From assembly GCA_041671565.1 (NCBI GenBank), contig JBAZBH010000005.1, positions 3,083 to 67,082 of the forward strand: a DNA stretch of 64,000 bases. The letters are read 5' to 3'. Source of the stretch: Patescibacteria group bacterium. Lineage in GTDB: Bacteria; Patescibacteriota; Patescibacteriia; JACRDY01. The position numbers and the translations under genes are program-made. The number at the start of each line of letters is the position of its first letter. Within the stretch, counting starts at the first letter, position 1. Below are positions 1-64,000 of the stretch, piece after piece. The notes beneath the pieces are model-generated. The model did no database searches and had not been told where the DNA came from. It worked only from the letters and a program-made list of their open reading frames with translations.

Positions 1-1413
1 ATTTTTCCCGAAGCCGATATTATATCGTATTCAGACAATCTTGTCGGCTCGGCGCCCCTTTACTCTATTTTTAGAATTATTGGCGGCGACCGAGAAACTT
101 CTTTTCAATGGTGGTTTGTTTTAATGGCAATTTTATCCTACTCAACTTGCTATTTATTTTTAAAAAATGTTTTCAAAAATAAATATGCCGCCGTACTGGG
201 AGCAATAGTTTTTGCCTTTTCCATGGCCTTGCAGTCTAAAATGGTACATGCCCAAAATTTCCCCCGATTTCCCATTCCGCTCGCTTTTTGGGCCGCTTAT
301 TTATTCATTGACGATTTTAAACCAAAATATTTTTTTGTCGCGCTCTTGATGGTTGTTTATCAGTTATACTGCGGCATTTATCTTGGCTTAATGTTAATGG
401 CTTCAATCGGCATAATGCTAATATTGATTATTTTATTTAACCGGCAGGTTTTGATGGAAAAATTAAAAGATACAAAATGGCTAATGTTTATTGGGGCGTC
501 AGTTTTGGTTAATATCCTGGCCATTCTCCCTTTAATGTTGCCTTATCTTAAAAGAGCGAAAGAAGTCGGGGAATATAGCTATGAAGGCATATTATCAACC
601 GTGCCAACACTGAAATCATTTTTCTTTAGTTCCGATGGAAGTATTTTTTGGAATTTTTTAAACCAAACCGGCATTAATTTGCCCGCTTGGTGGGATCATC
701 AAATTTTTGCCGGTGGCATTGCCACTCTAAGTATTTTACTTTTATTTTTTGTTACCATTAGTAAAATAATCAACCAAAATACTTTTAGTAAAATCAAACT
801 TGATAAAAAATTATTAATTTTAGCGCTTAGCGGATTAGTTACTTTTATTTTTTTTATCCGCTTTGGCGATTTTTCTTTTTACGGCGTCGTTTTTGCTTTT
901 CCGGGATTTAACGCCTTGCGTTCATTAACCAGAATTATAAATATAGAATTAATTTTTTATTCAATCGCTGTCGCTTATTTATTTAGCCTTATATTTAAAA
1001 AACAGAATTTAATCGCCGCGGTCGGTTTTATTTTATTAGCCGGCGCGCTGATCGCGGATAACTATTTCTGGACATCACCATACCAAAACGAAGTCTGGAT
1101 ACCGTATCGCATGGAAAAACAAATTTCTCAAACTCGGGTTAATAATTTGATTGCGAAGATGCAAGATATTCCGCCTAATTCAGTGGTCTCCTATGAACCA
1201 AATATCACAGCCTATGATCCCAATAAGCAAATAGAATATCAAGTTGACGCGATGCTCGCTTGCCAAACGCTTAATCTGAAATGTGTGAATGGCTATACTC
1301 TAACTGCGCCTCAGGGCTACGCGGATTATTGGGTTGAGATGAGCGCCGAATCGAGAAAGTCGTGGCTGAAATATAAAAATTTTAATTCAGATAATGTGTA
1401 TATTGTGCATTAA
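1..1413 (+). CDS. polytopic membrane protein, 5'-truncated at window edge (GT-C/YfhO-like membrane glycosyltransferase-type topology, family uncertain)
   Basis: Reading frame of ORF 124..1413 remains open back to nt 1 (IFPEADIISYSDNLVGSAPLY... no stop), so the gene starts upstream of the window; many hydrophobic segments; no family-specific motif recognised. Confidence 0.4.
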   Translation: MFPEADIISYSDNLVGSAPLYSIFRIIGGDRETSFQWWFVLMAILSYSTCYLFLKNVFKNKYAAVLGAIVFAFSMALQSKMVHAQNFPRFPIPLAFWAAYLFIDDFKPKYFFVALLMVVYQLYCGIYLGLMLMASIGIMLILIILFNRQVLMEKLKDTKWLMFIGASVLVNILAILPLMLPYLKRAKEVGEYSYEGILSTVPTLKSFFFSSDGSIFWNFLNQTGINLPAWWDHQIFAGGIATLSILLLFFVTISKIINQNTFSKIKLDKKLLILALSGLVTFIFFIRFGDFSFYGVVFAFPGFNALRSLTRIINIELIFYSIAVAYLFSLIFKKQNLIAAVGFILLAGALIADNYFWTSPYQNEVWIPYRMEKQISQTRVNNLIAKMQDIPPNSVVSYEPNITAYDPNKQIEYQVDAMLACQTLNLKCVNGYTLTAPQGYADYWVEMSAESRKSWLKYKNFNSDNVYIVH

Positions 1414-1462
1414 CAAAGTAAAATAACCTTTTTTATTTACCGTCCCAACTAATCTAACCTTT

Positions 1463-2986
1463 ATGAAAATCGTGGTGATTATCGGCGCTGGCCCGGCCGG
1501 CTTGGGTGCGGCTTATGAGCTAGTCCAAAAATCTGATATTCGGCCGATTATTATTGAGAGTGATAGTCAAGTGGGCGGCATATCAAAAACCGTAGCCTAT
1601 AACGGCAACCGGATTGATATTGGCGGTCATCGTTTTTTTTCAAAATCAAAAAGAATCACGGATTTTTGGCAAGAAATTTTACCGCTGGAGCGGCGGGCCG
1701 ATAATGCCGGGCCTGATCCGGAAAAGGTTGATAAAGTTATGTTATTAAGGCGGCGATTGTCTCGCATTTTTTTCTTGCGAAAATTTTTTAGCTATCCCGT
1801 TGATTTAAGTTTTAATACTTTAAAGAATCTAGGAATAGTCAGAACTGCCAGAATTATTTTTAGTTATTTGCAAATTAGACTATGGCCGATAAAGAATGAA
1901 AAATCTTTGGCCGATTTTTTTAGCAATCGTTTTGGCCGAGAATTATACTTAACTTTTTTTAAAGATTATACGGAAAAACTTTGGGGCGTGTCTTGCTCGG
2001 AAATAAAACCGGAGTGGGGCGCGCAGCGGATCAAAGGGCTTTCAATCACCGAGGCGATGCGGCATATTTTTAAGAACGGATTAATTTTTAAGTTTTTGTT
2101 TAAACAAAATAAAACCGAGACCAGCTTAATTGATAGTTTTTGGTACCCAAAACTTGGGCCGGGACAAATGTATGAAACCGTGGCGGAAATTATTAAGAAT
2201 AAAGGCGGAGAAATTAATTTGAATCAGCAAGTAGTGGGCCTAGAAAGAAGCGGGCAGGCGATTACCGGAGTGAAAATAAAAAATTTATTAACCGGCGAGG
2301 TGTTTTTTAGACCGGTGGATTATGTTATTTCCAGTATGCCGATTCAAGACTTGATTGTAAATTTAACTCCGGCGGCCCCAGACAATATATTAGCCGTTGC
2401 TCGAGGGTTGTGTTACCGCGATTTTATTACTGTTGGCTTACTGTTGAACAAACTAAAAATTAAAAATGAAACCAAAATTAAAACATTTAATAACCTTATT
2501 CCTGATAATTGGATTTATATTCAAGAAAAAGAGGTTAAAGTCGGGCGATTGCAAATCTTTAATAATTGGAGCCCCTATTTAGTAAAAAACAAAAATAATG
2601 TGTGGCTTGGCATGGAGTATTTCGGAAATTTTAATGATGATTTATTCAGTAAAAATGATGAAGAGTTTAAAAAATTTGCTATTGACGAGTTAGCCAAGAT
2701 TGATATTATTAATCAGGAAGATGTTTTGGATAGTTGTATTATTAGGACGGCCAAAGCCTATCCAGCTTACTTTGGCGCCTACGATCGGTTTAATGAAATC
2801 AAAGATTTTGTTAACAATTTTAAAAATTTATTTCTAATCGGCCGGAACGGCATGCATCGTTATAATAATATGGATCACTCAATTTTGTCCGGCTTTACCG
2901 CGGCGGATAATATTATTAATGATATTAGCGATAAAAACAATTTGTGGAATATAAATACTGAAGAGGAATACCATGAAAGCGAATAG
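1463..2986 (+). CDS. FAD/NAD(P)-binding oxidoreductase (amine-oxidase/phytoene-desaturase-like fold)
   Basis: N-terminal Rossmann dinucleotide motif [20 protein letters not shown] followed by GGISKT...DIGGHRFF, typical of FAD-dependent oxidoreductases. Confidence 0.6.
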
Positions 2987-3060
2987 TTTGCGCTAGCTGA
3001 TACCCGACCGGCCGGAGAAGGTTTATTGTGAAGACTGCTACCGTAAAGAAATCTATTAAA

Positions 3061-3128
3061 ATCACATAACACATAACATGGAACAAGCCCTGGATAGCAG
3101 TTTTGTTATGTGTTCCATGTTATGTGAT
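3061..3128. repeat. imperfect hairpin repeat element copy 1 (25-nt arm ATCACATAACACATAACATGGAACA), MITE-like
   Basis: Left arm identical over 25 nt to the copy at 35900..35968; right arm TGTTATGTGTTCCATGTTATGTGAT is largely its reverse complement; intergenic. Confidence 0.55.
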
Positions 3129-3192
3129 TTTCATGTCATGTTATTTCCGTGTTATACTGAATTTACTTGTTAATAATTAATATATTGTCTTT

Positions 3193-3423
3193 ATGAAAGA
3201 CCTCTACCACGGCCTTAATGGCGCCGTCCGCGAGTTGGTTTGGTTTCTGCTCCTGCAGAGTTTATTTCTCTTTGTCTTCGCGGTTTTGGTTTTGTTTTAC
3301 CCTTATTTTTTGGTAATTCTGGTGGCTTTTCTTTTGATCTGTCTTTCGGTGCTTAGCTGCTACTTTGGCATTCGAGTCTATCTGGGTAAACGAAAGATAG
3401 AAAAAATTATTAAGAATTTCTAG
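3193..3423 (+). CDS. small hypothetical membrane protein (2 predicted TM helices)
   Basis: 76-aa ORF with two long hydrophobic stretches; no recognised motif. Confidence 0.3.
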   Translation: MKDLYHGLNGAVRELVWFLLLQSLFLFVFAVLVLFYPYFLVILVAFLLICLSVLSCYFGIRVYLGKRKIEKIIKNF

Positions 3424-3426
3424 CGC

Positions 3427-3455
3427 TTGACAACGGCTAAGGCATTTGGTAAACT
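3427..3455 (+). promoter_or_regulatory. sigma70-like promoter of the isc operon (TTGACA-17-TAAACT)
   Basis: TTGACA at 3427..3432, 17-nt spacer, TAAACT at 3450..3455, about 35 nt upstream of the Rrf2 start. Confidence 0.4.
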
Positions 3456-3458
3456 TTA

Positions 3459-3483
3459 AACACCTACTAGATTAGTAGGTGTT
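3459..3483. promoter_or_regulatory. perfect 11-bp-arm palindrome AACACCTACTA-GAT-TAGTAGGTGTT overlapping the RBS; candidate Rrf2/IscR operator or leader hairpin
   Basis: Exact inverted repeat between the promoter and the Rrf2 ATG at 3490; AGGTG RBS lies inside the right arm. Confidence 0.4.
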
Positions 3484-3489
3484 TACTTT

Positions 3490-3885
3490 ATGAAATTTTC
3501 CACCAAAAGCAGTTACGGCCTGCGGGCGATGATTCAGCTGGCGCGGCACTACCGCGGCGGCAGTTTGTCGCTGGGTGAGATTTCCCGCCGGGAAAAGATT
3601 TCTCTTGGTTATCTGGAGAAAATTATGGCGAGCCTGAAAAGCGCCAAACTGGTTGACAGCGCGGCGGGGATTAAAGGCGGTTATATGCTGACCGAATCAC
3701 CCGCAAAAATTTCCATTAAAGAAATCTTTGAAGCGTTGGAAGGTAGCGTCACGCCTTTTGCCTGCGCCGAAGCGGAAAGCTTTTGTACGGCCAAAGATTG
3801 TGGCGCGCGGCTGGTCTGGCAAAAGCTTAACCAAGCGATCAAAAAAACTTTAAAGCAAATAACTTTAGCTGAAATTATTAAATAA
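3490..3885 (+). CDS. iscR: Rrf2-family transcriptional regulator (IscR-like, Fe-S cluster-binding)
   Basis: N-terminal Rrf2 HTH (MKFSTKSSYGLRAMIQLA), C-terminal cysteine cluster CAEAESFCTAKDC, immediately upstream of iscU and the cysteine desulfurase. Confidence 0.75.
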   Translation: MKFSTKSSYGLRAMIQLARHYRGGSLSLGEISRREKISLGYLEKIMASLKSAKLVDSAAGIKGGYMLTESPAKISIKEIFEALEGSVTPFACAEAESFCTAKDCGARLVWQKLNQAIKKTLKQITLAEIIK

Positions 3886-3893
3886 TATTATAT

Positions 3894-4292
3894 ATGTTAT
3901 ACAACAAAACCATCATGGACCACTTTTTGCACCCGCGGAATATGGGCGTGATCAAAAAGCCCGACGGGTTGGGCGAAGCCGGCAATCCGGTTTGCGGCGA
4001 TATCATGAAGCTGTATTTGAAAATCAAAAAACAGGGGAAAAAAGAAATTATTGCGGAGGTGAAGTTTGAAACTCTCGGTTGCGCGACAGCGATTGCCAAC
4101 TCTTCGGTCTTAACCGAGATGATTAAGGGTCGGGAAATTAAAGACGCGCTAGCAATCAGCTGTCAGGATATTATCAAAAAACTCGGCGGCGATGTGCCGA
4201 AGATCAAGATTCACTGTTCGTTTCTGGCGCAAGAGGCGTTGAAGAAGGCGGTGGAGAACTATCATAAAAACACAAGAACATTAAAACATTAA
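3894..4292 (+). CDS. iscU: Fe-S cluster assembly scaffold IscU/NifU-like
   Basis: HPRNMG...AGNPVCGD...LGCATAIANSS...IKIHCSFLA, the three conserved Cys of IscU/SufU scaffolds. Confidence 0.85.
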   Translation: MLYNKTIMDHFLHPRNMGVIKKPDGLGEAGNPVCGDIMKLYLKIKKQGKKEIIAEVKFETLGCATAIANSSVLTEMIKGREIKDALAISCQDIIKKLGGDVPKIKIHCSFLAQEALKKAVENYHKNTRTLKH

Positions 4293-4308
4293 AACAAAAG
4301 AACAAGCT

Positions 4309-5247
4309 ATGATAAAAAGAAGCATACCAAAAACTAAATTGTCAAAAGGTGATTTTATTAAAATACTCTCATGCTATAATTTGGGAGAATTTAAGAGCGC
4401 CAAATATTTTACTCATGGATGGGTCAATACCACGGTTTTATTAGAAACAACTAAAGGCAAGTTTGTTTTAAGATATTATGAGAATCGGTCGGCCAGGCAT
4501 GTTTTATATGAAGTAAATATTTTGAATTATTTAAAAAAGAAAAATTTCCCCGTGGCGGTTCCATTACAAAATTCAGCTGGCAAATTTATCGGCCAGTACA
4601 AATCAAAACCATATATTATTATTGAGTATATTGATGCCAAGTCAATCAAAAATCCAAATAATATTTCTAGCCGCGAAGAATTATCCGAGGTGATTAAAGT
4701 TGTGGCGAAACTGCATAATATTACAAAAAAGTATAAACCAAATTATGCCAGTTATCATCAGAAGCAAGATATTAAGCATTGTTTGGAAGAATATAAAAAA
4801 CATCCTAGAAAGTTACAAAAGAAAGTAAGAGAAGGTTGGTTTAAAAATGAATTGGCTAAATTAGAGTTGCCAGCTGCTTTACCTAAAGGTGTCTGTCATG
4901 CTGACTTAAACAACACAAATTTTCTTTTTAAAAATAGACAAGTAGTCGTTTTATTGGATTTTGATGTTAGTTTTTATACTTACTTAATTTTTGATGTCGC
5001 TAATCTGATATACTGGTGGGCTTGGTCTCCCAAGAAAGGATTTGATATGGATCTAGTTAATTATATCGTGAAGCAGTATTCAAAACATAGAAAATTAAAT
5101 AACCTTGAGCAGAATCATATTTACGATGCCTTAAAGTTGATAATTCTTTTGGGCATTAGCTGGTCCGAAGACGGTGATTTTGAGCCGGAAAAGAAAAAAA
5201 TTGAGCAACTTAATTCATTAGGCAGAGAAGTATTTTCAAAAATATGA
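4309..5247 (+). CDS. phosphotransferase (APH/choline-kinase-like) family protein
   Basis: Brenner motif CHADLNNTNFLF and DFD motif (VVLLDFDVS) of aminoglycoside-phosphotransferase-fold kinases. Confidence 0.55.
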   Translation: MIKRSIPKTKLSKGDFIKILSCYNLGEFKSAKYFTHGWVNTTVLLETTKGKFVLRYYENRSARHVLYEVNILNYLKKKNFPVAVPLQNSAGKFIGQYKSKPYIIIEYIDAKSIKNPNNISSREELSEVIKVVAKLHNITKKYKPNYASYHQKQDIKHCLEEYKKHPRKLQKKVREGWFKNELAKLELPAALPKGVCHADLNNTNFLFKNRQVVVLLDFDVSFYTYLIFDVANLIYWWAWSPKKGFDMDLVNYIVKQYSKHRKLNNLEQNHIYDALKLIILLGISWSEDGDFEPEKKKIEQLNSLGREVFSKI

Positions 5248-5519
5248 AGATAAAAAATAAAAAAATCATTAAAACTAATCGAGCCAAAATGATTGATAAA
5301 AAGTTGGTGCAAAAGGCGCTGGCTTTGATTCGGCCGAGCCTGCAAGCGCATGGCGGGAATGTTAAGTTGGTGGCAATTAACCAGAAGCAGGGATTAGTGA
5401 AAGTTAAACTGCAGGGTATGTGTGTCGGTTGCGCCATGGCGGAAATTACTTTACAACAGGGAATTGCCGAATTTTTGAAAAAAGAAGTGAAAGGAGTTAA
5501 GAAAGTGGAAGGCATTTAG
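5244..5519 (+). CDS. NifU C-terminal domain / Nfu-type Fe-S cluster carrier
   Basis: GGNVKLVAI...VKVKLQGMCVGCAMAEITLQQGIAEFLKKEV, matching the Nfu/NifU_C CxxC pattern; ATGA overlap with the upstream gene. Confidence 0.6.
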   Translation: MKIKNKKIIKTNRAKMIDKKLVQKALALIRPSLQAHGGNVKLVAINQKQGLVKVKLQGMCVGCAMAEITLQQGIAEFLKKEVKGVKKVEGI

Positions 5520-5631
5520 AAATAATTAAAAATTAAAAATTAATAATTAAGAATTGAAAGACCGTGTTGTAGGGGCGGACCCATGTGTCCGCCTGGAAAT
5601 AGTTAAAAGGCTAAAATAGAAAGTTAATAAT

Positions 5632-6810
5632 ATGGTTAGTAAAATATATTTTGATCATGCCGCGACCACGCCGGTCGATGGGGCGGTGTTAAAGGTGATG
5701 TTGCCGTACTTTGGCGACAAATTTGGCAATCCGTCTTCGCTCCATGGCTTTGGCCAAGAAGCGGCCGGCGGAACGGAAACGGCGCGAGAACAAGTGGCTC
5801 AGTTTCTCGGTTGCCAGCCGGCAGAAGTGATTTTTACTGCCGGCGCCAGCGAGGCGGACAATTTGGCGATTCAGGGAATAGTTCGGGGTAGTAAAGTTGA
5901 TTGCCCGCAGATTATTACTTCCACTATTGAACATCCGGCGATTTTGGAAGTCTGCCGAGCGCTCGCGAAAGAGGGGAAAGCGACGGTTGATTTCGTTAAA
6001 GTTAATCGTCTCGGTTTAGTTGAAGTAAAAGAAGTGGAAAAATTAATCACCGACAAAACGGTTTTAGTTTCTATTATGTACGCCAATAACGAGATTGGCA
6101 CGATTCAGCCGATCGCTGAAATTGGCAAATTAATTAAGCAATTAAATTTAAAACGGCAGAATAAGATTTATTTTCATACTGACGCGGTACAAGCGGTTAA
6201 TTATCTAAATTGCCGAGTTGATGAGCTTGGTGTAGATATGTTGTCCTTGTCTGGTCACAAGATTTATGGCCCCAAAGGTGTCGGGGTTTTATTTGTCCGG
6301 GCGAAAACGCTGATTAAACCGATCCAATTTGGCGGGCATCAAGAATATGGTTTGCGGCCGGGGACTGAGAATTCGGCGGCAATTGTCGGTTTGGGCAAGG
6401 CGATTGAACTGGTTAATAGCGCCAAGCGGTCAGCGGAGAATAAAAAAATTAAAAAAATGAGGGACGAACTACTCGCCGGCATTTTAAAAAATATTCCAGA
6501 CGCTAAACTGAACGGCGACCCGGTTAAACGGTTGCCGAATAACTTAAATATTAGTTTTAAAAATATTGAAGGTGAAAGCGCGATGCTGATGCTTGATCTA
6601 GCAGGTATCGCGGTTAGCACCGGCTCGGCCTGCGCTTCCGGCTCCTTAGAGCCGTCGCATGTTTTGCTCGCTTTGGGGCTGAAACATTTGGACGCGCATG
6701 GCAGTTTGCGGATTTCATTAGGTAAAGGCAATACGGCGACAGAAGTTAAAAAGCTAGTCGCCGTGTTGCCGGGGATTATAAAAAAACTTCGGCAGATAGC
6801 GCCTAAATGA
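5632..6810 (+). CDS. iscS: cysteine desulfurase (IscS/NifS family, PLP-dependent)
   Basis: IYFDHAATTP N-terminus, SLSGHKIYGPKG PLP-lysine region, GSACASGSLEPSHVLLALG active-site Cys loop. Confidence 0.9.
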   Translation: MVSKIYFDHAATTPVDGAVLKVMLPYFGDKFGNPSSLHGFGQEAAGGTETAREQVAQFLGCQPAEVIFTAGASEADNLAIQGIVRGSKVDCPQIITSTIEHPAILEVCRALAKEGKATVDFVKVNRLGLVEVKEVEKLITDKTVLVSIMYANNEIGTIQPIAEIGKLIKQLNLKRQNKIYFHTDAVQAVNYLNCRVDELGVDMLSLSGHKIYGPKGVGVLFVRAKTLIKPIQFGGHQEYGLRPGTENSAAIVGLGKAIELVNSAKRSAENKKIKKMRDELLAGILKNIPDAKLNGDPVKRLPNNLNISFKNIEGESAMLMLDLAGIAVSTGSACASGSLEPSHVLLALGLKHLDAHGSLRISLGKGNTATEVKKLVAVLPGIIKKLRQIAPK

Positions 6811-6898
6811 GTCCGAAGTCCACAGTCCGGAGTCCCGAGGAAGCTCAGAGTTAATTAGCTCAAAGCTCGCTCCGGACTCTGGACTTCGGACTCAGGAC
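6811..6898. repeat. intergenic word-palindrome (GTCCGGAGTC / GACTCCGGAC words); likely terminator after iscS
   Basis: gtccgaagtccacagtccggagtcc ... gctccggactctggacttcggactcaggact forms a long inverted repeat; the same word family recurs at 47900..48005. Confidence 0.6.
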
Positions 6899-6939
6899 TA
6901 CTTCCAAAAAGGCAATGATTATGTTAGAATAATCTTCGT

Positions 6940-7332
6940 ATGGTATTAGCGAAATTAAATATTTGGGAGAGCGGCCTGCGCCGGCAATTGAAGTTGGTTT
7001 GGCTGCAAGATAAGATTATATTAGTCTTATTTTTTGTTAGTTTATTTTTAAACCTCGGGTTTTATTTGGCGATTTATTTTAGCATCCGGCCGACTGAGGC
7101 GTCGTTGGTGCTGCACTACTCGGTTTATTTCGGCATTGACTTGATCGGGCCGTGGTTCCAACTTTATTTAACGCCTTTGGTGGGCAGTTTTTTGGGGCTG
7201 ATAAACTTGGCGTTGGCTTTAATTTTTTATCAAAAAGAAAAAATCGCGGCTTATTTGCTGGCGGTGACGACTTTACTCCTGGAGATTTTTTTGTTGATTG
7301 GCGGCGGACTCTTAATTTTAGTTAATAGTTGA
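6940..7332 (+). CDS. hypothetical membrane protein (4 TM)
   Basis: 130-aa ORF, hydrophobic, no motif. Confidence 0.35.
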   Translation: MVLAKLNIWESGLRRQLKLVWLQDKIILVLFFVSLFLNLGFYLAIYFSIRPTEASLVLHYSVYFGIDLIGPWFQLYLTPLVGSFLGLINLALALIFYQKEKIAAYLLAVTTLLLEIFLLIGGGLLILVNS

Positions 7333-7336
7333 GAAG

Positions 7337-7505
7337 GCTGCCAAACTACTTTTGCTGAAATTTGTCCTTTTCGGCTAAGGCTTCGTCAAGGTAGCGGTAA
7401 AATGATTTTCATCGTAGCGCGGCTATGACTCAAATCATTTTACCATCCTTTCCTCGCCTTAACCAAAAAGTCCTAAATTTCAGCTAAAAGCAGTTTGGTA
7501 GCCAT
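7337..7505. repeat. structured repeat element family A, copy 1 (conserved core GGCTAAGGCTTCGTCA..AAAATG..CGTAGC..CATTTT, flanked by a long inverted repeat)
   Basis: Core is shared with 32280..32450; outer arms gctgccaaactacttttgctgaaatttg / caaatttcagctaaaagcagtttggtagcc pair with each other but differ from the arms of copy 2 (compensatory change). Confidence 0.55.
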
Positions 7506-7516
7506 CTCTTAAATTT

Positions 7517-8587
7517 ATGATTGGTTTTTTTGCCATCAAAATTGCCGTTTTGACGACACTGGGGTTCGCGGTGGCGCTCCTTTGGACGCCGCTCTTGACC
7601 CATTTTTTGTATAAATATAAATGTTGGAAAAAAACCGTCCGCACCACAGCGCCGGACGGCGCCGGCACGCCGATATTTAACCAACTGCACCAGCACAAGG
7701 AAACCAATGTGCCGCGGATGGGCGGGCTATTAATTTGGGTGACGACTTTATTTTTGGCTTTTATTTTTTTGATCTTTTGCCCGATTTTCAGCACTTGTTC
7801 TTGGCTCCAGAGCTTAAGCTTTCTCAACCGCGCCGAGACTTGGCTGCCGCTGTTCACTCTGGTCAGCGCTTCACTGATTGGCCTCCTTGATGACATTTTG
7901 GTGGTGCGGGGTTTTGGCGAGAAGGGCAAAGGCGGGGGAATCCGCTTTCGCCATCGTTTGCTGCTCGTTTCGTTGATCGGTTTAATCGGCGGTTGGTGGT
8001 TTTACTTCAAATTGGATTGGGACTCAATCCATATCTTGTTTGATGGCTCGCTGGCGCTCGGTTGGCTGTTTATCCCATTTTTTATTTTGGTGATGATCGC
8101 GATGTTCAGTACCAGCGTGACTGACGGACTGGACGGCCTGGCCGGCGGGTTGTTTATGATTATGTTCGTCGCTTATGGCGCGATTGCTTTTGCCGGCGGC
8201 AAGGTTGACTTGGCGGCTTTTTGCGGCGTGATTGCGGGCACCCTGGCGGCTTTTCTCTGGTTTAATATTCCGCCGGCCAGATTTTATATGACCGAAACAG
8301 GAATTTTGGGTCTCACCACCACTCTCGCGGTTGTGGCTTTTCTGACCAACGCGGTTTTACTTTTGCCAATTATCGCCTTCGTGCCGCTGGCCGAATCCGG
8401 CTCGGTGATTATTCAGCTCTTGTCCAAAAAATTTCGAGGCAAAAAAGTCTTCCTCTCTTCACCCTTGCACCATCACTTGGAGGCCAAGGGCTGGCCCGAA
8501 GCCAAAGTGGTGATGCGGTTTTGGCTGATTGGCGGGGTGACCGCTATTATTGGCGTGGCGCTGTTTCTTCTAGACAAGACTTTTTAG
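7517..8587 (+). CDS. mraY: phospho-N-acetylmuramoyl-pentapeptide transferase MraY
   Basis: Polytopic membrane protein with MraY motifs LIGLLDDILVV and STSVTDGLDGLAGG. Confidence 0.8.
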   Translation: MIGFFAIKIAVLTTLGFAVALLWTPLLTHFLYKYKCWKKTVRTTAPDGAGTPIFNQLHQHKETNVPRMGGLLIWVTTLFLAFIFLIFCPIFSTCSWLQSLSFLNRAETWLPLFTLVSASLIGLLDDILVVRGFGEKGKGGGIRFRHRLLLVSLIGLIGGWWFYFKLDWDSIHILFDGSLALGWLFIPFFILVMIAMFSTSVTDGLDGLAGGLFMIMFVAYGAIAFAGGKVDLAAFCGVIAGTLAAFLWFNIPPARFYMTETGILGLTTTLAVVAFLTNAVLLLPIIAFVPLAESGSVIIQLLSKKFRGKKVFLSSPLHHHLEAKGWPEAKVVMRFWLIGGVTAIIGVALFLLDKTF

Positions 8588-8595
8588 AATTATAT

Positions 8596-11500
8596 ATGAA
8601 TGAAGAATTTACTAAAAATTATTTAAATCGGATAATAGAAACCCATAAAAGCGGTCAGGCGACCGAGCATTCTTATCGTCCGGCACTTCAGGAATTGTTT
8701 GAAAAAGTTACGGCTTTAAGAGTTCATAACGAACCAAAACGGAGCGAATACGGCGCGCCGGATTTTGTTTTTGTCAACAAAAAGATTATAGTCGCTTACG
8801 CTGAAGCTAAGGATATTAATGTTTCTCTTAATGAAATAGAAAAGAGCGAGCAAATGATCCGTTATTATGGTTATACTAATATCATTTTAACCAATTCTTT
8901 GGAATTCAGATTTTATAAAAGCGGCCAAAAGTTTTATGAGCCGATAAAAATTGCCGAATTAAAATCAGGAGAAATTATTGCAGTTGAAGAAAATTTTAAG
9001 TTATTAGATGATTCCATAAAAGATTTTATCAGCGAGGCTAATGAGCCGATAAAATCCGGCGCGGTTTTGGCTAAAGTGATGGCGGGTAAGGCCCGCCGTA
9101 TTCGGGATAACATCAAGAAATTTTTAAAAGAAGGCAATACGCCGGCAAATGAAAGCTTGCTGTCCGTGTATAATGTTATTAAAAGATTACTCTTGGCTGA
9201 TTTGGATCATGATAAATTCGCTGATATGTACGCCCAGACGGTGGTTTATGGTTTATTTGTGGCGCGTTATAACGACGATACCCCTGATACTTTTTCCCGC
9301 CAAGAGGCGCGCGATTTGGTGCCGAGGTCAAATCCATTTTTACGCAAATTTTTTGATCATATTGCCGGGGAGGATTTTGACAAACGGATAGAGTTTATTG
9401 TTAGCGAACTTTGCGAGGAATTTATTCATGCCGATGTAAAGGCGATCGTCCACGATTATTATAAAGTGGAAAAGGATGACAGTCGCGACCCGATTATTCA
9501 TTTTTATGAAGATTTCTTGCAGGAGTATGACGCGGCCGAACGCAAAAAAATGGGAGTTTTTTATACTCCGTTGCCGGTGGTGCGGTTTATTGTGCGGGCG
9601 ATTGATGATGTGCTTAAAAAAGAGTTTGGTTTAAAGGGCTTAGCTGATACTTCTAAAGTGGAAATTCAGGGTGTCAGCCAGGGCAAGAAATATAAACAAA
9701 GCGTCCATAAAGTTCAGATACTTGATCCGGCCACTGGCACCGGTACATTCCTTAACGAAGTAATTGAGTATATTGAAAAATCATTCACCGGTCAGAAAGG
9801 CCGTTGGGTCAGTTATGCCCAGGAGGATCTGTTGCCCCGCCTTCACGGGTTTGAAATTATGATGGCCTCATACACCATCGCCCATCTTAAACTTTCCACC
9901 ACGCTTAAGGAGGGCGGAGTGGATATGGGCAAGGGGCGATTAGGCGTGTATTTGACCAATAGCTTAGAAAAAGCTGAAAGCTATGACAATACTCTTTTTG
10001 CCGGTTTGGGATTGGGTCAGGCAATCACCGATGAATCAGTTGCGGCCAATAAAGTCAAAAACGATCTGCCGATAATGGTGATATTAGGAAATCCGCCCTA
10101 TAATGTCAGTTCGCAGAATAAAGGCGAATGGATTGGCGAGTTGATAAAAGATTATAAGAAGGATTTAGGTGAAAGAAAGATTAACTTGGATGACGATTAT
10201 ATTAAATTTATTCGTTTTTCGCAGTATTTAATAGATAAAAACGGTGAAGGAATTATTGGCATGATTACCAATAATTCATACATAGACGGCATTACCCATC
10301 GGCAGATGCGCAAAACCCTTTTAGAGTCATTTGACTGTATTTATGTTTTAGATTTACACGGCAATGCCAAGAAAAAAGAAACCGCGCCCGACGGTGGTGT
10401 CGATCAGAATGTATTTAGTATTATGCAAGGCGTATCTATTACGATTTTTGTCAAAAAAGCCGGCAAGAAAAAAGCCCTCGGCGCGGTTTATCATGCTGAA
10501 TTATTTGGCAAACAAAAGGATAAATATGAGGCGTTGAACAACGCGACTATAGAAAAAATAAAATGGAAGAAGCTTGACTATAAAGAGCCTTATTATTTTT
10601 TTGTACCTAAAGATTTTAGTTCGCAAGAAGATTATGATAATGGTTTCTTAATAACAGATCTTTTTGATATTTATTCAGCTGGGATAAAAACAAAAGTTGA
10701 TGATATAGCAACTGATTTTAGCAGAAATATTTTATTTGACAGAATAAATAAAATTTTAACAAATAAGCCGTCGTTAAAAGAGCTTATTACTCAATATAAT
10801 CTAGGGACAAATACCACATGGGAATACGAAAAGGCGAGCAGGGCAATTTTTGATGAGTCAAAAATAAGAAATTTTTCATATAGGCCATTTGATTATAGAT
10901 TTGTATATTTTGATCACGATTTTTTATCTAGAAGTAGAAAGAAGGTTATGGAACACATCGTGAAGGATAATTTAGCACTATCTTTTATTCACCAAGGAAG
11001 AAATAAGGGAGTAGAAGCTCTAATTACAAAAGAAGTAACTTGTGAAGATTTTATTACAAACCATACTTTTACGGCTCCACTTTATCTTTACGATGGAAAA
11101 ATAAAAATGGGTGCCTCGGGAACTATTGAGGCCGAAAGAGTGCCAAATCTAAATTTGTTGATTGCAAGAAAGATCGCAGAATGCGTTGAGATGGTTTACT
11201 ACCCGGTTGCGGAATATGAAACTATTAAACCAGACAAGCGTCTTACTCCAGAGAACATCTTAGATTATATTTACGCGGTTTTATATTCTCCAAGTTATCG
11301 CGAGAAATATAAGGAGTTTTTGAAGATTGATTTTCCGCGCGTGCCATATCCCAAAGATGAAAAACAGTTTTTTGCGTTGGCTAGATTGGGCGAGGAATTG
11401 CGTCATCTGCATTTATTGGAAAGTCCGAAAGTTGATAATCCTATTACCACTTATCTAATAGCGGGCGATAATTTAGTTGAAAAAGTTAATTATCAAGATG

Positions 11501-11727
11501 GCAAGGTTTATATCAATAAAACCCAGTATTTTGTCGGAGTACCAGAAGAAGTTTGGAATTTTTATATTGGCGGCTATCAGCCGGCGCAAAAATGGCTTAA
11601 AGACCGCAAAGGCAGAAATCTTGCCAGTGAAGATATTGAACATTATCAAAAAATGATTGTTTCTATTTTTGAAACAATAAGAATTATGAAGGAGATTGAT
11701 CAAATTGTTGAAAAAAATAGTAAATAA
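8596..11727 (+). CDS. Type IIL/IIG restriction-modification enzyme, MmeI family (fused PD-ExK endonuclease, N6-adenine methyltransferase and TRD)
   Basis: N-terminal nuclease motif GAPDFVFVNKKIIVAYAEAK (D..E.K), MTase motif I ILDPATGTGTFL, motif IV ILGNPPYNVSS, total 1043 aa. Start taken at the ATG at 8596 because the track start 8521 overlaps mraY. Confidence 0.8.
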   Translation: MNEEFTKNYLNRIIETHKSGQATEHSYRPALQELFEKVTALRVHNEPKRSEYGAPDFVFVNKKIIVAYAEAKDINVSLNEIEKSEQMIRYYGYTNIILTNSLEFRFYKSGQKFYEPIKIAELKSGEIIAVEENFKLLDDSIKDFISEANEPIKSGAVLAKVMAGKARRIRDNIKKFLKEGNTPANESLLSVYNVIKRLLLADLDHDKFADMYAQTVVYGLFVARYNDDTPDTFSRQEARDLVPRSNPFLRKFFDHIAGEDFDKRIEFIVSELCEEFIHADVKAIVHDYYKVEKDDSRDPIIHFYEDFLQEYDAAERKKMGVFYTPLPVVRFIVRAIDDVLKKEFGLKGLADTSKVEIQGVSQGKKYKQSVHKVQILDPATGTGTFLNEVIEYIEKSFTGQKGRWVSYAQEDLLPRLHGFEIMMASYTIAHLKLSTTLKEGGVDMGKGRLGVYLTNSLEKAESYDNTLFAGLGLGQAITDESVAANKVKNDLPIMVILGNPPYNVSSQNKGEWIGELIKDYKKDLGERKINLDDDYIKFIRFSQYLIDKNGEGIIGMITNNSYIDGITHRQMRKTLLESFDCIYVLDLHGNAKKKETAPDGGVDQNVFSIMQGVSITIFVKKAGKKKALGAVYHAELFGKQKDKYEALNNATIEKIKWKKLDYKEPYYFFVPKDFSSQEDYDNGFLITDLFDIYSAGIKTKVDDIATDFSRNILFDRINKILTNKPSLKELITQYNLGTNTTWEYEKASRAIFDESKIRNFSYRPFDYRFVYFDHDFLSRSRKKVMEHIVKDNLALSFIHQGRNKGVEALITKEVTCEDFITNHTFTAPLYLYDGKIKMGASGTIEAERVPNLNLLIARKIAECVEMVYYPVAEYETIKPDKRLTPENILDYIYAVLYSPSYREKYKEFLKIDFPRVPYPKDEKQFFALARLGEELRHLHLLESPKVDNPITTYLIAGDNLVEKVNYQDGKVYINKTQYFVGVPEEVWNFYIGGYQPAQKWLKDRKGRNLASEDIEHYQKMIVSIFETIRIMKEIDQIVEKNSK

Positions 11728-11754
11728 AACCCGTTGACTAAAAAAATTATCTAT

Positions 11755-12147
11755 ATGATAAATAAAAATAGAATGGGCGAAATAAGTTTGATAATAGTTC
11801 TTATAGTTTTTGCTGGGCTATTTTTTTGGGCTAAACAATATTGGATCACCTTTCTAGCCTTGGTCATAACTTTAGTTGGTTGGCGCGTAGAAGATGTTTT
11901 ATATTTTTCTGTTACTAAGGAAGGAATTAAGGTTAAACTATCAGCATTACGGAAAGAATTTGAAACAACATTACGTTCAGATAAATCAATAGACGAAAAA
12001 GTAAAGGCATCGCAAGAATTAATTGATGAGGCCTTTCGCGCGGGCTATCAAATTGCCGGCGGTAAAAAAGTTGTTGGAACAATTAATAATGTAAAAATAT
12101 GGGGAAGCAAGGATGGTAATAAAAATATTCAGTATGATGAAACTTAA
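11755..12147 (+). CDS. hypothetical 2-TM membrane protein in the defence island
   Basis: Track ORF 11734..12147 begins at a TTG inside a TTGACT -35-like box; the first ATG is at 11755 (alternative 11773); 2 TM plus a soluble C-terminal domain; no motif. Confidence 0.35.
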   Translation: MINKNRMGEISLIIVLIVFAGLFFWAKQYWITFLALVITLVGWRVEDVLYFSVTKEGIKVKLSALRKEFETTLRSDKSIDEKVKASQELIDEAFRAGYQIAGGKKVVGTINNVKIWGSKDGNKNIQYDET

Positions 12148-12164
12148 TAAAAATTAATTAATAG

Positions 12165-12248
12165 TTGGTCAGCAAAAAAATAGACGAGGAAGTCTATCAG
12201 CTTTATGGTTTGACCGAGGAGGAGATAAAGGTGGTGGAGGGAAATTAA
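12165..12248 (+). pseudogene. orphan C-terminal fragment of an N6-adenine RM methyltransferase/type IIG enzyme (TaqI_C-like tail ...KKIDEEVYQLYGLTEEEIKVVEGN*)
   Basis: A 27-codon open frame ending in the characteristic ..VYxLYGLTEEEIxxVEG C-terminus of type IIG/gamma-class MTases; a stop sits immediately upstream in frame; the upstream MmeI-like ORF ends ...EIDQIVEKNSK, i.e. at a homologous IDxxV position. Confidence 0.5.
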
Positions 12249-12255
12249 TTGGATA

Positions 12256-12290
12256 AGAAAAGAACGAGTCGCGGTCTCGTTCTTTTATAT
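12256..12290. terminator. bidirectional rho-independent terminator hairpin between convergent genes
   Basis: AAGAACGAG-tcgcggt-CTCGTTCTT followed by TTTT on the plus strand and A-run on the other. Confidence 0.6.
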
Positions 12291-12668
12291 ATCTTGTTTT
12301 TTTAAATATTCTTTTAAACTTCGCGTGTAATCGTTATATTTGTCTTTTTTGCGGTGTCCTTCGTCGCGGAAACCTAACTCTTTTCGTTTTTCTATAAAAT
12401 CAAGATTAATTGCGCATTCAGCCAAATCAAGAAAATAAACTATTCTGTATCCGCCGCTTTTGCCTTTATTGCTATCTGGGTTGGGGATTCCGGCCGACCA
12501 GGCTTCGTAGCGATTTTTTGGCGATCGATAGACGAGTTTTTGACGCGGCAACTCGCAACGGCTCACTGTTGGCGCCCATAGTTTAATAGCATCTCGCACG
12601 GTAATTGAAATCCCATTTTTTTCGCACAGGCGCACAAATTGTTCTCGCTCAATATAAATCCAGGCCAT
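12285..12668 (-). CDS. HigB-2 / RelE-like toxin (PF06296-type) of a type II toxin-antitoxin pair
   Basis: Motif NKGKSGGYRIVYFLD matches the HigB-2 signature KGKGKRGGSRIIYYFLD; 12-nt spacing after the upstream antitoxin stop. Confidence 0.6.
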   Translation of the reverse strand: MAWIYIEREQFVRLCEKNGISITVRDAIKLWAPTVSRCELPRQKLVYRSPKNRYEAWSAGIPNPDSNKGKSGGYRIVYFLDLAECAINLDFIEKRKELGFRDEGHRKKDKYNDYTRSLKEYLKKQDI

Positions 12669-12680
12669 AGATGTGACAAC

Positions 12681-13181
12681 TTACCGAAAAAAATCAATGT
12701 CGCGCGCATAAGCGTAATCAACGACTTCATACGGTTTTGAATAGAACCAAGGCGCTTCAAGGTGCGTTTGGGCAACGATTTTTTCGGTCGGCCAATTTCC
12801 GAATTCGTCACAAATTTGTTTGAGTAATTTTTTTTGATTGACGGAGAAAACAGATTCATCAAAATTTTTTACATCTTTAATCTCAAAACTAATCATTTCG
12901 CCGTCCATATAATTGACTGATTTAGTATCAATTGCTCCTTCAGTTTTAAGTTTAGAAAGAATTTCATCAATTCGTGATGGTACGGGACCATAGCCCTGAT
13001 GTATATACACATCGCCAGTAACTGTTTTTTTATGATCACGAAAATATATAAAATCAAGATAATACAAAAGTTTATTTAGCTTTGTAGCATGTAAATACTG
13101 ATTATTACAGTATTTAATAAAATATAGGACGGCGTTATTGTAAACTCGCTCGTCAATTGCAGGGCAGATAGCTTTGACCAT
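12681..13181 (-). CDS. Panacea-domain (DUF4065, SocA-like) antitoxin
   Basis: KLNKLLYYLDFIYF...IHQGYGPVPSRI matches the Panacea signature (KLxKLLYY ... YGPV). The track gives a TTG start at 13223 that lies inside a TTGACA promoter box; the ATG at 13181 is preferred. Confidence 0.55.
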   Translation of the reverse strand: MVKAICPAIDERVYNNAVLYFIKYCNNQYLHATKLNKLLYYLDFIYFRDHKKTVTGDVYIHQGYGPVPSRIDEILSKLKTEGAIDTKSVNYMDGEMISFEIKDVKNFDESVFSVNQKKLLKQICDEFGNWPTEKIVAQTHLEAPWFYSKPYEVVDYAYARDIDFFR

Positions 13182-13258
13182 ATTGTTATCTGCATAATAA
13201 CATAAATAAGTATTTTTACGCAATTAAATCTTGTCAAGAATTAAGCTGTGTAAAACTT

Positions 13259-13288
13259 ATTGACAAAGCTTTGTTATCGGCGCTATAA
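13259..13288 (+). promoter_or_regulatory. promoter of the lexA-like/mazF operon (TTGACA-18-TATAAT) with an overlapping TTGTCAA...TTGACAA inverted repeat (candidate operator)
   Basis: TTGACA 13259..13264, TATAAT 13283..13288; cTTGTCAAg at about 13230 and TTGACAAa at 13259 form an inverted repeat. Confidence 0.45.
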
Positions 13289-13322
13289 TTGGGTAATAAG
13301 GCAGTACAATAAATAATGATAT

Positions 13323-14069
13323 ATGCATTTAATCCAAGAAAAATTGTTAAATTTAGCTAAAAATAATAATTTAACTGATTTAACATTAAGGAAAATAGGG
13401 GAATTAATCGGCGAACCGAATAGTCCCCAAAAAATAAAGCATCATTTGGATAAATTGATTGCCAAGGGTCTTCTGTTGGTCGGCGCTGACGGCAAGGCGT
13501 TAAAAGTCGCTGCTAGCGGCCTAGATGAAAAATCAAAGTTAGTTTCTTTGCCAATCGTTGGTTCGGCCAATTGCGGCGAGGCGCTGATTTGCGCCGATCA
13601 AATAGTTGAGGGTTACCTAAAAATATCTTTAAAAATTTTGGGTGATCAATTTAAAAATAGGCTAAAGGATCTATTTATTTTGCGCGCGGTGGGGAGCTCA
13701 ATGAATCGGGCAAATGTGAAAGATAAAAGCATCGAAGACGGAGACTTTGTGGTAGTCGAAAAGAATCAAGGAATTCCAGTTAGCGGCGAGTATGTGGTAT
13801 CGATAATTGATAATATGGCGAATATAAAAAAGTTTTTAGTTGATAAAAAAAACAGACAAATTGTTTTAATATCTGAATCAAATTTTAATATCCCTCCGAT
13901 CTATATACATGAGGATGATCTTTCTAATTATTTAGTTTGCGGCAAAGTGGTTGATGTTATCAAAAAACCGGATGAGCTTCTGTTCGCCAGAGACGAATCA
14001 GCCAAAGACATTTTGAAAACTATTGGTCCTATTTCCAGGGAAGACTATAATTATTATGAAAAATTATGA
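13323..14069 (+). CDS. LexA-like repressor (winged-HTH plus S24 self-cleaving peptidase) with a ~45-aa acidic C-terminal extension
   Basis: Aligns over the whole length to LexA: DNA-binding N-terminus, hinge LPIVGSANCGEA (LexA VAAGEP cleavage region), Ser in LRAVGSSMNRANVKD...DGDFVVV, Lys in ANIKKFLV; extra C-terminal tail DELLFARDESAKDILKTIGPISREDYNYYEKL. Confidence 0.8.
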   Translation: MHLIQEKLLNLAKNNNLTDLTLRKIGELIGEPNSPQKIKHHLDKLIAKGLLLVGADGKALKVAASGLDEKSKLVSLPIVGSANCGEALICADQIVEGYLKISLKILGDQFKNRLKDLFILRAVGSSMNRANVKDKSIEDGDFVVVEKNQGIPVSGEYVVSIIDNMANIKKFLVDKKNRQIVLISESNFNIPPIYIHEDDLSNYLVCGKVVDVIKKPDELLFARDESAKDILKTIGPISREDYNYYEKL

Positions 14070-14419
14070 TTAAAAAAGGCGATCTCGAGTTTGGCGATAT
14101 AGTCTGGACGGAGTTTGATCCTAGTGTTGGGCATGAGTATCAAAATAAAAGACCGGCTATAGTTATCCAATCCAATGAACAATTAAATAAATCTAATCTG
14201 GTAACAGTGATGCCGCTTACAACTCAAGCAGGCAATGTTACGGGAGATGATATTATAATTCCAACCGACCAAGATAATAGGTTGAGGGCGGATTCCGTCG
14301 CTAAGGTCTATTGTATAACTTCATTTGATTATAGTCGTTTTTCTAAAAAAATAGGTAAGGTTAATGCCAAATTGATTATTGCCCTGAAGGAGTATTTAAA
14401 AAAGCATTTTGATCTTTGA
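14066..14419 (+). CDS. mazF: MazF/PemK-family endoribonuclease toxin
   Basis: KKGDLEFGDIVWTEFDPSVGHEYQNKRPAIVIQSN matches the MazF/PemK core (GDIv..dFdP..GhEq...RPalVl); ATGA start/stop overlap with the lexA-like gene. Confidence 0.8.
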   Translation: MIKKGDLEFGDIVWTEFDPSVGHEYQNKRPAIVIQSNEQLNKSNLVTVMPLTTQAGNVTGDDIIIPTDQDNRLRADSVAKVYCITSFDYSRFSKKIGKVNAKLIIALKEYLKKHFDL

Positions 14420-14584
14420 GTTAATATTTTGAGTTATTTTGAAATTAGAAAGTTGCTTGTTAATAAAGTGACTTTTTTTGTTATTTCTGCTAAAATTATT
14501 TAGAAGATATCGCTAGAGTTAAGAAAAATTCCTTTTTAAGTAGTTTTTCAATTTTAGCCATTTTCTATTATAGGCAACCTATTT

Positions 14585-15979
14585 ATGAATGCTTTGGGCT
14601 TAAAAAATAAAAAAGTTCTAGTGATGGGGCTCGGCCTCCACGGCGGGGGGCTGGGCGTGACCAAGTGGCTAATCAAACAAGGCGCGCGGGTGACGGTGAC
14701 TGACTTGAAAACTAAAGAACAGCTGAAAGCTACCCTCCGAGAACTTAAAAGTCTGCCCATCAAATATGTTTTAGGCCGCCATCAGCCGGCCGATTTTAAA
14801 AATGCCGATTTGGTGATCCAAAATCCCGGTGTGCCGAGCGAATCGCCGTTTTTAAAAATTGCCAATAAAGCCGGCGTGCCAGTGGTAACCGACATGAGTT
14901 TGTTTTTTGAGCGTTGTCCGGCGCCGATTATTGGTATTACCGGCACTAAGGGTAAAACCACCACCACGACTTTAATCGGCAAGATTTTTCAGTCTGCCGG
15001 TAAAAAGCCGATTGTCGCCGGCAATATCCGAGTTTCGCCTTTGGATTTTTTGAATAAAATCAAGAAAAATTCCAGTGTGATTCTGGAGCTGTCGTCTTGG
15101 CAACTGGAAGGCCTCGCGCCGCTTAAAATCAGCCCGCAGATTGCTTTGATTACTAATCTTTCGCCCGATCACCTGAACCGCTATCGGTCACTTGGGGATT
15201 ACATTAAAGCCAAAACCCTCATTTTCAAATTTCAGCAGCCGGAAGACATTTGTATTTTAAACCGCGATAATCAAGCCAGTCGTCAGCTCGCGAAGTTGGT
15301 GCCCAGCCGGCTATTCTGGTTTTCCAAAAAGTATTTTACTAGCGGGAACGGCGGGTTTATTAAAGATGGTTGGCTGCGATTCCGTTCGGGAAATAAAACA
15401 GTTAAAGTGATTAAAACTTCGGCGGTCAAAATTCCCGGGGAACATAATTTAGAAAATATTTTAGCGGCGCTATCGTTGGCGCTAGTGGCCGGTGTTTCAT
15501 TGGCGGCGGTTCGGCAAGCGATAAAGCAGTTTACCGGCGTCAGCGACCGGCTGGAGTTAATTAAAACCGTTAAAGGTGTCAGCTATTATAATGACACGAC
15601 AGCGACCGCGCCGACAGCCGCGATCCAGGCTTTAAAAACTTTGGGCGGGCAAAAGAAAAATATAGTTCTCCTTGCCGGCGGGGCGGACAAGAAATTAGAA
15701 TTTGGCGAATTTGCCCAAGCGATAAAAAAATACGCCAAAGCCGTGGTGCTCTTTCGCGGGTCGGCGAGCGTTAAACTTAAAAAAGAATTGTTAAAATTAA
15801 ACTACTGGGTCATGACGGAAGTCGGGAGTATGCCGGCCGCGGTCAGCGCCGCGCAAAAATTGGCGCGAGCGGGCGAAATTATTTTACTCTCGCCGGGCGC
15901 GGCCAGTTTCGGGCTGTTTATTAATGAGTTTGATCGGGGAGAACAATTCAAAAATATCATTAAAGTATTAAAACATTAA
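14585..15979 (+). CDS. murD: UDP-N-acetylmuramoylalanine--D-glutamate ligase MurD
   Basis: N-terminal VLVMGLGLHGGGLGVTKWL Rossmann, Mur ligase GITGTKGKTTTT P-loop, 464 aa. Confidence 0.9.
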   Translation: MNALGLKNKKVLVMGLGLHGGGLGVTKWLIKQGARVTVTDLKTKEQLKATLRELKSLPIKYVLGRHQPADFKNADLVIQNPGVPSESPFLKIANKAGVPVVTDMSLFFERCPAPIIGITGTKGKTTTTTLIGKIFQSAGKKPIVAGNIRVSPLDFLNKIKKNSSVILELSSWQLEGLAPLKISPQIALITNLSPDHLNRYRSLGDYIKAKTLIFKFQQPEDICILNRDNQASRQLAKLVPSRLFWFSKKYFTSGNGGFIKDGWLRFRSGNKTVKVIKTSAVKIPGEHNLENILAALSLALVAGVSLAAVRQAIKQFTGVSDRLELIKTVKGVSYYNDTTATAPTAAIQALKTLGGQKKNIVLLAGGADKKLEFGEFAQAIKKYAKAVVLFRGSASVKLKKELLKLNYWVMTEVGSMPAAVSAAQKLARAGEIILLSPGAASFGLFINEFDRGEQFKNIIKVLKH

Positions 15980-16036
15980 AACTTGAAAACCAGGTGTGGC
16001 AAATTTGTTTTAATGTTTTAATGTTTTAATGTTTTT

Positions 16037-17143
16037 ATGACTCAACGGGGCCATCAGCCAGACTATTTTCTTATCGGCCTTTTCGCCGGGCTCCTGCTTT
16101 TCGGCTTGGTAATTTTGTCGTCGGCTAGCGCGCCGCTTGGCTATCAGAAATTTCAAGATCCTTATTATTTTATAAAGCACCAGCTCCTGACCGGCCTGTT
16201 GCCCGGTTTGATCCTGTTTGTTTTTTTTAGCCGTTTTCATTACCAAAAATTAAATAAACTCGCCATTTCGTTTTTGATTTTTTCCATTGTTTTACTGATT
16301 TTGGTGTTTATTCCGGGTTTGCAGGCAGAATATGGTTCGGCGCGCAGTTGGTTGAATATTTTTGGCTTTTCCGTCCAGCCGTCGGAAATCGTCAAGCTGA
16401 CATTTTTGATTTATTTGGCCGCCTGGCTGAATAACCGCGGCGAGCAGAAGGTTCAAGATCTCCACTCCAGCTTTGTGCCATTTATTGCGGCATTATCAAT
16501 TATTTCGCTCCTAATAATTTTACAGCCGGATTTGGGCACACTTTCAATTATTATCGTGGCGGCGGTGACGGTTTATTTTGTCGGCGGCGGCAATTTACGC
16601 CATTTGGCGGCGATGGGCGCGGCCGGGTTGGCGGCATTTTTACTGCTGATTAAAATCGCGCCTTACCGCATGAACCGGTTTATTGCTTTTTGGTCTCCGG
16701 GTAAAGACACACAAGATGTGACTTATCATCTGTGGCAGTCGTTGATTGCCATTGGTTCGGGCGGGTTCCTTGGTCTCGGTCTCGGCCACTCGCGGCAAAA
16801 GTTTTCCTATCTGCCGGAAGTGTCCGGCGATTCAATTTTCGCCATCATGGGTGAAGAGCTGGGATTTATTTTTACTTGTTTGTTTATCATTTTAATCATC
16901 ATGCTCGCTTACCGCGGTATCCAGCTCGCCAAGAACGCGCCGGACCGCTTCTCTCGCTTGCTGGTCGTCGGGATTATTGCTACTATCTCGTTTCAGGCGT
17001 TTATCAATATGGCCGGACTGTTGGCGCTGATGCCGATGACCGGCATTCCTTTACCGCTGGTTTCGGCCGGCGGCACGGCAATGATGACGACACTGGCGTC
17101 GGCGGGGATATTGGTGAATATTAGCAGGTTTAGCAAAGTTTAA
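16037..17143 (+). CDS. ftsW: FtsW/RodA/SpoVE family peptidoglycan polymerase
   Basis: 10-TM SEDS protein located between murD and murG (dcw order). Confidence 0.8.
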   Translation: MTQRGHQPDYFLIGLFAGLLLFGLVILSSASAPLGYQKFQDPYYFIKHQLLTGLLPGLILFVFFSRFHYQKLNKLAISFLIFSIVLLILVFIPGLQAEYGSARSWLNIFGFSVQPSEIVKLTFLIYLAAWLNNRGEQKVQDLHSSFVPFIAALSIISLLIILQPDLGTLSIIIVAAVTVYFVGGGNLRHLAAMGAAGLAAFLLLIKIAPYRMNRFIAFWSPGKDTQDVTYHLWQSLIAIGSGGFLGLGLGHSRQKFSYLPEVSGDSIFAIMGEELGFIFTCLFIILIIMLAYRGIQLAKNAPDRFSRLLVVGIIATISFQAFINMAGLLALMPMTGIPLPLVSAGGTAMMTTLASAGILVNISRFSKV

Positions 17144-17149
17144 GGGAGA

Positions 17150-17400
17150 ATCATGAATCAAGAATTAAGAATCAAGAAGGTCGGTAAACGGTGTTTAATC
17201 TTTAAGTCTAGTTAGAATGTCCAATATCCAAATCCCAATGTCCAATCAATGTCCAATGACCAAAGGTGGCTATCCCGAAGCGACCCCGTTGTGGCTTGGA
17301 CATTAGTCATTGGGTCCGCCGAATCGGCGGATGGTCATTGGAGCTTGGACATTGATCATTTATTCTTGATTCATGATTCTTAATTCTTGATTCTATTTTA
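17150..17400. repeat. about 240-nt intergenic imperfect palindrome built from GAATCAAGAAT and CCAATG words
   Basis: atcatgaatcaagaattaagaatcaagaa...tccaatatccaaatcccaatgtccaatcaatgtccaatgacc...ccgccgaatcggcgg...ttcttgattcatgattcttaattcttgattc; the arms are reverse complements. Confidence 0.65.
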
Positions 17401-18497
17401 TGAGAATATTACTGACCGGCGGCGGAACCATGGGCTCAGTCACGCCGCTCCTCGCCACGGCCGAACAATTAAAAACCGATGGCTTAACTGCTGAGTTCCT
17501 TTGGCTGGGGACCAAGGCCGGTCCGGAGCGGGCGGTGGTGGAACTGGCGGGCATCAAATTTCAGCCGATAATCGGTGGCAAATGGCGGCGGTATTTTTCC
17601 CTGCAAAATTTGGCGGCGCCGTTTTTGGTGCTGGCAGGATTTTTCCAAAGTTTAATAATAATTATAAAGTTTAAACCGCAGGTGATTTTAACGGCCGGGG
17701 CGTTTATCTCGGTGCCCGCAGTTTGGGCCGGCCGGTTTTGCCGTGTGCCGGTTTTGGTGCATCAGCAAGATTTAACGCCGGGACTCGCTAACCGGCTAAT
17801 GGCCCCCTTCGCGAGGAAAATCACCGTGGCGCTAGAAGATTCACTGAAAAATTATCCGACGGGCAAGACCAGTTGGATTGGCAATCCGGTGCGAGCGAGT
17901 TTGTTTCAGGGCGATCGGACGGCGGGCTTAAAGAAGTTTAATCTGCAGTCCGGCCGGCCGGTGGTATTAATCGTTGGCGGGGGAACAGGTTCGGTGGTTT
18001 TGAATGAAACAGTTGATCAAGCGTTGCCGGAGTTAGTTGGTTTTTGCCAGGTGATTCATCTAACCGGAATCAAGAATCACCCCAGCAGACGCGGGGCAAG
18101 CGAATTAAGAATCAAGAATCAGGCAGTAAAAGGATATTGTGCCTTTGAATTTTTAACTACGGAAATGAGGGATGCTTTGGCGGCAGCGGATATAGTTGTT
18201 TCTCGGGCAGGTATGGGTTTTTTGAGTGAACTGGCGGCGCTTGGCAAAGCGGTGATTATTGTGCCGATGGCAGACAGCCACCAAGAGGCCAACGCCAGTT
18301 ATTTTGCCCGGCGGAACGCGGCTGTGGTTTTGCCCCAGGCGGATTTGACGCCGGAAAACTTAACTCTAGCCGTTAAAAATCTTTTAGACGGCAAGTCGGA
18401 TAAAGCCAATTTAGAGCGGAATATTAAGTCGTTATTAAAGCCCGGCGCGGCTGAGGCGATGGTTAAGGCGGTGGTGGAGTTGACAAAAGGCCAGTGA
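17400..18497 (+). CDS. murG: UDP-GlcNAc:undecaprenyl-PP-MurNAc-pentapeptide GlcNAc transferase MurG
   Basis: RILLTGGGTMGSVTPLLA N-terminus, GT28 C-terminal domain; contains the in-frame repeat insertion at 18067..18123. Confidence 0.85.
   Translation: MRILLTGGGTMGSVTPLLATAEQLKTDGLTAEFLWLGTKAGPERAVVELAGIKFQPIIGGKWRRYFSLQNLAAPFLVLAGFFQSLIIIIKFKPQVILTAGAFISVPAVWAGRFCRVPVLVHQQDLTPGLANRLMAPFARKITVALEDSLKNYPTGKTSWIGNPVRASLFQGDRTAGLKKFNLQSGRPVVLIVGGGTGSVVLNETVDQALPELVGFCQVIHLTGIKNHPSRRGASELRIKNQAVKGYCAFEFLTTEMRDALAAADIVVSRAGMGFLSELAALGKAVIIVPMADSHQEANASYFARRNAAVVLPQADLTPENLTLAVKNLLDGKSDKANLERNIKSLLKPGAAEAMVKAVVELTKGQ
18067..18123. repeat. about 55-nt repeat element inserted in-frame in murG (core CACCCCAGCAGACGCGGGGCAAGCGAAT flanked by GAATCAAGAATC words)
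   Basis: Near-identical to 55942..55998 inside dnaX and related to 63130..63170 (intergenic); translates in the same frame in both genes (..HPSRRGASE.. / ..HPSIRGASE..). Confidence 0.7.
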
Positions 18498-18598
18498 AAA
18501 TATAGAATAAAGCCGATATTATAACGATTGATATTTGATATTTGTTATTTGGCATTGATTGGTCATTGGGATTTGGACATTTGTCATTTTATTATTTC

Positions 18599-18673
18599 GG
18601 GTGCTTAGCTCAGTGGTAGAGCGCCAGCCTTTTAAGCTGGGCGTCGCGGGTTCGATCCCCGCAGCACCCACCA
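18599..18673 (+). tRNA. tRNA-Lys (anticodon TTT)
   Basis: GGGTGCT acceptor, GCTCAGTGGTAGAGC D-arm, anticodon loop CTTTTAA, GGTTCGATCC T-arm, AGCACCC-A-CCA 3' end. Confidence 0.85.
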
Positions 18674-18714
18674 AAAAGCAATCTCTGGATTAGGAGGTTG
18701 TTTTTTGTTATAAT

Positions 18715-19362
18715 TTGACTATGGATAATCGCCGGTTAATCAAAAATCTCAACCTAGCCGCCGAAGAGCGAATTTTGTTTCTGCTCCGGCGATACAGCCT
18801 GACTTATTTTTGGCAGGCGGCGGCCGCTTTAGTTTTGCTCCTTTTGCCATGGTTTTTGCTTTATTTGTTATTTTCCATTGCCACTTGGGGACCAATATTA
18901 TTTATTTTACTTCTGTTAATCGGTGTATTGGCGGCGGCGCGGCTTTATATCGCTTATTATTTTAATTGTTTAGTCGTGACCGACCGGCGGCTGATTGATT
19001 TTGACCAGCGGGGGATTTGGGACCGGACGATCTCGGAAGTGCCGCTGGAACATGTCCATGATTTAAGTTATCGTCGCAAAGGAGTAGTTGAATCAATTTT
19101 CAACTACGGTTTGATTCAATATGCCATTCCGCCGGGTCGAGCCAAAATTGTGGTTAAAGGCATAAAAGATCCACAGTTTATCTGTCAACAGATTATTGGC
19201 TGGGTGGAGGCGGCGCGGTCAGCCAAAAGCTTGGCAACCGTTAGACCAGTCGAAGGGTCGATTGATACCGCCGCGAGCCTTAAAAAATTGCTCAATGAAA
19301 TGAAGGCCGAACTGGGTCCGGTTGGTTTTGATAAAATTATCCGAGAAGTAAAGGGCGGATAA
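18715..19362 (+). CDS. membrane protein with bacterial PH (YdbT/DUF304-like) domain
   Basis: Two N-terminal TM helices followed by a soluble domain (VVTDRRLIDFDQRG...) of the bPH_2 type; weak. Confidence 0.35.
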   Translation: MTMDNRRLIKNLNLAAEERILFLLRRYSLTYFWQAAAALVLLLLPWFLLYLLFSIATWGPILFILLLLIGVLAAARLYIAYYFNCLVVTDRRLIDFDQRGIWDRTISEVPLEHVHDLSYRRKGVVESIFNYGLIQYAIPPGRAKIVVKGIKDPQFICQQIIGWVEAARSAKSLATVRPVEGSIDTAASLKKLLNEMKAELGPVGFDKIIREVKGG

Positions 19363-19506
19363 GGCAGTCGGGGGGGGTAAAGATTTTCTAGAATCAGAGG
19401 TAAAAGAGCGGTAAAATTCCGTTAATTATATGGGGAATGGCAGATTAGCGGTTTTTTTGTTATAATGGGCTGGTTGCTGAATGTCTCGGTAACCGCCAAG
19501 GTTTTT

Positions 19507-19890
19507 ATGAAATTTTCCTCCGGACAAATCTTAAAATCAAGGTGGCTGATTGCGGTTTGTTTGGTGATTCTGGTTTTTTTGCTGGTTACCTTTGGCCGCG
19601 AGTTTTACCGCCGTTATTATTTGGAAGAGCAAATCAAGGCTTTGGCCGGGCAAGTGTCGGAACTGGAGAATAAAAATCAGGAATTTAATCAGTTGATTAA
19701 TTATTTGCAAACAACTAATTTTACCGAGGAAGAGGCGAGAGTTAAACTGGGCCTAAAAAAGCCGGGTGAAGAAGTGGTGGTGATTAATCAGGCGGATGGC
19801 GGTTTCGCCACTAAACTGACAGCGGAGTCAGGCGGCCGGTGGGGCAACCCGGGTCGTTGGTGGAACTATTTTTTTGGACTAAAATCTTAA
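19507..19890 (+). CDS. FtsB/DivIC-like septum formation initiator (TM plus coiled coil)
   Basis: Single TM followed by coiled-coil EEQIKALAGQVSELENKNQEFNQLINYLQ; start moved to the internal ATG 19507 after a TATAAT at about 19415. Confidence 0.4.
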   Translation: MKFSSGQILKSRWLIAVCLVILVFLLVTFGREFYRRYYLEEQIKALAGQVSELENKNQEFNQLINYLQTTNFTEEEARVKLGLKKPGEEVVVINQADGGFATKLTAESGGRWGNPGRWWNYFFGLKS

Positions 19891-19932
19891 GGTTAATTAA
19901 ATAAAAAATAATTAATTATAAAAAAGAAAATT

Positions 19933-20952
19933 ATGCTTAATCAAAAAGAAAAAAAGTCAGTCAGTGAGCTACTCGACGAAGAAATGACTAGCCCGGCCGT
20001 CAGCGAAGACGCGCCTGCCAGCCAAAAATACAAAAAGTTTGCCCTGGGCGCGGGCATCGGCGTCATTGGTGTTGCCTTGGTTTTAATGATTGTTTCGGTG
20101 GTCGTATTTTATCGTGATCCGTTCCGGTTTCCGGCCTTGACCGGCATGGCTAAGTTTTTGTCTTTGCCGATTGCTTCGGTGGAGGGTAAGTTGATCAGTT
20201 ACCGCGATTTTGACCGCGATTACCGGATTTTGACTTATTACTACCAACAACAAGTGAAAACCGGCAATATTCAAGCGAGCGAATTGCCGACGGAAAAACA
20301 AAACCGGCAGGATATTTATAATCAGCTGATTAGCAAGACTTTGGTGGAAAAATTGGCCAAAAAGTATGAATTAACCGTCAGCGATATTGAGATTGAGGCT
20401 TTTTGGCAGAAAGAAGTGGTTAGCACCTTTACCGATGAGACCGAAGCGATTGCCAAGATTAAGGAATTTTACAATTTAACGGCGCCGGAATTTAAAGAGG
20501 AAGTATTGAAAGGCAATATGCTTTATGACAAGGTCGCCTCGGCGATGGAATTTGACAAAGATTTGCAACAGCCGGCTAAGGAGCGGGCGGATAAGGTGCT
20601 CGCCGAAGTGAAAAAAGGCGAAAAAAGTTTTGAGGATTTGGCCAAGGAATACAGTGAAGACCCGGGTACCAAAGACAAAGGCGGAGACTTGGGATTTTTT
20701 GGCCGCGGCGTGATGGTGCCGGAATTTGAGACTGCGGTTTTTGGCATGAAGGTCGGGGAAACCAGCGATTTGGTCCAAACCAGCTATGGTTATCACATTA
20801 TTAAACTGGTGGAGAAACACGAAGCGAGCGCTGACGGCAAGCAGGTGGAAGAAGTTAAAGCCAGCCATATCCTGATTAAAGGCGTGACGCTGGGAACTTA
20901 TTTGCCGGAGACCAGAGACTCTAAAGCGGTCAAAAAATATCTCAGCTTATAA
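19933..20952 (+). CDS. PpiC-type peptidyl-prolyl cis-trans isomerase (parvulin; PrsA/SurA-like), membrane-anchored
   Basis: Parvulin core GGDLGFFGRGVMVPEFETAVFGMKVGETSDLVQTSYGYHIIKL; N-terminal TM. Confidence 0.75.
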   Translation: MLNQKEKKSVSELLDEEMTSPAVSEDAPASQKYKKFALGAGIGVIGVALVLMIVSVVVFYRDPFRFPALTGMAKFLSLPIASVEGKLISYRDFDRDYRILTYYYQQQVKTGNIQASELPTEKQNRQDIYNQLISKTLVEKLAKKYELTVSDIEIEAFWQKEVVSTFTDETEAIAKIKEFYNLTAPEFKEEVLKGNMLYDKVASAMEFDKDLQQPAKERADKVLAEVKKGEKSFEDLAKEYSEDPGTKDKGGDLGFFGRGVMVPEFETAVFGMKVGETSDLVQTSYGYHIIKLVEKHEASADGKQVEEVKASHILIKGVTLGTYLPETRDSKAVKKYLSL

Positions 20953-20962
20953 AGCTAAAATT

Positions 20963-20993
20963 AAAACCGCGAAAGGATATCTTTCGCGGTTTT
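20963..20993 (+). terminator. rho-independent terminator
   Basis: AAAACCGCGAAAGG-atat-CTTTCGCGGTTTT hairpin directly after the PPIase stop. Confidence 0.65.
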
Positions 20994-21143
20994 AAGATAA
21001 TTGGTTATTTTCATCTGCCATCGCCTTAGTCGATAGTCGGAAACCACGCAGTTTATAATTTTAGCCGGACATCGTTTTAGTTGATGGTTCTATCTTGGCG
21101 AAGTAACTTCTATTTTATTACTATTTTGTTAATCCGTTTGATT

Positions 21144-21219
21144 TGGAGCCATCTGTGGGGATCGAACCCACGACCTACGGTTTACGATACCGTCGCTCTA
21201 CCAACTGAGCTAAGATGGC
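21144..21219 (-). tRNA. tRNA-Thr (anticodon CGT)
   Basis: Reverse complement reads GCCATCT-TA-GCTCAGTTGGTAGAGC-G-ACGGT-ATCGTAA-ACCGT-AGGTC-GTGGGTTCGATCCCCAC-AGATGGC-T-CCA. Confidence 0.8.
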
Positions 21220-21256
21220 CGGCAAATTAAAGGGATCGGTTGCTTGCCATGGTCTA

Positions 21257-21327
21257 AGCGGATGACGGGAATTGAACCCGCTTCACTAGCTTGGGAAGCT
21301 AGTATAATACCGTTATACGACATCCGC
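21257..21327 (-). tRNA. tRNA-Gly (anticodon CCC), probable
   Basis: Reverse complement: GCGGATG acceptor, anticodon stem-loop CTAGC-TTCCCAA-GCTAG, T-arm CGGGTTCAATTCCCG, 3' CATCCGC; D-arm assignment ambiguous by eye. Confidence 0.55.
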
Positions 21328-21386
21328 TCGGATAAAGGCAGGCTGAGGCGAGCGCCTTCCGCAAGTGTCTGAAATTATATACGGCT

Positions 21387-22184
21387 ATGGAAAAAAAATC
21401 AAGGGAAAGGGTGGTTTGGCATTCAGCGATATTCAGTTTAATTCTGTTAATATCGCCGTTTTTGGTTATGGCTGAAGAAGCAGAAACCGCGCCAACGCCG
21501 GCGGCGGAAGTGGAAATTTTCCCGGTTAGCTTAAGCTCTAAAGCGGCGGCGTTAAAGCAGTCAATCGGCCCGGCCAGCGGTTTTCAATTAAGTCTGGGTG
21601 CTAAGACTCTTGGCGCTGAAACAGATATTATCTTCAAAAAGAGGAATATTTTTCCTGAAGAACTAACTTTACCGGACAATAAAGTGGCTCTGAGTCCGCT
21701 CTGGGAATTTGATTTAACCAATAAAAAAGCCTATAACCGCCGCCAGCCTTTGCGCTTGCAGCTAACTTATGAGGCGAGTTTAGCGGCGAAGGGGATTTTT
21801 TTCTGGAACGGCAAAACTTGGCAGGCGCTGCCCAGCCAGATAGTTGACTCAACCAAACGGCTGATCGAAGCGCCGATTTATCTGCCTTACGCTAAAGTAA
21901 TAGTGCTCGGCGACGCGAAGATTATGGGCGAAGGGCAAGCCTCGTGGTATAATTATAAAAAGTGCGACTGCGCCGCTTCACCCGATTATCCCAAAGGCAC
22001 GAAATTAAAAGTGACTAACATCGCGAATGGCAAGTCAGTGGTGGTAAAAGTCAACGACTTCGGTCCGGAGCGGGATATTTTTCCAGCTCGGGCGATTGAT
22101 CTGGATGTGGTGGCTTTTAAGAAAATTGCCAATAAGCGCGCCGGGGTGATCGAGGTGCTGGTGGAGCCGGTGGCGAAGCATTAA
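21387..22184 (+). CDS. RlpA-like double-psi beta-barrel (DPBB) domain protein with signal peptide
   Basis: C-terminal GQASWYNY...GTKLKVTNIANGKSVVVKVNDFGPERDIFPARAIDLDVVAFKKIA resembles the RlpA/expansin DPBB domain; N-terminal signal sequence. Confidence 0.55.
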   Translation: MEKKSRERVVWHSAIFSLILLISPFLVMAEEAETAPTPAAEVEIFPVSLSSKAAALKQSIGPASGFQLSLGAKTLGAETDIIFKKRNIFPEELTLPDNKVALSPLWEFDLTNKKAYNRRQPLRLQLTYEASLAAKGIFFWNGKTWQALPSQIVDSTKRLIEAPIYLPYAKVIVLGDAKIMGEGQASWYNYKKCDCAASPDYPKGTKLKVTNIANGKSVVVKVNDFGPERDIFPARAIDLDVVAFKKIANKRAGVIEVLVEPVAKH

Positions 22185-22270
22185 AACACGAGAACATTAA
22201 AACATTAAAACAAAAAGACACTTTATAGTTAATTGTTTCAATGTTTTAGTATTTTAGTGGCCGAACGAGT

Positions 22271-22951
22271 ATGATCAAATTCAAAAATGTCAGCAAAATT
22301 TATCCCGGCGACACTAAAGCGGTGAACGGCGTGACGCTCCATATCAAGCCGAAAGAGTTTGTTTCCATCGTGGGCCAAAGCGGCACGGGCAAGACCACTT
22401 TGGTGCGGCTGATGATCGCCGAAGAGCGGCCGGACAAAGGGCAAATTATTGTCGGCGGTTGGGATATCACCGAAATTAAAAACCGCGAAATACCATTTTT
22501 GCGGCGGCAGATCGGCGTGGTTTTTCAAGACTTTAAACTTTTGCGCCAAAAAACCGCTTACGAAAATATCGCTTTTGCCCTGGAAGTCTGCGGCGCGCCC
22601 AAGAAACGAATTGAGGCCGTGGTGCCGCAAGTGTTGCGGATCGTCGGTCTGGAGGGCAAGGACCGCCGCTACCCGCGCCAGCTTTCCGGCGGGGAACAAC
22701 AGCGAGTGGCGATTGCCCGGGCGTTAGTCCATCGCCCCAAAATTTTAGTAGCAGATGAGCCGACCGGCAACCTGGATTCAATCACGACCAGAGAAATTGC
22801 CGATTTGCTTCTAAAAATCAATGAATTTGGCACCACGATTGTTTTGGTGACTCATGACCGGGAGGTAGTTGATTATGTTAAAAAACGGGTGGTAACGATG
22901 GATAATGGGCAAATTATCGGCAGCCAGCGGAGTGGGAAGTACATCTTATAA
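22271..22951 (+). CDS. ftsE: cell division ATP-binding protein FtsE
   Basis: Walker A GQSGTGKTT, ABC signature LSGGEQQRVAIARAL, Walker B ILVADEPTGNLD; about 226 aa; followed by ftsX. Confidence 0.85.
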   Translation: MIKFKNVSKIYPGDTKAVNGVTLHIKPKEFVSIVGQSGTGKTTLVRLMIAEERPDKGQIIVGGWDITEIKNREIPFLRRQIGVVFQDFKLLRQKTAYENIAFALEVCGAPKKRIEAVVPQVLRIVGLEGKDRRYPRQLSGGEQQRVAIARALVHRPKILVADEPTGNLDSITTREIADLLLKINEFGTTIVLVTHDREVVDYVKKRVVTMDNGQIIGSQRSGKYIL

Positions 22952-23053
22952 ATCAGCGGTTAAGTCGATAGGTTGTTAGGTAGTTATGACGCCGCCTGCG
23001 GCGGCGTTAAGACCTAACGACCTAACTACTTAACCACCTATCAACCTAACCCT

Positions 23054-23965
23054 ATGGCTTACATCTGGCGTTTAATCAAACTGGCGCTGCAAGACTTTTC
23101 TCGCAATATCTGGTTGTCCCTCGTGACTATCAGTATTTTGATTTTAACCCTGATTTCTATTAATGTTCTGGTGGTTTTCAACGCCATGACCGGCACAGCG
23201 GTCAAGGTCATCTCTGATAAGGTTAATATCAGTGTTTATTTTAAGCCCGGCGTCAGTGAAGAGGCGATTAGTAAAATGAAGGCCGATCTGGTGGCCCTAC
23301 CCGAAACGGCGGAAGTTGATTATACTTCGGCCGACGAAGCGGCCCAGGCCTTTAAAAACCGCCACGAAGGCGACACGGCGATTATTGCCGCTTTGGATGA
23401 ACTGGGTACTAGCCCGCTCGGCGCGACCCTGCGAATTAAGGCGCGCCAGCTTTCCGGCTACCCGGCTCTTTTGGCGGCCGTTAATCAACCGCAGTATAAC
23501 GAATTGATCGCCAACCAAGATTATAATGACCGGCAAGAAATGATTGCCAAAATTTCCGAGTGGACCGCCGCCGGCAAGAAGATTGCCTTAGTTTTTATCG
23601 TGTTTTTTATCCTGATTTCGGCTTTGATTGTCTTCAACACGGTGCGGGTGGCAATTTACACCCATCGCGACGAAATCGGCATTGAAAAGCTGGTGGGCGC
23701 CACTAACTGGTTTGTCAGCTTGCCGTTCGTGATTGAAAGCGCGCTTTACGGTTTGATTGCCATTGTCGTGATTATGGCGATCACTTATCCCGGTTTGACT
23801 GTGATCCAGCCGTATTTGGCGAGATTCTTCGGCGCCGGGCAAATAAATGTCCTGACTTATTTCAACCAGCACTTTTTGGCGATTTTTGGCTCGGAATTCT
23901 TGGTGATCACGCTTTTGAACATCTTGGCGAGTGTGGTGGCGGCGAGGAAGTATTTGAAGGTGTAA
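23054..23965 (+). CDS. ftsX: cell division permease-like protein FtsX
   Basis: 4-TM FtsX topology with a periplasmic loop after TM1; adjacent to ftsE. Confidence 0.75.
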   Translation: MAYIWRLIKLALQDFSRNIWLSLVTISILILTLISINVLVVFNAMTGTAVKVISDKVNISVYFKPGVSEEAISKMKADLVALPETAEVDYTSADEAAQAFKNRHEGDTAIIAALDELGTSPLGATLRIKARQLSGYPALLAAVNQPQYNELIANQDYNDRQEMIAKISEWTAAGKKIALVFIVFFILISALIVFNTVRVAIYTHRDEIGIEKLVGATNWFVSLPFVIESALYGLIAIVVIMAITYPGLTVIQPYLARFFGAGQINVLTYFNQHFLAIFGSEFLVITLLNILASVVAARKYLKV

Positions 23966-24004
23966 TTAGTTGACTTTTGGCGATAAAAGCGTAGAATGTA
24001 ATGA

Positions 24005-24175
24005 AGTTAAGTTCAAAGTTCAAAACCCTAAGTTCAAATGCCAGCTTTGCTGGCACCCCGCCATGGCGGGGTGATTGCTAAAGCAATCAAGTTCAAAGAT
24101 CAAAAGGTGCCAGAGTTTTGGCCTTTGAACTTGATTTGAACTTTGAACCTTGGATTTTGAACTTTTTGGTTTTTA
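24005..24175. repeat. intergenic word-palindrome (AAGTTCAAA family)
   Basis: aagttcaaagttcaaaaccctaagttcaaatgcc...ggcctttgaacttgatttgaactttgaaccttggattttgaactt; the central hairpin is gcaccccgccatggcggggtg. Confidence 0.6.
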
Positions 24176-24191
24176 ACCTCCCGCTGATAAC

Positions 24192-24262
24192 TGGGGGATC
24201 GTCTAATGGCAGGACATCGCCCTTTGAAGGCGACCGTCCAGGTTCGAATCCTGGTCCCCCAG
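24192..24262 (+). tRNA. tRNA-Gln (anticodon TTG)
   Basis: TGGGGGA acceptor, TCTAATGGCAGGA D-arm, anticodon stem-loop TCGCC-CTTTGAA-GGCGA, GGTTCGAATCC T-arm; no encoded CCA. Confidence 0.8.
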
Positions 24263-24286
24263 TTATCGGCAGGAGCTAAGCCGTTT

Positions 24287-24315
24287 TTATAAAATCGCCC
24301 TTTGGGCGGTTTTTT
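24287..24315 (+). terminator. rho-independent terminator after tRNA-Gln
   Basis: AAAATCGCCC-tttg-GGCGGTTTTTT. Confidence 0.6.
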
Positions 24316-24383
24316 GGTATAATCAAGCTATAACAAACTATAATAAAACCCGAAGGGTTCCCTTTGGGATAAAAACTAAAATT

Positions 24384-24641
24384 ATGGCTCTAATTTTTCA
24401 ACTTTTTGGCGTGATTGGTCTCGCCGGCATCATCTTAGGCGTTATGGGCCACAACGAAAAGCGGCAAGACGCACTGTTTATCTTTGGTGGGCTGTTTCTT
24501 CTTCTCTACAGCGTTTACCTCGGCAACTGGATTTTTATTATTCTTCAAGTGGTATTTATTAGTATTACCTTGTTTGAACTAATTCATTTGGTCCGGCGGC
24601 GGAATTGGTGGGGAAGGCTGATGAAGAAGTTCGGGCGGTAA
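24384..24641 (+). CDS. small hypothetical membrane protein
   Basis: 85-aa ORF, 2-3 hydrophobic helices, no motif. Confidence 0.3.
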   Translation: MALIFQLFGVIGLAGIILGVMGHNEKRQDALFIFGGLFLLLYSVYLGNWIFIILQVVFISITLFELIHLVRRRNWWGRLMKKFGR

Positions 24642-24651
24642 AATTTTAATT

Positions 24652-26016
24652 ATGAAAATTTCTTTTCATGGCGCGTGCCGGGAGGTAACCGGCTTTTGTT
24701 GTTTGGTGGAGACGGACGCCGCCAAGTTTTTGGTGGACTGCGGCATGTTTCAGGGCGGCAAATTTGCCGAAGAACATAATCTTGATCCTTTTGGTTTTGA
24801 CCCGAAAACGATTGATTTTGTTCTGCTGACCCACGCCCACGCCGACCATTGCGGCCGTTTGCCGCGGCTGTATAAAGAGGGTTTCCACGGCCAGGTTTAC
24901 GCCACCGAGCCGACCAAAGACTTTGCCCGGATTATGCTGCTCGACTCGGCGCGAGTGATATTTTCTGAGGCGCTCGCGGAAAACCGTTTGCCGCTTTACC
25001 TCGCCGAGGATGTGGAGGGCGTGATGGCGCTATTTAAAGAGCAGAATTATCGGGAGCCATTTCAGCCAACAGCCGATATCCGTGTTCAGGCGCGCGATGC
25101 CGGACATATCTTGGGTTCGGCGTTCTTTGAAGTTTGGGTGAAAGAAGGCGGGGTAGAGAAGAAGTTGGTTTTCTCAGGCGACCTCGGTAACCCGCCCCAG
25201 CCGATTGTCCGCGATACCGAATTCGCGGATAGCGCCGACTTGGTTGTCCTGGAGTCAACTTACGGCGGGCGGATCCATGAACCGGCCGAAATGCGCCTCA
25301 AAATGCTCCAAGAAGCGATTACCGAGTCGGTGGGCCGCGGTGGCGTCCTGATGATCCCGGCTTTTGCCCTGGAGCGGACGCAAGAAGTGCTGTATGAACT
25401 GAACCACTTGGTGGAGAATAAACTGGTGCCGCCGGTGCCGATTTTTATTGACAGCCCGCTGGCAATTAAGGCGACGGAAGTTTATAAAAAATATATTAAT
25501 CTTTATGACGCCGAATCGCGCGCTTTGATCTCGGCCGGCGACGACCTTTTTAACTTTCCCGGCATTCACTACACGCCGACGCCGTCCGAGTCCAAGAAAA
25601 TCAACCAGTGGCCGGCGCCCAAAGTCATCCTCGCCGGCAGCGGCATGTTGGTGGGCGGGCGAATCGGTTATCACCTTAAATATAATCTGGGTGATCCGAA
25701 GAACCATTTGCTGATTATCTCCTGGCAACCGCAAGGCGGCCTGGGCCGGCAACTTCTGGAAGGCGCCAAGTCAGTGGTGGTCGCGGGCGAGCGGCTGGCG
25801 GTCAAAGCTAGAGTGTCGGCGATTGGCGCTTATTCCTCGCACGCCGATCAACCCAAACTTCTACACTGGGTTAAAATGATGGCGCAGAAAACACCGCAAA
25901 AGGTGTTTGTCGTCCACGGTGAAGAGAAGCAAAGTTTGATGGTGGCGGATGGGTTGAAGGAGAAGCTGGGGTTGAACGGGGTGGTGCCGGTAGTGGGGGA
26001 GGTATTTGAAATATAG
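24652..26016 (+). CDS. MBL-fold metallo-hydrolase, beta-CASP ribonuclease family (RNase J/CPSF-like)
   Basis: Metallo-beta-lactamase motif HAHADHCG plus a C-terminal beta-CASP-like region with conserved D/H residues (...AYSSHAD...VVHGEE). Confidence 0.65.
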   Translation: MKISFHGACREVTGFCCLVETDAAKFLVDCGMFQGGKFAEEHNLDPFGFDPKTIDFVLLTHAHADHCGRLPRLYKEGFHGQVYATEPTKDFARIMLLDSARVIFSEALAENRLPLYLAEDVEGVMALFKEQNYREPFQPTADIRVQARDAGHILGSAFFEVWVKEGGVEKKLVFSGDLGNPPQPIVRDTEFADSADLVVLESTYGGRIHEPAEMRLKMLQEAITESVGRGGVLMIPAFALERTQEVLYELNHLVENKLVPPVPIFIDSPLAIKATEVYKKYINLYDAESRALISAGDDLFNFPGIHYTPTPSESKKINQWPAPKVILAGSGMLVGGRIGYHLKYNLGDPKNHLLIISWQPQGGLGRQLLEGAKSVVVAGERLAVKARVSAIGAYSSHADQPKLLHWVKMMAQKTPQKVFVVHGEEKQSLMVADGLKEKLGLNGVVPVVGEVFEI

Positions 26017-26069
26017 CTGTAAGCTGTAAGGTATAAGCTGTAAATATAACGCATTTAAACCTCTGATTA

Positions 26070-26190
26070 CAGTCCAAAGTTCAATCCGCCGAATCGGCGG
26101 ACAAATCAGGTTCAAATGTCAAAACTCCGATAGCCTTTGATCTTTGAACTTGATTTGAACTTTGCACTTTGAACTTTGGATTTTTAACCA
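26070..26190. repeat. intergenic word-palindrome (AAGTTCAAA family) with core hairpin CCGCCGAATCGGCGG
   Basis: cagtccaaagttcaatccgccgaatcggcggacaaatcaggttcaaatg...tctttgaacttgatttgaactttgcactttgaactttgg; the same 15-nt core hairpin is present at 17296..17312. Confidence 0.6.
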
Positions 26191-26253
26191 AGTTTTATAG
26201 AAATAAGTTAACTTACCGGTATACTTACGGCTTATACCTTAAAGCTTACAGCT

Positions 26254-26285
26254 AAAAAACAACGGAGGTTAAATTCGTTGTTTTT
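26254..26285 (-). terminator. rho-independent terminator for gyrB (minus strand)
   Basis: AAAACAACG-N11-CGTTGTTTT read on the minus strand, followed by a T-run. Confidence 0.5.
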
Positions 26286-26303
26286 AGTAAGGCTAAGTTT
26301 TTT

Positions 26304-28412
<2,109 letters not shown>

Positions 28413-28599
28413 TTATCTACCTTCGCTAAAGCTACGGCAGATGAATAAAGTTGAAAGTTATCAAGTTAAAATGGTTTAATGGCTTTATGGTTTTATGGTT
28501 AAAAAAAAGCCGGTGATTTAACCATTTGGCAAGGTAATAATGTACTCCCATTTTAACATATTTTTTATAATTTTTCCAGCCCCCAAAAGACGCATTTTG

Positions 28600-28740
28600 C
28601 CCTTATTTTTCAAGCTTAATCCGCCTTCGTTCCGCCGCAGAGCTCTACGGCGGAACTTCGGCGGATTCCGCTCTGCCGAAAAGGAATCTAAGATACGGCG
28701 TTGTTCTAGAGCGGCAGAGCTTCATTTTAATGTGGATAAG
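28600..28740. other. GC-rich multi-hairpin region upstream of the 28797 gene (candidate structured leader/ncRNA)
   Basis: aatccgccttcgttccgccgcagagctctacggcggaacttcggcggattccgctctgccg...ctagagcggcagagc contains nested complementary segments; the only ORF across it (73 aa) looks like an artefact. Confidence 0.3.
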
Positions 28741-28796
28741 GGGGGAAATTTAAAGTTTTAGGATTTTTGTGTTATAATTTAATAAATTGCGATTTT

Positions 28797-29693
28797 ATGG
28801 ATTCACCAAAGGCTAATATTGGCGGTTTTACCGGCCGGGAACTGGCTGGCGCTTACTGGTGGGTGACTCACCGCGAGCTGGTTCATAAAGTATTGGTTGG
28901 TTTTTTGATATTTTTGAATGTGATTTTTTGGGGTTACGCGCTTTATGGTTTGACGCGGTATTTTCTGGTTGATTGGAACCGCCGGCAAGCGCTCCTCCGC
29001 GACGCCGGGCGGGATTATGTTAATTATCAGTACTGGCGAGAGCAAAATCAGCCGGCGCCGCTCGCTTTCTCCGGGATTCAAATCTTGCCTTTGGGCGAGG
29101 GCCGTTATGATCTGGCCGTGTCAGTCGCCAACAACAATCCGCTCTGGGCGGTGACCAGCCTGCAGTATAGCTTTGATTTTGCCAACCGGGAAAAGCCGGC
29201 GATCCGGGAAGCCTGGTTTTTGCCGGGCGAGTCAAAGTATTTGGTTGATTTGGGCGTGGCGGCAAAATTTATTCCCAATGATATTAATTTTAAAATTAAC
29301 GCCATCAAGTGGCAGCGGGTCGGGGATATCGCGGCAAAACAAGCCGAAGCTCTTAATTTTGTCATTAGCGACATTAAATTTCAGTCAGCCGATGAGTTGA
29401 AAGCCGGCAAACTGCCAATTAGTAAAACCAGTTTTAAGGTGACCAACAACAGCCCATATAATTATTGGGCGTTTAATTATTATATTTTGCTCTACAGCGG
29501 TTCGCGGCTGGTGGGGATTAACTATCTAACCCATGATTATCTAGATTCCGGCGAGACGGTTGCCCTGGAAGCCAATTGGTTTGGCGCTTTGTCGCGGCCG
29601 GATAAGGTGGAGGTGGTGCCGAATATCAATATCCTCGACAGGTCGGTGTTTCGGCCATTGACGGGGGAGGGGGAGAGCAAGGGCGGGGAGTAA
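28797..29693 (+). CDS. hypothetical membrane-anchored protein
   Basis: Track ORF starts at 28767 across a TATAAT box; the internal ATG 28797 (MDSPKANIGG) is preferred; one TM pair then a soluble domain; no motif. Confidence 0.35.
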   Translation: MDSPKANIGGFTGRELAGAYWWVTHRELVHKVLVGFLIFLNVIFWGYALYGLTRYFLVDWNRRQALLRDAGRDYVNYQYWREQNQPAPLAFSGIQILPLGEGRYDLAVSVANNNPLWAVTSLQYSFDFANREKPAIREAWFLPGESKYLVDLGVAAKFIPNDINFKINAIKWQRVGDIAAKQAEALNFVISDIKFQSADELKAGKLPISKTSFKVTNNSPYNYWAFNYYILLYSGSRLVGINYLTHDYLDSGETVALEANWFGALSRPDKVEVVPNINILDRSVFRPLTGEGESKGGE

Positions 29694-29744
29694 AGATTTA
29701 GGATTTAAGAAGGTTGATAATCAGCATTTTGACCAGTAATCATG

Positions 29745-29875
29745 CTCAAAAGTTCAAAATCCAAAGATTCAAAGTTCAAATCAAATCCAAAGGCCAAAAG
29801 CGGCTTCATGGTTAATCTAGAATAACCATTTGATATTTGAACTTGATTTGAACTTTGGGTTTTGAACTTTGTACT
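29745..29875. repeat. intergenic word-palindrome (AAGTTCAAA family)
   Basis: caaaagttcaaaatccaaagattcaaagttcaaatcaaatcc...gatatttgaacttgatttgaactttgggttttgaactttg. Confidence 0.6.
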
Positions 29876-29942
29876 TCTAACTGAGTCTAATGGTTTAACT
29901 TCCGACTGCTAATTTTATTAGTTACCGAATTTTTCAATTGCT

Positions 29943-31034
29943 ATGAAGCGCTGGTTGTTCAAATTTAGAGGTTTTGATTGGGTGCTTGCTCTGAGCGCCT
30001 TTTTATTAGTTTGTTTTGGTTTAGTCGCTATTTACAGTGTGACGCTGTCCGGCGAGGGAGCGAACTGGGATCTTTTGACCAGGCAATTGGTGGCGGTGGC
30101 GCTCGGCCTGGGGCTGTTTTTTGGCCTGGCGTTTTTTGACTATCAACTGCTGCAGAGCTACGCGCGGTGGCTTTACGGCTTTGGCTTACTGATTTTAACC
30201 GCGGTGCTGATTTTTGGTTCCAGTTTGCGTGGAACCAAGGGCTGGTTTGTAATCGGTGGCTGGAGTTTTCAGCCGGTGGAGGTGGTTAAAATCGTGGTAA
30301 TTATATTTTTAGCGTATTACTTTTCCCGCCAAAGCCGGCCGCTTAATCAATTAAAATATTTTATTATCAGCGGCCTTGGGGTTTTGGCGGCGTTTGCTTT
30401 AACAATCTTACAACCGGATTTCGGCTCGGGTTTGATCCTCTTTTTTCTCTGGCTGGGTGTGGTTTTGGTTATCGGTCCGCGGTGGTGGCACTTAGCGTTA
30501 CTTTTGGTCGCGGGACTAGCGGTTTTTCTACTGGCCTGGAACTTCGCTTTTGCGCCTTACCAAAAAGACCGCATCCGGACATTTCTCGATCCGGCGGCTG
30601 ACCCGCTGGGCGCCGGTTACAATGTCAGCCAGTCAATGATCGCCATTGGCGCCGGCGGTTGGACCGGCCAAGGTTTATCGCTCGGCTCGCAGTCGCAACT
30701 GCGGTTTTTGCCCGAAGCCCAGACCGACTTTGTCTTTGCGGTCATTGCCGAGGAGCTCGGTTTACTCGGCGTGTTACTGCTTCTCGGGCTGTGGTCGCTG
30801 ATTTTTTGGCGGCTATTTGTGATTGCCCGGCGGTGTCATGACGATTTTTCACTTTTTTTAATTTTGGGAATAATCCTTTTGTTTCTCATTCATCTCTTGA
30901 TGAATATCGGCATGAACCTAGGTTTGGCGCCGGTGACTGGCATTACTTTGCCCCTCGTCAGCTACGGCGGCAGTTCGTTGATTTTTATGCTGGGGGCGAT
31001 CGGGATAGCGGAAAGCGTTCGATTAAGGAATTAA
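29943..31034 (+). CDS. rodA: FtsW/RodA/SpoVE family protein (second SEDS paralogue, probable RodA)
   Basis: 10-TM SEDS protein with conserved C-terminal GGSSLI...G motif region; not located in the dcw cluster. Confidence 0.75.
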   Translation: MKRWLFKFRGFDWVLALSAFLLVCFGLVAIYSVTLSGEGANWDLLTRQLVAVALGLGLFFGLAFFDYQLLQSYARWLYGFGLLILTAVLIFGSSLRGTKGWFVIGGWSFQPVEVVKIVVIIFLAYYFSRQSRPLNQLKYFIISGLGVLAAFALTILQPDFGSGLILFFLWLGVVLVIGPRWWHLALLLVAGLAVFLLAWNFAFAPYQKDRIRTFLDPAADPLGAGYNVSQSMIAIGAGGWTGQGLSLGSQSQLRFLPEAQTDFVFAVIAEELGLLGVLLLLGLWSLIFWRLFVIARRCHDDFSLFLILGIILLFLIHLLMNIGMNLGLAPVTGITLPLVSYGGSSLIFMLGAIGIAESVRLRN

Positions 31035-31171
31035 TAATTAAAAATTAATAATTAAGAATTGAAGTCAAAAGTCAAAATTCAAAAGGCAAAAGTACATGTC
31101 AAAAGTAAAAAGTTTGACTATAGACATTCAAAATACTATAATAGAGTTATAAATATTAGCCAGATCAATAT

Positions 31172-31522
31172 ATGTTACCAAATAATTCGCCGCGGAAGGG
31201 GGCATCGTTTTTTGACGAAAGCCTGAAACTGGTTTCTTATTGTCCGCTCTGCGAAAAAAATTATAATATCCTGGAAGCGCGCGTTTTGGAGGAAAAAGAC
31301 AGTACTAGCCTGATTTATCTCCGTTGCCGGCACTGCGGCAGTTCGATTTTGGCTTTGGTGATGCACCACCCCTTAGGCATCAGCTCGGTTGGGCTGGTGA
31401 CCGACCTTAGCCCGGAAGAAGTGCTGAAATATCGAATTGAGGCTGACTTTACCGAGGATAATGTCCTGGAAATGCACCAGCTCTTGCAAAAAACTGGGAG
31501 TGTGATAGAATTATTAAGCTAA
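31172..31522 (+). CDS. hypothetical zinc-ribbon protein
   Basis: CPLCEKN...CRHCGSS two CxxC pairs. Confidence 0.3.
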   Translation: MLPNNSPRKGASFFDESLKLVSYCPLCEKNYNILEARVLEEKDSTSLIYLRCRHCGSSILALVMHHPLGISSVGLVTDLSPEEVLKYRIEADFTEDNVLEMHQLLQKTGSVIELLS

Positions 31523-31582
31523 ATTAACAATACACAAGAAGATTGATAAAATCTTTTTTGTTTATCTAAAAATACAGGAAAT

Positions 31583-32272
31583 ATGGCTAATTTATTGCTC
31601 AAAGCCACGGTTCGCGAGGCAACCGGCCGCGGCGTAGAAAAACTCCGAGAAAACAACTTATTGCCGGCGGTGCTTTACGGTCGGGAGCTGACTAACCAGA
31701 ATTTGGCGGTTAATTACCGTGATTTTGCCAAAGTTTTTCAAACTGCCGGAGAAAGCGCGATTGTTGACCTGCAAATTGGCGAGGCGCCAGCCGTGCCGGT
31801 GCTGATTCAGGATGTGCAGTATCATCCGCTCCGCCAGCAAGCGATTCACGCTGATTTTTATCAGGTGAGAATGGACGAGAAATTGACTGCCAACATTCCC
31901 TTGACACTGGTCGGCGAAGCGCCGGCGGTCAAAGAACAAGGCGCGATTTTCTTCACCAGCTTGGAAACGATCGAAGTTAAATGTTTGCCGGCCGATTTGC
32001 CGAAAGAAGTAGTGGTTGATTTGTCCAGCCTCAAAAATTTTGGCGACCGGATTTTGGTTAAAGATTTACCGCTTGGCGATAAAGTGGAAGTTTTGTCCGG
32101 CGCGGAACTGACTGTGGTGTCAGTTGCCGAACCGCGAGCCGAAGAAGTGGAAGTGAAGGTAGAAGCTCCAGTGGTTGAGGGCGCAGCTCCGGTTGAAGGC
32201 GCTGAAGGTGGCGCGGCCCCAGTAGCGGGCGCGGAGGCGGCCGGTAAAGAAGGCAAAGCGGCCAAAAAATAA
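31583..32272 (+). CDS. rplY: 50S ribosomal protein L25 / general stress protein Ctc
   Basis: N-terminal L25 domain (LKATVREATGRGVEKLRENNLLPAVLYG) plus a Ctc-type C-terminal extension with an Ala/Glu/Gly-rich tail. Confidence 0.8.
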   Translation: MANLLLKATVREATGRGVEKLRENNLLPAVLYGRELTNQNLAVNYRDFAKVFQTAGESAIVDLQIGEAPAVPVLIQDVQYHPLRQQAIHADFYQVRMDEKLTANIPLTLVGEAPAVKEQGAIFFTSLETIEVKCLPADLPKEVVVDLSSLKNFGDRILVKDLPLGDKVEVLSGAELTVVSVAEPRAEEVEVKVEAPVVEGAAPVEGAEGGAAPVAGAEAAGKEGKAAKK

Positions 32273-32279
32273 ATGAGAT

Positions 32280-32450
32280 GGTTACAAAACTATTTCGACT
32301 GCAATTTTAGCTTTTTGGCTACGGCTTCGTCAGACTTCGCAAAATGCCTCTTACCGTAGCCCCGCTACGGTTTCGAGCCATTTTGCTCGTCTTCCTCGCC
32401 TCGCCTAAAAACCTAAAATTTCGTTACGAAATAGTTTTGTAACCATCTCA
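32280..32450. repeat. structured repeat element family A, copy 2
   Basis: Core GGCTACGGCTTCGTCA..AAAATG..TACCGTAGC..CATTTTGC..tcctcgcct..aaaaacctaaaattt is shared with 7337..7505; outer arms ggttacaaaactatttcgactgcaatttt / aaaatttcgttacgaaatagttttgtaacc are self-complementary but differ in sequence from those of copy 1. Confidence 0.55.
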
Positions 32451-32466
32451 ATTTCAACTGTTTATC

Positions 32467-33534
32467 ATGAGAATTGATAAAAAGTCTAAAACCAAAGCTG
32501 GTTATAAAAAAATCTTGTTTTTATTATTGCCGGTCGCGCTAGTCGCGGCCGGTTTTGGTTTGTTTTGGTTTAATGTCCAGCCGGCCGTGGCGCCGGTTGA
32601 TTTTAACCTCAATCAGGCGTCAGTAGTGGTTTGCCCGGCAATCAGGGTTTTGGACGGGCAGTGCGTAGAGGTGGGGCAAGAGAATCTGTTGCCGGTCGCG
32701 CTGATGATTGAAAACCAGGTGGAAGCCCGGCCACAGGCGGGCCTAAGCCAGGCGCAGTTGGTTTATGAAGCGGTGACTGAGGGCGGTATTCCGCGGTTTA
32801 TGGCCGTGTCTGCCAGTAATCAAGAGATCCCTAAAATCGGGCCGGTCCGTTCGGCGCGGCCGTATTTTGTGGAGTGGGCCGGGGAATTGGGCGGTCTTTA
32901 TCTTCATTGCGGCGGCAGTCCGGCGGCGCTTCAGAAACTGGACGGCAACACCGAGCTGACTGATATTAACGAGTTTTATCAGGGCGAATATTTTTGGCGC
33001 GACGGCGGCCGAGCGGCGCCGCATAATATCTATACCTCCAGCGAGTTGATTGTTGAACTAAAAACTACCAGCGATCTATCACTTAGCGGCGATTATGATA
33101 GCTGGCAGTTTGTTGATGAGGCGACTATAACGGACCGCGTGGTCACGACGACTTATCTGAGTTTTAACTATTCGTCTTATAACGCCTATTTTACCGAGTG
33201 GTTTTATAATCCAGCCGACAACCTCTATTACCGCGAACAAGCCGGCGAGCCGCACCGCGATGCCGACGGCACACAGATTACGGCTAAAAATGTAGTGGTC
33301 CAATTTATCCCGGCGAAAACTCTGGACGGCATCGGCCGGCAAGAAATTAAAACCGTGGGCGAGGGGAAGGCGATAATTTTAAAAAACGGGGAAAAGATTG
33401 AAGGGACTTGGGAAAAAGGCGGACTCCGGAGCCGGACCAAGTTTTATGACGGGGCGGGCGTGGAAATCCAGTTTAACCGGGGAACGACTTGGATTGAGGT
33501 GATACCGGCGGGACGGGAAATAGTGATAAAATAA
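32467..33534 (+). CDS. DUF3048 (YerB-like) domain lipoprotein/secreted protein
   Basis: N-terminal TM/signal; PVALMIENQVEARPQAGLSQAQLVYEAVTEGGIPRFMAV is typical of DUF3048. Confidence 0.5.
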   Translation: MRIDKKSKTKAGYKKILFLLLPVALVAAGFGLFWFNVQPAVAPVDFNLNQASVVVCPAIRVLDGQCVEVGQENLLPVALMIENQVEARPQAGLSQAQLVYEAVTEGGIPRFMAVSASNQEIPKIGPVRSARPYFVEWAGELGGLYLHCGGSPAALQKLDGNTELTDINEFYQGEYFWRDGGRAAPHNIYTSSELIVELKTTSDLSLSGDYDSWQFVDEATITDRVVTTTYLSFNYSSYNAYFTEWFYNPADNLYYREQAGEPHRDADGTQITAKNVVVQFIPAKTLDGIGRQEIKTVGEGKAIILKNGEKIEGTWEKGGLRSRTKFYDGAGVEIQFNRGTTWIEVIPAGREIVIK

Positions 33535-33535
33535 A

Positions 33536-33690
33536 ATTAAGATTTTAACAATTTTTAATTTAAAATTTCTAATTTTTAATCAATTTTTAAGGCTTAATTT
33601 TTAATTTTAAATCTAACGCCGGATTACCGGCGTTTTAAAATTAGAAATTAATAATTCATTAAAAATTTTAAATTAAAAATTAAAAATTGC
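33536..33690. repeat. AT-rich word-palindrome element (AAAATTAAAAATT words) with central GC hairpin; homologous copy at 56487..56632
   Basis: ...aatttttaatttaaaatttctaatttttaat...aacgccggattaccggcgtt...ttagaaattaataattcattaaaaattttaaattaaaaattg shares long segments with the 56.5-kb copy. Confidence 0.55.
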
Positions 33691-33751
33691 CCAAAGGCTT
33701 AGTTTTATCGTAATGGGTATCACTACCTTTGTCGATTATTAGATTTTTTAG

Positions 33752-34600
33752 TTAAGACCTTTTATTTTTTGTCAGAATTATCACCCGATCTCGGCCGGCG
33801 AGGTCGGTTTTTATTTTTAGCCGGTACGCGGGCAGGTGTTTTTGGGCGAGGAGTTTTAAGGCCGGGGCTTGGTCGCAGCCGATTTCCAGGAAAATCAGGC
33901 GGGGTTTTTGCCGGCGGGCGGCGAGTTGGCTGAAGAGTTGGCGAAAGAGTTTTAACCCGTCTGGCCCGCCGAGCAGGGCTTGCCGCGGCTCGGCTTGAAT
34001 GGACGGCTCGTTTTTGACTTCAGCGGCGGTTAGATAGGGCAGATTAGCAATTAAAATATCCAGTTTAATATTCTTTAACGGTTCCAGCAAGTTGCCCTGT
34101 TTAAACTTAATCTGGCCTTTGACGCCGTGGAGGCGGGCGTTTTTTTCGGCAACTTTTAGGGCAGGGCGGGAAATGTCAGTAGCATAGATTTTGGCTTGGG
34201 GCAGGTGTTTAGCAAGGGTGACGGCGATACAGCCGGAGCCGGTGGCAATATCGCCGATAGCCGATAGCCGATAGCTCTTAGCAATTCTTAAAACCTCATC
34301 AATTAATAATTCGGTGTCGGGGCGGGGGATAAGGGTGTTTTTATTGACTAGGAAATTTAGACCGTAAAACTCTTGCTGGCCGGTTAAATAAGCGACGGGC
34401 ACGCCTTTTAAACGGCGAGTAACTAGTAACTGGTAAGCGGTAACTAAGGATTGGTTAACTTTATATTCCGGATGGCTATACAAAAATTCCCGCGGTTTTT
34501 TTAAAACGAGGGAAAGGAGGATTTCGGCGTCCAAGGCTGGTGAAGATGAATAACGGTTTAGCCGTTTGGTGGTGATAGTTAAGAGTTGGCGAAGGTTCAT
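33752..34600 (-). CDS. prmC: release factor glutamine N5-methyltransferase PrmC (HemK)
   Basis: SAM motif I DIATGSGCIAV, motif IV ILIANLPYL (NPPY variant), located directly downstream of prfA; contains a 3x7-nt tandem repeat at 34253..34273. Confidence 0.75.
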   Translation of the reverse strand: MNLRQLLTITTKRLNRYSSSPALDAEILLSLVLKKPREFLYSHPEYKVNQSLVTAYQLLVTRRLKGVPVAYLTGQQEFYGLNFLVNKNTLIPRPDTELLIDEVLRIAKSYRLSAIGDIATGSGCIAVTLAKHLPQAKIYATDISRPALKVAEKNARLHGVKGQIKFKQGNLLEPLKNIKLDILIANLPYLTAAEVKNEPSIQAEPRQALLGGPDGLKLFRQLFSQLAARRQKPRLIFLEIGCDQAPALKLLAQKHLPAYRLKIKTDLAGRDRVIILTKNKRS

Positions 34601-34607
34601 AAAATAA

Positions 34608-34785
34608 GCTCAAAAGTCAAAAGTCAAAGCTCAAAACCACAACGCAAAAGGCAAAACTACAGTTCTTAACCCCTTATTCAAAAGATTTACTTATCCTCTT
34701 CTAATACCTTTGGTATCAAGTACGGAGAAGATTAAGTTTTGAGTTTTGAGCTGTGGTTTTGACTTTTGAGCTTTGAGTTTTAAGT
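34608..34785. repeat. intergenic word-palindrome (AAGTCAAAAG / CTCAAAAC words) between prmC and prfA
   Basis: ctcaaaagtcaaaagtcaaagctcaaaaccacaacgcaaaaggcaaaactacag...gttttgagttttgagctgtggttttgacttttgagctttgagttttaag. Confidence 0.6.
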
Positions 34786-35823
34786 TTGTTTCCGGCTGGC
34801 TTCTTTCAACGCCGCGACGACTTCTTCAATCTCGCCATTCATGATCCGGTCAATGCCAAACCAGCTTTGTTTGATGCGGTGATCGGTCAGGCGGTCCTGG
34901 GGGAAGTTATAAGTGCGGATTTTCTCGCTGCGGTCGCCGGAGCCGACTTGATTTTTGCGGAGATCCGCCTCTTCTTTTTGGCGTTTTTCTTCCTCGGCTT
35001 CAAGGAGGCGCGAGCGCAGGACTTTCATCGCTTTCTCGCGGTTCTGCAGTTGGCTCCGTTCGTCTTGGCAGGAAACCACCACGCCGGTGGGCAAGTGGGT
35101 GATGCGGACGGCCGAATAAGTGGTGTTGACCGATTGACCACCATGGCCGCCGGCGCAAAAAGTGTCGATCCGCAGGTCTTTGGGGTTGATGGCGATGTCG
35201 ATTTCTTCCGCCTGAGGCAAAACCGCGACCGTGGCCGCCGAAGTATGGATCCGGCCGGCTTTCTCGGTTTCCGGTACCCGTTGGACGCGGTGGGTACCGC
35301 TTTCAAACTTCAGCTCGCCATAAACCCCCGGGCCGTTGATTTCACAGATCATTTCTTTGTAGCCGCCAATCTCGGTGCGGTTAGCCTCAATCACCTTGAC
35401 CTGCCAGCCGCGCTTTTCGGCGTAGCGGGAATACATCCGGAAAAGGTCAGCGGCAAAAAGCGCTGATTCGTCGCCGCCGGTGCCGCCGCGAATTTCCAAA
35501 ATAATGCTTTTCTGGTCGCGCGGGTTGGCCGGGTGCAAGAGGTCGTCGATTTCTTTTTCCAGCTTTTCTTTTTGGCCGCGCAATTCAAAAAGATCCACCT
35601 CGGCCAGTTCTTTCAGGTCCGGGTCGTTGTCGCGGAGCGTCAGCTCGCTTTCGCCGATTTGCCGGTCCACGGTTTCCAGTTGGCGGACCCGGTCCATGAT
35701 TTCCTTGGCGGCGGCGTATTTTTGCGACAGGCTTTTCAATTTTTGCGGGTCAGAACCGAGGCTCGGGTCTTGGAGATCGCGCTCCATGGCGAGAAAGTCG
35801 GATTTGAGTTGGGGGATATTCAT
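34780..35823 (-). CDS. prfA: peptide chain release factor 1
   Basis: GGQ motif ([12 protein letters not shown]), RF1-type codon-recognition region; 347 aa. Confidence 0.9.
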
Positions 35824-35899
35824 AAAGGAGATTTAAGATTTAAGATTTAGGATTTAAGAAGGCCGGTAGATTAGCATCCTACAATATAACTTGGTTAAA

Positions 35900-35968
35900 A
35901 TCACATAACACATAACATGGAACAAGGGTGGTTATAGGTCTCTTGTTATATGTTCCATGTTATGTGAT
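35900..35968. mobile_element. MITE-like hairpin element copy 2 (same 25-nt arm as 3061..3128) flanked by 8-bp direct repeat CTTGGTTA
   Basis: aaCTTGGTTAaa|ATCACATAACACATAACATGGAACA-loop-TGTTATATGTTCCATGTTATGTGAT|atCTTGGTTAtt; sits at the centre of the prfA-rpmE intergenic ATTTAAGATTT word-palindrome (35826..36045). Confidence 0.55.
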
Positions 35969-36093
35969 ATCTTGGTTATTAGTCTTAACACCAATTACCG
36001 ACATTCTTAAGTCTTAAATCCTAAATCTTTCAACAAAAAACCCCATTCCACTATAGCAAAAATTTGCCAAAAAAGGAATGGGATTTGGAGTAG

Positions 36094-36423
36094 TTACTTA
36101 GATTTTTTGGCTGGTTTAGCCGGAGTTTCTTTCTGGACGGATTTTTCCGCGGCGGCGATTTTCGCGGCGGCGCGTTTGGCCTGTTTAACCTTTTTATCGG
36201 TGCGGCCAGAGGCGGCGGTAGCGGATTTCACCAACCGTTGTTTGAATTTATCAACTCGGCGGGCGGTGTCAACCAGTTTCTGATTGCCGGTGTAGAACGG
36301 GTGGCACGCCGAACAAAGCTCGGTGTGGATTTCCGGCACGGTGGAGCCAATAGTAAAGCTGTTGCCGCAAACACAGGTAACCTTGGCTTCGGGGTAGTAT
36401 TTAGGATGGAGGTCTTTTTTCAT
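36094..36423 (-). CDS. rpmE: 50S ribosomal protein L31 with Lys/Ala-rich C-terminal extension
   Basis: [10 protein letters not shown]...CVCGNSF...[13 protein letters not shown] (L31 Cys motif), then about 40 aa basic tail. Confidence 0.85.
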
Positions 36424-36524
36424 AAAAATAGGATGTTAGGAGGTTAAGTAGTTAGGAGGTTAGGTAGAGTTTAAAAGTGAAAGCAGTATAACATAGGAAA
36501 GGAGATAAAGCAAGAGATGGGTAT

Positions 36525-36560
36525 TTAGGGCTAGCCAAACGCGCGGTTTTAAGCTAGAAT
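36525..36560 (+). promoter_or_regulatory. conserved promoter module copy 1 (-35 TAGCCA, 17 nt, -10 TAGAAT) upstream of the 36583 gene
   Basis: ggCTAGCCAaacgcgcggttttaagcTAGAATagctcaagtaaatacc; the same module recurs at about 37520, 39835 and 42645. Confidence 0.45.
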
Positions 36561-36582
36561 AGCTCAAGTAAATACCAAAACT

Positions 36583-37530
36583 ATGGTTAGAGACGGTTAT
36601 CAATTACGGATTAAAGAATTACAAAATAAATTACCATTTTTGGCGGGCGAAAATTTTAGCGTGGCTCCGACTGGCACTCATTTTAAGGTATTTTTATCAA
36701 AAGATTATGTTGTTCGTTTTCGTGACGATCAGCCGGAATTGTTGGCTCGCGAAGCTAATTTTTTACAATCATGCCATCAGCCGTTGATCCCGTCGGTTAT
36801 ATGGGTTGGCTTAGTGGCCGGTCAAGCGGCCATGGTGGAACGCCGGTTAGCCGGGTCAACCATTAATAGCGTTTGGCAGACCTTGCTGGTAGAAAATAAG
36901 GAAATCATTATTGATGATGTTGTGAGATTTTTACAATTTTTGCGGCAACAGACGCATAAGGCGGTCTATTCGGTGGTTACCGGCCAGAATTATTCTAATT
37001 TTTTGGCCTATTTAAACGAGACACGGGTAAAGAATATAGAAAAAATCAACCCAGTAATCAAAACTTATCCCGCGCTTAAAGCATTAATCGTTGCGGCTGA
37101 TGCCGGTTTTTGGCCGATGTCTGATGTCAGCCAGGAAAAGATAACTTTAGTTCACGGTGATTTGATTATTCATAATTTGCTAACCGATGGGCAACATTTG
37201 ACCGGCGTTTTGGATTGGGAGTCGGCGTTTTGGGGCGATCCCGATTATGATCTTTGTCGGCTTTGGTATTATCAAGAGTGCGCTCGGGCATATCAAGAGC
37301 AGGGTTTAGACGACACTTTTGAAGCCGATTATTTAGATCGCTTAATCGCGGCAGTTACCACTTCCGGCTTAATAGCTGATCAAGAAATTTTTAGGCAAAA
37401 ATATCAATTTATTCGGACCATCTTTTATCTCTCCGCTGTGGCTTGGGCGGTTTCTTCAGCTGATCCGGATAAAAATATCCAGGAATTGCTGGAATTATGG
37501 TATAAAAAAAACGGAGCTACCTCGCGGTAG
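36583..37530 (+). CDS. phosphotransferase (APH/kinase-like) family protein
   Basis: Brenner motif VHGDLIIHNLL and DWESAFWGDPDYD (DxD) of APH-fold kinases; second paralogue in the window (compare 4309..5247). Confidence 0.55.
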   Translation: MVRDGYQLRIKELQNKLPFLAGENFSVAPTGTHFKVFLSKDYVVRFRDDQPELLAREANFLQSCHQPLIPSVIWVGLVAGQAAMVERRLAGSTINSVWQTLLVENKEIIIDDVVRFLQFLRQQTHKAVYSVVTGQNYSNFLAYLNETRVKNIEKINPVIKTYPALKALIVAADAGFWPMSDVSQEKITLVHGDLIIHNLLTDGQHLTGVLDWESAFWGDPDYDLCRLWYYQECARAYQEQGLDDTFEADYLDRLIAAVTTSGLIADQEIFRQKYQFIRTIFYLSAVAWAVSSADPDKNIQELLELWYKKNGATSR

Positions 37531-37585
37531 AATAGCTGGAGTAAATGCCTAAATTTACGAAATATTTTATTTAATATAAAATTTT

Positions 37586-37984
37586 ATGAAGAAAAGAAAA
37601 TTAGTAATTTGCGCCAGCGCTTCATTAGAAAATAGTATTATTGAATGGAGGGATAAATTGGAAGAGGCGGGTTTTGAGGTAATTAAATATCCGGTGAAAA
37701 TTAAAGATAATTTTCTGGTTAGTTACAAAAAGGAGTTTTCTGATCATTATGCTGCTATTTCTAAGGCAGATATACTTTTAGTGCTAAATTTAGAAAAAAA
37801 AGGTGTGCCAGGATATATAGGGTCGGGAGTATTTGCCGAGATGGCTTTTGCTATCGGCTTAAATAGAGCTTTAGGCAAAAAAATAAAAGTTTGTTATTTG
37901 AATCCGATTCCCAAAAATTTGCCTTATTCTGATGAATTAAAATTATGGCAGGAATCGGGATGGATAAAATTGTTTAGCCAGTAA
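37586..37984 (+). CDS. hypothetical protein, nucleoside 2-deoxyribosyltransferase-like fold (tentative)
   Basis: KLVICASASL...GSGVFAEMAFAIGLNRALGKKIKVCYL resembles NDT/YtoQ-type Rossmann-like proteins; weak. Confidence 0.3.
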   Translation: MKKRKLVICASASLENSIIEWRDKLEEAGFEVIKYPVKIKDNFLVSYKKEFSDHYAAISKADILLVLNLEKKGVPGYIGSGVFAEMAFAIGLNRALGKKIKVCYLNPIPKNLPYSDELKLWQESGWIKLFSQ

Positions 37985-38080
37985 AATATATAATTTTAAA
38001 AAAATAACTACCCCGTAGCTTACCGCGAGGTAGTTTGTCTAAAAGCCGTCTTTTTGTACGGCTTTTTGATTAAGTTAGGC

Positions 38081-39370
38081 TTAAGGCCAGCGATCGACTA
38101 TAAATTTGAGGAGTTCTTGATAGGCAAGCTCCATCTGTTGGAAGTCTTCTTTGTTGCCCCACCAATGATGATTGTTGTGATAGATATGGAACTTCCACCA
38201 GTCCGAAATGTGCTTAGGGATGTTTAGGTTGAAGAGGTCGGCGTTCCTAAACACATATGATCCCGGCAGGGGCACGAAACGGAAAAGAGAAACTCTATCA
38301 ACCATAGGCCCAATATCCTTTAATAAGGAAATCGTCTCTTGCGTACTGGCAAGATTTTCCCCTGGGAATCCGTGAATAAGGAAGATTTTAACCTGAATGC
38401 CGACCGAGGTCGCTAGCGTGATTGCTTGCCTGATTTGGTTACTGGAGATATTTTTACCCATAGCCTTGAGCATTCTCTCACTTCCGGATTCAACACCAAA
38501 TTTAAGTTCTACGCATCCAGCACCATGCATAGTCTCAAGTAGTTCGTAATCAACCGTGTCGACACGGGAGAGGGCGGACCAACGCAATCCAAGATTGCCA
38601 ATAGATTCGCAGACATTTCTGACCATGTTTTTGTTAACGACAAAATTGTCGTCGACGATTGCAAAACCGCCGATATTGTACTTATGCTTTAGATGCTCCA
38701 ATTCCACTCTAATATTATTGCCAGAACGGTACTGGATTCTTTTCTGCATGACCGCACAGAAATGGCAGGAAAATGGGCAACCTCGGCTCAACATGATATG
38801 CGTCATGCGGATGTCTGTTTTTGCCAGGCGATTACTCATAATAAAGTCTGATTTATTGAGTAAGTGTCTGGCGGGCATAGGGAGCCAGTCGATAGAATCC
38901 TCGACGATCCGCTTTGGGGTGATTATAATAGACTGTGCTTTTAGACAGCATACCCCGCTGATTTGGGAAAAGTCCTTAGTTATATGTGCCTGGACGATTT
39001 CCAAAAAAGTCCTTTCGCCACTTCCAATTGCGACTACATCTGCTCGGAAGTCAACAATGGTCTCTTCGGGATAAAAGCTTGGATGAATGCCGCCTACTGC
39101 GATTGTCGGATTGCCTGAATAAAGGCTCTTGAAACGAGCTTCTTTGACGATTCCGTATGTTGCCGAAGACGGTACGCTAAAGCCAACTACATCGTAGTCG
39201 CGGAAGTCGCATTGCGTGTTATCTTGGCTGACTTTAATAAGATCGACCTTGAAGTGGTTTTCCTCAAGAAAAGCAGCAAGATAGAGCACTCCGAATGGCG
39301 GAAACTCTTTTCGCTTTTCTTTAAAACGCGCAAGATCATAAACCTCAGGATACACCAGAGCAACTTTCAT
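38081..39370 (-). CDS. B12-binding domain radical SAM protein
   Basis: N-terminal cobalamin-binding domain (MKVALVYPEVY...PFGVLYLAAFL), CxxxCxxC radical SAM motif LSRGCPFSCHFC; 429 aa. Confidence 0.8.
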   Translation of the reverse strand: MKVALVYPEVYDLARFKEKRKEFPPFGVLYLAAFLEENHFKVDLIKVSQDNTQCDFRDYDVVGFSVPSSATYGIVKEARFKSLYSGNPTIAVGGIHPSFYPEETIVDFRADVVAIGSGERTFLEIVQAHITKDFSQISGVCCLKAQSIIITPKRIVEDSIDWLPMPARHLLNKSDFIMSNRLAKTDIRMTHIMLSRGCPFSCHFCAVMQKRIQYRSGNNIRVELEHLKHKYNIGGFAIVDDNFVVNKNMVRNVCESIGNLGLRWSALSRVDTVDYELLETMHGAGCVELKFGVESGSERMLKAMGKNISSNQIRQAITLATSVGIQVKIFLIHGFPGENLASTQETISLLKDIGPMVDRVSLFRFVPLPGSYVFRNADLFNLNIPKHISDWWKFHIYHNNHHWWGNKEDFQQMELAYQELLKFIVDRWP

Positions 39371-39825
39371 GGTATTTCCCTTTCTCTGTTAGGTGTGTGT
39401 GGGAGTAAAACCGCAAGCATTTAATCAAAAGCTAAATTTTCAGAAGCTTTAATAACTTTAACTACTGCCGTTAATAGCGATTTTTGCCGTAAAATGGTTT
39501 TAATCTCGATCTTAGTCTTTGTAATTATTTTTTTTGGTTACATCAAGTAAATCGAGATCTTCTAAAAAAGTTTCGCAAATTGTCAAAGTGCCAGCTCATC
39601 AAGAAATTTTTTTGGTTGGCGAGTTGGTTTTAGTTAATTATTCACCCATGTTTAAATTTAACCTATGGCCGAATAATCATCTGAATATACCTCCATGGTC
39701 AATAATTGTCAATAATTCAAACTTGGGTATTTTGGTCATCTGTATCCACCGTTCGTGGATATAGTCCCTGAATACTGCCCGCTTCGCCGAATCGAGGCGA
39801 GCATACTGCTCCCTGAATACTCCTC

Positions 39826-39900
39826 CGGGGCTAGCCAAAACCGCGGTTTTGCGCTAGAATAGTTGGAGTAAATACCTAAATTTACAGGAGCCTACCTCGC
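39826..39900 (+). promoter_or_regulatory. conserved promoter module copy 3 (TAGCCA-17-TAGAAT) upstream of the HlyD-family gene
   Basis: ggggCTAGCCAaaaccgcggttttgcgcTAGAATagttggagtaaatacctaaatttacaggagcctacctcgc, 45-nt match to copies 1 and 2. Confidence 0.45.
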
Positions 39901-40060
39901 AAATAGCTTCTACTGCGATTGGCGAATTTTGGCTACAAATTGTTCAAAACTCGTCAGCATAACCAGGTTATGCCTCCTCGTTTTTCACAATTTTCGCTCA
40001 AAATTCGCTCAATCTCGTGACGAAGCTATTTGTGAGATAGGCTCTAATTATTTTAATTTT

Positions 40061-41728
40061 ATGAAGAAAAGAAACAAGATTATTATTATCGTGGCGGTGG
40101 TGGCGGTTATTCTTGGCGGCTGGTTATACGCTCGGGCAAAAGGCAGCGCCGCGCCGGAATATGTCACGGCGAAAGTGGAGCGGGGCAAATTAACCCAAAC
40201 CGTTTCGGCGACCGGCTCGGTCAAGAGCACGGAAACTATTAACCTGAATTTTGCCGCCTCCGGCCGGATTACAGCGGTTAAAGTGAAAGTTGGCGACAAG
40301 GTTCGGGCGGGGCAGTATTTGGCAGCGCTCGACAGCGGCGATTTGGCGGTGCAATTGCGCCAATACCAGGCGGCGCTCGCTTCGGCGCAAGCAAACTTAG
40401 ATAAAATCCTTGCCGGCGCCAGCCAGGAAGAAATCGGCGTTTCTCAGGCGCAGGTGGACGGCGCGCTGGCGGCTTGGAACGCGGCCGTGTTGGATCTCGC
40501 CAACGCGGAAAACAACCGCGACGCCAACATGAAGATTTACCGTGAAACGGCTCTAACTGATTTGCAGAATTACCTTTTTAAGGCTCGGTCAAGCATGGAT
40601 GTGGTGGAACGGACTTATACTGATCCGGCCGGCAAAGATTATCTCGGCATTAAAAATCCGCAGAACCTCACTAGCGCCAAAGCGGAACGGCTGAATACAT
40701 TGGCTTTACTTAATAACAGCGAAGTCAAAATCAATCTGGCGGCCGGGAGCGGCAGTGACGCGGATTTAATCTCCGGAATTGACAGTTTGCTCCTTGGCAT
40801 AAACAGCGCCACTACCACCTTGGACTATATGTTTAGCGCTCTTCAAGACGCGCTGACAACCAATACTTTTCCGGAAGCGAGTCTGGACGCGTTAAAGGTT
40901 AATGTTAAGGCCGAGCAAACTATTATGAATACGGCGACCGGCGCTTTACAGACTGACCGCAGCAATTTACAGACCAAGAAAATTTATTATGATAACGCCG
41001 TGGATACTGCCGCCAGCGCCGCGGAAATTAAAAAGCAGGCTTGGACGCTGGCTCAGGCGCAATACAATGTCACGGTTGCCAGCCCCAAAACCAATGATGT
41101 GTCCTATTACCGCGCCTTAGTCAGCCAGGCGGCGGCGCAAGTGGCCGGCATTCAGCAAAAAATGTCTGACCGGGTGATCTCAGCGCCGACCGGCGGCACG
41201 ATCACCAAGGTTAATAATTTTGTTGGCGAAACTTCCAGCCTCGGGACGCCGGTTTTGGTGATGCTCCCGGATAACCCGTATTACATTGAAGTGGATATAT
41301 CTGAAGCCGACATTGCTAAAGTTAAAGTTGGCGATTTGGCGTCTTTTACTTTGGACGCTTATGGCAGCGACACCAAGTTTTCCGGCGCGGTCTTGTCAGT
41401 CGAGCCGGCGGAAACCGTGATTTCCGGCGTGGTTTATTACAAAGTCAAAATCAATCTGGAGTCGGCCGGGCAGGAAATCAAGCCGGGCATGACCGCCAAC
41501 ATCGATATTATCACCGCGGAAAAAGCTGATGTGCTGTATCTGCCGGCGCGGGCGGTTAAGACCGAAAATGGCAAGAAGGTGGTCAGCGTTCTTACCGACT
41601 CGGCAAAGAAAACTCTAGAAACCAAAGAAGTAACCGTGGGGTTAAAAGGGGATAATGGTTTGATTGAGCTGGTTTCCGGGTTAAATGAAGGAGACGAGGT
41701 GGTGGTTTACACCAAAAACGGAAAATAA
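40061..41728 (+). CDS. HlyD-family periplasmic adaptor (membrane fusion protein, MacA-like)
   Basis: N-terminal TM (MKKRNKIIIIVAVVAVILGG), long coiled-coil region, C-terminal beta-barrel domains; precedes the MacB-type ABC genes. Start moved to the ATG at 40061 (track starts at 39929). Confidence 0.7.
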   Translation: MKKRNKIIIIVAVVAVILGGWLYARAKGSAAPEYVTAKVERGKLTQTVSATGSVKSTETINLNFAASGRITAVKVKVGDKVRAGQYLAALDSGDLAVQLRQYQAALASAQANLDKILAGASQEEIGVSQAQVDGALAAWNAAVLDLANAENNRDANMKIYRETALTDLQNYLFKARSSMDVVERTYTDPAGKDYLGIKNPQNLTSAKAERLNTLALLNNSEVKINLAAGSGSDADLISGIDSLLLGINSATTTLDYMFSALQDALTTNTFPEASLDALKVNVKAEQTIMNTATGALQTDRSNLQTKKIYYDNAVDTAASAAEIKKQAWTLAQAQYNVTVASPKTNDVSYYRALVSQAAAQVAGIQQKMSDRVISAPTGGTITKVNNFVGETSSLGTPVLVMLPDNPYYIEVDISEADIAKVKVGDLASFTLDAYGSDTKFSGAVLSVEPAETVISGVVYYKVKINLESAGQEIKPGMTANIDIITAEKADVLYLPARAVKTENGKKVVSVLTDSAKKTLETKEVTVGLKGDNGLIELVSGLNEGDEVVVYTKNGK

Positions 41729-41852
41729 GTAGGAAATGACAAAATCCCAATGTCCAATCAATGCCAAATGCCAAAAGGTGGTAATTTGACATTAAGCATT
41801 TGGATTTGATTGGATATTTGAGCTTTGTCATTCTTGAAATTGAAATATTTAT

Positions 41853-42578
41853 ATGTCCAAACCAATCATTCAAGTCGTTGACTTAAAAAAAGATTATACC
41901 AACGAAGAAGTCATCACCTCAGTTCTCCGCGGGGTGAGTTTTGTGATTAACCCGGGCGAGTTTGTGGCGATTATGGGGCCGTCGGGCTCGGGCAAATCAA
42001 CCCTGATGCATATCTTGGGACTTTTAGACCGGGCAACGGTCGGCGATTATCTTTTGAAAGGCGGCAATGTCAAAGACCTGACCGACGAGGCGCTTGCCGA
42101 AACGCGCCTGCGAACGATTGGCTTTATTTTTCAAGCGTTTAATCTGCTACCGCGGCAGTCGGCTCTCGAGAATGTTAAACTGCCTTTGGTTTATAACCGC
42201 GAGGTGAATATTACCGCGCGCGCGGCTAAAGCCCAGGCGGCTTTGGAGGCGGTGGGCCTCGGGCACCGGTTAAATTTTCTCGCCAACCAGCTCTCCGGCG
42301 GCGAGAAACAGCGGGTGGCAATTGCCCGGGCACTGGTCAACGATCCGGATATTATTTTTGCTGATGAACCGACCGGCAACCTGGACAGCAAATCCGGCGA
42401 GGCGGTCATGGAAATTTTGGAAAAACTGAACGACAGCGGCAAAACCATTATCTTGGTGACCCACGAAAAAGACACGGCCGAACACGCCAAACGGGTGATC
42501 AAAATCCGCGACGGTATGCTCGCCGGCGACGAGATGGTGGAGAACCGGCGGTTGGCTAAGGACGGACTACAGAAGTAA
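41853..42578 (+). CDS. ABC transporter ATP-binding protein (MacB/LolD-type)
   Basis: Walker A GPSGSGKST, signature LSGGEKQRVAIARAL, Walker B IIFADEPTGNLD. Confidence 0.85.
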   Translation: MSKPIIQVVDLKKDYTNEEVITSVLRGVSFVINPGEFVAIMGPSGSGKSTLMHILGLLDRATVGDYLLKGGNVKDLTDEALAETRLRTIGFIFQAFNLLPRQSALENVKLPLVYNREVNITARAAKAQAALEAVGLGHRLNFLANQLSGGEKQRVAIARALVNDPDIIFADEPTGNLDSKSGEAVMEILEKLNDSGKTIILVTHEKDTAEHAKRVIKIRDGMLAGDEMVENRRLAKDGLQK

Positions 42579-42701
42579 TGTAAAATTTAAAAATCAAAAT
42601 GGAAAATGACAATTTAAAATTAAAAATGTCTGGTAGAATAGCTGATTCATTAAATCGCCGAGAAGCTGGCAATTTTACATTTTACACTGTCATTTTCCAT
42701 T

Positions 42702-43952
42702 TTGATTTTTGATTTTTCAATTATGTACTTCTTGGACGCGATAAAAATGGCCGAACGCAACTTGCTCGCCAACAAAAAGCGGGCGGTTTTGACTATCTTA
42801 GGGATTGTTATCGGCATTACGGCGGTGATTGTGATTATGGCAGTTGGCGCCGGCGCGCAAGGTTTGGTGGTGGGGCAGATCAATAGCCTCGGTTCAAACT
42901 TAGTCGGCATTTTGCCGGGCGGCGGCGACAGCAAAAGTCCGCCGGCTTTTGTTTTTGGCATTATTATTACCACTCTCAAAAATGACGATATCTACGCGAT
43001 TCGGCGTCAAGTGCCGGCCGTGGTGGCGGCTAGCGGTATTGTCACGGCGAACGAAACCGCGTCGCATGAAAATCAGAGCGGCGCTTTTAGTATCTATGGC
43101 TGTTCGGCCGAGTTTCCGGCGGTGAATGATCTGGAGGTGGACAGCGGCCGCTGGTTCACCGAGGAAGAAGAAAAGGGCCTGGGCCGAGTGGCAGTGCTTG
43201 GCAGCCAGGTGGCAATCGATTTGTTTGAAGGCGATGATCCGCTGGGGCAGAAAATTAAAATTAAAAAAGAGTCTTTTACCGTGATTGGCGTGACTAAGCC
43301 CAAAGGCGCGGTGATGACCGAGAATTTCGACAAGACAATCTATTTGCCGGTGAGCGCGGCGCAGAAATTGATCCTCGGGATTGATTACCTCAATTTTGCC
43401 CGGGTGAAAATCGACGAGGCGGCTAATATCGGGCCGGCGATTAGCGAGATCGAAAGTATTTTACGCGACCGGCATAATATTGATAACCCGAGCGACGATG
43501 ACTTTAGCGTCCGCGACCAGGCGCAGGCTTTGGATATTCTGACTCAAATCACCGACTATTTGCGGTTTTTTCTCGCGGCAGTGGCGGCGATTGCCCTCTT
43601 GGTCGGCGGCATCGGCATTATGAATATCATGCTGGTGTCGGTGACCGAACGGACTCGGGAAATCGGCCTCCGTAAAGCCGTCGGCGCGACCGAGGGCCAA
43701 ATTCTCCTGCAATTTCTTTTGGAAGCGGTTTTTCTCACCGTGATTGCCGGCGTGGTCGGAGTGATACTCGGCGGACTGATATCTTTTTTAATTTCTCTAG
43801 TCATGCAATCCTTGGGTTACAGCTGGCTGTTTAGTATTTCTTTTGGTTCAATCGTTTTGGCAGTTGGCGTCGCCGGCGGCATCGGCCTAGTTTTTGGCTA
43901 TTATCCGGCAAAACGGGCGGCGCGGCTGGATCCGGTGGAAGCGCTGCGATAA
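42702..43952 (+). CDS. ABC transporter permease, FtsX/MacB-like (4 TM plus large periplasmic domain)
   Basis: MacB_PCD-like periplasmic domain then FtsX domain (GGIGIMNIMLVSVTERTREIGLRKAVGA). Confidence 0.8.
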   Translation: MIFDFSIMYFLDAIKMAERNLLANKKRAVLTILGIVIGITAVIVIMAVGAGAQGLVVGQINSLGSNLVGILPGGGDSKSPPAFVFGIIITTLKNDDIYAIRRQVPAVVAASGIVTANETASHENQSGAFSIYGCSAEFPAVNDLEVDSGRWFTEEEEKGLGRVAVLGSQVAIDLFEGDDPLGQKIKIKKESFTVIGVTKPKGAVMTENFDKTIYLPVSAAQKLILGIDYLNFARVKIDEAANIGPAISEIESILRDRHNIDNPSDDDFSVRDQAQALDILTQITDYLRFFLAAVAAIALLVGGIGIMNIMLVSVTERTREIGLRKAVGATEGQILLQFLLEAVFLTVIAGVVGVILGGLISFLISLVMQSLGYSWLFSISFGSIVLAVGVAGGIGLVFGYYPAKRAARLDPVEALR

Positions 43953-44087
43953 CTTATTTCCTTTATTTTAGGCCTTGGTTAAGGTTTCTAACACTAGAGT
44001 TGAAAGTTATAAAGTTATAAAGTTGAAAGTTAGGGAACTTTAAAACTTTATAACTTTCAACTTTATAACTTTGGTCGGCAAAAGTTT

Positions 44088-45323
44088 ATGCGGTTATATT
44101 CCTTTATAGATCAATTAAAGACTACCGTCGCCACCCTCCGAGCCAATAAAGGCCGGTCGATTTTGACGCTCCTGGGGATTGTCATTGGCATCACTTCGGT
44201 GATTATTGTTTTCTCTGCCGGCCGGGCGCTCCAAGCCTTTATGGATGACCAAATGTCGTCTTTTGGCAGCAATTATATCCAGATCGAGCCGCGCACGCCG
44301 GGCCAGCAAAATCAAGGCACCGGGCCGAATGTCGTCACGACCTTGAAAGAGAGCGACCGCGAGGCAATCATGAAAATCCCGAATATCCGGACCGCCTACG
44401 GCGGCCTGATGGGCCAAGAAAAAATCACCTATCAGAGCGAGTCGGAAAAAGTCATGCTTTGGGGCGTGTCGCCGGAGTATTTGGATATTGACACCGGCGA
44501 GATCGCCGCTGGACGCTGGTTCACGCAGGAAGAAAATAATTCACAAGCCAAAGTGGCGGTTCTGGGGAGCGAGATTAAAGATACCTTGTTTGGGACCGGC
44601 GAATATATCGGCCGTGATGTCAAAATCGGCCGGCAGAATTTCAAAGTCATTGGCAGTTTCCAGTCGCGCGGGGGGCTCGGGTTTTTTAACATGGACAAAA
44701 TGGTTTGGCTGCCGGTCAAAACTCTCCAAAAAGAAATCTTGGGCGTGGATTACCTCAGCTGGATTACGGCGCAAATGGCGGATCCGACAGAGAGCGAATT
44801 CACCGCCGTCCAGGTCAATGATCTCCTTCGCGACCGGCATAATATCACCGACCCGGCGCGCGATGACTTTCAAGCGGTGACCCAAGAACAGGCGCAGGGG
44901 ATAGTGGATACGGTGGTCAACGGCATCACGGCGTTACTTTTGGTCTTGGTGGCGATTTCGCTCCTGGTCGGCGGCGTCGGCATTATGAATATCATGTATG
45001 TCACCGTGACCGAGCGGACTTATGAGATTGGCCTCCGCAAAGCGGTCGGCGCCACGGCCCGCGATATTCTCTGGCAGTTTCTCCTGGAAGCCGTCACCCT
45101 GACTTTCGCCGGCGGGGTCGTAGGAATCGTCTGCGGCGCGTTGGTGTCATTTGGCATTTCGCTTCTCGCTAACTTTTTTGGTTTTGCTTGGAAGTTTAGC
45201 CTGCCCCTCAACGGCATTTTGATCTCTTGTATTTTCTCGGTGCTGGTTGGGCTGATTTTCGGCCTATACCCGGCGCGTAAAGCGGCCAGGCTAGATCCGG
45301 TGGAGGCGCTGCGGAATGAGTAG
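44088..45323 (+). CDS. ABC transporter permease, FtsX/MacB-like (second copy)
   Basis: Paralogous to 42702..43952 (GGVGIMNIMYVTVTERTYEIGLRKAVGA). Confidence 0.8.
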   Translation: MRLYSFIDQLKTTVATLRANKGRSILTLLGIVIGITSVIIVFSAGRALQAFMDDQMSSFGSNYIQIEPRTPGQQNQGTGPNVVTTLKESDREAIMKIPNIRTAYGGLMGQEKITYQSESEKVMLWGVSPEYLDIDTGEIAAGRWFTQEENNSQAKVAVLGSEIKDTLFGTGEYIGRDVKIGRQNFKVIGSFQSRGGLGFFNMDKMVWLPVKTLQKEILGVDYLSWITAQMADPTESEFTAVQVNDLLRDRHNITDPARDDFQAVTQEQAQGIVDTVVNGITALLLVLVAISLLVGGVGIMNIMYVTVTERTYEIGLRKAVGATARDILWQFLLEAVTLTFAGGVVGIVCGALVSFGISLLANFFGFAWKFSLPLNGILISCIFSVLVGLIFGLYPARKAARLDPVEALRNE

Positions 45324-45498
45324 CGGTAAGCCCCGAAGGGGCCTCTTCGGGGCAATAAGCTGTAAGCTATAAGGGGTGGATGAGCCACGAATAGCGTAAA
45401 TTTAACCCTTATAGCTTACCGCTTAATCTGGACTATTTCCTAATTTGTGCTAAAGTCGGGGTATCAAAGTAACTGTTTTAACCCAGGAGGTGTTAGCC

Positions 45499-45987
45499 AT
45501 GGACAAACAGAACAGCCAAGTTGAAAATCAAAACGACAGCGCGGAACGGATGGGAAAACTGGTGGAGTCTCAAGGAACAATAATCAAATGCCTGTTCCTT
45601 GTTATCTTCTTTCTCATCGCCATAGCGATGGTTGCGGCCTTTTGGCCCCGGGCGAAAACCTTGCCTGAATTGCTGGCCGCGGCGGAATGCCTGGACCCGG
45701 CGCAGATCGCCGAGATCACTTACAGCCCGGAACATGAGAATATGGTCCAGCTCATCTGGCCTGACGGTTCAAGCGGCATGTTGCCGTGGGGCAGTGTCTT
45801 GGAGGCGGACTTTGATGATGGTGACGGTCATTACTTCACCAATGTCTGCAATGTCCAGCCGATCTTTGACCGGCTAATGTGCCGGTTGTACGGCATCGGC
45901 GGCATTGGCGGCTTTGATCTCCAAAACCGCGAGTTCTGGACCATCCGGGTCGTGGACCAGCGGCCATTTCCCCATCTAGGGGAATAA
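45499..45987 (+). CDS. hypothetical membrane-anchored protein, GC-rich island, paralogous motif with the next gene
   Basis: ATG at 45499 with AGGAGG 8 nt upstream (the track GTG start is at 45490); TM helix; motif NVCNVQPIFDRLMCRLYGI resembles GTCTMEPIMESFMCRFYEV in 46255..47841; local GC clearly above the window average. Confidence 0.4.
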   Translation: MDKQNSQVENQNDSAERMGKLVESQGTIIKCLFLVIFFLIAIAMVAAFWPRAKTLPELLAAAECLDPAQIAEITYSPEHENMVQLIWPDGSSGMLPWGSVLEADFDDGDGHYFTNVCNVQPIFDRLMCRLYGIGGIGGFDLQNREFWTIRVVDQRPFPHLGE

Positions 45988-46254
45988 TAGCAATAAAATC
46001 AAGGACAATCAGAGGCTGGGCAAGACGCCTGGCCTTTTTCTTTTGGGGTGCTCTGCGCTCCGTACTAATTGCCTCAAATCCTTGACAATAATTGGTATAT
46101 ATGATAGGCTACAGGCATTAGATAAAGACCTTTGAAAATATCAATAAATATGGGCTATATTCGTTTAGCCTTAAGGATTTAGACAGTGATTCCGGATGCC
46201 TCGCCGAAGGTCGGCGGGGTACGCAATTCACAACACGGTTAAGGAGATCGGATC

Positions 46255-47841
46255 ATGAAAAAGCTCAGTTTGGTTCTGGCGATGATGTTGGCGATGATGC
46301 TGACGGTGACCGCCTTTGCGGCCGGACCTCTCAGCCCGCCGGTCGATTCCGTCGGCCCCGGAGGTTGCGACTTCCAATGGCCGTGGGAAAGCGATGACGA
46401 CGCGGACGACGACACCGATGACGACGCCGGCGAGAACCTCAACAATGAGGAAGTTTGCAGCTGGGTGTATTCACCGGCAGAGAAACGGCTGCATCTGGAT
46501 TGGAGCAATGGTGGTCGTCCCGGCACCTGTATTATCCCGGAAGGGATTCAGGCCGGCGCTATTCTCGAGGCGACGGATCAATGTGGATCCGGATGGGTCG
46601 GGACATGCACCATGGAACCGATCATGGAGTCGTTCATGTGTCGGTTTTATGAGGTTCCACCTCCGGCCACGAAGGAGTGTATTGTGCTTCGGATTATGAA
46701 TGACGGCGACGACGACATCGAGTCCTGTGACGGATGTTTCGTTGACGGCGTTTGCTACGCCGCCGGCACCTTGAACTCAGCCAACTCTTGCTTGGAATGT
46801 AATCCCAGCAATAGCCCAACTGGCTGGTCGGCAGTGCAAAACGGCACGGCGTGCGACGACGGATTGTTCTGCAACGGCTTCGATAACTGCGACTACGGCG
46901 TTTGCACGACGCATACTGGCACGCCTTGCCTTGATAGTTGCGATGAAGACGCCGATCAGTGTGGATGGTGCCCTGAAGGTGGTTGCGTTCATTTTTTGAA
47001 CCGTCTGGCAGCAGGCGGACCGGATGTCGATAATGTTTACCTTGAAATGCGCGTTGCTTTCAACGCCAACGACGAGGTTCAAGGGTTCCCGGCTTTCACG
47101 GGGCAAAATGCGATAACTCGGCAAGACCTTATCAATGGGTATGCTGAATTGATCGTCGAGACCTCGGACGGGTGGACGGTGGAGGTTCAGAAGAACCTTG
47201 TCACTGGCAACGCCGACGGTGACCTGTATTATGCCACGGTGCCGTTCGAGCTCGAGAATTTTCGGCTGAATTTAGAAACGGCATATGGCCGCCGATCGTA
47301 TGCCAACCCTGGGCTCTTCAAGATTCAGGGAAACTTGTATCCCTGTGACATGGGTATCTTTTCGCGGACGGCGGATTGCTCGTTTCTGCGGGTGGCGTTG
47401 AATTCATCGACGCCATCAGGAGTTTTCAGCGCAGGTTACGACAAGGTGGTCTATAAGGGCAACTTGGTTGTGGCCGCGAATATCGACTACACATGGGTTC
47501 CTGCGATGAAATTCAGGTTGGTTACCTCCGATCAACCGATCATGCCGTCGCCGACGAACTTTTTCGGCTTCCGGCTGATGTCGGAAGATTTCCAAACAAC
47601 TTACGGCACAGGAGAGTTGATAGGGGATATGATTTACATCACCCGCTCCGATCTCAACCATGCTGCTTTGGGGGTTGGTTCCGGAACAACCAAAACGGTG
47701 GTTTTGGTCGCCAGTGTGGTGGGGTTACCCATCAACACCAGCTTCGGATTCATCTTGATGTCGGTCGAGGCGACCGACTACAACGGCGAACCCAGGGATG
47801 TTGCTGGCGTCCCACTTTCGGGCGGCTGGATGACGCTCTGA
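46255..47841 (+). CDS. secreted cysteine-rich repeat protein (acidic N-terminal region, myxo-type disulfide repeat-like Cys modules, C-terminal beta-rich domain)
   Basis: Signal peptide MKKLSLVLAMMLAMMLTVTAFA, poly-Asp DDDADDDTDDD, repeats like C..C..........GTACDDGLFCNGFDNCDYGVC; GC-rich codon usage unlike its neighbours. Confidence 0.5.
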   Translation: MKKLSLVLAMMLAMMLTVTAFAAGPLSPPVDSVGPGGCDFQWPWESDDDADDDTDDDAGENLNNEEVCSWVYSPAEKRLHLDWSNGGRPGTCIIPEGIQAGAILEATDQCGSGWVGTCTMEPIMESFMCRFYEVPPPATKECIVLRIMNDGDDDIESCDGCFVDGVCYAAGTLNSANSCLECNPSNSPTGWSAVQNGTACDDGLFCNGFDNCDYGVCTTHTGTPCLDSCDEDADQCGWCPEGGCVHFLNRLAAGGPDVDNVYLEMRVAFNANDEVQGFPAFTGQNAITRQDLINGYAELIVETSDGWTVEVQKNLVTGNADGDLYYATVPFELENFRLNLETAYGRRSYANPGLFKIQGNLYPCDMGIFSRTADCSFLRVALNSSTPSGVFSAGYDKVVYKGNLVVAANIDYTWVPAMKFRLVTSDQPIMPSPTNFFGFRLMSEDFQTTYGTGELIGDMIYITRSDLNHAALGVGSGTTKTVVLVASVVGLPINTSFGFILMSVEATDYNGEPRDVAGVPLSGGWMTL

Positions 47842-47851
47842 TCTTTTCACA

Positions 47852-47885
47852 ATTTTATGCAAAGGACTACCCTCGGGGTGGTCCT
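47852..47885 (+). terminator. rho-independent terminator (AGGACTACCC-tcgg-GGTGGTCCTTTTTCTTTT)
   Basis: Hairpin plus T-tract; the same tail CCTTTTTCTTTTGGGG occurs after the previous gene at about 46030. Confidence 0.6.
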
Positions 47886-47899
47886 TTTTCTTTTGGGGG

Positions 47900-48005
47900 A
47901 GTCCACAGTCCAGAGTCCGGAGTGAGCTGTTAGCTAATAAATCCCAAGGGGATCCCTTTGGGACTCTGAGCTTTCTCTGAACTCCGGACTCGGGACTCTG
48001 GACTC
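47900..48005. repeat. intergenic word-palindrome (GTCCGGAGTC family, as at 6811..6898)
   Basis: gagtccacagtccagagtccggagtgagc...gaactccggactcgggactctggactc. Confidence 0.6.
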
Positions 48006-48061
48006 GTTAGCACTCTTGATCCCGCCAGTCGCTCCGCTCCTGGCGGGACAAGCACCTTCTT

Positions 48062-48088
48062 TTAGCACTCTTGACATAGGAGTGCTAA
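48062..48088 (+). promoter_or_regulatory. CIRCE operator (HrcA binding site) TTAGCACTC-N9-GAGTGCTAA, with TTGACA in the spacer and TATAAT at 48095..48100
   Basis: Exact match to the CIRCE consensus directly upstream of hrcA; a half-site TTAGCACTCTTGA also occurs at 48008. Confidence 0.9.
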
Positions 48089-48119
48089 CCGCGGTATAAT
48101 GCCTTTATAAAGCAAAAAT

Positions 48120-48821
48120 ATGGAAGACCGCACACAAAAATTGCTAAATACCATCGTCAGAGAATACATAAAAACCGCCCAGCCGGTGGGGTCCAAGCTT
48201 TTGGTGGATAAGTATAATTTGGATATTAGCTCGGCGACGGTGCGCAATGAAATGGCCTATCTGGAACAAGAGGGCTATATCACTCAGCCGCATACTTCCG
48301 CCGGCCGGGTGCCGACCGAAAAGGGCTATAAATTTTATATCAAGAATTCTCTGGAGCCGAAAGATATCAACAAGACTCAAGACAAAGCTTTTGAAAAAAT
48401 AGTTAAAAGCTCCAAGCAAGACCCCCGTGATTTAGTCAAAAGTCTGGCTAGGCAAATAGCGGAAAACTCCGGTCAGCTGATTTTTGTCAGTTTTGGCGAC
48501 GGCAATTTCTATTATACCGGCATGTCTAATATCTTTTCTCAGCCGGAGTTTGTCGAGCAAGAGATGATCTGCGATCTCAGCAAAATGATGGATCACTTTG
48601 ATGAGTCGATAAAAAAGTCATTTGATTCGACTGATAATGAGGTCAGAGTGATGGTCGGCTCGGCCAATCCTTTTAATAATCGGTGTTCGACGGTGGTGGT
48701 TAATTATGACTCCGGAGAAAACCAAGGCGTTATCGGTTTACTCGGTCCGATGAGAATGGATTATGAAGTTAATATGGCTCTGGTGGAGTATATTAGAGAT
48801 TTAATAAATAATCTGGAATAG
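48120..48821 (+). CDS. hrcA: heat-inducible transcription repressor HrcA (short form)
   Basis: N-terminal winged HTH LLNTIVREYIKTAQPVGSKLL...SSATVRNEMAYLEQEGYITQPHTSAGRVPT; downstream of CIRCE and upstream of grpE-dnaK. Confidence 0.8.
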   Translation: MEDRTQKLLNTIVREYIKTAQPVGSKLLVDKYNLDISSATVRNEMAYLEQEGYITQPHTSAGRVPTEKGYKFYIKNSLEPKDINKTQDKAFEKIVKSSKQDPRDLVKSLARQIAENSGQLIFVSFGDGNFYYTGMSNIFSQPEFVEQEMICDLSKMMDHFDESIKKSFDSTDNEVRVMVGSANPFNNRCSTVVVNYDSGENQGVIGLLGPMRMDYEVNMALVEYIRDLINNLE

Positions 48822-48852
48822 CCGTTGGTAGCTAGCCTGCCAACCGCCAACA

Positions 48853-49374
48853 GTGTTTATGTCAAAGCAAAATATAGACGAGGATAAAAAGCCGGCTGAA
48901 GAAACTGAGGCAAACCAAGAACCGGAGTCAGCCGAAGAAATCGTAGAAAAATCGGTGGAGGATTATGAGGCCAAATGGCTGCGAGCGCTGGCGGACTATC
49001 AAAATCTTAAAAAACAAACGGTTAGCGATCGAGCCGAGTTTATAAAATACGCCAATGCCGGTTTGATTTTGGAGCTGCTACCCATACTCAATAACTTTAA
49101 AGTTGCCGCCGATCATGTCCCGCCGGAGCAACAAGAGGCGGATTGGGTTAAGGGCATATTTCATATTAAAACTCAATTGGCGGATTTATTGAAAAATATG
49201 GGGATAGAACAAATACCAACCGTGGGTGAGAAATTCGATCCGCAATTTCATGAAGCGGTTGGCCAAGAGGCGGTTGAAGGTAAAGCCGAAGGTGAAATCA
49301 TCAAAGAAGTCCGGGCCGGCTATACTCTCCATGGCAAGGTAATCGATCCGGCAAAAGTGATAGTTAATAAATAA
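48853..49374 (+). CDS. grpE: nucleotide exchange factor GrpE
   Basis: Coiled-coil then GrpE core (KYANAGLILELLPILNNF...KFDPQFHEAV...GYTLHGKVIDPAKV). Confidence 0.85.
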   Translation: MFMSKQNIDEDKKPAEETEANQEPESAEEIVEKSVEDYEAKWLRALADYQNLKKQTVSDRAEFIKYANAGLILELLPILNNFKVAADHVPPEQQEADWVKGIFHIKTQLADLLKNMGIEQIPTVGEKFDPQFHEAVGQEAVEGKAEGEIIKEVRAGYTLHGKVIDPAKVIVNK

Positions 49375-49395
49375 AATAATAAATTATAAAATTTT

Positions 49396-51330
<1,935 letters not shown>

Positions 51331-51339
51331 TTTGTTGGG

Positions 51340-51660
51340 GCGTCTCGATGCGGTATCGGGGCGCCCTTTAAGGGTTAAATTAACTCCCCACACCCCACCC
51401 CCGCCTGCAATGCTACGCATAGCGTTGCGGGCAGGCTGCCCCTCCCCTTGGCAGGGGAGGAGACGAGATAGTTTGTTCTCGGATTAAAGAGTATCTTTAG
51501 GTTAAAGTAAGTAGTTTAGTCAATTCTCAGGTAATAACTACTTTTAGAAATACAAGCTTATTTGAAGAAGAAAACTATAACGAGGAACTAGTTAACTAGT
51601 CTCTCCCCCTGCTAAGGGGGAGGTCAGGAGGGGGTGTGGGGAGTTTAATTTTGTAGGACG
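51340..51660. mobile_element. GC-rich element with about 27-bp terminal inverted repeats (AAATTAACTCCCCACACCCCACCCCC ... GGAGGGGGTGTGGGGAGTTTAATTT) enclosing internal hairpins; MITE-like or structured RNA
   Basis: Arms are near-perfect reverse complements about 220 nt apart; internal hairpins gcctgcaatgctacgcatagcgttgcgggc, ctgcccctccccttggcaggggaggag and ctctccccctgctaagggggag; GC-rich in an AT-rich context. Confidence 0.5.
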
Positions 51661-51692
51661 AAATTTAATTAATATTATTTGTTAATAAATTT

Positions 51693-51908
51693 ATGTCTAA
51701 TATAGAGGAGGTTAAAATTTTTTTAGAAAGTCACAAAAATAAATATTGCGATGATTGTTTGTCTGATATTCTAAAAATTAAACCACGCCAGCAAATAAAT
51801 CAAATTTGTAATAAGCTAAAAAAACAAGGAATTATTCAGCGAAAATTGGATAAATGTAGCGAGAGAGTGGTTTGCAAAAGAGAATATAAACTAATTAATT
51901 CCATATAA
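51693..51908 (+). CDS. hypothetical small Cys-containing protein
   Basis: 71 aa, CDDC...C...C pattern; AT-rich cassette between dnaK and dnaJ. Confidence 0.3.
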   Translation: MSNIEEVKIFLESHKNKYCDDCLSDILKIKPRQQINQICNKLKKQGIIQRKLDKCSERVVCKREYKLINSI

Positions 51909-51917
51909 AAATTTTCT

Positions 51918-52253
51918 ATGGACAGCCTAAAAAATGAGAAGTTTTCTGAGATAGATAATAAATACAAGGATGATCAACCAGCAGCTGATTTTTTTAAGGC
52001 AAATTGGATTTTTAGTAGGGGCTCTTATTATGCTAAACAAGGTCAGACCCGTGAAGCTATAAATGATTTTGAGGAGGCAATTAAAATAAAAAACGATTTT
52101 TTACCAGCATATTATAGTCTTTCTTTTGCATATATGGAAATAGGAGAAGAGAATAAGGCAGCTAAAATTTTTAGTAAATGTCCCGATGTAATGAAATCGG
52201 GAAGCAATAAAATAATAGCAAGAAGAGAAGATTTTTGGAAACATGTAAAATAA
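51918..52253 (+). CDS. hypothetical TPR-like repeat protein
   Basis: Helical repeats (AKQGQTREAINDFEEAIKIKNDFLPAYYSLSFAYMEIGEENKAAKIF) typical of TPR. Confidence 0.35.
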   Translation: MDSLKNEKFSEIDNKYKDDQPAADFFKANWIFSRGSYYAKQGQTREAINDFEEAIKIKNDFLPAYYSLSFAYMEIGEENKAAKIFSKCPDVMKSGSNKIIARREDFWKHVK

Positions 52254-52266
52254 TAAACTAATTTTT

Positions 52267-52560
52267 ATGACAAACCAACCAAATCAACCCACCGAAATTA
52301 AACTCGCCGACAATATTCCCGGCGCGGAGTACGCTAATTTTATGCAAGTCAGCCACACCAAAGAGGAGTTTCTCTTGATGTTTGCCAATATTGCTGGACT
52401 AAGTGGCCGGGTTATTGGTAAAATCATTACCAGCCCGGGGCACCTGAAGCGAATTATCAAAGCGCTGGAAGAAAATGTTAAGATGTATGAGTCCAAGTTC
52501 GGCGAGATTAAAGAAGCCGAAGCGCCGACGGGCAAAGAGATCGGCTTTTCTGACAAATAA
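52267..52560 (+). CDS. hypothetical protein (DUF3467-like)
   Basis: YANFMQVSHTKEEFLLMF resembles the DUF3467 core; weak. Confidence 0.3.
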   Translation: MTNQPNQPTEIKLADNIPGAEYANFMQVSHTKEEFLLMFANIAGLSGRVIGKIITSPGHLKRIIKALEENVKMYESKFGEIKEAEAPTGKEIGFSDK

Positions 52561-52617
52561 GAAGTCGTGCGAAATACCAGTTGCTTTGATATTTTTTTGT
52601 AAACCAATATTAAAATT

Positions 52618-53082
52618 ATGGATGAAATAATTGAAATAGCCATCAATGAGTTAAATAATTATTTAAAAGAATCAAATTGGTATGGCAGAGAAAATGAAGT
52701 GGTAAATCTATTTGCTCATTTATTTTTATCAAAATATGTAGGAAGAAATAATTTTACTTCTATATCACAAATTGGGATTGAGGTTGCCGTAAAGCAGCTA
52801 CCCTCATTAAGTGGGAAAAAACTTGTCAGAAAAGATTTGGTTATCTGGGGGCAAGAACGCCAAACAGTGTGGGATAATAATCACGAATCAGTCAACGATC
52901 CAATAGCGGTTTTAGAATGGAAAGTAAATTCTATATCTAAGTGTGATGGCGACATTGAATGGTTAAAAAAATTTACAAAAAGCTACCCAAAAGTAATAGG
53001 ATATAGTATTTGTGCCTTTATTAATAATAAAAGAGGCGTAAGTTTTAAAAAAATAAAAAATGGCGAAATAGTTACCGGCTAA
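52618..53082 (+). CDS. hypothetical protein with possible PD-(D/E)xK nuclease-like motif
   Basis: KDLVIWGQ...(about 20 aa)...PIAVLEWKVN gives a D...E.K spacing like restriction-endonuclease-fold proteins; tentative. Confidence 0.3.
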   Translation: MDEIIEIAINELNNYLKESNWYGRENEVVNLFAHLFLSKYVGRNNFTSISQIGIEVAVKQLPSLSGKKLVRKDLVIWGQERQTVWDNNHESVNDPIAVLEWKVNSISKCDGDIEWLKKFTKSYPKVIGYSICAFINNKRGVSFKKIKNGEIVTG

Positions 53083-53101
53083 TAAATGTTTAACCAATAA
53101 T

Positions 53102-53536
53102 ATGATAGTTGCTTGCGCTTATTGCGGCAGAGAAATTTATCAAACCGCCGACACTCAAACTGGGGTGTCACATGGCGCTTGTTCGGTTTGTGGCGAGATA
53201 GAAAAGGCTAAGGTTAGTAAGGAAGATATTAAGGGCAGTAATTTTATGTCTATAATTTTAGGTCGCGCCAGAGAATACATTTTTTCTAAAACCAATGAGT
53301 CGGAGAAAGACGGTCTTTTGAAGCTTTATCGAGAAGATATGTCGAGCTTAGTTGAACCTCAAGGCGAGGTGACTTATTTTAGAACGGAGAAAAAAAGATT
53401 GGCTGATGCTCAAGAGGCGCAAAAGACAGCTAACGATATCGTTGCCAGAACCAAGGCGGAAATAGCGAAAGAAAAAGCCGAAGAAACCGCTGAATCGGCG
53501 ACGCCGCCGGTTGATCCGGGCATTAAAATGAAATAA
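53102..53536 (+). CDS. hypothetical zinc-ribbon plus coiled-coil protein
   Basis: CAYCGREI...CSVCGEI N-terminal zinc ribbon; C-terminal charged helix. Confidence 0.3.
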   Translation: MIVACAYCGREIYQTADTQTGVSHGACSVCGEIEKAKVSKEDIKGSNFMSIILGRAREYIFSKTNESEKDGLLKLYREDMSSLVEPQGEVTYFRTEKKRLADAQEAQKTANDIVARTKAEIAKEKAEETAESATPPVDPGIKMK

Positions 53537-53538
53537 AC

Positions 53539-54633
53539 ATGGCAAAAGATTATTACGCTACCCTCGGCGTCGGGAAAGGCGCCAGCCAGGACGAGATTAA
53601 GAAGGCCTTCCGCGAGAAGGCCCATCTTTATCATCCGGATAAAAAAGGCGGCGATGAGGCGAAGTTTAAAGAAGCAAGCGAAGCCTACCAGACTCTCAGC
53701 AATCCGGAAAAACGGCAACAGTATGATCGTTTTGGTTCTGATGCCGGTTTTCAGGGTGGCGGCGCCGGTGGGTTCAATTGGCAAGATTTCGCGCGGCAAC
53801 AGGGCGGGTTTTCTTCTGGCGGCGCGGATTTCAACGGCGGTTTCGGCGATATTTTTGGTGATTTGGGCGAGATGTTTGGTTTTGGTGGCGGCCGGTCAGG
53901 CGGCCGGCGCGGGCCGCAGCGCGGCGAAGACATTCAGGCTGAGTTGGCAGTGGATTTTCTAGAAAGTGTTTTTGGCGCCGAGAAAACCGTGGAACTCCAA
54001 AAAACCATTGTCTGCGAGCATTGCCTTGGCAATGGCGCGGAGCCGGGCAGTAAAATCAATACCTGCTCAACTTGCGGCGGCTCGGGTCAGGTGGAGCAAG
54101 TCCAGCGGACGATACTTGGCAATATGCGGGTGGCGTCAGTTTGCCCGACGTGTAATGGCGAAGGCAAGAAAGCGGAAAAGCCCTGCAGTCGTTGCCGCGG
54201 CAAGGGCGTTTATTCCGACCGGCAAGCAATCAAGATTAAAATCCCGGCGGGTATTGCCAACGGCCAGAGCATTCGGCTCAGTGGCCAGGGCGAAGCTGGG
54301 GAGCGCGGCGCCGGCGCGGGCGACTTGTATATCAGTGTTAAAGTTAAAGCCGATCCGCGGTTCAAGCGGCAGGGCGATAATATCCTAACCACGGAGAAAA
54401 TCAGTTTTCGCCAGGCGGCCTTGGGCGACAAGATTGAAGTGGCGACGGTCCACGGTTCAGTGGTTTTGAAAATTCCCGATGGCACCCAGACCGGCAAAGT
54501 TTTCAAACTCAGCGGCAAAGGCGTGCCGCATTTGGGCGGCGGGGGAACGGGCGACCATTTGGTGGAGGTGGTGGTGGTGACACCGACGCGGCTAAGCCGG
54601 AGCCAGAAGAAGTTGATCGAAGGGCTGGAATAA
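53539..54633 (+). CDS. dnaJ: molecular chaperone DnaJ
   Basis: J-domain DYYATLGV...HPDK, Gly/Phe-rich region, four CxxCxGxG zinc-finger repeats, C-terminal domains. Confidence 0.9.
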   Translation: MAKDYYATLGVGKGASQDEIKKAFREKAHLYHPDKKGGDEAKFKEASEAYQTLSNPEKRQQYDRFGSDAGFQGGGAGGFNWQDFARQQGGFSSGGADFNGGFGDIFGDLGEMFGFGGGRSGGRRGPQRGEDIQAELAVDFLESVFGAEKTVELQKTIVCEHCLGNGAEPGSKINTCSTCGGSGQVEQVQRTILGNMRVASVCPTCNGEGKKAEKPCSRCRGKGVYSDRQAIKIKIPAGIANGQSIRLSGQGEAGERGAGAGDLYISVKVKADPRFKRQGDNILTTEKISFRQAALGDKIEVATVHGSVVLKIPDGTQTGKVFKLSGKGVPHLGGGGTGDHLVEVVVVTPTRLSRSQKKLIEGLE

Positions 54634-54635
54634 CA

Positions 54636-54786
54636 AAAGATTTAAGATTTAGGATTTAAGATTTAAGAATGGTCGGTAATCAGAGTTTAGACTAATAAAC
54701 CAAACTGAAAGTTCAAAATCTAAAGAATTAAGGTAATTCAAAACGGAGTTTATTCTTAAATCTTAAATCCTAAATCTTAAATCTCT
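54636..54786. repeat. intergenic word-palindrome (ATTTAAGATTT family)
   Basis: gatttaagatttaggatttaagatttaagaa ... ttcttaaatcttaaatcctaaatcttaaatc. Confidence 0.6.
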
Positions 54787-54839
54787 TCTAATTTTCACCT
54801 CTTTTATTCTTACCCAAATAATGCTAAGATTTCCTCATT

Positions 54840-56486
54840 ATGACCGTCAGCCTTTACCGCCAATATCGGCCGCAAACCTTTGCCGAAGTGGTGGGCCAAA
54901 ACCAAATCAAGGTGACACTGCAGAACGAAATTAAGCAGGGCAAAATCGCCCAGGCTTATTTGTTTTCTGGCCCGCGCGGCATTGGCAAAACCACCACCGC
55001 CCGATTGATGGCCAAAGCAGCCAACTGCGAAAAAAGAAAAGCGGGCGAGTCCGAGCCTTGCAACCATTGTGCCGCTTGCGAGGAGATCACCGGCGGTTCC
55101 AGCCTGGATGTTTTGGAGATTGATGCCGCCTCGCACACCGGCGTTGATAATGTCCGCGCCAATATCATTGAAAGCGCGCGCTTTGCGCCCAGCCGGCTGA
55201 AGAATAAAGTTTATATTATTGACGAAGTCCACATGCTTTCGACCGCGGCGTTTAACGCGCTCCTAAAAACTTTGGAAGAGCCACCGGCGAATGTGATTTT
55301 TATCCTTTGCACCACTGAGAGCCATAAACTTCCGCTGACGATTATTTCCCGTTGCCAGCGGTTTGATTTTCGCCGGGTGGCGTTTGGCGAAGTGGTGGAC
55401 CATTTGGCTTTCATCTGCCGCGAGGAAGGCGTCAGTTGCGACAAAGAAGTTTTGCAGAATATCGCCCGGCATTCTGAAGGTTATTTGCGCGACGCCGTGG
55501 GCCTTTGCGGCCAGTTGCTGTCGCTCGGTGAGAAGAAAATCACCTGGGAACAGGCGCAACTAGTGATGCCGCGGTCGAATTTTCTCTTAGTGGCGGAATT
55601 TTTGGAATATCTGGTTAACCGCGACACCGAGAAAGCTTTGCGCCTGGTTAACCGTTTGGTTGATGAAGGCGTTAACCTGAGCCAGTTTGTTCTGGACACG
55701 GTGGAGTTTTTACGGAAGCTTCTTTTAACCAAGGTTTCCGGCCGGCTGGACGAGTTCACTTTAGAATTAGATGAGGCGGGTGGCAAGAAATTAACCGCGA
55801 TTTTAGGGAGCCTGAGTTTAAGTGAGATCGCGTCTTGGGCTAATATCTTTATTAGCAAGAATCAGGCAATCAAACAGAGCGCCATTCCGCAGTTGCCGCT
55901 GGAATTGGCGGTGGTGGAGATTTGCGGAGAAACGGAAAATACAGAATCAAGAATCATGAAGCACCCCAGCATACGCGGGGCAAGCGAATCAAGAGTAGAA
56001 AGCCAGAAGGCAGAAATCAGAAAAGAGAAATTAGAAATAGGAAATACGAAACCTAGTACGCCGTCATCAGTAGTTAGTAATCAGCCAAAAATAGAAGTTC
56101 AGCCAACACCCAGTAAAAAAGGCGGCAAAGGCGCGGTCAAACTGGAAGAAGTGGAGGCTAAATGGGGTGAGTTTATCGCCAGCTTGAATGACAGCAACCA
56201 TTCTTTGTCGATGACGCTTCATGTTGGCCGGCCGCTAGCGGTGGACGGCGACACCGTGCGAGTGGGCTTTAAATACAAATTTCACAAGGAAATGATGGCT
56301 GAAAGCAAGAATCGGTTGACATTGTCCGAGGGTTTAAGTAAGATAATGGGCGTTAAACTCCTAGTTGAGCCGATAGTTGCTGAAAACTTAGTTTTCGATT
56401 CCAGTTCTAAGCCCAGCCCGGAAGCGCCGAGTGGCACGGGCGTCGCCGATGTGGCGAAAATGTTTGGGGGAAAAGTGATGGGGTAA
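54840..56486 (+). CDS. dnaX: DNA polymerase III subunit gamma/tau
   Basis: AAA+ clamp-loader motifs GPRGIGKTTTARLMAKAANC, Zn module CNHCAAC, DEVHML, SRC; contains the in-frame repeat at 55942..55998 and AGAAA-word repeats. Confidence 0.85.
   Translation: MTVSLYRQYRPQTFAEVVGQNQIKVTLQNEIKQGKIAQAYLFSGPRGIGKTTTARLMAKAANCEKRKAGESEPCNHCAACEEITGGSSLDVLEIDAASHTGVDNVRANIIESARFAPSRLKNKVYIIDEVHMLSTAAFNALLKTLEEPPANVIFILCTTESHKLPLTIISRCQRFDFRRVAFGEVVDHLAFICREEGVSCDKEVLQNIARHSEGYLRDAVGLCGQLLSLGEKKITWEQAQLVMPRSNFLLVAEFLEYLVNRDTEKALRLVNRLVDEGVNLSQFVLDTVEFLRKLLLTKVSGRLDEFTLELDEAGGKKLTAILGSLSLSEIASWANIFISKNQAIKQSAIPQLPLELAVVEICGETENTESRIMKHPSIRGASESRVESQKAEIRKEKLEIGNTKPSTPSSVVSNQPKIEVQPTPSKKGGKGAVKLEEVEAKWGEFIASLNDSNHSLSMTLHVGRPLAVDGDTVRVGFKYKFHKEMMAESKNRLTLSEGLSKIMGVKLLVEPIVAENLVFDSSSKPSPEAPSGTGVADVAKMFGGKVMG
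55942..55998. repeat. in-frame copy of the about 55-nt repeat element inside dnaX
   Basis: cagaatcaagaatcatgaagCACCCCAGCATACGCGGGGCAAGCGAATcaagagtag, near-identical to 18067..18123 in murG, same reading frame (..MKHPSIRGASESRVES..). Confidence 0.7.
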
Positions 56487-56632
56487 AAAATAATTTTTAA
56501 TTTTTAATTTAAAATTTCTAATCAATTTATAATTCTTAATTTTTAATTACCACGAACTTGGCTTTAGGTTTAAAAATTATAAATTAAACATTAGAAATTC
56601 ATTAAAAATTAAGAATTTTAAATTAAAAATTG
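56487..56632. repeat. AT-rich word-palindrome element, homologous to 33536..33690
   Basis: aatttttaatttttaatttaaaatttctaatcaa...aaattaaacattagaaattcattaaaaattaagaattttaaattaaaaattg. Confidence 0.55.
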
Positions 56633-56640
56633 TTGTTTAT

Positions 56641-56711
56641 TGGGAGATCGTCTAATGGTAGGACAACGGATTCTGGCTCCGTTTATCCAGGTTCGAATCC
56701 TGGTCTCCCAG
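56641..56711 (+). tRNA. tRNA-Gln (anticodon CTG)
   Basis: TGGGAGA acceptor, TCTAATGGTAGGA D-arm, anticodon stem-loop ACGGA-TTCTGGC-TCCGT, GGTTCGAATCC T-arm; body nearly identical to tRNA-Gln(TTG) at 24192. Confidence 0.8.
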
Positions 56712-56774
56712 TTTTAAAAATTGAGGTTCGCCCGCTCGTCGCGAAGCGCGAGCGGGTCCGCTCACGGCTTTGCC

Positions 56775-56791
56775 GATGAGCGGAAATCCTG
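56775..56791 (+). repeat. 17-nt direct duplicate of the tRNA-Gln 3' end (AATCCTGGTCTCCCAG) 64 nt downstream of the tRNA
   Basis: Exact repeat of 56695..56711; the intervening 63 nt form two perfect hairpins (cccgctcgtcgcgaagcgcgagcggg; tccgctcacggctttgccgatgagcgga). Confidence 0.6.
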
Positions 56792-56955
56792 GTCTCCCAG
56801 CCAAGAAATCAGTTTAAACAGCTGATTTTTTGTTAATAAAAAACAAGGCCGGGCGGCGACAGTTTGGTTAACGGCTGAGGCAAATGGTTGGCTGGTTCTA
56901 GGGCGGTTTTTATGATAGAATAAAAACGCTTGCCAAATAGTTAAATCTGGAATTT

Positions 56956-57873
56956 ATGGCTTATCAAGAAATCAAAGGTAAAAAAAACAGCTGGATCCAC
57001 TTTGACCGGGTGGATGAAGCGGCGGGCGAGTATTTGCGGACCAGCCAGAAGTTCCACCCTTTGGATATTGAAGATGTGACCAGCGACCGGCAACGGTCTA
57101 AAATTGACACTTATAAGCATTATTTTTTTCTGATCGTGGTTTTGCCTTATTATGACGAGGTGGAAAAGAAACTGCGCGGCCGCGAGGTGGATATTTTTGT
57201 CACCCAAAATTCACTGATTACTATTGCCAAAAAGCCCTTTCCTTTTCTAGACGAGATTTTTAGAAAAGTTGAGCGGAGTAATAAACTCCAAAAAATGTGG
57301 CTGGATAAAGGCGTGACTTTTTTGCTTTACAAAATTTTGGCTAGTTTATTTCGCGATTCCACCAAGGCCTTGGATTATATCGGCCGCGAAGTCAGCGCCG
57401 TGGAGGATGATGTTTATGATAATGAATTAAAAAGCGTGGCGCATGACTTGGCTTTCATCCGGCGGGGAGTGTTGGCTGCGCGGCGGATGTTGGACCCGCA
57501 ACGGTCCACCATTAATGTTTTGGTTAATCTCCGCCGTGAATTTATTCCCGAGGAAATGTCGATTTATTTTGATGATATTCACGATCATGTCGAGAAAATG
57601 TGGGTGGAAGTAGAAAATTATCGCGAAACCGTTGACGGCCTGCATCTGACCAATGAGTCGCTGATTTCTCAGCACACCAATCGGATTATTAAGATTCTGA
57701 CCGTAATTTCGGTGAGTTTAATGCCGTTGACCTTACTTTCTGGCATTTACGGCATGAATTTAGTTCGCTTGCCATACGCCGATCGGCCACCGGTGGTCTG
57801 GGGAATGTTTATTTCGGCGGCTTTGTTTATTTCCGGGGCAATAACTTTGGTTTATCGCAAAGGCAAATTTTAG
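56956..57873 (+). CDS. corA: magnesium/cobalt transporter CorA
   Basis: C-terminal two TM with the YGMNLVRLP (GMN) signature; 305 aa. Confidence 0.85.
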   Translation: MAYQEIKGKKNSWIHFDRVDEAAGEYLRTSQKFHPLDIEDVTSDRQRSKIDTYKHYFFLIVVLPYYDEVEKKLRGREVDIFVTQNSLITIAKKPFPFLDEIFRKVERSNKLQKMWLDKGVTFLLYKILASLFRDSTKALDYIGREVSAVEDDVYDNELKSVAHDLAFIRRGVLAARRMLDPQRSTINVLVNLRREFIPEEMSIYFDDIHDHVEKMWVEVENYRETVDGLHLTNESLISQHTNRIIKILTVISVSLMPLTLLSGIYGMNLVRLPYADRPPVVWGMFISAALFISGAITLVYRKGKF

Positions 57874-57874
57874 C

Positions 57875-58045
57875 CTACGGCTCCTACGAATAACGGGAGC
57901 CCCTACGAATTACCCGCCTACGCTGAAGCTTCGGCGAGGCAGGCGAATCAGCGCGAATGTACGAATCTGACTACCACGGCGATTCGTAATTCGTACATTC
58001 GCGCTAATTCGTAATTCGTAGGGATATCGTGATTCTTAGGCGATA
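57875..58045. repeat. intergenic word-palindrome (TACGAAT / ATTCGTA words)
   Basis: cctacgaataacgggagcccctacgaattacc...gcgaatgtacgaatctgac...cgattcgtaattcgtacattcgcgctaattcgtaattcgtaggg. Confidence 0.6.
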
Positions 58046-58075
58046 TAAGGTGATTAGTATAATTAGCAATATTAT

Positions 58076-59053
58076 ATGTTTAAGAAAAAATACGACTTTG
58101 TGGCAGTCGGCGGGGCGACCCGTGATTTTATGTTTTATGATTCGGTGGGCGCGTTTTGCCGGACGCCAGAGGATTTAACACGCCAAAAAAACTTGTGCTT
58201 TGAATACGGCGCTAAAATTGAAGTAGAGAAAACTTATCTGACATTTGGCGGCGGCGCGGCCAACGCGGCGGTGAACTTTGCTAATCTCGGTTTCAAGGCG
58301 GCGGTTTTGGTTGCCGCGGGCGATGACGAAAACGGCTTAGCTATTATTAACAATTTTAAAAAGCGCGGCGTGGATACCCGCTTGATTGAGACTAAATCCC
58401 GGCAATTGACCGGTTTTTCTTTTATTCTCACCGCCGGACAAGAGAAAGAGCATGTGGCTTTTCTCCACCGTGGAGCCAATAACCAGCTAGCGGCGGCGGA
58501 AAAAACTTTCAAACAGCTTAAAACCAAATGGTGGTATGTGGCTTCGCTTTCTGGCGCTAATTGGCCAGCGATTCTTGACCGAGTTTTTACCGCTGGCGGC
58601 TCAGTCGCTTGGAATCCGGGCGGCCGGCAACTCCACGCCGGTTACGGCAAACTGAAAAAGTATTTAGAAAAGACGGAGATTTTAGCATTAAATAAAGACG
58701 AGGCGATTGAATTAGTGCTAAGTTTGCCGGGCAAAGACGCCAGCCAGATTAATAATACTAAGTATTTACTGAAAACTTTGAAAGCTGTTGGTCCCAAAAC
58801 CGTCTTGATTACTTCCGGCCGCGCCGGGGCGGACGCGTTTGATGGGAAAAAATATTGCCATCAGCGGGCGACCAGCGACCCGAAAAAAGTGGTGGACACG
58901 ACCGGGGTGGGTGACTGTTTTGATTCAACTTTTGTTGCCGCTTTAATGAAATACCCGGGCGACATCAAGAAAGCCTTGGCGCTGGCGGTAAAAAACGCTT
59001 CATCACTTACAACTAAGGTGGGGGCGCAGAATGGGATGATAAAGGTGATTTAA
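58076..59053 (+). CDS. PfkB-family carbohydrate/nucleoside kinase (ribokinase/adenosine kinase-like)
   Basis: N-terminal GG motif region (VAVGGATRD...GGGAANAAV) and C-terminal DTTGVGDCFDSTFVAAL anion-hole motif. Confidence 0.8.
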   Translation: MFKKKYDFVAVGGATRDFMFYDSVGAFCRTPEDLTRQKNLCFEYGAKIEVEKTYLTFGGGAANAAVNFANLGFKAAVLVAAGDDENGLAIINNFKKRGVDTRLIETKSRQLTGFSFILTAGQEKEHVAFLHRGANNQLAAAEKTFKQLKTKWWYVASLSGANWPAILDRVFTAGGSVAWNPGGRQLHAGYGKLKKYLEKTEILALNKDEAIELVLSLPGKDASQINNTKYLLKTLKAVGPKTVLITSGRAGADAFDGKKYCHQRATSDPKKVVDTTGVGDCFDSTFVAALMKYPGDIKKALALAVKNASSLTTKVGAQNGMIKVI

Positions 59054-59094
59054 GAATTAGGATTTAAGATTTAAGAATGTCAATTACCGGCGTC

Positions 59095-59250
59095 TAAGCC
59101 TCTGAACCTAATTAAAATGTCCAATATCCAAATCCCAATGTCCAATCAATGTCCAATGACCAAAGGTGGTAATTGGGTATTGGTTATTGGGATTTGATTG
59201 GTCATTGGAGCTTGGGCATTGGGCATTTTATAGGTAATTATAAAATTGTA
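59095..59250. repeat. intergenic word-palindrome (CCAATG family, same words as 17210..17290 and 41740..41830)
   Basis: aatgtccaatatccaaatcccaatgtccaatcaatgtccaatgaccaaaggtggtaattgggtattggttattgggatttgattggtcattggagcttgggcattgggcatttt. Confidence 0.65.
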
Positions 59251-59259
59251 ATTAAGTTT

Positions 59260-61377
59260 ATGTTAGATAAGCTATTTTCTCCTCGGTCGGTGGCCGTCAT
59301 CGGCGCCTCGCGCGATAAACAGAAGCTGGGCCATCAGGTGCTCGCTAATATCCTGAAATATGGCTATCGGGGCAAAGTTTATCCGGTTAATCCGGCGGCT
59401 GGCAAAATTTTGGGTTTGAAATGTTATCGCTCAGCCTTAGAAATCAAGGGCGCGGTTGATTTGGCGGTAGTGGCGGTGCCAGCCGCGGTGGTGCCACAAG
59501 TACTTGCCGAGTGCGGCCAGAAGAAAATTCCGTCTGCCATTGTGATTTCGGCCGGATTCAAAGAAATCGGCGGCGCCGGCGCGATTTTGGAAGCGGAGAT
59601 TAAAGCGATTGCCAAACAATATAGCATTAATCTTTTGGGGCCGAATTGCCTGGGGATTATGGATGTTGTTAGCCGCCTAAACGCTTCGTTTGCCGACGGT
59701 ATGATTAGTCCCGGCGGCGCGGCTTTCTTTTCCCAGTCCGGCGCGGTAGGCACAGCAATGTTGGACTGGTCCAAACAGAATAATTTTGGCTTTTCGCGGT
59801 TTATTAGCCTCGGCAATAAAGCCGATATTTCCGAAAATGAGATTTTGGAGTTTCTTGCTGAGGACAAAAATACCAAAGTGATCTTGGGTTATCTGGAAGG
59901 CTTTACCGACGGGCGGAAGTTTTTGGCAGTTTGCCAGAAAGCAACCGCTCTGAAGCCGGTGATTATTCTCAAAGCCGGCCGGACGGCAGCCGGGAAAAGG
60001 GCGATCACTTCCCATACCGGCGCGCTCGCCGGGCAGAATGAAGTGACCGCCGCCGCTCTCAAACAAGCCGGCGCGATTCAAGTTGATTCATTAAACGAGC
60101 TGTTTGACTACGCGCGGCTGTTCGCCAGTCAGCCCTTGATCCGGGGCAACCGGTTGGCAATTGTCGCTAATGCCGGCGGACCGAGCGTGATGGCAACTGA
60201 CGCGGTGGTAGAAAGCGGTTTGCAACTGGCTAAACTTTCTGACTCGACTCTAAAAAAATTAAAAGCGGGTTTACCGGCCACGGCCGCGATTCATAATCCC
60301 GTGGATTTAGTCGGTGACGCGCGGGCTGATCGGTTCGAGCTCGGCTTAAACGCGGTGCTGTCTGACAAAGCGGTTGACGCTGCGCTCGCGATTTTGACCC
60401 CGCAGACCATGACCGAGGTAACTAAAACCGCCGAGGTAATAGTTAGTTTGAGCCGGAAATATGGCAAAACCGTGGCGACGAGTTTTATCGGTGGGGCAAA
60501 AGTGGAACCGGGGATTAAAATTTTAACCACGGGCGGAGTGCCGAATTTTCTTTATCCGGAGGCGGGGGTGAGGGCGATGGGGGCAATGGCGGGGTATCAG
60601 AGAGCTAGAAAGTTAGAAAGCCAGAAAGTTAGGATGCGGGTGGTTGATTTAAAAACATGGAAAGTGGTGGGAGGGTTATTAAACGGGGGTGGGGAACAGG
60701 TGGGGTGGCAGACAGCTGAAGAAATACTGAAGATTTATAAAATCCCGATGGTTAAGTCGGCGGTGGCGGCGGATGCCGGGGTGGCGGTTAAACTGGCTGG
60801 CAAGTTTAAGTATCCGGTGGTGCTGAAAGTCGCGGCCAAGAAGCTCCTCCATAAAACCGACGCCGGCGGGGTGCTGGTTGGATTGAAAACCGCGGGCGAA
60901 GTTGAAACGGGCTTTAAAAAACTGAATAAAATCGCCAAAAAATTTGGCGGGGAAGTGTTAATCCAGCCGCAAATTCTGGGCGGGCGAGAGATAATTATGG
61001 GCGTCCGCCGCGACCCGCAGTTTGGGCCGGTGGTGATGTTTGGCCTAGGCGGGATTTACACGGAAATTTTGAAAGATGTGGTGTTCCGCGTGGCGCCGCT
61101 GGATCAGGCCGAGTCTTTAAAAATGATTCAGGAAATTAAGGCGTTCAAGCTGCTTAGCGGCGCGAGAGGGGAAAAAGGCGTTAAACTCGCGGCGCTCGCC
61201 GACATGCTCTGTAAACTTTCCGAGTTGGCAACGGACTTTCCGCAGATTGAGGAGGTGACGCTGAACCCGGTACTCGCTACAACTAAAGGTTGTTTGGCGG
61301 TAGATGTGAGAATAATTACGAATTACGAATTAAGAATTAAAGTCAAAAGGCAAAATTTAAAAGTTAAGGAGAATTAA
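59260..61377 (+). CDS. acetate--CoA ligase (ADP-forming) family protein (CoA-binding, succinyl-CoA-synthetase-like and ATP-grasp domains, fused)
   Basis: CoA-binding N-terminus (SPRSVAVIGASRD...GYRGKVYPVNP), ligase-CoA domain, C-terminal ATP-grasp (YPVVLKVAAKKLLHKTDAGGV). The start is taken at the ATG 59260 because the track start 59173 runs through the CCAATG palindrome. The C-terminal 20 aa are encoded by TACGAAT/AAGAATT word repeats. Confidence 0.7.
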   Translation: MLDKLFSPRSVAVIGASRDKQKLGHQVLANILKYGYRGKVYPVNPAAGKILGLKCYRSALEIKGAVDLAVVAVPAAVVPQVLAECGQKKIPSAIVISAGFKEIGGAGAILEAEIKAIAKQYSINLLGPNCLGIMDVVSRLNASFADGMISPGGAAFFSQSGAVGTAMLDWSKQNNFGFSRFISLGNKADISENEILEFLAEDKNTKVILGYLEGFTDGRKFLAVCQKATALKPVIILKAGRTAAGKRAITSHTGALAGQNEVTAAALKQAGAIQVDSLNELFDYARLFASQPLIRGNRLAIVANAGGPSVMATDAVVESGLQLAKLSDSTLKKLKAGLPATAAIHNPVDLVGDARADRFELGLNAVLSDKAVDAALAILTPQTMTEVTKTAEVIVSLSRKYGKTVATSFIGGAKVEPGIKILTTGGVPNFLYPEAGVRAMGAMAGYQRARKLESQKVRMRVVDLKTWKVVGGLLNGGGEQVGWQTAEEILKIYKIPMVKSAVAADAGVAVKLAGKFKYPVVLKVAAKKLLHKTDAGGVLVGLKTAGEVETGFKKLNKIAKKFGGEVLIQPQILGGREIIMGVRRDPQFGPVVMFGLGGIYTEILKDVVFRVAPLDQAESLKMIQEIKAFKLLSGARGEKGVKLAALADMLCKLSELATDFPQIEEVTLNPVLATTKGCLAVDVRIITNYELRIKVKRQNLKVKEN

Positions 61378-61512
61378 AATAGCGGAGTAACGGGGCTTTC
61401 CTGTCCGCCGAAGCCCGGAGGGCGTAGGTGGATAGCCCCGTTGCGCTCGGATAAAAAAACACCCGCCGAGTGCGGCGGGGAGTTGGGGTGATGTGGATGA
61501 TGGAGATGGAGC

Positions 61513-62424
61513 TCAAAATGTCGGTTTTTTGGTGACGCGCTCGGTCAAGCTCCGACCAATGTAGCAGACGATAAAGAGCACGAAGGTCATCGCAAGGACT
61601 CCCAGAACGAGGTAAATTATCCTCTCGTCGGGAAAATCAGTGACATTTTGTTGTACGCCGTCTATTGCTATCAATGCCCAGCTCGGCGTGGCGGCGAGGA
61701 GGAGAAAGCCGATAAGGAGAAAAGCTTTCAAGGTTGATTTTTTGGGTCGAATAATCATCTGGCCAATGTAGCTGATTACAAAGACCACGAAGATTATCGC
61801 GATGATTGCCAGGACAAGGAAAGCAATCCCGTCGTCAAAGTCAGTGACGATACTGTCTCGGAGTGCCCAACCCGGTTTGGCGAGTAGGAGGAGAAAGCCG
61901 GCAAGAAGCAATTTCAAAGGCGAGTTGTTATTACGAGAATTGCGAATCGCCGAACGGACAATCCAGCCGGTGAATAGTATAATCATACTAATGCCGATAA
62001 CTCCGCAGACAATTCTTTCTCCTATAGTGGCAGACGAATCGATGTGTTGATCAAAGATAGAAGAGGGGTCATGCATCGCCCAGGCTGTCGTAGTGGCGAA
62101 GAGCCATAAGCCGACGGCGCAGATCAGGCTGGCGGCGATTAACGAGTGTTTAATTCCGCGCGCCAAGCATGCCAAGCAACACCTTGATAATTTAATCAAG
62201 AGGTCGATTGCCCATGGCGCCACTAACGCCAAGAGAAAGGTAGTCACAAATAACCCTCCAATCATTGCGTCTGACCCAGAACCTACTGATTTGGGCGCAA
62301 AGGTATCTGTCGCCCAACTTGGCGCCGCGGAAAGCGCGAGCAGGACGAGCATGAAGATTTTTAATGTGATTTTCATGATGGACTCCTGGCGGTTGGCGGT
62401 TTGAGTGATTTTTCGTGCTTCCAA
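61513..62424 (-). CDS. hypothetical membrane protein with three tandem about 65-aa two-TM repeat modules
   Basis: Modules LKLLLAGFLLLLAKPGWALRDSIVTDFDDGIAFLVLAIIAIIFVVFVISYIGQMIIRPKK / LKAFLLIGFLLLAATPSWALIAIDGVQQNVTDFPDERIIYLVLGVLAMTFVLFIVCYIGRSLTERVTKK and a more diverged first module. Confidence 0.4.
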   Translation of the reverse strand: MEARKITQTANRQESIMKITLKIFMLVLLALSAAPSWATDTFAPKSVGSGSDAMIGGLFVTTFLLALVAPWAIDLLIKLSRCCLACLARGIKHSLIAASLICAVGLWLFATTTAWAMHDPSSIFDQHIDSSATIGERIVCGVIGISMIILFTGWIVRSAIRNSRNNNSPLKLLLAGFLLLLAKPGWALRDSIVTDFDDGIAFLVLAIIAIIFVVFVISYIGQMIIRPKKSTLKAFLLIGFLLLAATPSWALIAIDGVQQNVTDFPDERIIYLVLGVLAMTFVLFIVCYIGRSLTERVTKKPTF

Positions 62425-62606
62425 AGTTCTTTAGCGACAACGATCACCACGAAAGACATGGTGATGCCGAGCATTGTATTGATCGCCCAAGACGGCAGAG
62501 GCGTGTTGACGCCCCAAGTTCCGGTTGTCCAGAAGACGGCGACCGCGGTGCCGGCAACGCCGACCAAAGCGATGGTCAGTAAAACGAAGAAGGTTTTAAT
62601 ACTCAT
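62373..62606 (-). CDS. small hypothetical membrane protein (uncertain)
   Basis: 77-aa hydrophobic ORF overlapping the start of the previous gene; could be spurious. Confidence 0.2.
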   Translation of the reverse strand: MSIKTFFVLLTIALVGVAGTAVAVFWTTGTWGVNTPLPSWAINTMLGITMSFVVIVVAKELWKHEKSLKPPTARSPS

Positions 62607-62782
62607 TTGCGTTTTTCTCCCTAAGTTTAGATTGTCAAAGTAGCTAATTTAAGCCTAATATAACTTTGGTTAAAAGTCAACCAAATCGGTAACCGGTAAC
62701 TGGTAATCAGTAATCGGGGCCCAAGATGCGTTCTGGTTGCTGATTATCAATTATTAATTTCCGAATTAAATCCGAATTAAAT

Positions 62783-63040
62783 ATGATAACTAAGTGCCAA
62801 TTTTGCCAAAAGGAGTTTAAAATTATTACTCAGGAAGAGGCGTTTTATAGTAAGGCCGGTTTGCCTTTGCCGACGGCTTGCCCGGACTGCCGGCGGGAGC
62901 GGCGGCTGAAATTCAAGAATCCCCGCCAGCTGAATAAGCGGGCTTGCGCCAAGTGCGGCGCGGAAGTGATTACCACTTATCCGGCGGATTTTTTGCCTCC
63001 GGTTTATTGTTCCAAGTGCTTTGAAGAAAATTTCAACTAA
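62783..63040 (+). CDS. hypothetical zinc-ribbon protein (4 CxxC pairs)
   Basis: CQFCQ...CPDCRRE...CAKCGAE...CSKCFEE. Confidence 0.35.
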   Translation: MITKCQFCQKEFKIITQEEAFYSKAGLPLPTACPDCRRERRLKFKNPRQLNKRACAKCGAEVITTYPADFLPPVYCSKCFEENFN

Positions 63041-63207
63041 TGCCAATTATGCTAATTATTTGCTAGTATTTACTGATAATTCACGGAATTAGATTTATTC
63101 ATCTAACTGGAAGCGATGCGAATGCTACGAATTACCCCAGCATACGCGGGGCAGGCATGCGAATCTACGAATAATAAGGGATTTAATTAGCACAATTGGT
63201 AACTAAT

Positions 63208-64000
63208 ATGTCCGACTATCTTAAAACCTTTCGGGATTTGTATTATTCCCAGCCGTTTAAAGATGTCCAGAGCTATAATACGGATAATTGCCCTTACGGC
63301 GACTTTATTTTTAATTCCAAAGATTGCTATTTGTCGTTTGAGCTGGGCGGCTCGCAGAATTGCCTAATGATGGACAACTGCATGAAATGCCAGGACTGCG
63401 CCGATTGCTCTTACACCAAGTATTGCCAGCTTTGTTCCAATTCTTTGCACCTGGAGCATTGTTATGACTGCCATTTTTGCCATTACGCCAATAATTGTTT
63501 AAACTGTCTGTATTCGGCCGAGTTGTTTAACTGCCATGATTGCTTGGGCTGTTACGGGCTGAAGCATCAGCAGTATCGGATTTTTAACCAGCCGTTTGCC
63601 AAAGACGATTATGAAGCTAAATATCGTGAGCTTTTAGTCGAGCCGGAAAAAATTCAGGCAGAACTGCAGGCTTTGAAAAACCGCCTCGGTTATCGCGCCA
63701 ATTATCTCCGCAACAGCGACAATTGCGCTGGCGATTATCTGGTTGACTGCCATAATTGCTACGAGTGCTATGATGTGAACAACGGCCAGGATTCGGCTTA
63801 TTTGCAGGATTGCTTTTACGCCTCGCACAAGGAGGACTGCTTTGACATCGAAAACGGCGGCGGCTTGGAGCTTTGTTCCAATAGTTACAGTTTGGGTTAC
63901 GGCTATAACTCGCATTTTTGCCTGTTTTCCACCACCATGAACAATTGTCAGTATTGCGCCCGTTGCCGCAATTGCACTGATTGCTTTGCCTCGGTGTATC
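63208..64000 (+). CDS. cysteine-rich repeat protein, 3'-truncated at window edge
   Basis: ATG at 63208; frame open to the end of the window; dense repeated (D/N)C..C..C..C spacing (DNCMKCQDCADCSYTKYCQLC...CYDCHFCHYANNCLNCLY...CHDCLGCYG...); not in the ORF track because it has no stop. Confidence 0.5.
   Translation, partial: MSDYLKTFRDLYYSQPFKDVQSYNTDNCPYGDFIFNSKDCYLSFELGGSQNCLMMDNCMKCQDCADCSYTKYCQLCSNSLHLEHCYDCHFCHYANNCLNCLYSAELFNCHDCLGCYGLKHQQYRIFNQPFAKDDYEAKYRELLVEPEKIQAELQALKNRLGYRANYLRNSDNCAGDYLVDCHNCYECYDVNNGQDSAYLQDCFYASHKEDCFDIENGGGLELCSNSYSLGYGYNSHFCLFSTTMNNCQYCARCRNCTDCFASVY

Follow-up and report, generated by a model that had tools for sequence, protein, structure and literature searches.

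Long-hairpin MITEs, which are non-coding and 100–200 bp in length, are known from several bacterial hosts and include Correia/NEMIS (Neisseria), ERIC (enterobacteria), RUP (Streptococcus pneumoniae) and QMITEs (Coxiella). Correia elements duplicate TA, and RUP is thought to be mobilised by an IS. Elements of the Correia, ERIC, RUP and QMITE type have inverted termini and short target duplications, occupy A+T-rich intergenic sites in multiple copies and are co-transcribed as stem-loops (PMC10969869, PMC2229807). For prokaryotic MITEs, A+T-rich intergenic targets, direct repeats, inverted repeats and transcripts that form stable stem-loops have been described, and processing of the transcript by RNase III is known for Correia elements (PMC10969869). 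In the literature searched, no MITE was described from Patescibacteria, whose genomes are very small and reduced, and a 2024 review of prokaryotic MITEs does not mention Patescibacteria.

The 170-base repeat analysed here was found in a 64-kb stretch of Patescibacteria DNA (64,000 nucleotides, hereafter the window). It resembles the Correia/NEMIS, ERIC, RUP and QMITE elements in being a non-coding long hairpin of 100–200 bp, but its sequence is unrelated to theirs, its hosts are Patescibacteria/CPR, and its interior combines stems of strong covariation with two unpaired pyrimidine/purine motifs that are highly conserved; unlike Correia, it duplicates 3 bp. A 3-bp A+T-rich target duplication is also made by Tourist-like MITEs and PIF-Harbinger elements, whose transposase superfamily is related to IS5, but these elements belong to eukaryotic hosts and have no sequence in common with the repeat, and their second, Myb-like protein was not seen here. 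REP/BIME sequences with RAYT transposases are likewise palindromes located between genes; they are co-transcribed and can influence the stability of mRNA, but REPs are only 20–40 nt long and have neither a target duplication nor a DDE partner. Among insertion sequences of the IS5 type, the IS1031 group is listed in ISfinder with GAG termini. IS1031/IS427-group elements are 860–899 bp long and carry inverted repeats of 17–22 bp, and the IS1031 group is reported to have a 3-nt insertion site (PMC3196728, PMC2516522).

From sequence comparison, the repeat is judged, with a probability of about 0.9, to be a non-coding MITE that is moved by an IS5-type transposase between genes of many ultra-small Patescibacteria/CPR. 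An IS5-family transposase (a DDE enzyme of ~260 aa, encoded by an IS of ~910 bp and supplied in trans) would bind both termini of the MITE, excise it and insert it into A+T-rich trinucleotides of intergenic spacers, duplicating 3 bp. We infer that an enzyme of the type encoded by the IS at locus L069 (see below) performs this reaction, and the details of DDE cut-and-paste are taken from established knowledge of the IS5 family. The preference for A+T-rich intergenic trinucleotides would explain the position of copies directly beside stop and start codons. Those in the window would represent insertions into otherwise short spacers of a Patescibacteria genome, while the remainder of the element would form a long hairpin that is co-transcribed with the flanking genes.

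Copies in the window

The sequence-only reading described two copies with a shared core, which alignment confirmed as real; the limits given for both were slightly too narrow, and a third, diverged copy had been missed. The limits established here, together with the target-site duplication of copy 2 and the conserved unpaired motifs, are as follows.

7331..7508, plus strand: putative MITE copy 1; 178 bp; diverged subfamily; ends GAGAAGGCTGCC...GGTAGCCATCTC; model R1 178.7 bits (plus) vs 92.3 bits (minus)
32275..32449, plus strand: putative MITE copy 2; 175 bp; canonical termini GAGATGGTTACAAAACTATTTC / GAAATAGTTTTGTAACCATCTC; model R1 181.8 bits (plus)
39888..40044, plus strand: putative MITE copy 3; 157 bp; sister subfamily; other termini GAGCCTACCTCGCAAATAGC / GCTATTTGTGAGATAGGCTC
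32272..32274, no strand: left 3-bp target-site duplication of copy 2 (AAT); overlaps the final base of the L25 stop codon
32450..32452, no strand: right 3-bp target-site duplication of copy 2 (AAT)
32326..32331 (copy 2) and 7382-7387 (copy 1), plus strand: unpaired motif TTCGTC on the 5' side of the internal loop; GACGAA on the minus strand
32392..32397 (copy 2) and 7450-7455 (copy 1), plus strand: unpaired motif TTCCTC on the 3' side of the internal loop; GAGGAA on the minus strand

Copy 1 is situated between the stop of ORF 6940-7332 and the start of an MraY-like gene (7517), copy 2 between the L25/TL5 gene (stop 32270-32272) and a DUF3048 gene (start 32467), whose protein has closest homologues that are only ~50% identical, and copy 3 just upstream of a membrane-fusion-protein gene starting at ~40061. 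The genes flanking copy 1 are co-directional with each other, as are those flanking copy 2. Copies 1 and 2 have the ends GAGA[A/T]GG...CCATCTC. In copy 2, both termini agree with the 18-nt consensus at every position, and three further assemblies of this organism carry copy 2 unchanged. The 18-nt terminus has three matches in the window, with 0.05 expected. The trinucleotides flanking copy 1 (GTT/TTA) do not form a perfect duplication, and neither do the degenerate flanks of copy 3. Copy 3 emerged from the covariance-model search that had been proposed along with the two original copies, and which also detected many copies in metagenome contigs; the model, built from ten copies, places it at 39886-40048 with 80.6 bits on the plus strand vs 32.3 bits on the minus strand. 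It contains the same two loop motifs, which enclose a short apical hairpin. Within the elements (175–178 bp), no ORF reaches 50 aa; of the ORFs listed, only two, 7480-7929 and 7484-7696 (minus strand), extend into copy 1, and most of each lies beyond it, overlapping mraY.

Folded alone, copies 1 and 2 each form a single long imperfect hairpin with a duplex of ~80 bp (MFE -73.3 and -70.3 kcal/mol; z = -11.6 and -13.1, respectively), and none of 200 dinucleotide shuffles was as stable. Their arms are diverged versions of each other, in which ~5 double changes, counted by eye, preserve pairing, in agreement with the earlier description of self-complementary arms that differ between copies.

Several features of the surroundings of copy 1 are worth recording. 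The stop codon of ORF 6940-7332 (TGA, 7330-7332) is composed of the last flanking T and the first two bases (GA) of copy 1, so this reading frame owes its present end to the insertion. Between the right end of copy 1 and the MraY start codon there are 8 nt, in which no ribosome-binding site is recognisable. On the downstream side of the MraY-like gene, positions 8521-11727 encode a Type ISP restriction-modification enzyme of 1068 aa (domains N6_Mtase, Eco57I and Type_ISP_C), an odd neighbour for a cell-wall gene, and its longest reading frame overlaps the end of the MraY-like gene.

Target duplications, distribution and a candidate IS5-family partner

With the element ends set at GAGATGGTT...AACCATCTC, identical 3-bp flanks were present at 54 of the 76 distinct insertion sites among the metagenome matches listed, while shuffling of the flank pairing gave a mean of 10.1 identical trinucleotides and a maximum of 19 in 2000 trials; flank identity at 2, 4 or 5 bp gave no signal at the same 76 sites. 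The duplicated targets are A+T-rich (AAT, ATT, TAT, ATA and TAA). The gene order FtsW-hyp-L25-DUF3048-PrmC-RF1-L31 is kept in three relatives (L034, L036 and L038), in which the L25|DUF3048 spacer measures 8, 22 and 98 nt vs 194 nt in the window. Removal of copy 2 and one AAT from the window spacer leaves 16 nt, within the range of the relatives, and the predicted empty site reads ...AAAAATAAAT|TTCAACTG...; the covariance model, run over the 21-kb syntenic loci of the three relatives, found no copy. The relatives are distant (~50% protein identity), so these empty sites represent polymorphism between lineages rather than between sister strains, a point that weighs against the MITE reading.

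The termini of the element also occur without its core. Mini elements of 33–53 bp, consisting of the MITE termini alone joined head to head, were found at several independent sites (L073:11084-11132, L076:7039-7087, L094:7252-7300, L152:601-649, L163:3637-3685, L068:1023-1075 and L135:8284-8316). Their 3-bp flanks are perfect in five of the seven, agree at two of three bases in one and show no duplication in L135. Since mini elements carry duplications, the core is apparently not needed for mobility; it would seem that either insertion requires no more than the termini or one internal deletion has arisen repeatedly.

A genome scan with the core pattern, using one genome per species, yielded 20 loci. 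Ten of these are true members (nine full-length), all with the same termini and core, and they belong to four Patescibacteria-named MAGs, one MAG labelled 'bacterium' and a 2-kb contig labelled Gammaproteobacteria. The lineages of the host MAGs are unclassified Patescibacteria, Liptonbacteria, Parcubacteria and Gottesmanbacteria, and the copies are ~80–90% identical. Two of the other loci correspond to a repeat of Alicyclobacillus herbarius, and the remaining eight look like chance. Because the core pattern itself forced conservation of the core, metagenomes were scanned with a terminus-only pattern, which returned at least 119 loci. The metagenome matches listed include ~70 full-length copies, scoring ~160–200 bits in one orientation vs ~90 in the other, and ~25 further matches cut at contig ends, which points to assemblies breaking at a repeat; four copies, including three full-length ones, occur together on one 10-kb contig. 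The repeat is common in Patescibacteria metagenomes and visibly breaks their assemblies. All copies are intergenic, often 0–20 nt from a stop or start codon, and many lie within co-directional gene strings. No further copies were detected by the covariance model in the 8-kb flanks of the genome-scan matches, and plasmid and phage collections gave no match (blastn, distant mode). Thirty viral-contig matches to the loop-motif pattern were taken as chance: none of the seven most stably folding ones, which were inspected (G+C 0.61–0.76), forms the hairpin, and the rest fold weakly.

A candidate autonomous partner is the 910-bp IS at L069:667-1576, observed once, on a 1.7-kb metagenome contig. Its ends are identical to those of the MITE over 17 nt (GAGATGGTTACAAAACT) and are inverted with one mismatch, but beyond the termini, which in the MITE extend over ~20 bp (GAGATGGTT(A/G)CAAAA(C/T)T...), the two are unrelated. 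Two consecutive ORFs of the IS match PF13340 (6.7e-25) and PF01609/PF13586 (7.3e-16) and cover positions 1-107 and 134-254 of the 258 positions of NCBIfam NF033580 'IS5 family transposase'; their combined score is 206 bits vs a cut-off of 110, with each ORF alone below the cut-off. The split of the transposase may reflect a programmed frameshift or decay. In its length, its inverted termini and its DUF4096 plus DDE_Tnp_1 transposase in two ORFs, the L069 element is similar to IS5 elements of the IS1031/IS427 type, and the 3-bp duplication of the MITE matches that of the IS1031 group; unlike IS5-family elements, the MITE is non-coding and has an interior unrelated to the IS.

Some observations fit the MITE reading less well. 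A search with tblastn revealed no transposase homologue in the 64-kb window. The autonomous IS, known from a single copy with split ORFs, is itself flanked by TAT/AAT, which match at two of three bases, and copies 1 and 3 lack a perfect duplication. On the other hand, all the features that define a MITE at the sequence level were observed: the element is short and non-coding, has inverted termini, is flanked by a 3-bp duplication, is multicopy and patchily distributed, and has termini in common with an IS. The termini, the duplication and the IS partner support what the sequence-only reading had offered as its second choice, namely a MITE whose inverted repeats diverged in concert.

A second IS5-family element, at L162 (~640-1555), encodes a transposase that is 45–50% identical to that of L069 and is interrupted by a stop codon. 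The termini of window copy 3 and of L135:2149-2314 are similar to the terminus of this element, GAGCTTATTTCAAAACT, and it may be the partner of the copy-3 subfamily. The termini GGTTGCAAA resemble those of IS6-like elements; an IS6-like identity was rejected, as there is no 8-bp duplication and the partner is of the IS5 type.

The hairpin interior and competing explanations

Covariation was assessed in 33 copies less than 93% identical to one another. Paired cells amount to 95.4% vs 86.2% in shuffles, and 31 of the 49 pairs show double changes vs 16.4 in shuffles and 8–13 when the partners were slid; none of 500 shuffles reached the observed value on any of five covariation measures. Helix 1, formed by the terminal inverted repeats (16 pairs), is 97.3% paired across the 33 diverse copies, and every interior helix contributes to the signal. 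Related sequences can exceed shuffles without any structure, but both the slid controls and the variety of pair types speak for a real effect. The earlier claim of a hairpin kept by compensatory change thus has strong statistical backing. Part of this covariation is to be expected, because both termini must fit the same transposase; the interior stems, however, covary too.

The two loop motifs are the best conserved part of the interior, with column identities of 96% (TTCGTC) and 94% (TCCTC) vs ~80% for the rest of the interior in the 33 copies, most of which were not selected on the loop motifs. Both motifs are direct on one strand rather than inverted, which gives the element polarity. On the purine-rich strand, 5'-GAGGA-3' and 5'-GACGAA-3' could form two tandem sheared G.A pairs around a G-C pair, to judge from the sequence, and in the diverged copy L135 the central G and C are exchanged between the two sides of the loop. 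This strand folds better both as RNA (-96/-99 vs -81/-83 kcal/mol) and as DNA (-59.1 vs -48.1). G.U and A.C occur in similar numbers, most of them at a few inherited positions, with no clean strand bias.

Some constraint on the folded form, whether as RNA, as single-stranded DNA or through arm-to-arm correction, is therefore real. Neither the upkeep of interior stems by compensatory change nor the retention of two unpaired motifs at 94–96% identity would be expected of an element that is purely selfish, and both speak against the MITE reading. Possible sources of the conservation include a folded intermediate, arm-to-arm correction, spread from few master copies, and a role of the transcript at the level of the host.

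A related core was encountered outside Patescibacteria. The repeat of Alicyclobacillus herbarius DSM 13609 is present at L043:2559-2693 and in L059 (~3125-3260, minus strand), the two copies being 98% identical over ~135 nt; it is located upstream of an MFS transporter gene and adjoins a glucose-6-phosphate dehydrogenase gene, and it has no Rfam match. Its core is that of the MITE (GC-TTCGTCA-GCGCCCAAAATGC...GCATTTTGGGC-TAGC-TTCCTC-GC), but its outer arms differ (GTCCGGAAAGGGGTTAG...). A core common to a Firmicute repeat with different arms would likewise be unexpected for a selfish element. It is conceivable, if rather doubtful, that the ~100-nt interior hairpin is a functional module, a protein-binding or processing signal acting as RNA or single-stranded DNA, which would be shared by Patescibacteria MITEs with unrelated termini (the main family and the copy-3 subfamily) and by the Alicyclobacillus herbarius repeat.

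The alternative that survives best is compatible with a plain MITE and adds a function to it: the hairpin may have been put to use by the host. It would stabilise or attenuate the mRNA of the surrounding operon or serve as a site for processing by RNase III or RNase E, as has been shown for Correia and ERIC elements, with the loop as a protein-binding platform. This possibility, which we regard as unlikely but worth keeping in view, is favoured by the position of the copies between genes, by the ~80-bp duplex with its covarying interior stems and well-conserved loops, by mini elements in which the core seems dispensable for mobility, and by precedents in Neisseria and Yersinia (PMC10969869). 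A strand-specific role in RNA should, however, bias the orientation of the copies, and the two orientations are about equal: among the matches listed, both flanking genes run along the element in 23 cases vs against it in 14, and inclusion of one-sided cases gives ~37 to 32. Conservation of the interior may also reflect recent spread from few master copies, and the mini elements could be deletions that occurred after insertion.

The balance of orientations also weighs against the reading preferred in the sequence-only analysis, that of a conserved structured non-coding or cis-regulatory RNA family in which selection on folding explains the compensatory changes. The very stable fold and the strong covariation speak for such a family, as do the unpaired motifs, whose potential tandem G.A pairs would form on the purine-rich, better-folding strand. 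The same covariation is also expected for a DNA palindrome under arm-to-arm constraint, and the G.U and A.C mismatches show no clean bias towards one strand. The element is absent from the orthologous junction in three relatives, is flanked by target-site duplications and has termini in common with an IS. The genes downstream of copies 1 and 2, encoding an MraY-like glycosyltransferase and a DUF3048 protein, have no similarity, and a gene-specific leader was rejected for this reason. A scan for promoters and terminators identified nothing shared between copies. Mixed orientation together with the lack of a shared promoter or terminator is what insertion at the DNA level predicts, unlike a strand-specific RNA gene or leader. 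At the gathering score, Rfam recognised only tRNAs in the window, and in E-value mode copies 1 and 2 gave only plant miRNA-precursor models far below threshold, as is typical of any long hairpin. Of the properties expected of an RNA family, covariation was thus found, while a fixed orientation, retention at orthologous junctions and a match to a described family were not, and we consider this explanation very improbable. A resemblance to the hammerhead motif (CUGACGA...GAA) was also dismissed, as the hairpin does not branch and so lacks a three-way junction. A kink-turn was considered as a further possible form of the loop.

Movement of the hairpin as single-stranded DNA by a tyrosine/HUH enzyme, as in REP/RAYT or IS200/IS605-derived systems, or its use as an integron attC-like site, would be consistent with a whole-element hairpin with conserved unpaired bases, with its marked polarity (~170 bits on one strand vs ~90 on the other) and with the retention of structure while sequence varies. 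Such systems, however, make no 3-bp target duplications, whereas the element does, and a DDE IS with identical termini exists; these two facts led to rejection of the attC, REP/RAYT and IS200/IS605 readings. Moreover, the flanking genes are housekeeping genes and not cassettes, and an unsystematic look revealed no Y1/HUH gene adjoining any copy. An explanation of this kind is extremely improbable.

The idea of a merely local palindrome, that is, one of the 'word' hairpins of this genome with a core shared only through within-genome duplication, draws on the presence of more than 15 other long intergenic word hairpins in the window, but its probability is negligible, since those hairpins score ~20 bits, equally on both strands, and it is already refuted by the recurrence of these termini and this core in many further genomes and metagenomes. 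Word hairpins, built from tandem 6–8-nt 'words' followed by their complement (e.g. AAGATTTAAGATTTAGGATTT, GAGTCCACAGTCCAGAGTCC and ATTCGTAATTCGTA), occupy many of the longer intergenic gaps of the window, and their low, strand-symmetric scores show that they are not members of the MITE family. They are located at the following positions.

6811-6895, 15957-16040, 17147-17394, 22962-23049, 26014-26254, 33549-33689, 34602-34791, 35824-36047: word hairpins
41735-41832, 42576-42723, 43995-44065, 45354-45429, 47899-48005, 54629-54793, 56484-56639, 57941-58016: word hairpins

The syntenic relatives L034 and L038 have spacers of 0–70 nt at the word-hairpin junctions, and in L036, the relative from Falkowbacteria, the L25|DUF3048 spacer itself contains a word hairpin (L036:9903-10000). 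A small GC-rich hairpin, TCCGCCGAATCGGCGGA, occurs twice in the window (17317-17333 and 26085-26101), nested in larger hairpins. Elsewhere, MITE copies carry insertions of comparable small GC hairpins (CCGCCAGAGGCGG, CCGCCAAAGGCGG, CCTGCCGGCAGGCAGG and longer ones), the copies or loci linked with them being L042, L143, L085, L102, L150, L116 and L151, and several sit exactly in the conserved loops (TTCG|TCA and TTC|CTC). These hairpins may constitute a second, even smaller mobile or REP-like family.

Significance for Patescibacteria

The element very probably belongs to a new MITE family of a well-known kind and is not a new RNA gene. An apparent new RNA family has thereby become an explained feature with limits, termini, a target duplication and a partner transposase, and the case demonstrates why covariation by itself does not tell a functional RNA apart from a transposon that is palindromic. 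Insertion directly against essential genes, such as mraY and the gene for ribosomal protein L25, implies that the MITEs are co-transcribed with core operons. The conserved loop and the core that recurs across phyla are the only part of the element that could prove to be more than a MITE of known type. If the interior hairpin is indeed a functional module, the MITE would spread a ready-made regulatory hairpin into operons, and, with a functional loop, the element would be a natural vehicle for the dissemination of such a hairpin.

Follow-up and report, generated by a model that had tools for sequence, protein, structure and literature searches.

In a Patescibacteria genome, a gene for a LexA-like repressor overlaps the gene for a MazF endoribonuclease, and we propose that the two form a toxin-antitoxin operon of type II, with a LexA scaffold underlying the antitoxin and RecA gating the release of MazF. 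To this whole chain, from operon to trigger, we give a probability of roughly 0.6. The analysis was made on a 64-kb stretch of the genome, referred to here as the window, and on the relatives of both genes in other genomes and metagenomes. The features of the window on which the argument is based, given with their positions in it, are the following.

8521..13223: rest of the low-GC island, between mraY and murD, not part of the module
8521-11727: Type ISP/IIG restriction-modification (RM) enzyme, context of the module
12285-12668, minus strand: gene of 127 aa, partner of the Panacea-domain gene
12681-13223, minus strand: Panacea-domain gene
13231..13266, plus strand: putative operator, inverted repeat TTGTCAAGAA ... 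TTATTGACAA, with arms at 13231-13240 and 13257-13266 that are 90% complementary
13260..13289, plus strand: sigma-70-type promoter TTGACA-18-TATAAT, 12/12 consensus positions
13323..14069, plus strand: LexA-like repressor/antitoxin gene (candidate), 248 aa, with winged HTH, hinge, S24 autoprotease domain and tail
13572..13577, plus strand: Cys84-Gly85 codons, predicted autocleavage site, aligned to E. coli LexA Ala84-Gly85
13698..13700, plus strand: Ser126 codon, predicted nucleophile, aligned to LexA Ser119, invariant
13827..13829, plus strand: Lys169 codon, predicted general base, aligned to LexA Lys156, invariant
13968..14066, plus strand: C-terminal tail, residues 216-248 (PDELLFARDESAKDILKTIGPISREDYNYYEKL), beyond the LexA end, putative MazF-neutralising module
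14066..14069, plus strand: ATGA shared by the stop codon of the antitoxin gene and the start codon of mazF, predicted translational coupling
14066..14419, plus strand: MazF/PemK endoribonuclease toxin gene (predicted), 117 aa, with Arg29 at 14150-14152 and Thr52 at 14219-14221

At the genomic level, the pair is located at the end of a stretch of about 6 kb that parts mraY from murD-ftsW-murG. GC content over 10.0-14.5 kb, the pair included, is 0.33-0.35 versus 0.44-0.51 in the flanking genes. This low GC and the insertion between mraY and murD indicate that the cell-wall gene cluster is interrupted here by a horizontally acquired island to which the pair belongs and that, judged by composition and position, the module is accessory. 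The island also holds orf137, a small ORF, together with the RM enzyme and the Panacea-domain gene with its 127-aa partner, which are the defence-island neighbours (an RM enzyme and a further gene pair) that an earlier note on this DNA had described. In related genomes the neighbours of the pair differ from one genome to another and, apart from three sporadic matches, neither the dcw genes nor the Panacea pair nor the RM enzyme showed conserved synteny with it. Neither recA nor a second operator site was found within the 64-kb window, and no second lexA was seen within it.

The identification of the 14066..14419 product as a canonical MazF, and thus as a predicted endoribonuclease toxin, is strongly supported by sequence comparison. 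It matches the Pfam family PemK_toxin with E=1.4e-22 (80.4 bits versus a cut-off of 23.1) and its residues 1-81 can be aligned to E. coli MazF with no gap, the catalytic residues Arg29 and Thr52 being kept, as expected from the earlier assignment of the protein to the canonical MazF family. Among 31 members of its clade Arg29 is invariant and Thr52 nearly invariant, and among solved structures M. tuberculosis MazF9 and MazF6 and E. coli MazF come closest. The ATGA overlap of stop and start codons was confirmed at 14066-14069, and the same 4-bp overlap between antitoxin gene and mazF recurs in most related loci. It had also been claimed that the operon lacks a MazE, and a scan of the other frames for ORFs of at least 20 aa agrees with this, since no MazE-like ORF was found between the promoter and murD; the other ORFs there are embedded antisense or out-of-frame ones and two small intergenic ones (24 and 21 aa).

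The 248-aa protein encoded upstream of mazF has Peptidase_S24 as its sole Pfam match (E=1.2e-12, above the curated cut-off), and no Pfam match to MazE, AbrB or RHH families was obtained for it. The NCBIfam lexA model TIGR00498 scores 73 bits over residues 22-215 and the equivalog cut-off of 110.95 is missed, so on this score the protein is LexA-like but is not called an orthologous LexA. Its AlphaFold2 model, for which the input alignment held 94 homologues, reaches a mean pLDDT of 85, with residues 86-92 as the only low-confidence loop, and the best structural matches of the model are the full-length LexA structures 3jso, 1jhh and 8trg (probability 1.0). Alignment to E. coli LexA and these structural matches agree with each other on the full-length likeness to LexA, the winged HTH, the hinge and the Ser/Lys pair that had been read from the sequence beforehand. 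Cys84-Gly85, Ser126 and Lys169 are invariant in the 94 homologues, whose identity goes down to 54%, and Cys-Gly has a precedent as an autocleavage bond in UmuD. Sequence and model together strongly support a LexA fold with an intact predicted cleavage site and Ser/Lys dyad. In total, 1975 homologues of the protein were collected, and the best 120 of the 1975 are all full length and derive from Patescibacteria metagenomes. A protein of identical sequence is on record from a metagenome-assembled genome of the Patescibacteria.

The association between the LexA-like gene and mazF was examined in a scan of relatives restricted to one genome per species, which yielded 80 loci with LexA-like relatives. 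A mazF gene or a remnant of it lies directly downstream in 35 of the 36 loci whose LexA-like protein bears the 33-aa acidic tail, versus none of the 43 relatives without this tail. The tailed loci comprise 30 with an intact mazF immediately downstream, four in which mazF is truncated, frameshifted or reduced to a remnant, one in which the contig end cuts mazF while leaving its start visible, and one in which a Bro-N gene replaces it. Among the relatives without the acidic tail, 39 end directly after the S24 domain (mazF in 0/39), and the other four, nested by identity among the tailed forms, lack mazF and carry a basic tail that has diverged. One locus, L039, stays outside these three groups because a contig end cuts it; its interpretation as a second paralogue in the same MAG as L037 was rejected, as it is a strain variant about 93% identical to the latter. 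Fisher's test gives p ~1e-21 for the co-occurrence of tail and mazF, an optimistic value given that the loci are related and their independence is overstated. As read from these loci, the pairing of the LexA-like gene with mazF, which the earlier note had reported from a single locus, is conserved in other genomes and is not a product of chance.

The extent of the tail follows from the profile alignment, in which E. coli LexA ends at about residue 217 of the query, so that residues 216-248 represent an extension past LexA. This extension consists of 33 aa with 8 D/E versus 5 K/R and a net charge of about -3. The extra C-terminal tail that had been announced is therefore real, but it is shorter than the estimate of about 45 aa and its acidity is only mild. 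Two helices (218-234 and 239-247) are predicted in it by AlphaFold2 with high confidence. Antitoxin tails are disordered in the classic picture; the helical prediction departs from it and was counted against the interpretation of the tail as an antitoxin. When a profile of the tail was searched against the PDB, no solved MazE was found, and the only matches were chance ones to cytochrome-b5-like proteins.

The role of the tail can be approached from the side of the toxin, by considering the proteins encoded directly in front of close MazF relatives. These include the 248-aa LexA-like protein, a protein of about 281 aa that combines XRE-HTH and Panacea, a 111-aa XRE-HTH protein, an 83-aa Phd/YefM-like protein, a 79-aa protein without a Pfam match and several unclassified proteins of 81-137 aa. 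The C-terminus of the MazF partner was readable in 42 of 45 metagenome loci and, in 41 of these 42, the protein ends in a shared motif of about 24 aa, ..KDILKxLGPISKEEYDYYENL, or roughly [AG][KR]D[IV]LKx[LI]GP[IM]SKE[ED]YDYYENL; the lone exception is locus L098, which has no more than 82 bases 5' of its mazF. A profile built exclusively from the tails of LexA-type proteins and searched against 1.84 billion cluster representatives matched 109 of them, most of which are 40-150 aa long and carry the motif at their C-terminus or close to it, and full-length 248-aa proteins were absent among those 109. One of the tail-bearing proteins has 46 aa, which leaves little beyond the tail, and its gene shows a 4-bp overlap with a 117-aa PemK gene and is adjoined by an RM enzyme. 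Tail identity also tracks MazF identity across scaffolds (cross-scaffold Spearman rho 0.41): it amounts to 64% in cross-scaffold pairs whose MazFs are at least 65% identical and to 52% in same-scaffold pairs whose MazFs are less than 50% identical. In a neighbour-joining tree of MazF, drawn from a biased sampling and without support values, the other scaffolds are nested among the LexA-coupled MazFs. Together these results say that the tail and MazF would form the conserved functional core of the system, and that the N-terminal part would be exchangeable. The presence of a common C-terminal motif on unrelated scaffolds in front of MazF argues for the tail being a portable module that neutralises MazF and, with high probability, for the LexA-like protein being the MazF antitoxin by virtue of that tail.

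At the transcriptional level, the TTGACA-18-TATAAT promoter and its inverted repeat, both noticed before, were confirmed, and the right arm of the repeat contains the -35 box. A TTGACA-type -35 box is found at the equivalent position in most related loci. The pattern TGTCAA-N(8-30)-TTGACA occurs once in the 64-kb window, where 0.06 occurrences are expected, and a GTCAA..TTGAC repeat is present upstream of 33 of 37 tail-bearing lexA-like genes versus 0.3% of control windows, with its right arm in or beside the -35 box. Relatives without the tail likewise carry TGTCAA repeats. The proposal that the TTGTCAA/TTGACAA repeat is an operator stood as far as its conservation is concerned, but the spacing of the arms is variable, ranging from 22 to 43 nt among relatives. 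A strict operator model, TGTNAA-N4-6-TTGACA abutting the -35 box as a 17-bp dyad, fits only 8/37 loci and was dropped; the description retained is that of GTCAA/TTGAC repeats with variable spacing. It should be mentioned that TGTCAA is the reverse complement of a -35 box and that a divergent promoter could account for part of the repeat. At loci L004 and L011, however, the preceding gene runs in the same direction and finishes with a terminator-like hairpin, and the repeat is still present, which counters this divergent-promoter view. Conservation thus supports the idea that the protein would repress its own promoter through GTCAA/TTGAC repeats overlapping the -35 box.

The proposed mechanism brings these elements together as follows. 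By analogy with the MazF2-MazE2-MazF2 complex, a dimer of the LexA-like protein would use its two tails to keep MazF dimers inactive. Following DNA damage or the replication of a phage, RecA on single-stranded DNA would stimulate the protein to cleave itself between Cys84 and Gly85; the DNA-binding domain would thereby be detached and the operon derepressed. The fragment made of the S24 domain and the tail would then be opened to proteolysis, leaving MazF free to cut RNA and to cause growth arrest. After the predicted cut at Cys84-Gly85 the tail would still be joined to the S24 domain and, therefore, the release of MazF would need a further degradation step; in E. coli, cleaved LexA fragments are degraded. 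RecA-triggered autocleavage is plausible because the catalytic residues are invariant, and with neither recA nor a second operator site in the window it is this conservation that has to carry the RecA dependence. We consider the RecA-triggered autocleavage leading to MazF release to be possible, at slightly less than even odds. The earlier suggestion that the LexA-like protein is both repressor and antitoxin by means of its tail gains from the association of tail and mazF (35/36 versus 0/43), from the motif on 41/42 partners and from the conserved operator, with the exception of the length and the degree of acidity that had been ascribed to the tail. The most complete version of this reading, in which one polypeptide would act as damage sensor, operon repressor and antitoxin, and a RecA signal would release MazF post-translationally with no separate MazE, is advanced tentatively, with the odds leaning against it.

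A different view of the same toxin-antitoxin pair would take the S24 domain as a scaffold for dimerisation and DNA binding only, MazF being freed by turnover of the tail through Lon/Clp or by a phage factor, and self-cleavage being either absent or merely derepressing, a situation that would raise the levels of both proteins without freeing the toxin. The same tail occurs on scaffolds devoid of a protease domain, which implies that neutralisation and release need no S24; moreover, the protein would be cut ahead of the S24 domain, to which the tail would remain attached, and the window contains no recA or evidence of an SOS-type regulon. Retention of Cys84-Gly85, Ser126 and Lys169 altogether, invariant as they are in 94 homologues, is however not expected for a mere scaffold, and to our knowledge the equivalents of Ser126 and Lys169 are known only for their catalytic role. 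On balance this view seems unlikely, although it is a serious contender.

The two remaining explanations place the LexA-like protein outside toxin neutralisation. According to one of them, it would be a repressor similar to CI that belongs to a prophage or integrative element, mazF would be a passenger, and the pair would control the mobile element. The low-GC island would agree with such an origin, as would the fact that relatives without mazF are followed by genes typical of mobile elements (Bro-N, KilA-N or RhuM), and the appearance of tail-less relatives on two IMG/VR viral contigs. The tail-bearing form, however, was found in none of the 2.9 million viral contigs of IMG/VR, which counts against a phage origin; the genes annotated from mraY to murD include neither an integrase nor a phage structural gene, the two genes turn up together as a compact unit in varied contexts, and the link between tail and MazF is independent of the scaffold. 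All this makes the CI-like explanation very improbable. According to the other, a housekeeping lexA would lie next to mazF by chance, or would merely repress it, with the true antitoxin elsewhere or absent. The full-length likeness to LexA and a window without a second lexA fit this idea, but chance adjacency is contradicted by the comparative data (35/36 versus 0/43), with a near-perfect co-occurrence of tail and mazF and a 4-bp overlap across 35 species-level genomes; furthermore, the tail is common to bona fide small antitoxin scaffolds and the island is non-syntenic and low in GC. This last explanation is hardly credible.

Compared with known systems, the operon resembles MazE-MazF (ChpA/PemIK-type) in having a toxin with catalytic Arg29 and Thr52 and in the antitoxin gene coming first and overlapping the toxin start. 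Likewise, the antitoxin would bind DNA and dimerise through one part and bind the toxin through a C-terminal segment, and the promoter is probably autoregulated. Unlike MazE, the protein has a LexA winged HTH and an S24 autoprotease instead of an AbrB/SpoVT or ribbon-helix-helix fold, gives no Pfam MazE match, and its tail is without detectable similarity to solved MazE chains. In E. coli, LexA/SOS-regulated toxin genes comprise tisB-istR, symER, dinJ-yafQ and yafNO. The system described here would share with them a LexA-type repressor that ties a toxin to DNA damage. There, however, LexA acts in trans as a separate repressor of transcription and the role of antitoxin falls to a different RNA or protein, whereas here the LexA-like protein would be the antitoxin itself, encoded in the same operon.

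The combination of one toxin family with many antitoxin architectures has been described for Panacea/PanA (PMC8832971) and NetFlax (PMC10440598). As in those networks, the same MazF clade is also paired with XRE-HTH proteins carrying Panacea; in contrast to them, the constant element here would be a C-terminal peptide of about 24 aa and not a folded antitoxin domain. There is no mention of LexA or S24 in PMC8832971 or PMC10440598. In ImmR/ImmA, in COG2856-Xre (PMC2701414) and in phage CI, a repressor subject to proteolysis controls an accessory module upon DNA damage, although proteolysis only lifts repression in these cases and there is no evidence there of toxin sequestration by the repressor. 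The 2009 survey PMC2701414 cites LexA only as an analogy. No description of a LexA/S24-type antitoxin was found in the literature searched, large toxin-antitoxin surveys included, and PADLOC provided no model for the LexA-like protein or for MazF. Our verdict, drawn from sequence comparison, is that the LexA-type antitoxin would represent a new variant of type II toxin-antitoxin system.

The module adds an uncharacterised accessory system to the Patescibacteria, and it is frequent in these little-studied bacteria, occurring in 36 or more species-level genomes and in hundreds of variants from metagenomes. A C-terminal peptide of about 24 aa seems to be enough to couple MazF to nearly any regulatory scaffold, Panacea-domain proteins included, which bears on the evolution of antitoxin modularity and would offer a compact handle for the engineered control of MazF. 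The physiological release of type II toxins from their antitoxins has long been disputed. An antitoxin endowed with a well-understood, signal-responsive device for self-cleavage would supply a concrete candidate trigger, activated RecA. If this is true, the operon would constitute an SOS-gated switch for growth arrest or abortive infection and, in some reduced Patescibacteria genomes, the LexA-like protein might be the sole LexA, so that the toxin would be restrained by the SOS repressor itself.

In the window, a block of about 6 kb (7517-14584) breaks up the cell-wall cluster at its conserved mraY-murD junction; starting at about 10 kb, the GC content of the block drops to 0.33-0.35. The block contains the following genes:

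8521-11727: Type ISP/IIG restriction-modification (RM) enzyme
orf137
12285-13223, minus strand: Panacea-domain protein (180 aa), then a 127-aa protein
13323-14069 and 14066-14419, plus strand: the LexA-MazF pair

The RM open reading frame is listed with a TTG start at 8521, where it overlaps the 3' end of mraY, so the actual start of this enzyme probably lies further downstream. The 127-aa protein that follows the Panacea gene has no match in Pfam or PADLOC, and it carries a GGYRIVY-type motif that resembles RelE/HigB-like toxins. Together, the Panacea protein and its 127-aa neighbor probably constitute a second toxin-antitoxin pair, independent of LexA-MazF.

Relatives of the LexA-like protein devoid of the C-terminal tail are present in genomes carrying the label Acidobacteriota, Bacteroidota or Nitrospirota, as well as on two IMG/VR viral contigs, at these loci:

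L045, L057, L059, L061, L067, L068, L071, L074, L076, L077: genomes with these labels
L081, L082: viral contigs

They have the SPQKIKHH and PIxGSANCG motifs in common with the LexA-like family. This distribution indicates that the LexA-like scaffold is not restricted to Patescibacteria. A DnaA-box-like motif, TTATCCACA, turns up upstream of lexA-like genes at many loci (e.g., L014, L018, L022, L027, L043 and L060), close to the promoter or the leader, both where the gene encodes the tail and where it does not; the motif is absent from the window. In the relatives lacking mazF (L008, L010, L015, L027 and L003), RhuM, Bro-N, KilA-N or MscS genes lie downstream of the lexA-like gene. The first four display a diverged basic tail (..ILKYGKPI..KKKKK), while L003 (6757-7560) retains the acidic tail, but a Bro-N gene occupies the mazF position.

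The tail also appears on other scaffolds. At L139 (2501-2991), and likewise at L140, a 46-aa protein consisting essentially of the tail motif alone, a candidate minimal MazF antitoxin, is encoded by a gene overlapping that of a 117-aa PemK toxin, adjoined by an MmeI/Eco57I-type RM gene. The tail is likewise C-terminal on XRE-HTH+Panacea proteins of about 281 aa (L087:3159-4004 and some 20 further loci, L102-L125 and L136), whose genes share 4 bp with mazF. Here, toxin neutralization may be exerted by the tail, instead of or besides the Panacea domain; if so, the view of Panacea as the neutralizing domain would need qualifying.

Follow-up and report, generated by a model that had tools for sequence, protein, structure and literature searches.

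Mirrored heptamer and octamer arrays form families of palindromic elements in the intergenic spacers of a Patescibacteria genome

The ftsW-murG Spacer and Its Composite Palindrome

The spacer between ftsW and murG in the Patescibacteria group bacterium considered here is occupied along its whole length by a composite palindrome (17144-17399), recognized by folding and by inverted-repeat search. Its minimum free energy is -92.5 kcal/mol, against -57.8 kcal/mol for shuffles (z -8.1), and its lag-7 match is 0.49. The outer left arm (17147-17178) is built of AGAATCA-type heptads followed by AAGGTCGGTAA (alignment A4), and the outer right arm (17363-17394), built of TTCTTGA heptads, stops 5 nt short of the murG ATG at 17400; the two arms are 88% complementary (inverted repeat I19), and the order of the words is unequal between them. 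Enclosed by the outer element is an inner hairpin of CCAATG/AATGTCC words (17213-17352; self-BLAST, alignment A3), for which self-BLAST gives 96.8% identity over 62 nt between 17208 and 59108 (59108-59169) and 90% identity to 41742-41781. Two GC-rich sequences within it are lacking from the sister copies in the 59xxx and 41xxx regions, namely an insertion at the apex (17270-17295), seen as a gap in alignment A3, and the 17-nt palindrome TCCGCCGAATCGGCGGA, inserted in the right arm on the plus strand (17315-17331). An identical copy of TCCGCCGAATCGGCGGA lies at 26085-26101, giving two exact copies where 0.22 matches are expected; an earlier reading made from the sequence only had named it as a common GC core at 17296 and 26085, of which the second position holds and the first is really 17315-17331. 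Homology between the two composites extends to the outer left arm, since alignment A3 pairs 17140-17400 with 59036-59270 through outer arm, linker, and inner hairpin.

Tandem Words of Seven and Eight Nucleotides

Throughout the window, by which is meant the whole 64-kb stretch of DNA analyzed, the spacers between housekeeping genes are mostly taken up by palindromes with word-built arms, mainly where the flanking genes are co-directional or convergent. The non-genic DNA (9,533 bases, 14.9% of the window) contains 24 period-7 and 8 period-8 tandem arrays identified by TRF, where 0.03 and 0.07, respectively (about 0.1 in total), are expected from shuffled spacers; the 54 kb of genes hold merely two of each period, and 32 of the 36 arrays therefore fall outside genes. 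Lag-7 self-match reaches 0.335 in spacers, against 0.259 in genes. The period-7 arrays of spacers comprise 3.3-9.4 copies each, arranged head-to-tail, and most arrays form mirror pairs, the same heptamer occurring on opposite strands of one spacer, which fold into hairpins of 70-260 nt with z from -5 to -12. The complementary arms measure 30-65 nt (inverted-repeat search, I1-I25), and both arms of an element are built from one word family, as tandem 7- or 8-nt words without an internal palindrome. A folding z of -5 or lower was obtained in 19 spacers, against 0 to -2.6 in coding controls. At least ten distinct word families are present, mostly A/T-rich, with no single dominant G-rich heptamer such as GGGAATC, and a count of the "AAG" core common to words revealed no enrichment beyond composition. 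At the gathering score, Rfam 15 returned five tRNAs and nothing else across the whole window. Coding potential of the arrays was rejected because a 7-nt period cannot encode protein, and DNA-uptake-sequence pairs and CRISPR were likewise rejected as the identity of the repeats.

The sequence-only reading had described long palindromes of tandem short words in the spacers, and this was confirmed by TRF, inverted repeats, and folding; its seven word families, each said to be re-used at several loci, were all recovered by self-BLAST. The words, given as 7-10 nt long, do occur in tandem, with a true unit of 7 nt, or 8 in some arrays. Its 9-13-nt words proved to be overlapping read-outs of that unit, AAGTTCAAA, AAGTCAAAAG, ATTTAAGATTT, GTCCGGAGTC, and AAAATTAAAAATT deriving from AAGTTCA, AAGTCAA, AAGATTT, AGTCCGG, and AAAAATT, respectively. 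The claim that all loci are palindromes needed no correction at 18 of the 24 listed; the other six (18530-18595, 29694-29735, 31035-31140, 59040-59075, 61310-61370, and 63100-63180) are one-armed arrays or half elements. Several further members had been missed (3056-3146, 15953-16040, 22179-22262, 22955-23051, 43995-44072, 45355-45425, 62687-62755, and the outer arms of 26014-26254).

Families of Elements and Their Nesting

Within a family, the elements found at different loci are genuine copies in sequence, and an element may contain another element or a small GC palindrome as an insertion. In the CCAATG family, a hairpin of CCAATG/CCAAAT words occupies the hlyD-ABC spacer (41735-41832; I16); from 41742, it is 81.3% identical to 59130-59220 over 91 nt (self-BLAST), and it shows compensatory changes relative to the other CCAATG copies, 6 of 41 pairs being altered on both sides among the three copies (arm co-variation). 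The copy at 59040-59232 (alignment A3, fold, self-BLAST) joins an outer left arm of the AAGATTT family (59040-59079), which overlaps the pfkB stop codon, to a CCAATG-word hairpin (59113-59232) and has no outer right arm. A T-rich half element of ATATTTG and CATTGG words on the plus strand (18528-18595; TRF), with no matching left arm, stops 3 nt before tRNA-Lys and is 89-92% identical to arms of the 17xxx, 41xxx, and 59xxx copies; at its position, the relative L006 carries a full CCAATG-word hairpin.

The outer AAGATTT family comprises five copies with a common 60-nt left end, each hosting a different inner hairpin (A4). In the composite at 29694-29905 (fold, A4, self-BLAST), the outer left arm (29694-29735) begins at a stop codon and is followed by an inner AAGTTCA hairpin (29745-29881). 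The composite of the L31/prfA spacer (35824-36047; I20, z -8.6, fold, A4, A5) consists of AAGATTT-family arms on the outside, a stem of GGCCGGTA / TTACCGAC, and, innermost, a hairpin of ACATAAC words (35895-35968), of which a copy stands in the 2987-3489 spacer (3056-3146; fold, TRF 3116-3146) at 86.7% identity over 75 nt (self-BLAST). The dnaJ-dnaX spacer holds an AAGATTT-family hairpin that begins at the dnaJ stop codon and has 42-nt arms, 93% complementary (54629-54793; I8, z -8.7, fold).

AAGTTCA words also build a hairpin with three small GC-rich interior hairpins (24005-24175; fold, self-BLAST), which ends approximately 15 nt before tRNA-Gln and is 92.3% identical to 29748-29799 and 85-86% identical to 26102-26185. 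The latter segment belongs to a composite between a beta-CASP RNase gene and the convergent gyrB (26014-26254; I12, z -10.7, fold, self-BLAST), in which outer arms of AGCTGTA heptads (26014-26051 and 26217-26254, 89% complementary, I12) surround an inner AAGTTCA hairpin (26070-26190) containing the second TCCGCCGAATCGGCGGA; AAGCTGT/AAGCTAT words, as in these outer arms, form a hairpin of their own at 45355-45425 (fold). AAGTCAA words make up the hairpin of the spacer that separates the minus-strand genes prfA and prmC (34602-34791; I3, fold); its 57-nt arms are 79% complementary, and its left end falls approximately 7 nt short of the prmC start codon, on the upstream side. Such words also occur on the plus strand in one-armed form, following AATTAAT words from the rodA stop codon onward (31029-31113; TRF), where z is -0.8 and there is hence no hairpin, and following AATTACG words, as AAGTCAA-type words, within the final ~20 codons of an acs-like ORF of 734 residues whose Pfam domain reaches residue 715 (61311-61363; TRF; 86.8% identical to 31033-31085 by self-BLAST). 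A one-armed plus-strand array of AATTAAA heptads (5521-5563; TRF 5524-5559), beginning 2 nt past the stop of a NifU-like ORF (5244-5519), is 97.1% identical to 31029-31063.

The GTCCGGA-word hairpin directly 3' of the cysteine desulfurase stop codon at 6810 (6808-6899; z -9.8) has arms 6808-6832 and 6870-6894 that are 96% complementary, and it aligns whole with 47899-48005 (I10, A7) and with L131 4296-4371. The 47899 copy alone bears a 24-nt GC palindrome at its apex (47940-47963), an insertion relative to the other two (A7). Between convergent genes, an AATTTTT/AAAAATT-word hairpin (33536-33690; I2, fold) has a terminator-like apex, AACGCCGG-ATTA-CCGGCGTT then TTTAAAA, and from 33547 is 81.8% identical over 143 nt to 56492-56634 (self-BLAST), part of a hairpin of the same words that fills the dnaX-tRNA-Gln spacer (56484-56639; I1, fold), with 65-nt arms, 80% complementary, and a last base 1 nt before the tRNA. 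An AAAATNN-word hairpin with 52-nt arms, 85% complementary, lies in the ABC-macB spacer (42573-42733; I4, fold), and a GGTAACC/GGTAATC-word hairpin lies between convergent ORFs (62687-62755; fold, lag-7 match 0.42). TACGAAT words form a hairpin with GC-rich internal hairpins in the corA-pfkB spacer (57875-58046; z -8.2, fold, TRF); part of it (57890-57950) is homologous to direct, unmirrored TACGAAT/TGCGAAT words around a small GC hairpin on the plus strand (63100-63180; sequence, fold).

Octamers behave similarly. AACATTAA is found in a one-armed plus-strand array that runs from the nifU_N stop to the next start codon (4259-4299; TRF; 94.6% identical to 22179-22215 and 91.9% to 16040-16004 by self-BLAST), in a hairpin of the murD-ftsW spacer (15953-16040; I17, I24, fold, TRF 16006-16039) whose left arm covers the final 22 nt of murD and whose right-arm array enters the ftsW start codon (16037), and in a hairpin of the DPBB-ftsE spacer (22179-22262; TRF, fold, family links by self-BLAST). 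The ftsE-ftsX spacer contains a hairpin of 8-nt GGTTAGGT / ACCTAACC words (22955-23051; z -9.2, lag-8 match 0.53, fold) with a GC-rich apex, GACGCCGCC...GGCGGCGT, ending 2 nt before the ftsX ATG; its segment 23012-23048 is 86% identical, in reverse complement, to a one-armed plus-strand array of 8-nt TAGGAGGT words that adjoins the L31 start in the divergent L31-APH spacer (36429-36467; TRF, z 0.1). AAAGTTAT words form a hairpin in the macB-macB2 spacer (43995-44072; I18, 93%; z -7.5) and, with AATGGTTT words, one-armed plus-strand arrays with no mirror arm that adjoin the gyrB start codon in the divergent gyrB-hyp spacer (28420-28500; TRF 28470-28500, fold).

Independent Assemblies and Related Genomes

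An independent ENA contig (L130) differs from window positions 31853-48988, which include approximately 12 hairpin spacers, by one mismatch and no indels, and in a Logan contig (L005), murG and portions of the elements on either side of it are exact matches, the murG-upstream end of the contig falling inside a hairpin arm. The hairpin palindromes are not an assembly artefact, because independent assemblies reproduce the sequence. With 0 indels over 17 kb between two assemblies of one population, unit number is unchanged over what is a very short timescale, and whole words separate the copies of a family, as they do orthologous spacers of relatives. A protein scan of genome contigs gave a single MurG, 31% identical and from Chitinophagales, and exact look-ups of the MurG, FtsE, and RF1 of the window matched no record; the relatives were reached by way of protein homologues and the contigs encoding them. 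In these relatives, like spacers hold shorter word-hairpins, with gain, loss, and word turnover, and spacers of 8-60 nt occur at corresponding junctions. Between L004 and L009, which are 75-78% identical at the nucleotide level, a GC terminator is almost unchanged, and orthologous spacers have different words, or an element present in one and absent in the other. A hairpin occurs just upstream of tRNA-Lys in four genomes (L002, L006, and L007 included), and the murD-ftsW-spacer hairpin is present in two. Members of three families turn up in other genomes too, at loci that are not orthologous: the GTCCGGA element lies in the macB-macB2 spacer of L131 and here in the iscS and hrcA-upstream spacers; AAGTCAAAATTCAAAAGGCAAAAGT at 31069-31093 is identical at 25 of 25 positions to L131 2972-2996; and 43995-44072, of the AAAGTTAT family, is 93.5% identical to L004 3759-3789.

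More distant material was also searched. A (TCATTGG)17 array was retrieved in contig L024, and of 120 loci found in a metagenome scan for phased CCAAW heptads, 88 are ciliate telomeres (CCCCAAT or CCCCAAA), leaving approximately 30 that are informative. A scan of viral contigs gave no match for the 25-mer or a 23-nt inverted repeat, and matches to the AGTCC pattern were at about chance level, the exception being a single GC-rich contig in which mirrored AGTCCTG arrays are numerous. The "systematic architecture" proposed earlier is borne out, in that most co-directional and convergent spacers are occupied and shorter versions exist in related Patescibacteria; its description as unusual is tempered by the mirrored heptamer arrays described in Xanthomonas (PMC4692102) and by those that turned up in our scans of unrelated contigs, both metagenomic and viral.

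Gene Context, RNA Signals, and Mobilizing Enzymes

An SD-like motif was found in just 3 of 60 ORFs. At about ten genes, a word array ends 0-8 nt before the start (16037, 17400, and 23054; 33752, 34780, and 36094 on the minus strand; gyrB, and others), and left arms lie at or over stop codons at 17144, 29694, 54629, 59040, and 15957, such that folded domains reach from a stop codon to the next start codon. As a rule, the 5' arm is rich in A and the 3' arm in T. All three plus-strand tRNAs have a hairpin before them, and the four divergent spacers are without mirrored hairpins (z -1.1, -3.7, 0.1, and -4.7).

A consensus promoter/terminator scan did not single out the elements. An intrinsic-terminator pattern, taken as a GC-rich stem of 5-15 bp with a U-tract directly behind it, is present at a few apexes or neighboring positions, namely 33615-33634 followed by TTTTAAAA, 26255-26290 (gyrB), and 20961-20995, and a GC stem with U-tract is absent at 17315, 22990, 24040, and 24056 and in all-A/T hairpins. 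Mismatches in the arms carry no significant strand-specific RNA signature (G:U sense 15 versus antisense 11, with 53 other mismatches), and a looser G:U test for RNA-level selection (26 versus 14) was likewise not significant. By Pfam, no transposase, recombinase, RAYT, or integrase is encoded in the 64-kb window; neither Pfam nor tblastn with the Y1 transposase of the relative L004 detected a Y1_Tnp there, and the ends of that transposase, the sole one seen, are unrelated to any repeat family. No target-site duplications or flanking direct repeats were visible by eye in alignments A3-A5 and A7, and no sharply defined element termini were found.

Comparison With Known Repeat Systems

Taken as a whole, the elements look like a rich variant of the heptamer repeats known from Xanthomonas, cyanobacteria, and Beggiatoa. 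In some bacteria, heptamer repeats occur commonly between genes, and how they arise and persist is poorly understood. The STRR of cyanobacteria are tandem heptanucleotide repeats comparable to the present arrays, and tandem heptanucleotides are cited for Calothrix PCC 7601. Classical STRRs and long repeats have been described as one-armed direct arrays, whereas those reported here are mostly mirrored and form families of discrete elements. Heptamers are the commonest unit of bacterial long repeats, for which polymerase slippage has been proposed (Mrazek, 2007, as relayed in PMC4679880); those repeats share with the present arrays the 7-nt unit, a strong intergenic bias, and sporadic lineage-specific blooms (Mrazek et al., 2007, as relayed in PMC4679880 and PMC4692102).

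In form, the elements resemble repeats of Xanthomonas campestris and X. citri, whose genomes contain 70-75 cases each of paired convergent GGGAATC heptamers (Rehm et al., 2015, PMC4692102), with array length varying among related genomes, type and position mostly kept, and function unknown. In both systems, tandem heptamers are intergenic and near-by arrays on opposite strands can form stem-loops. The Xanthomonas pairs use one G-rich, G-quadruplex-candidate word in contrast to the A/T-rich families, at least ten in number, found here, and no nesting, linker-sharing inter-locus copy families, or stop-to-start filling of spacers has been reported for them. In marine Beggiatoaceae, TAACTGA arrays lie a few nucleotides upstream of the starts of genes without ribosome-binding sites, housekeeping genes among them, and S1, Csp, and CsrA have been proposed as binders (MacGregor, 2015, PMC4679880). 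Start-proximal heptamer arrays at such genes are a feature of both systems; TAACTGA is however a single heptamer and nearly always direct (one indirect repeat is reported), whereas the upstream array here is usually one arm of a palindrome, and no TAACTGA dimer occurs in the window, even at two mismatches.

Among mobile repeats, REPINs (Bertels and Rainey, 2011, PMC3116915) are hairpin-forming REP doublets that RAYT transposases mobilize. They resemble the present elements as non-autonomous intergenic hairpins in several multi-copy families, with conserved co-varying arms and one-armed singlets. Each REP arm is, however, a single imperfect palindrome of 20-40 nt with a conserved 5' tetranucleotide instead of tandem words, and a cognate RAYT flanked by REPs, which is defining for REPINs, is lacking within the window. 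Bacterial MITEs and the SDR of Nostoc, which are nested repeats of very small size reportedly described by Elhai et al. in 2008, compare with these elements in their terminal inverted repeats, size of 60-260 nt, intergenic location, nesting, and the placing of small palindromes in heptamer-rich hairpins. Unlike MITEs, the present elements show neither target-site duplication nor parent IS, and their termini are repeated words instead of a unique inverted repeat. Intrinsic bidirectional terminators, with an A-rich 5' flank, GC stem, and T-rich 3' flank at gene 3' ends, are matched at some apexes but differ from the mostly A/T stems of 30-65 bp seen here, which have no free U-tract, lie inside operons, and adjoin start codons. 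Integron attC sites are imperfect palindromes 3' of cassettes, with R/L core sites and an integrase, of which only the palindromes 3' of ORFs have a counterpart here.

Origin and Possible Function

The chances seem to us about evenly balanced that these are families of small non-autonomous palindromic intergenic repeats that spread by copy-and-paste and have heptamer or octamer microsatellites as arms. Word number would alter by replication slippage, with a 7-nt preference like that proposed for long simple-sequence repeats across bacteria, arm complementarity would be kept by foldback-templated correction or by selection for foldback, and copy-and-paste, driven by an enzyme whose gene lies elsewhere or by recombination, would carry whole elements from spacer to spacer. 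They may be tolerated because foldback leaves stop and next start codons adjacent in a compact, Shine-Dalgarno-less genome, a self-folding insert barely disturbing expression; partial termination, 3'-end protection, or processing by the hairpin in the transcript would be a putative secondary consequence. Of the three roles suggested by the sequence-only reading, a self-propagating repeat system is the best supported, by the copies, the nesting, and the non-orthologous loci, and against it stands the want of a mobilizing enzyme or target-site duplication. Copy-and-paste is also opposed by the lack of a transposase, recombinase, or RAYT in 64 kb and of sharp termini, and zero indels in approximately 12 elements imply that slippage is not fast on a very short timescale. 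The hairpins kept near tRNA-Lys in four genomes and at murD-ftsW in two could equally mean function, their absence from four divergent spacers fits a role at gene 3' ends, and 25/25 identity where RF1 is 69% identical implies constraint or recent transfer, unlike pure neutrality. Another reading is that of functional RNA hairpins, acting as bidirectional terminators, operon insulators, RNase III sites, or 3'-end stabilizers in the manner of REP/BIME in E. coli, the heptad make-up being merely the way such stems grow. This is a possibility that we consider doubtful: the occurrence of strong hairpins where genes run co-directionally or converge, set against none in the four divergent spacers, the A-rich and T-rich arms as in bidirectional terminators, the canonical apex at 33615-33634 before its T-run, the hairpins preceding all three plus-strand tRNAs and tRNA-Lys in L002, L006, and L007, and the co-variation of arms all argue for it, but a U-tract is missing after most apex stems, the sense strand has no G:U excess over A:C mismatches, relatives make do with 8-60-nt spacers at matching junctions, gain and loss are rapid, and the 64-kb window holds no RNase III or Rho gene. 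Many of the hairpins moreover sit inside conserved operons (ftsW-murG, ftsE-ftsX, prfA-prmC, and the macB genes), and with a 3' arm that runs to within 0-8 nt of the start codon, a new promoter could not fit there. The earlier suggestion of termination or attenuation is weakly supported, by the few terminator-like apexes and the divergent spacers without mirrored hairpins, and countered by the general lack of a U-tract, the operon locations, and the absence of G:U strand bias.

It is unlikely, on our assessment, that the elements are translation modules, in which word arrays are landing platforms for a single-strand-binding (S1-/Csp-like) protein replacing Shine-Dalgarno pairing and the palindromes are translational couplers, an idea to which we give an equally low weight. 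The U-rich arrays would bind the protein and the A-rich arm would couple initiation to the terminating ribosome, which, at the upstream stop, would melt the hairpin base and expose the U-rich array by the next start, so that genes 100-260 nt apart would still be translated as a unit; cross-genome word conservation would reflect protein recognition, and the families would have spread as a ready-made initiation signal. The rarity of SD-like motifs, the arrays 0-8 nt before the ATG of about ten genes (one-armed before gyrB and L31 included), the left arms at or over stop codons with folds spanning stop to start, the published Beggiatoaceae parallel (PMC4679880), and the conservation of word sequences across genomes are consistent with this. 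At least ten unrelated word families instead of one motif are not, however, and many genes lack an array, the distance to the start codon ranges from 0 to approximately 50 nt, the same hairpins also stand before tRNAs and between convergent genes, where translation is irrelevant, and stop-start adjacency is trivial for a palindrome in a short spacer. A purely local origin, each spacer having grown its palindrome out of a short ancestral hairpin through slippage and template switching, with likeness between loci as convergence on favored words, is already disfavored and very improbable; it would account for short word-hairpins with drifting words at the same junctions in relatives, for the differing word order of the arms at 17147 and 17363, and for the rise of heptamer arrays in many phyla, but not for inter-locus alignments of 62-143 nt that take in non-repetitive linkers and loops, an identical 17-nt GC palindrome in two different hosts, or whole-element homology at non-orthologous loci in other genomes. 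That the palindromes are recombination sites (integron attC-like or other recombinase targets), as their attC-like position 3' of ORFs and imperfect symmetry might suggest, or artefacts of assembly or amplification, since chimeric amplification can create palindromes, is hardly credible and effectively refuted by synteny and independent assemblies: the elements are flanked not by cassettes but by housekeeping genes in synteny (dcw cluster, dnaK operon, prfA), and identical sequence was obtained independently. The site-specific recombinase sites of the sequence-only reading found no support, there being no recombinase or integrase gene in the window and no conserved core site.

Significance for Patescibacteria

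Whatever their origin, the elements provide an unusually clean case of intergenic heptamer repeats, with many word families, almost all mirrored, and with copies, nesting, and cross-genome conservation, in the setting of a small compact genome that has no Shine-Dalgarno signals and little room for junk. Such repeats may fragment CPR metagenome assemblies, the short-read contig L005 beginning inside an arm; the short-read contig L130 spans approximately 12 hairpins intact, which runs counter to that concern. If the elements are mobile, they would represent a new kind of miniature element in Patescibacteria, and if they are functional, they would be relevant to the way operon expression is terminated, processed, or coupled in these bacteria.

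Word Arrays and Mirrored Hairpins

Tandem word arrays and mirrored hairpins exceed chance in the spacers of this genome. Tandem Repeats Finder returned 79 rows for the window, with period 7 dominant; the 9,533 non-genic bases hold 24 period-7 and 8 period-8 arrays, against 0.03 and 0.07 in shuffled spacers, and the 54 kb of genes just two of each. Spacers match themselves at lag 7 at a rate of 0.335, genes at 0.259, and the signal echoes at lags 14 and 21. The arrays occur as mirror pairs: a search within 400 nt gave 70 inverted repeats with arms of up to 65 nt that are 70–96% complementary, and 19 spacers fold with z scores of −5 or below against shuffles (lowest −12), compared with 0 to −2.6 for coding controls.

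The sequence-only reading had described seven word families re-used at several loci as long inverted repeats, and this observation is confirmed: all seven are real and recur where it placed them, and the palindromes reach beyond a few bases. The tandem units are likewise real, but they measure 7 nt (8 nt in some arrays), the 9–13-nt words being overlapping read-outs; of the 24 loci listed, six have a single arm, about eight elements had been overlooked, and a GC core assigned to 17296 lies at 17315. The accompanying interpretation was partly right.

The entire spacer between ftsW (16037–17143) and murG (17400–18497) is a single composite palindrome, where one had been read at 17150–17400. Outer arms of AGAATCA-type heptads (17147–17178 and 17363–17394; 88% complementary) enclose an inner hairpin of AATGTCC/CCAATG words (17213–17352), which has a GC-rich insert at its apex (17270–17295) and the 17-nt GC palindrome TCCGCCGAATCGGCGGA within its right arm (17315–17331).

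An assembly artefact was considered and rejected, since two other assemblies reproduce parts of the sequence. An independent ENA contig matches window 31853–48988 with one substitution (in prfA) and no indel over about 12 hairpin spacers, and a Logan contig is identical across murG and the element sequence that adjoins it on either side; upstream of murG this contig ends within the outer right arm of the ftsW–murG palindrome, and its other end falls within tRNA-Lys.

Genomic Setting

The window is bacterial chromosome, about 85% genic with mainly plus-strand genes, and includes the dcw genes murD (14585–15979), ftsW, and murG, together with ftsEX, gyrB, rodA, prfA-prmC, an hrcA-grpE-dnaK-dnaJ operon, dnaX, and five tRNAs. 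MurG and RF1 place it in the Patescibacteria, with Falkowbacteria, Buchananbacteria, and similar groups as named neighbours; its RF1 is 100% identical to the NCBI MAG proteins MFA6533864.1 and MFA6993434.1 (68-kb contig). The dcw cluster, unbroken in relatives, is split between mraY and murD by a low-GC island (34–36%; 8521–14419) carrying genes for a Type ISP restriction-modification enzyme, a SocA/Panacea antitoxin, an S24 peptidase-like protein, and a MazF/PemK toxin. Upstream of hrcA lies a CIRCE operator (TTAGCACTC-N9-GAGTGCTAA; 48062–48088), also kept upstream of hrcA in the related contig L131 (810–838), which is ordinary heat-shock regulation. Word arrays run into coding sequence at 61311–61377 and 15957–15979: the last ~20 codons of an acs-like ORF, past its last Pfam domain, are array-encoded, and the last 7 codons of murD belong to a hairpin arm.

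Copies within the Window and among Relatives

Judged by sequence comparison, the families are copies rather than products of convergence. Identity reaches 96.8% between 17208–17269 and 59108–59169, 81.8% between 33547–33688 and 56492–56634, and 81.3% between 41742–41832 and 59130–59220, and many shorter links join other loci. The composite at 17140–17400 can be aligned with 59036–59270 from the outer heptads, across 40 nt of non-repetitive linker, into the inner hairpin. An outer family (AAGATTT...AAGAAGGTCGGTAA) has five copies with a common left end and a different inner hairpin in each; measured against sister copies, the small GC palindromes are inserted sequence. Across three copies of the CCAATG family, both bases have changed in 6 of 41 stem pairs while pairing is preserved, so the arms co-evolve.

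Seven related contigs (L002, L004, L006–L009, and L131; MurG 50–61% or RF1 69% identical) are syntenic with the window and have much shorter spacers, holding miniature versions: short hairpins (50–90 nt) built of 7- or 8-nt words, in spacers between co-directional genes. The hairpin position is often common to several genomes and the words differ. The window and L002 both have a murD–ftsW hairpin; one directly precedes tRNA-Lys in L002, L006, and L007, where the window keeps only the T-rich half (18528–18595); and an L9–pyrG hairpin is present in L004 and L009. The latter two, 75–78% identical in nucleotides, share one nearly unchanged GC-rich terminator, yet their orthologous spacers differ in words or in presence versus absence, indicating that the elements turn over quickly.

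Some copies cross genomes. The GTCCGGA element aligns whole, arms and loop, between window 6808–6899 and 47899–48005 and L131 4296–4371, which occupies a different spacer; AAGTCAAAATTCAAAAGGCAAAAGT is identical at 25 of 25 positions between non-orthologous loci of the window and L131, and the AAAGTTAT family also occurs in L004. Such identity, with RF1 only 69% identical, implies either constraint on sequence or recent spread.

Three inverted-repeat structures lack heptads. A 23-nt perfect inverted repeat, GAGATGGTTACAAAACTATTTCG (32275–32297 and 32427–32449), flanks a 129-nt GC-rich interior and is 100% identical to L131 1828–1850 and 1876–1897, at a different locus despite the same RF1 divergence; it gave no credible Rfam match and no match among viral contigs, and may represent a separate mobile element or a gene for a small RNA. 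Two further long palindromes are a GC-rich one of ~270 nt after dnaK (51381–51650; CTCCCCACACCCC...GGGGTGTGGGGAG) and one of 180 nt upstream of an hlyD-like gene (39877–40055). Downstream of tRNA-Lys in L002 (11290–11370) and L006 (1680–1790), a degenerate second tRNA 3′ half, absent from the window, is split by a GC-rich insert and might be an old integration scar.

Possible Roles and Mobilization

Functional roles for the hairpins are possible, and evidence for one at the RNA level is indirect: the four divergent spacers have no mirrored hairpin, only one-armed arrays abutting start codons; arms are mostly A-rich on the 5′ side and T-rich on the 3′ side; and a few apexes are canonical terminators. 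That the elements are primarily terminators, as in the proposal of termination or attenuation, is less likely: a U-tract is missing from most apexes, conserved operons contain many of the elements, the 3′ arm in many cases stops 0–8 nt before the next ATG, relatives manage without long spacers, and stem mismatches show no sense-strand G:U excess (15 versus 11; 26 versus 14 in a looser test), most being of other types. Translational coupling of neighbouring genes is unlikely, though the context allows it: Shine-Dalgarno-like motifs (GGAG, GAGG, or AGGA at −18 to −4) precede only 3 of 60 window ORFs, folded domains extend from stop codon to start codon, and TAACTGA heptamer arrays of Beggiatoaceae similarly lie just upstream of genes without ribosome-binding sites (PMC4679880). 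The bases just before a start codon are typically TTTT, ATTT, or AATT (e.g., 16037, 17400, 23054, and 49396).

The search for a mobilizing enzyme gave no candidate: Pfam searches found no transposase or recombinase encoded in the window, and target-site duplications were not seen either; the suggestion that the palindromes are recombinase sites gains no support. In L004 (Falkowbacteria, GCA_016214745.1), the ftsW–murG junction, which holds a 256-nt palindrome in the window, is occupied by a Y1 transposase gene of IS200/IS605 type that has hairpin ends of its own (9416–9949). This transposase gave no tblastn match in the window, and the ends of the insertion are unrelated to any element family.

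Relation to Known Repeats

Among the long simple-sequence repeats of bacteria, heptamers are the commonest unit, and polymerase slippage has been proposed as their cause (Mrazek 2007, summarised in PMC4679880, PMC4692102). Xanthomonas genomes carry ~180 GGGAATC arrays, 70–75 of them in convergent pairs able to form stem-loops, of unknown function (PMC4692102). REPINs and MITEs are likewise hairpin-forming, multi-copy, and non-autonomous, but the RAYT and REP core that define the former and the target-site duplication that defines the latter were not found in the window. In a phased CCAAW scan of metagenomes, 88 of 120 hits were short contigs with CCCCAAT or CCCCAAA repeats at both ends, read as telomeres of ciliate nanochromosomes, a confounder of any search for heptamer patterns; in unrelated bacteria (L034, L036, L079, and L085) the scan also gave heptamer arrays that are mirrored or nested. 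A 41-kb GC-rich viral-classed contig (IMGVR_UViG_3300005578_000008) has many mirrored AGTCCTG/AGTGCTG arrays between genes, so the architecture is not confined to Patescibacteria.

No description of such mirrored word-hairpin elements in Patescibacteria was found in the literature. The explanation we favour, with roughly even confidence, is that these are a lineage-wide set of palindromic repeats with heptamer-microsatellite arms that would spread by copy-and-paste, are hypertrophied in this genome, and would be tolerated because they fold back. With their many families and their nesting, they are a new version of a bacterial repeat already known but unexplained.

Follow-up and report, generated by a model that had tools for sequence, protein, structure and literature searches.

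A 21-nt hairpin module in heptamer arrays of murG and dnaX of a Patescibacteria bacterium, probably a non-autonomous micro-repeat

The window analysed here, a 64-kb stretch of DNA from a Patescibacteria bacterium, carries three copies of a 19-nt core, CCCCAGCAKACGCGGGGCA, one inside the murG open reading frame (ORF), one inside the dnaX ORF and the third between genes. We consider it likely that they are copies of a non-autonomous 21-nt stem-loop micro-repeat, which is gained or lost as an exact block and in this genome has entered arrays of short tandem words on three occasions. This reading builds on the size of the unit, its sharp boundaries, its presence and absence between relatives, its permissive positions in proteins and its spread across unrelated genomes. 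To our knowledge there is a single earlier description of mobile-looking elements of about 20 nt, from Nostocaceae cyanobacteria; objects of this kind would now be found in the ultra-small genomes of Patescibacteria and also in one or more unrelated lineages, where the sequence is identical. Since the unit is exactly three times seven nucleotides long it can sit harmlessly in essential genes (murG, dnaX, secA, nusG, moaA), where it supplies conserved proteins with new disordered loops, and clean occupied and empty alleles between close relatives make its mechanism testable. There is also a practical warning here for the annotation and alignment of proteins from uncultured bacteria.

The core and its copies in the window

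The core is found on the plus strand at positions 18080-18098 (murG), 55964-55982 (dnaX) and 63135-63153, where it follows an ORF ending at 63040 and precedes the next gene. Three copies compare with 0.05 expected by chance, and three or more were reached in 0 of 100 shuffles. The murG ORF (17400-18497, plus strand, 365 aa) and the dnaX ORF (54840-56486, plus strand, 548 aa) are both intact across the core, which they read in identical codon phase as HPSRRGAS and HPSIRGAS, respectively, and their copies align with 40 of 44 bases identical (nucleotide identity 91%) over GAATCA.GAA.CA-core-AGCGAAT.AAGA. An earlier note on this DNA had proposed one repeat lying in the same frame in murG and dnaX, with a related intergenic copy near 63130-63170; the shared core, the equal phase and the open frames bear this out, the third copy lies within that interval, and the nucleotide identity of the two genes survives realignment.

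In murG the 21-nt hairpin module CCCCAGCAGACGCGGGGCAAG occupies 18080-18100 (plus strand), where it adds PSRRGAS and rebuilds the interrupted codon CA|C. To its left stand the heptamer words GAATCAA GAATCA (18067-18079, plus strand), the second broken after its sixth base, and to its right (18101-18122, plus strand) a C that completes GAATCAC and then GAATTAA GAATCAA GAATCAG, with a TRF array at 18102-18121; array and module together correspond to residues ~224-241. The dnaX module, CCCCAGCATACGCGGGGCAAG, at 55964-55984 (plus strand), adds PSIRGAS and is preceded by GAATCAA GAATCAT GAAGCA (55944-55963, plus strand). On its right side (55985-56038, plus strand) a C, GAATCAA, GAGTAGA and further words form a decaying period-7 stretch that codes for part of the DnaX linker and ends in a TRF array of CAGAAAT x4 at 56011-56038. 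The intergenic module, CCCCAGCATACGCGGGGCAGG, at 63135-63155 (plus strand), is surrounded by words of 8-9 nt (GCGATGC GAATGCTAC GAATTA ... CATGC GAATCTAC GAATAA; 63113-63176, plus strand).

The host is a Patescibacteria contig by its MurG homologues, which are nearly all from Patescibacteria, the nearest non-self one being 61% identical. An ENA contig encodes a DnaX identical to that of the window, module included, and a MurG fragment from a Logan contig (P0001) is 100% identical across the insert. Because two independent assemblies carry the same insertions, an assembly artefact behind them is unlikely.

Size and boundaries of the unit

Comparison of the copies and their surroundings shows that the repeated unit is a 21-nt hairpin module, laid out as CCCC-A-GC, a 4-nt loop and GC-GGGG followed by CA and two further nucleotides, and the flanking GAATCAA words are target arrays that were probably there beforehand. 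The core was located in 98 places in low-GC contigs of GTDB genomes and JGI metagenomes. The 69 non-redundant contexts among them have unrelated flanks, with conservation lost within 1-3 nt of the 19-nt core, at positions -1 (A, 57%) and +3. When excisions of 17-25 nt were tried in murG and dnaX, 21 nt alone restored the heptamer register across the junction, with 5/7 straddling matches versus 0-3 for the other lengths; murG then reads GAATCAA GAATCAC GAATTAA GAATCAA GAATCAG, and dnaX GAATCAA GAATCAT GAAGCAC GAATCAA. As 21 is 3 x 7, an insertion of this size disturbs neither the reading frame nor the array's 7-nt register. In the closest relative (L121, protein 61% identical) the same murG loop is encoded by a clean heptamer array, RGAAATC x6, with no core, which argues that the flanking words are the target and not part of the element; the more distant relative L122 has ordinary codons in that loop.

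Presence and absence can be read directly in moaA. The core-bearing gene, from a metagenome-assembled genome (MAG) labelled Chlamydiota by its depositor, encodes P0271, and its DNA differs from that of an 87%-identical orthologue (P0272) by two gaps of exactly 21 nt. The first gap, GCGTGCCCCGCGTATGCTGGG, is this module, and the second, CGAAGACCGGCGAATGCTGGT (ACCAGCATTCGCCGGTCTTCG), belongs to that hairpin family as a variant; in P0277, another orthologue, the site is fully empty. Eight pairs of paralogous composites with and without the core differ in length by 20-22 nt, mostly 21, and L098 holds a composite homologous to the intergenic copy of the window that lacks exactly the 21-nt module found there. 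The junctions show no target duplication and at most 1 nt of ambiguity (C). Tandem direct copies occur in L015 (period 21 nt), L031 and L101, with no inverted doublets, and the module often occupies the loop of a small related hairpin, which may be a variant of the module itself, or lies inside a word array. A 21-nt gap is compatible with insertion or with precise deletion, so that each difference may have arisen in either direction, and the direction is one that we infer.

The earlier note had put the unit at about 55 nt. A composite of words, core and words that moves as a whole, like the Rickettsia palindromic elements (RPEs), and brings the GAATCAA words with it would account for the 40/44 identity of the murG and dnaX copies, flanking words included, for the same interrupted word in both genes (GAAKCA^C) and for a 16-mer that the murG and intergenic copies share further upstream. 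The larger size does not stand, however, against the end of conservation 1-3 nt outside the core, with nothing conserved beyond +/-3 nt across the 69 contexts, and against measured indels of 20-22 nt, mostly exactly 21. The intergenic copy, moreover, has other words, a GAATCAA array at 17147-17178 is free of the core, and in the relative's murG this loop has its heptamer array and lacks the core. We regard such a 55-nt unit as improbable and retain the 21-nt module as the unit in what follows.

Position in MurG and DnaX

The ORF at 17400-18497 encodes MurG (Pfam Glyco_transf_28 N and C domains). Among 20 aligned MurG sequences from Patescibacteria, IHxTG and YxxxEFL, both conserved, are 11 to 22 residues apart, with the greatest distance in the window protein, and HPSRRGAS is absent from every homologue aligned. 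The AlphaFold model (mean pLDDT 88, pTM 0.86) has a sole segment with pLDDT below 50, residues 225-240, which is the repeat-coded peptide and is flanked by two confidently modelled strands; solved MurG structures (3s2u, 7d1i, 1f0k) align loosely at this segment. The dnaX module falls at residue ~375, between domain III (end ~363) and DnaX_C (start 433) as placed by Pfam, in a linker of ~15 to ~100 residues that has no conservation among 16 homologues. The module lies in permissive sites, which in MurG is a surface loop of the C-domain and in DnaX the linker. The earlier note had described the added peptide as a loop, and had named residues conserved across it in orthologues as the finding that would speak against an insertion; orthologue alignment finds none at either site, and the loop is recovered as the low-pLDDT segment of MurG and as part of the hypervariable linker of DnaX.

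The nearest relatives are 61% identical for murG and 49% for dnaX, and among these relatives, no closer than 61% and 49%, no occupied/empty pair was found at murG or dnaX itself. For these two genes we therefore infer insertion from the register of the arrays and the comparison with L121.

The seven added residues are apparently a harmless passenger and not a selected motif. By inspection the module is free of stop codons in all six frames, and the GAATCAA word is free of stops in the three sense frames. Genes elsewhere make use of every frame and both orientations of this DNA, which argues against selection for a particular peptide. Were HPSxRGAS a selected protein motif, convergent or transferred, the nucleotide identity would simply follow from it, and both window copies are indeed in the same frame and encode similar hydrophilic peptides. 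The third copy is intergenic, however, other genes read the DNA as PAYAGQ, PQHTRGR, CPAYAG, LAPRMLG or VPRVCWG, and the 91% nucleotide identity exceeds what a 7-residue motif demands. The segment has pLDDT below 50 in MurG and is found in no orthologue, and the shared phase, expected in 1 case in 3, results from insertion at one and the same point of the word in both genes. A selected motif is in our view very improbable, and the residues are better read as a by-product of the DNA insertion.

Spread in other genomes

The T variant of the 19-mer occurs 36 times in GTDB representative genomes, against ~4 occurrences expected per fully specified 19-mer, an enrichment of ~8-fold over uniform expectation despite low-GC DNA in which it would be expected to be rarer. 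A further 61 occurrences come from JGI metagenome contigs (median locus GC 0.39-0.42), and single MAGs hold up to 12 copies of the core. The A, C and G variants number 4, 1 and 4 in the GTDB representatives, all in high-GC loci only, and these matches were set aside as chance. That the window copies, too, reflect chance similarity of GC-rich low-complexity sequence, or else an assembly or contamination artefact, agrees with the near-chance rate of these variants in high-GC contigs, but is contradicted by the count in the window (3 versus 0.05), by the enrichment of the T variant in low-GC DNA and by the 12 copies in a single MAG, while the agreement of ENA, Logan, JGI and NCBI assemblies made by different assemblers, and the ORFs that stay open across the module, tell against an artefact. 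We give this explanation next to no credence, and treat the module as a real repeat.

The carriers are labelled by their depositors as Patescibacteria (Moranbacteria, Saccharibacteria, UBA10110), Chlamydiota, Gammaproteobacteria and FCPU426. The Chlamydiota-labelled contigs, which encode AccD, MoaA, sulfatases and PPDK, were the only carrier group checked beyond its labels. The relatives of their AccD belong to Auribacterota, Verrucomicrobia, Chlamydiota and similar groups, and one lies on a 4.04-Mb contig; from both points it follows that these organisms are not Patescibacteria. Judged by sequence, the same module appears to be present in distant lineages, that is, in Patescibacteria and at least one unrelated lineage. 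The earlier note had thought behaviour of this kind rare outside Rickettsia, a view that is hard to maintain with the identical module scattered through MAGs labelled as several phyla, again inside genes.

Coding copies elsewhere lie inside genes in all three frames and both orientations, with MoaA, the tail of SecA, the N-terminus of NusG, the C-termini of GAPDH and TruB, and a glycosyltransferase among the proteins concerned; PSIRGA, PAYAGQ, PQHTRGR, CPAYAG, LAPRMLG and VPRVCWG are the peptides encoded. Direct flank repeats of 7 nt or more accompany 25% of the copies elsewhere (5% of controls), and inverted flank repeats 17% (4% of controls). Neither a Rickettsia record nor a cyanobacterial genome is among the 44 genome matches to the core, and a scan of viral contigs returned 0 matches. 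A full-text literature search returned 0 papers with the sequence or its complement, as DNA or RNA, and a search on repeats in Patescibacteria or Chlamydiae gave nothing relevant.

Fold of the module

The earlier note had pointed to a CCCC...GGGG hairpin. Every fold predicts this hairpin, as CCCC(A)GC-N4-GCGGGG, though the local fold of the three window copies with their flanks is unexceptional, with z from -2.0 to +0.3, which gives no grounds for proposing a larger RNA structure. Over 26 variants one pair shows a compensatory change, a weak covariation signal whose score is reached by 10/500 shuffles; in the wider family it is chiefly position 5 (the bulge), position 14 and loop position 10 that vary, and most stem positions are fixed. 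At the gathering threshold tRNAs alone pass Rfam in the whole window, none matching the module, and a permissive search at the site gives nothing with E below 4. No U-tract follows the hairpin on the sense strand; the sole terminator-like match lies on the antisense strand, and the overall total of such matches is at the shuffle rate.

A different explanation is that selection maintains the module as a cis-acting signal, for instance as a processing or stability site or as a hairpin, in RNA or DNA, to which a conserved host protein binds; the coding copies would then be incidental or regulatory. In its favour, 69 unrelated contexts, and lineages very far apart, share an identical 19-mer, a letter-perfect conservation that is unusual for selfish DNA and fits a selected function; variation spares most stem positions, and the carriers share an excess of period-7/8 arrays that suggests a common system. 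Against this, the module has no constant position, being found in both orientations and all frames, in and between genes, at N-termini, at C-termini and in mid-gene, and it is present or absent between 87%-identical MoaA orthologues; the Rfam searches at either threshold, the missing sense-strand U-tract and the ordinary fold z-scores are likewise unfavourable. We hold a selected signal to be unlikely.

Mobilisation

If the module is indeed a non-autonomous micro-repeat, it would be moved in trans and at the DNA level, by some enzyme or process for which the hairpin is the recognised structure and hairpin loops and AT-rich word arrays are the preferred targets. Two of the three arrays that contain it in the window are coding, one for the MurG C-domain loop and the other for the DnaX linker between domain III and the C-terminal domain, and insertion there would add a disordered loop, PSRRGAS or PSIRGAS, that the proteins tolerate. 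As no more than a guess, the mobilising enzyme may be of the HUH/RAYT type, structure-specific and acting on single-strand DNA. All-against-all clustering of the ORFs of 95 core-bearing loci gave duplicates and generic families only, with no recurrent neighbour enzyme. A tblastn search with an approximate IS200 TnpA query gave no significant match, and by the same approximate query no RAYT-like gene was found in the 64-kb window or in ~0.6 Mb of loci. Pfam detects no transposase, integrase or reverse-transcriptase domain in the ~53 ORFs of the window.

Relation to known repeat families

RPEs are repeats of ~150 bp with a family-specific conserved peptide, confined to Rickettsia, and in R. conorii nearly half of 44 RPE copies lie inside ORFs (PMC10969869). 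The module resembles them in being a palindromic repeat that lies in frame in unrelated housekeeping genes and encodes a peptide at permissive sites. It differs in its length (21 nt versus about 100-150 bp), in being read in any frame and orientation where each RPE family has one conserved peptide, and in its hosts, Patescibacteria and other phyla versus Rickettsia; it is set apart by the description of RPEs. The likeness drawn by the earlier note accordingly holds for in-frame insertion into essential genes at permissive sites and fails for length, conserved peptide and host: the module is not an RPE, and its behaviour is RPE-like.

The closest known kind is found in cyanobacteria. The repeats SDR4-6 of Nostocaceae, treated by Elhai et al. 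in 2008, are reportedly non-autonomous hairpin repeats of 21-27 nt, often located within tandem heptamers, and are said to insert precisely and to be present or absent between relatives. The module shares the size class (21 nt), the predicted hairpin and the lack of autonomy; its window copies are embedded in tandem heptamers, and it shows exact presence and absence with no target duplication. It differs in its hosts, Patescibacteria and other non-cyanobacterial MAGs versus Nostocaceae, and in that one module sequence is common to distant lineages and repeatedly lies in frame inside conserved genes. The passages of PMC4390886 and PMC5861425 that cite cyanobacterial SDRs support the description, and PMC5861425 states that outside Nostocaceae no SDR-like repeat was found. 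By this comparison the module would at best be a new family of such repeats, likened to them by description; new with respect to SDRs would be the host range, the single sequence across distant lineages, the exact 3 x 7 length and the recurrence inside essential genes.

REP and REPIN sequences are imperfect palindromes of 20-40 nt that occur in many copies, have no coding capacity and are thought to be handled as single-stranded hairpins; REPs are extragenic and species-specific, usually form inverted doublets and are accompanied by a RAYT (IS200-like HUH) gene. The module is likewise a short, multi-copy and non-coding palindrome. Its copies, however, are single, often intragenic (2/3 in the window) and common across lineages, and unlike REPINs those in the window are all on the plus strand and form no inverted doublets. 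Often intragenic and present as single copies, with no RAYT-like gene seen in the window or the ~0.6 Mb of loci, the module is unlike a typical REP.

MITEs, at ~80-500 bp, carry terminal inverted repeats and target-site duplications (PMC10969869; Table 1 of PMC3184786), and in-frame fusions can result from such elements, among which are Correia, ERIC, Nezha and QMITE (PMC10969869, PMC3184786). The module is similarly a non-autonomous repeat with in-frame gene insertions, but it is without terminal inverted repeats, shows no target duplication beyond the 1-nt ambiguity and is too short; it is not a MITE. A resemblance to the hairpin of the type I-E CRISPR repeat was considered as well, and was dropped as there is no repeat-spacer array.

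Period-7 word arrays

The window contains 65 tandem arrays, of which 41 have a period of 7 and 11 a period of 8; most are intergenic and paired into palindromes, and arrays also encode protein loops. The excess recurs in core-bearing loci of other organisms, in the order 7 > 8 > 9, and is lacking in the high-GC chance loci with the A, C and G variants. Cyanobacteria have tandem heptamers known as STRRs, STRR1 being CCCCA(A/G)T and STRR2 TT(G/T)GTCA, and the word family TTGGTCA/TTGGACA of the window appears to match the STRR2 consensus. The window, full of period-7 arrays (41/65), is STRR-like in this respect; it differs from the STRR case in the phylum, in the pairing of arrays into long intergenic palindromes and in their encoding of protein loops.

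A nested intergenic palindrome, which holds no module, spans 17147-17394 and folds with -93 kcal/mol (z = -6.2). GAATCAA-type heptamer arrays form its outer arms, with TRF arrays at 17147-17178 and 17362-17394, just as the earlier note had suggested for the palindrome it placed near 17150-17400.

A broader and more tentative possibility, which we think doubtful, is that module and period-7 arrays are products of one DNA-level system working in a 7-nt register, with the module as a 'three-word' cassette that spread horizontally between Patescibacteria and unrelated lineages. Such a system would write or homogenise short repeats into intergenic palindromes and permissive protein loops, and would explain both the letter-perfect conservation of the module and the period-7 excess that its carriers share.

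Two minor points concern the surroundings of the copies. The intergenic copy was considered as a murG pseudogene fragment, a candidate rejected because of stops directly upstream and because L098 has a homologous composite that is not murG. In murG the 16-mer ATTCATCTAACCGGAA (18054-18069, plus strand) codes for the conserved IHLTG of MurG and recurs, matching at 15/16 positions, at 63097-63112; this shared 16-mer, ATTCATCTAACYGGAA, thus precedes the murG copy and the intergenic copy alike.

Word arrays and palindromes

Nearly all intergenic regions of the window carry tandem arrays of 7-8-nt words that are paired as long palindromes, as for example at 17147-17394, 33547-33689, 54629-54793 and 56484-56639, and the word families differ from one region to the next. 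Over the 64 kb there are 65 tandem arrays, 41 of them with a period of 7. The arrays also extend into the 3' ends of ORFs at six sites (4277-4296, 15958-15990, 22179-22212, 31029-31060, 59047-59076 and 61314-61364), and several predicted C-termini are thus encoded by array DNA. In the murG locus of the nearest relative, L121, the same loop of MurG is encoded by a clean heptamer array, RGAAATC repeated six times (features at L121 946-1047 and 1386-1600), and a palindrome built of TTGGTCA/TTGGACA words lies between murG and a tRNA gene, as it does in the window. Word arrays thus hold matching positions in the two at a protein identity of 61%.

Sequence shared upstream of module copies

Two of the three copies of the 21-nt hairpin module in the window are preceded, in identical phase, by the 16-mer ATTCATCTAACYGGAA, which is 15/16 identical between 18054-18069 (murG) and 63097-63112 (intergenic). 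In murG this 16-mer encodes the conserved IHLTG of the protein. In L098, a locus with a composite homologous to that around the intergenic copy, its counterpart is GTCCATCTGGCTGGAA.

Modules in other genes and genomes

The moaA gene has an insertion hot spot after RFLELMPNK (L010 6450-6650; also L123, L124 and L125), where orthologues that are 74-87% identical hold between 0 and about 45 additional residues. This added DNA is a nested assembly of small GC hairpin modules, among them CCCCCTTTGAAGGGGG and GCCCGAAGGGC, together with the two 21-nt modules. Two 21-nt modules in tandem make up the C-terminal tail of GAPDH (APAYAGQAPAYAGQAG) in another locus, L015 (3517-3566), and the ORF that follows uses the same tandem-module DNA in a different frame at its predicted start (PSIRGASPSIRGAS). 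In a Moranbacteria MAG the core of the module is embedded in a larger repeat, about 100 nt in length (..tctccgcgag..ggattgccaCCCC..GGGGCAggctgcccgaggacgagctcgcaaagaca..) that is present on several contigs, with a second variant, aggagttcgCCCCGGCATTCGCGGGGCGaactcct (loci L008, L017, L028, L035 and L064, L093, L096, L097, L100).

Other features of the window

The intergenic stretch that precedes a tRNA gene contains a perfect GC palindrome of 16 nt, CCCCGCCATGGCGGGG (24056-24071), which may be another hairpin module. On the minus strand, a membrane-protein-like ORF of 303 aa (61513-62424), for which a Pfam search returned no match, contains internal repeats about 190 nt apart (family D13, at 61675, 61864 and 62311). 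The cell-wall gene cluster is interrupted between the mraY-like gene and murD by a low-GC island (8521-14419, GC 0.34-0.36), which encodes a Type ISP restriction-modification enzyme of 1068 aa, a SocA/Panacea antitoxin, an S24 peptidase-like protein and a MazF/PemK toxin.
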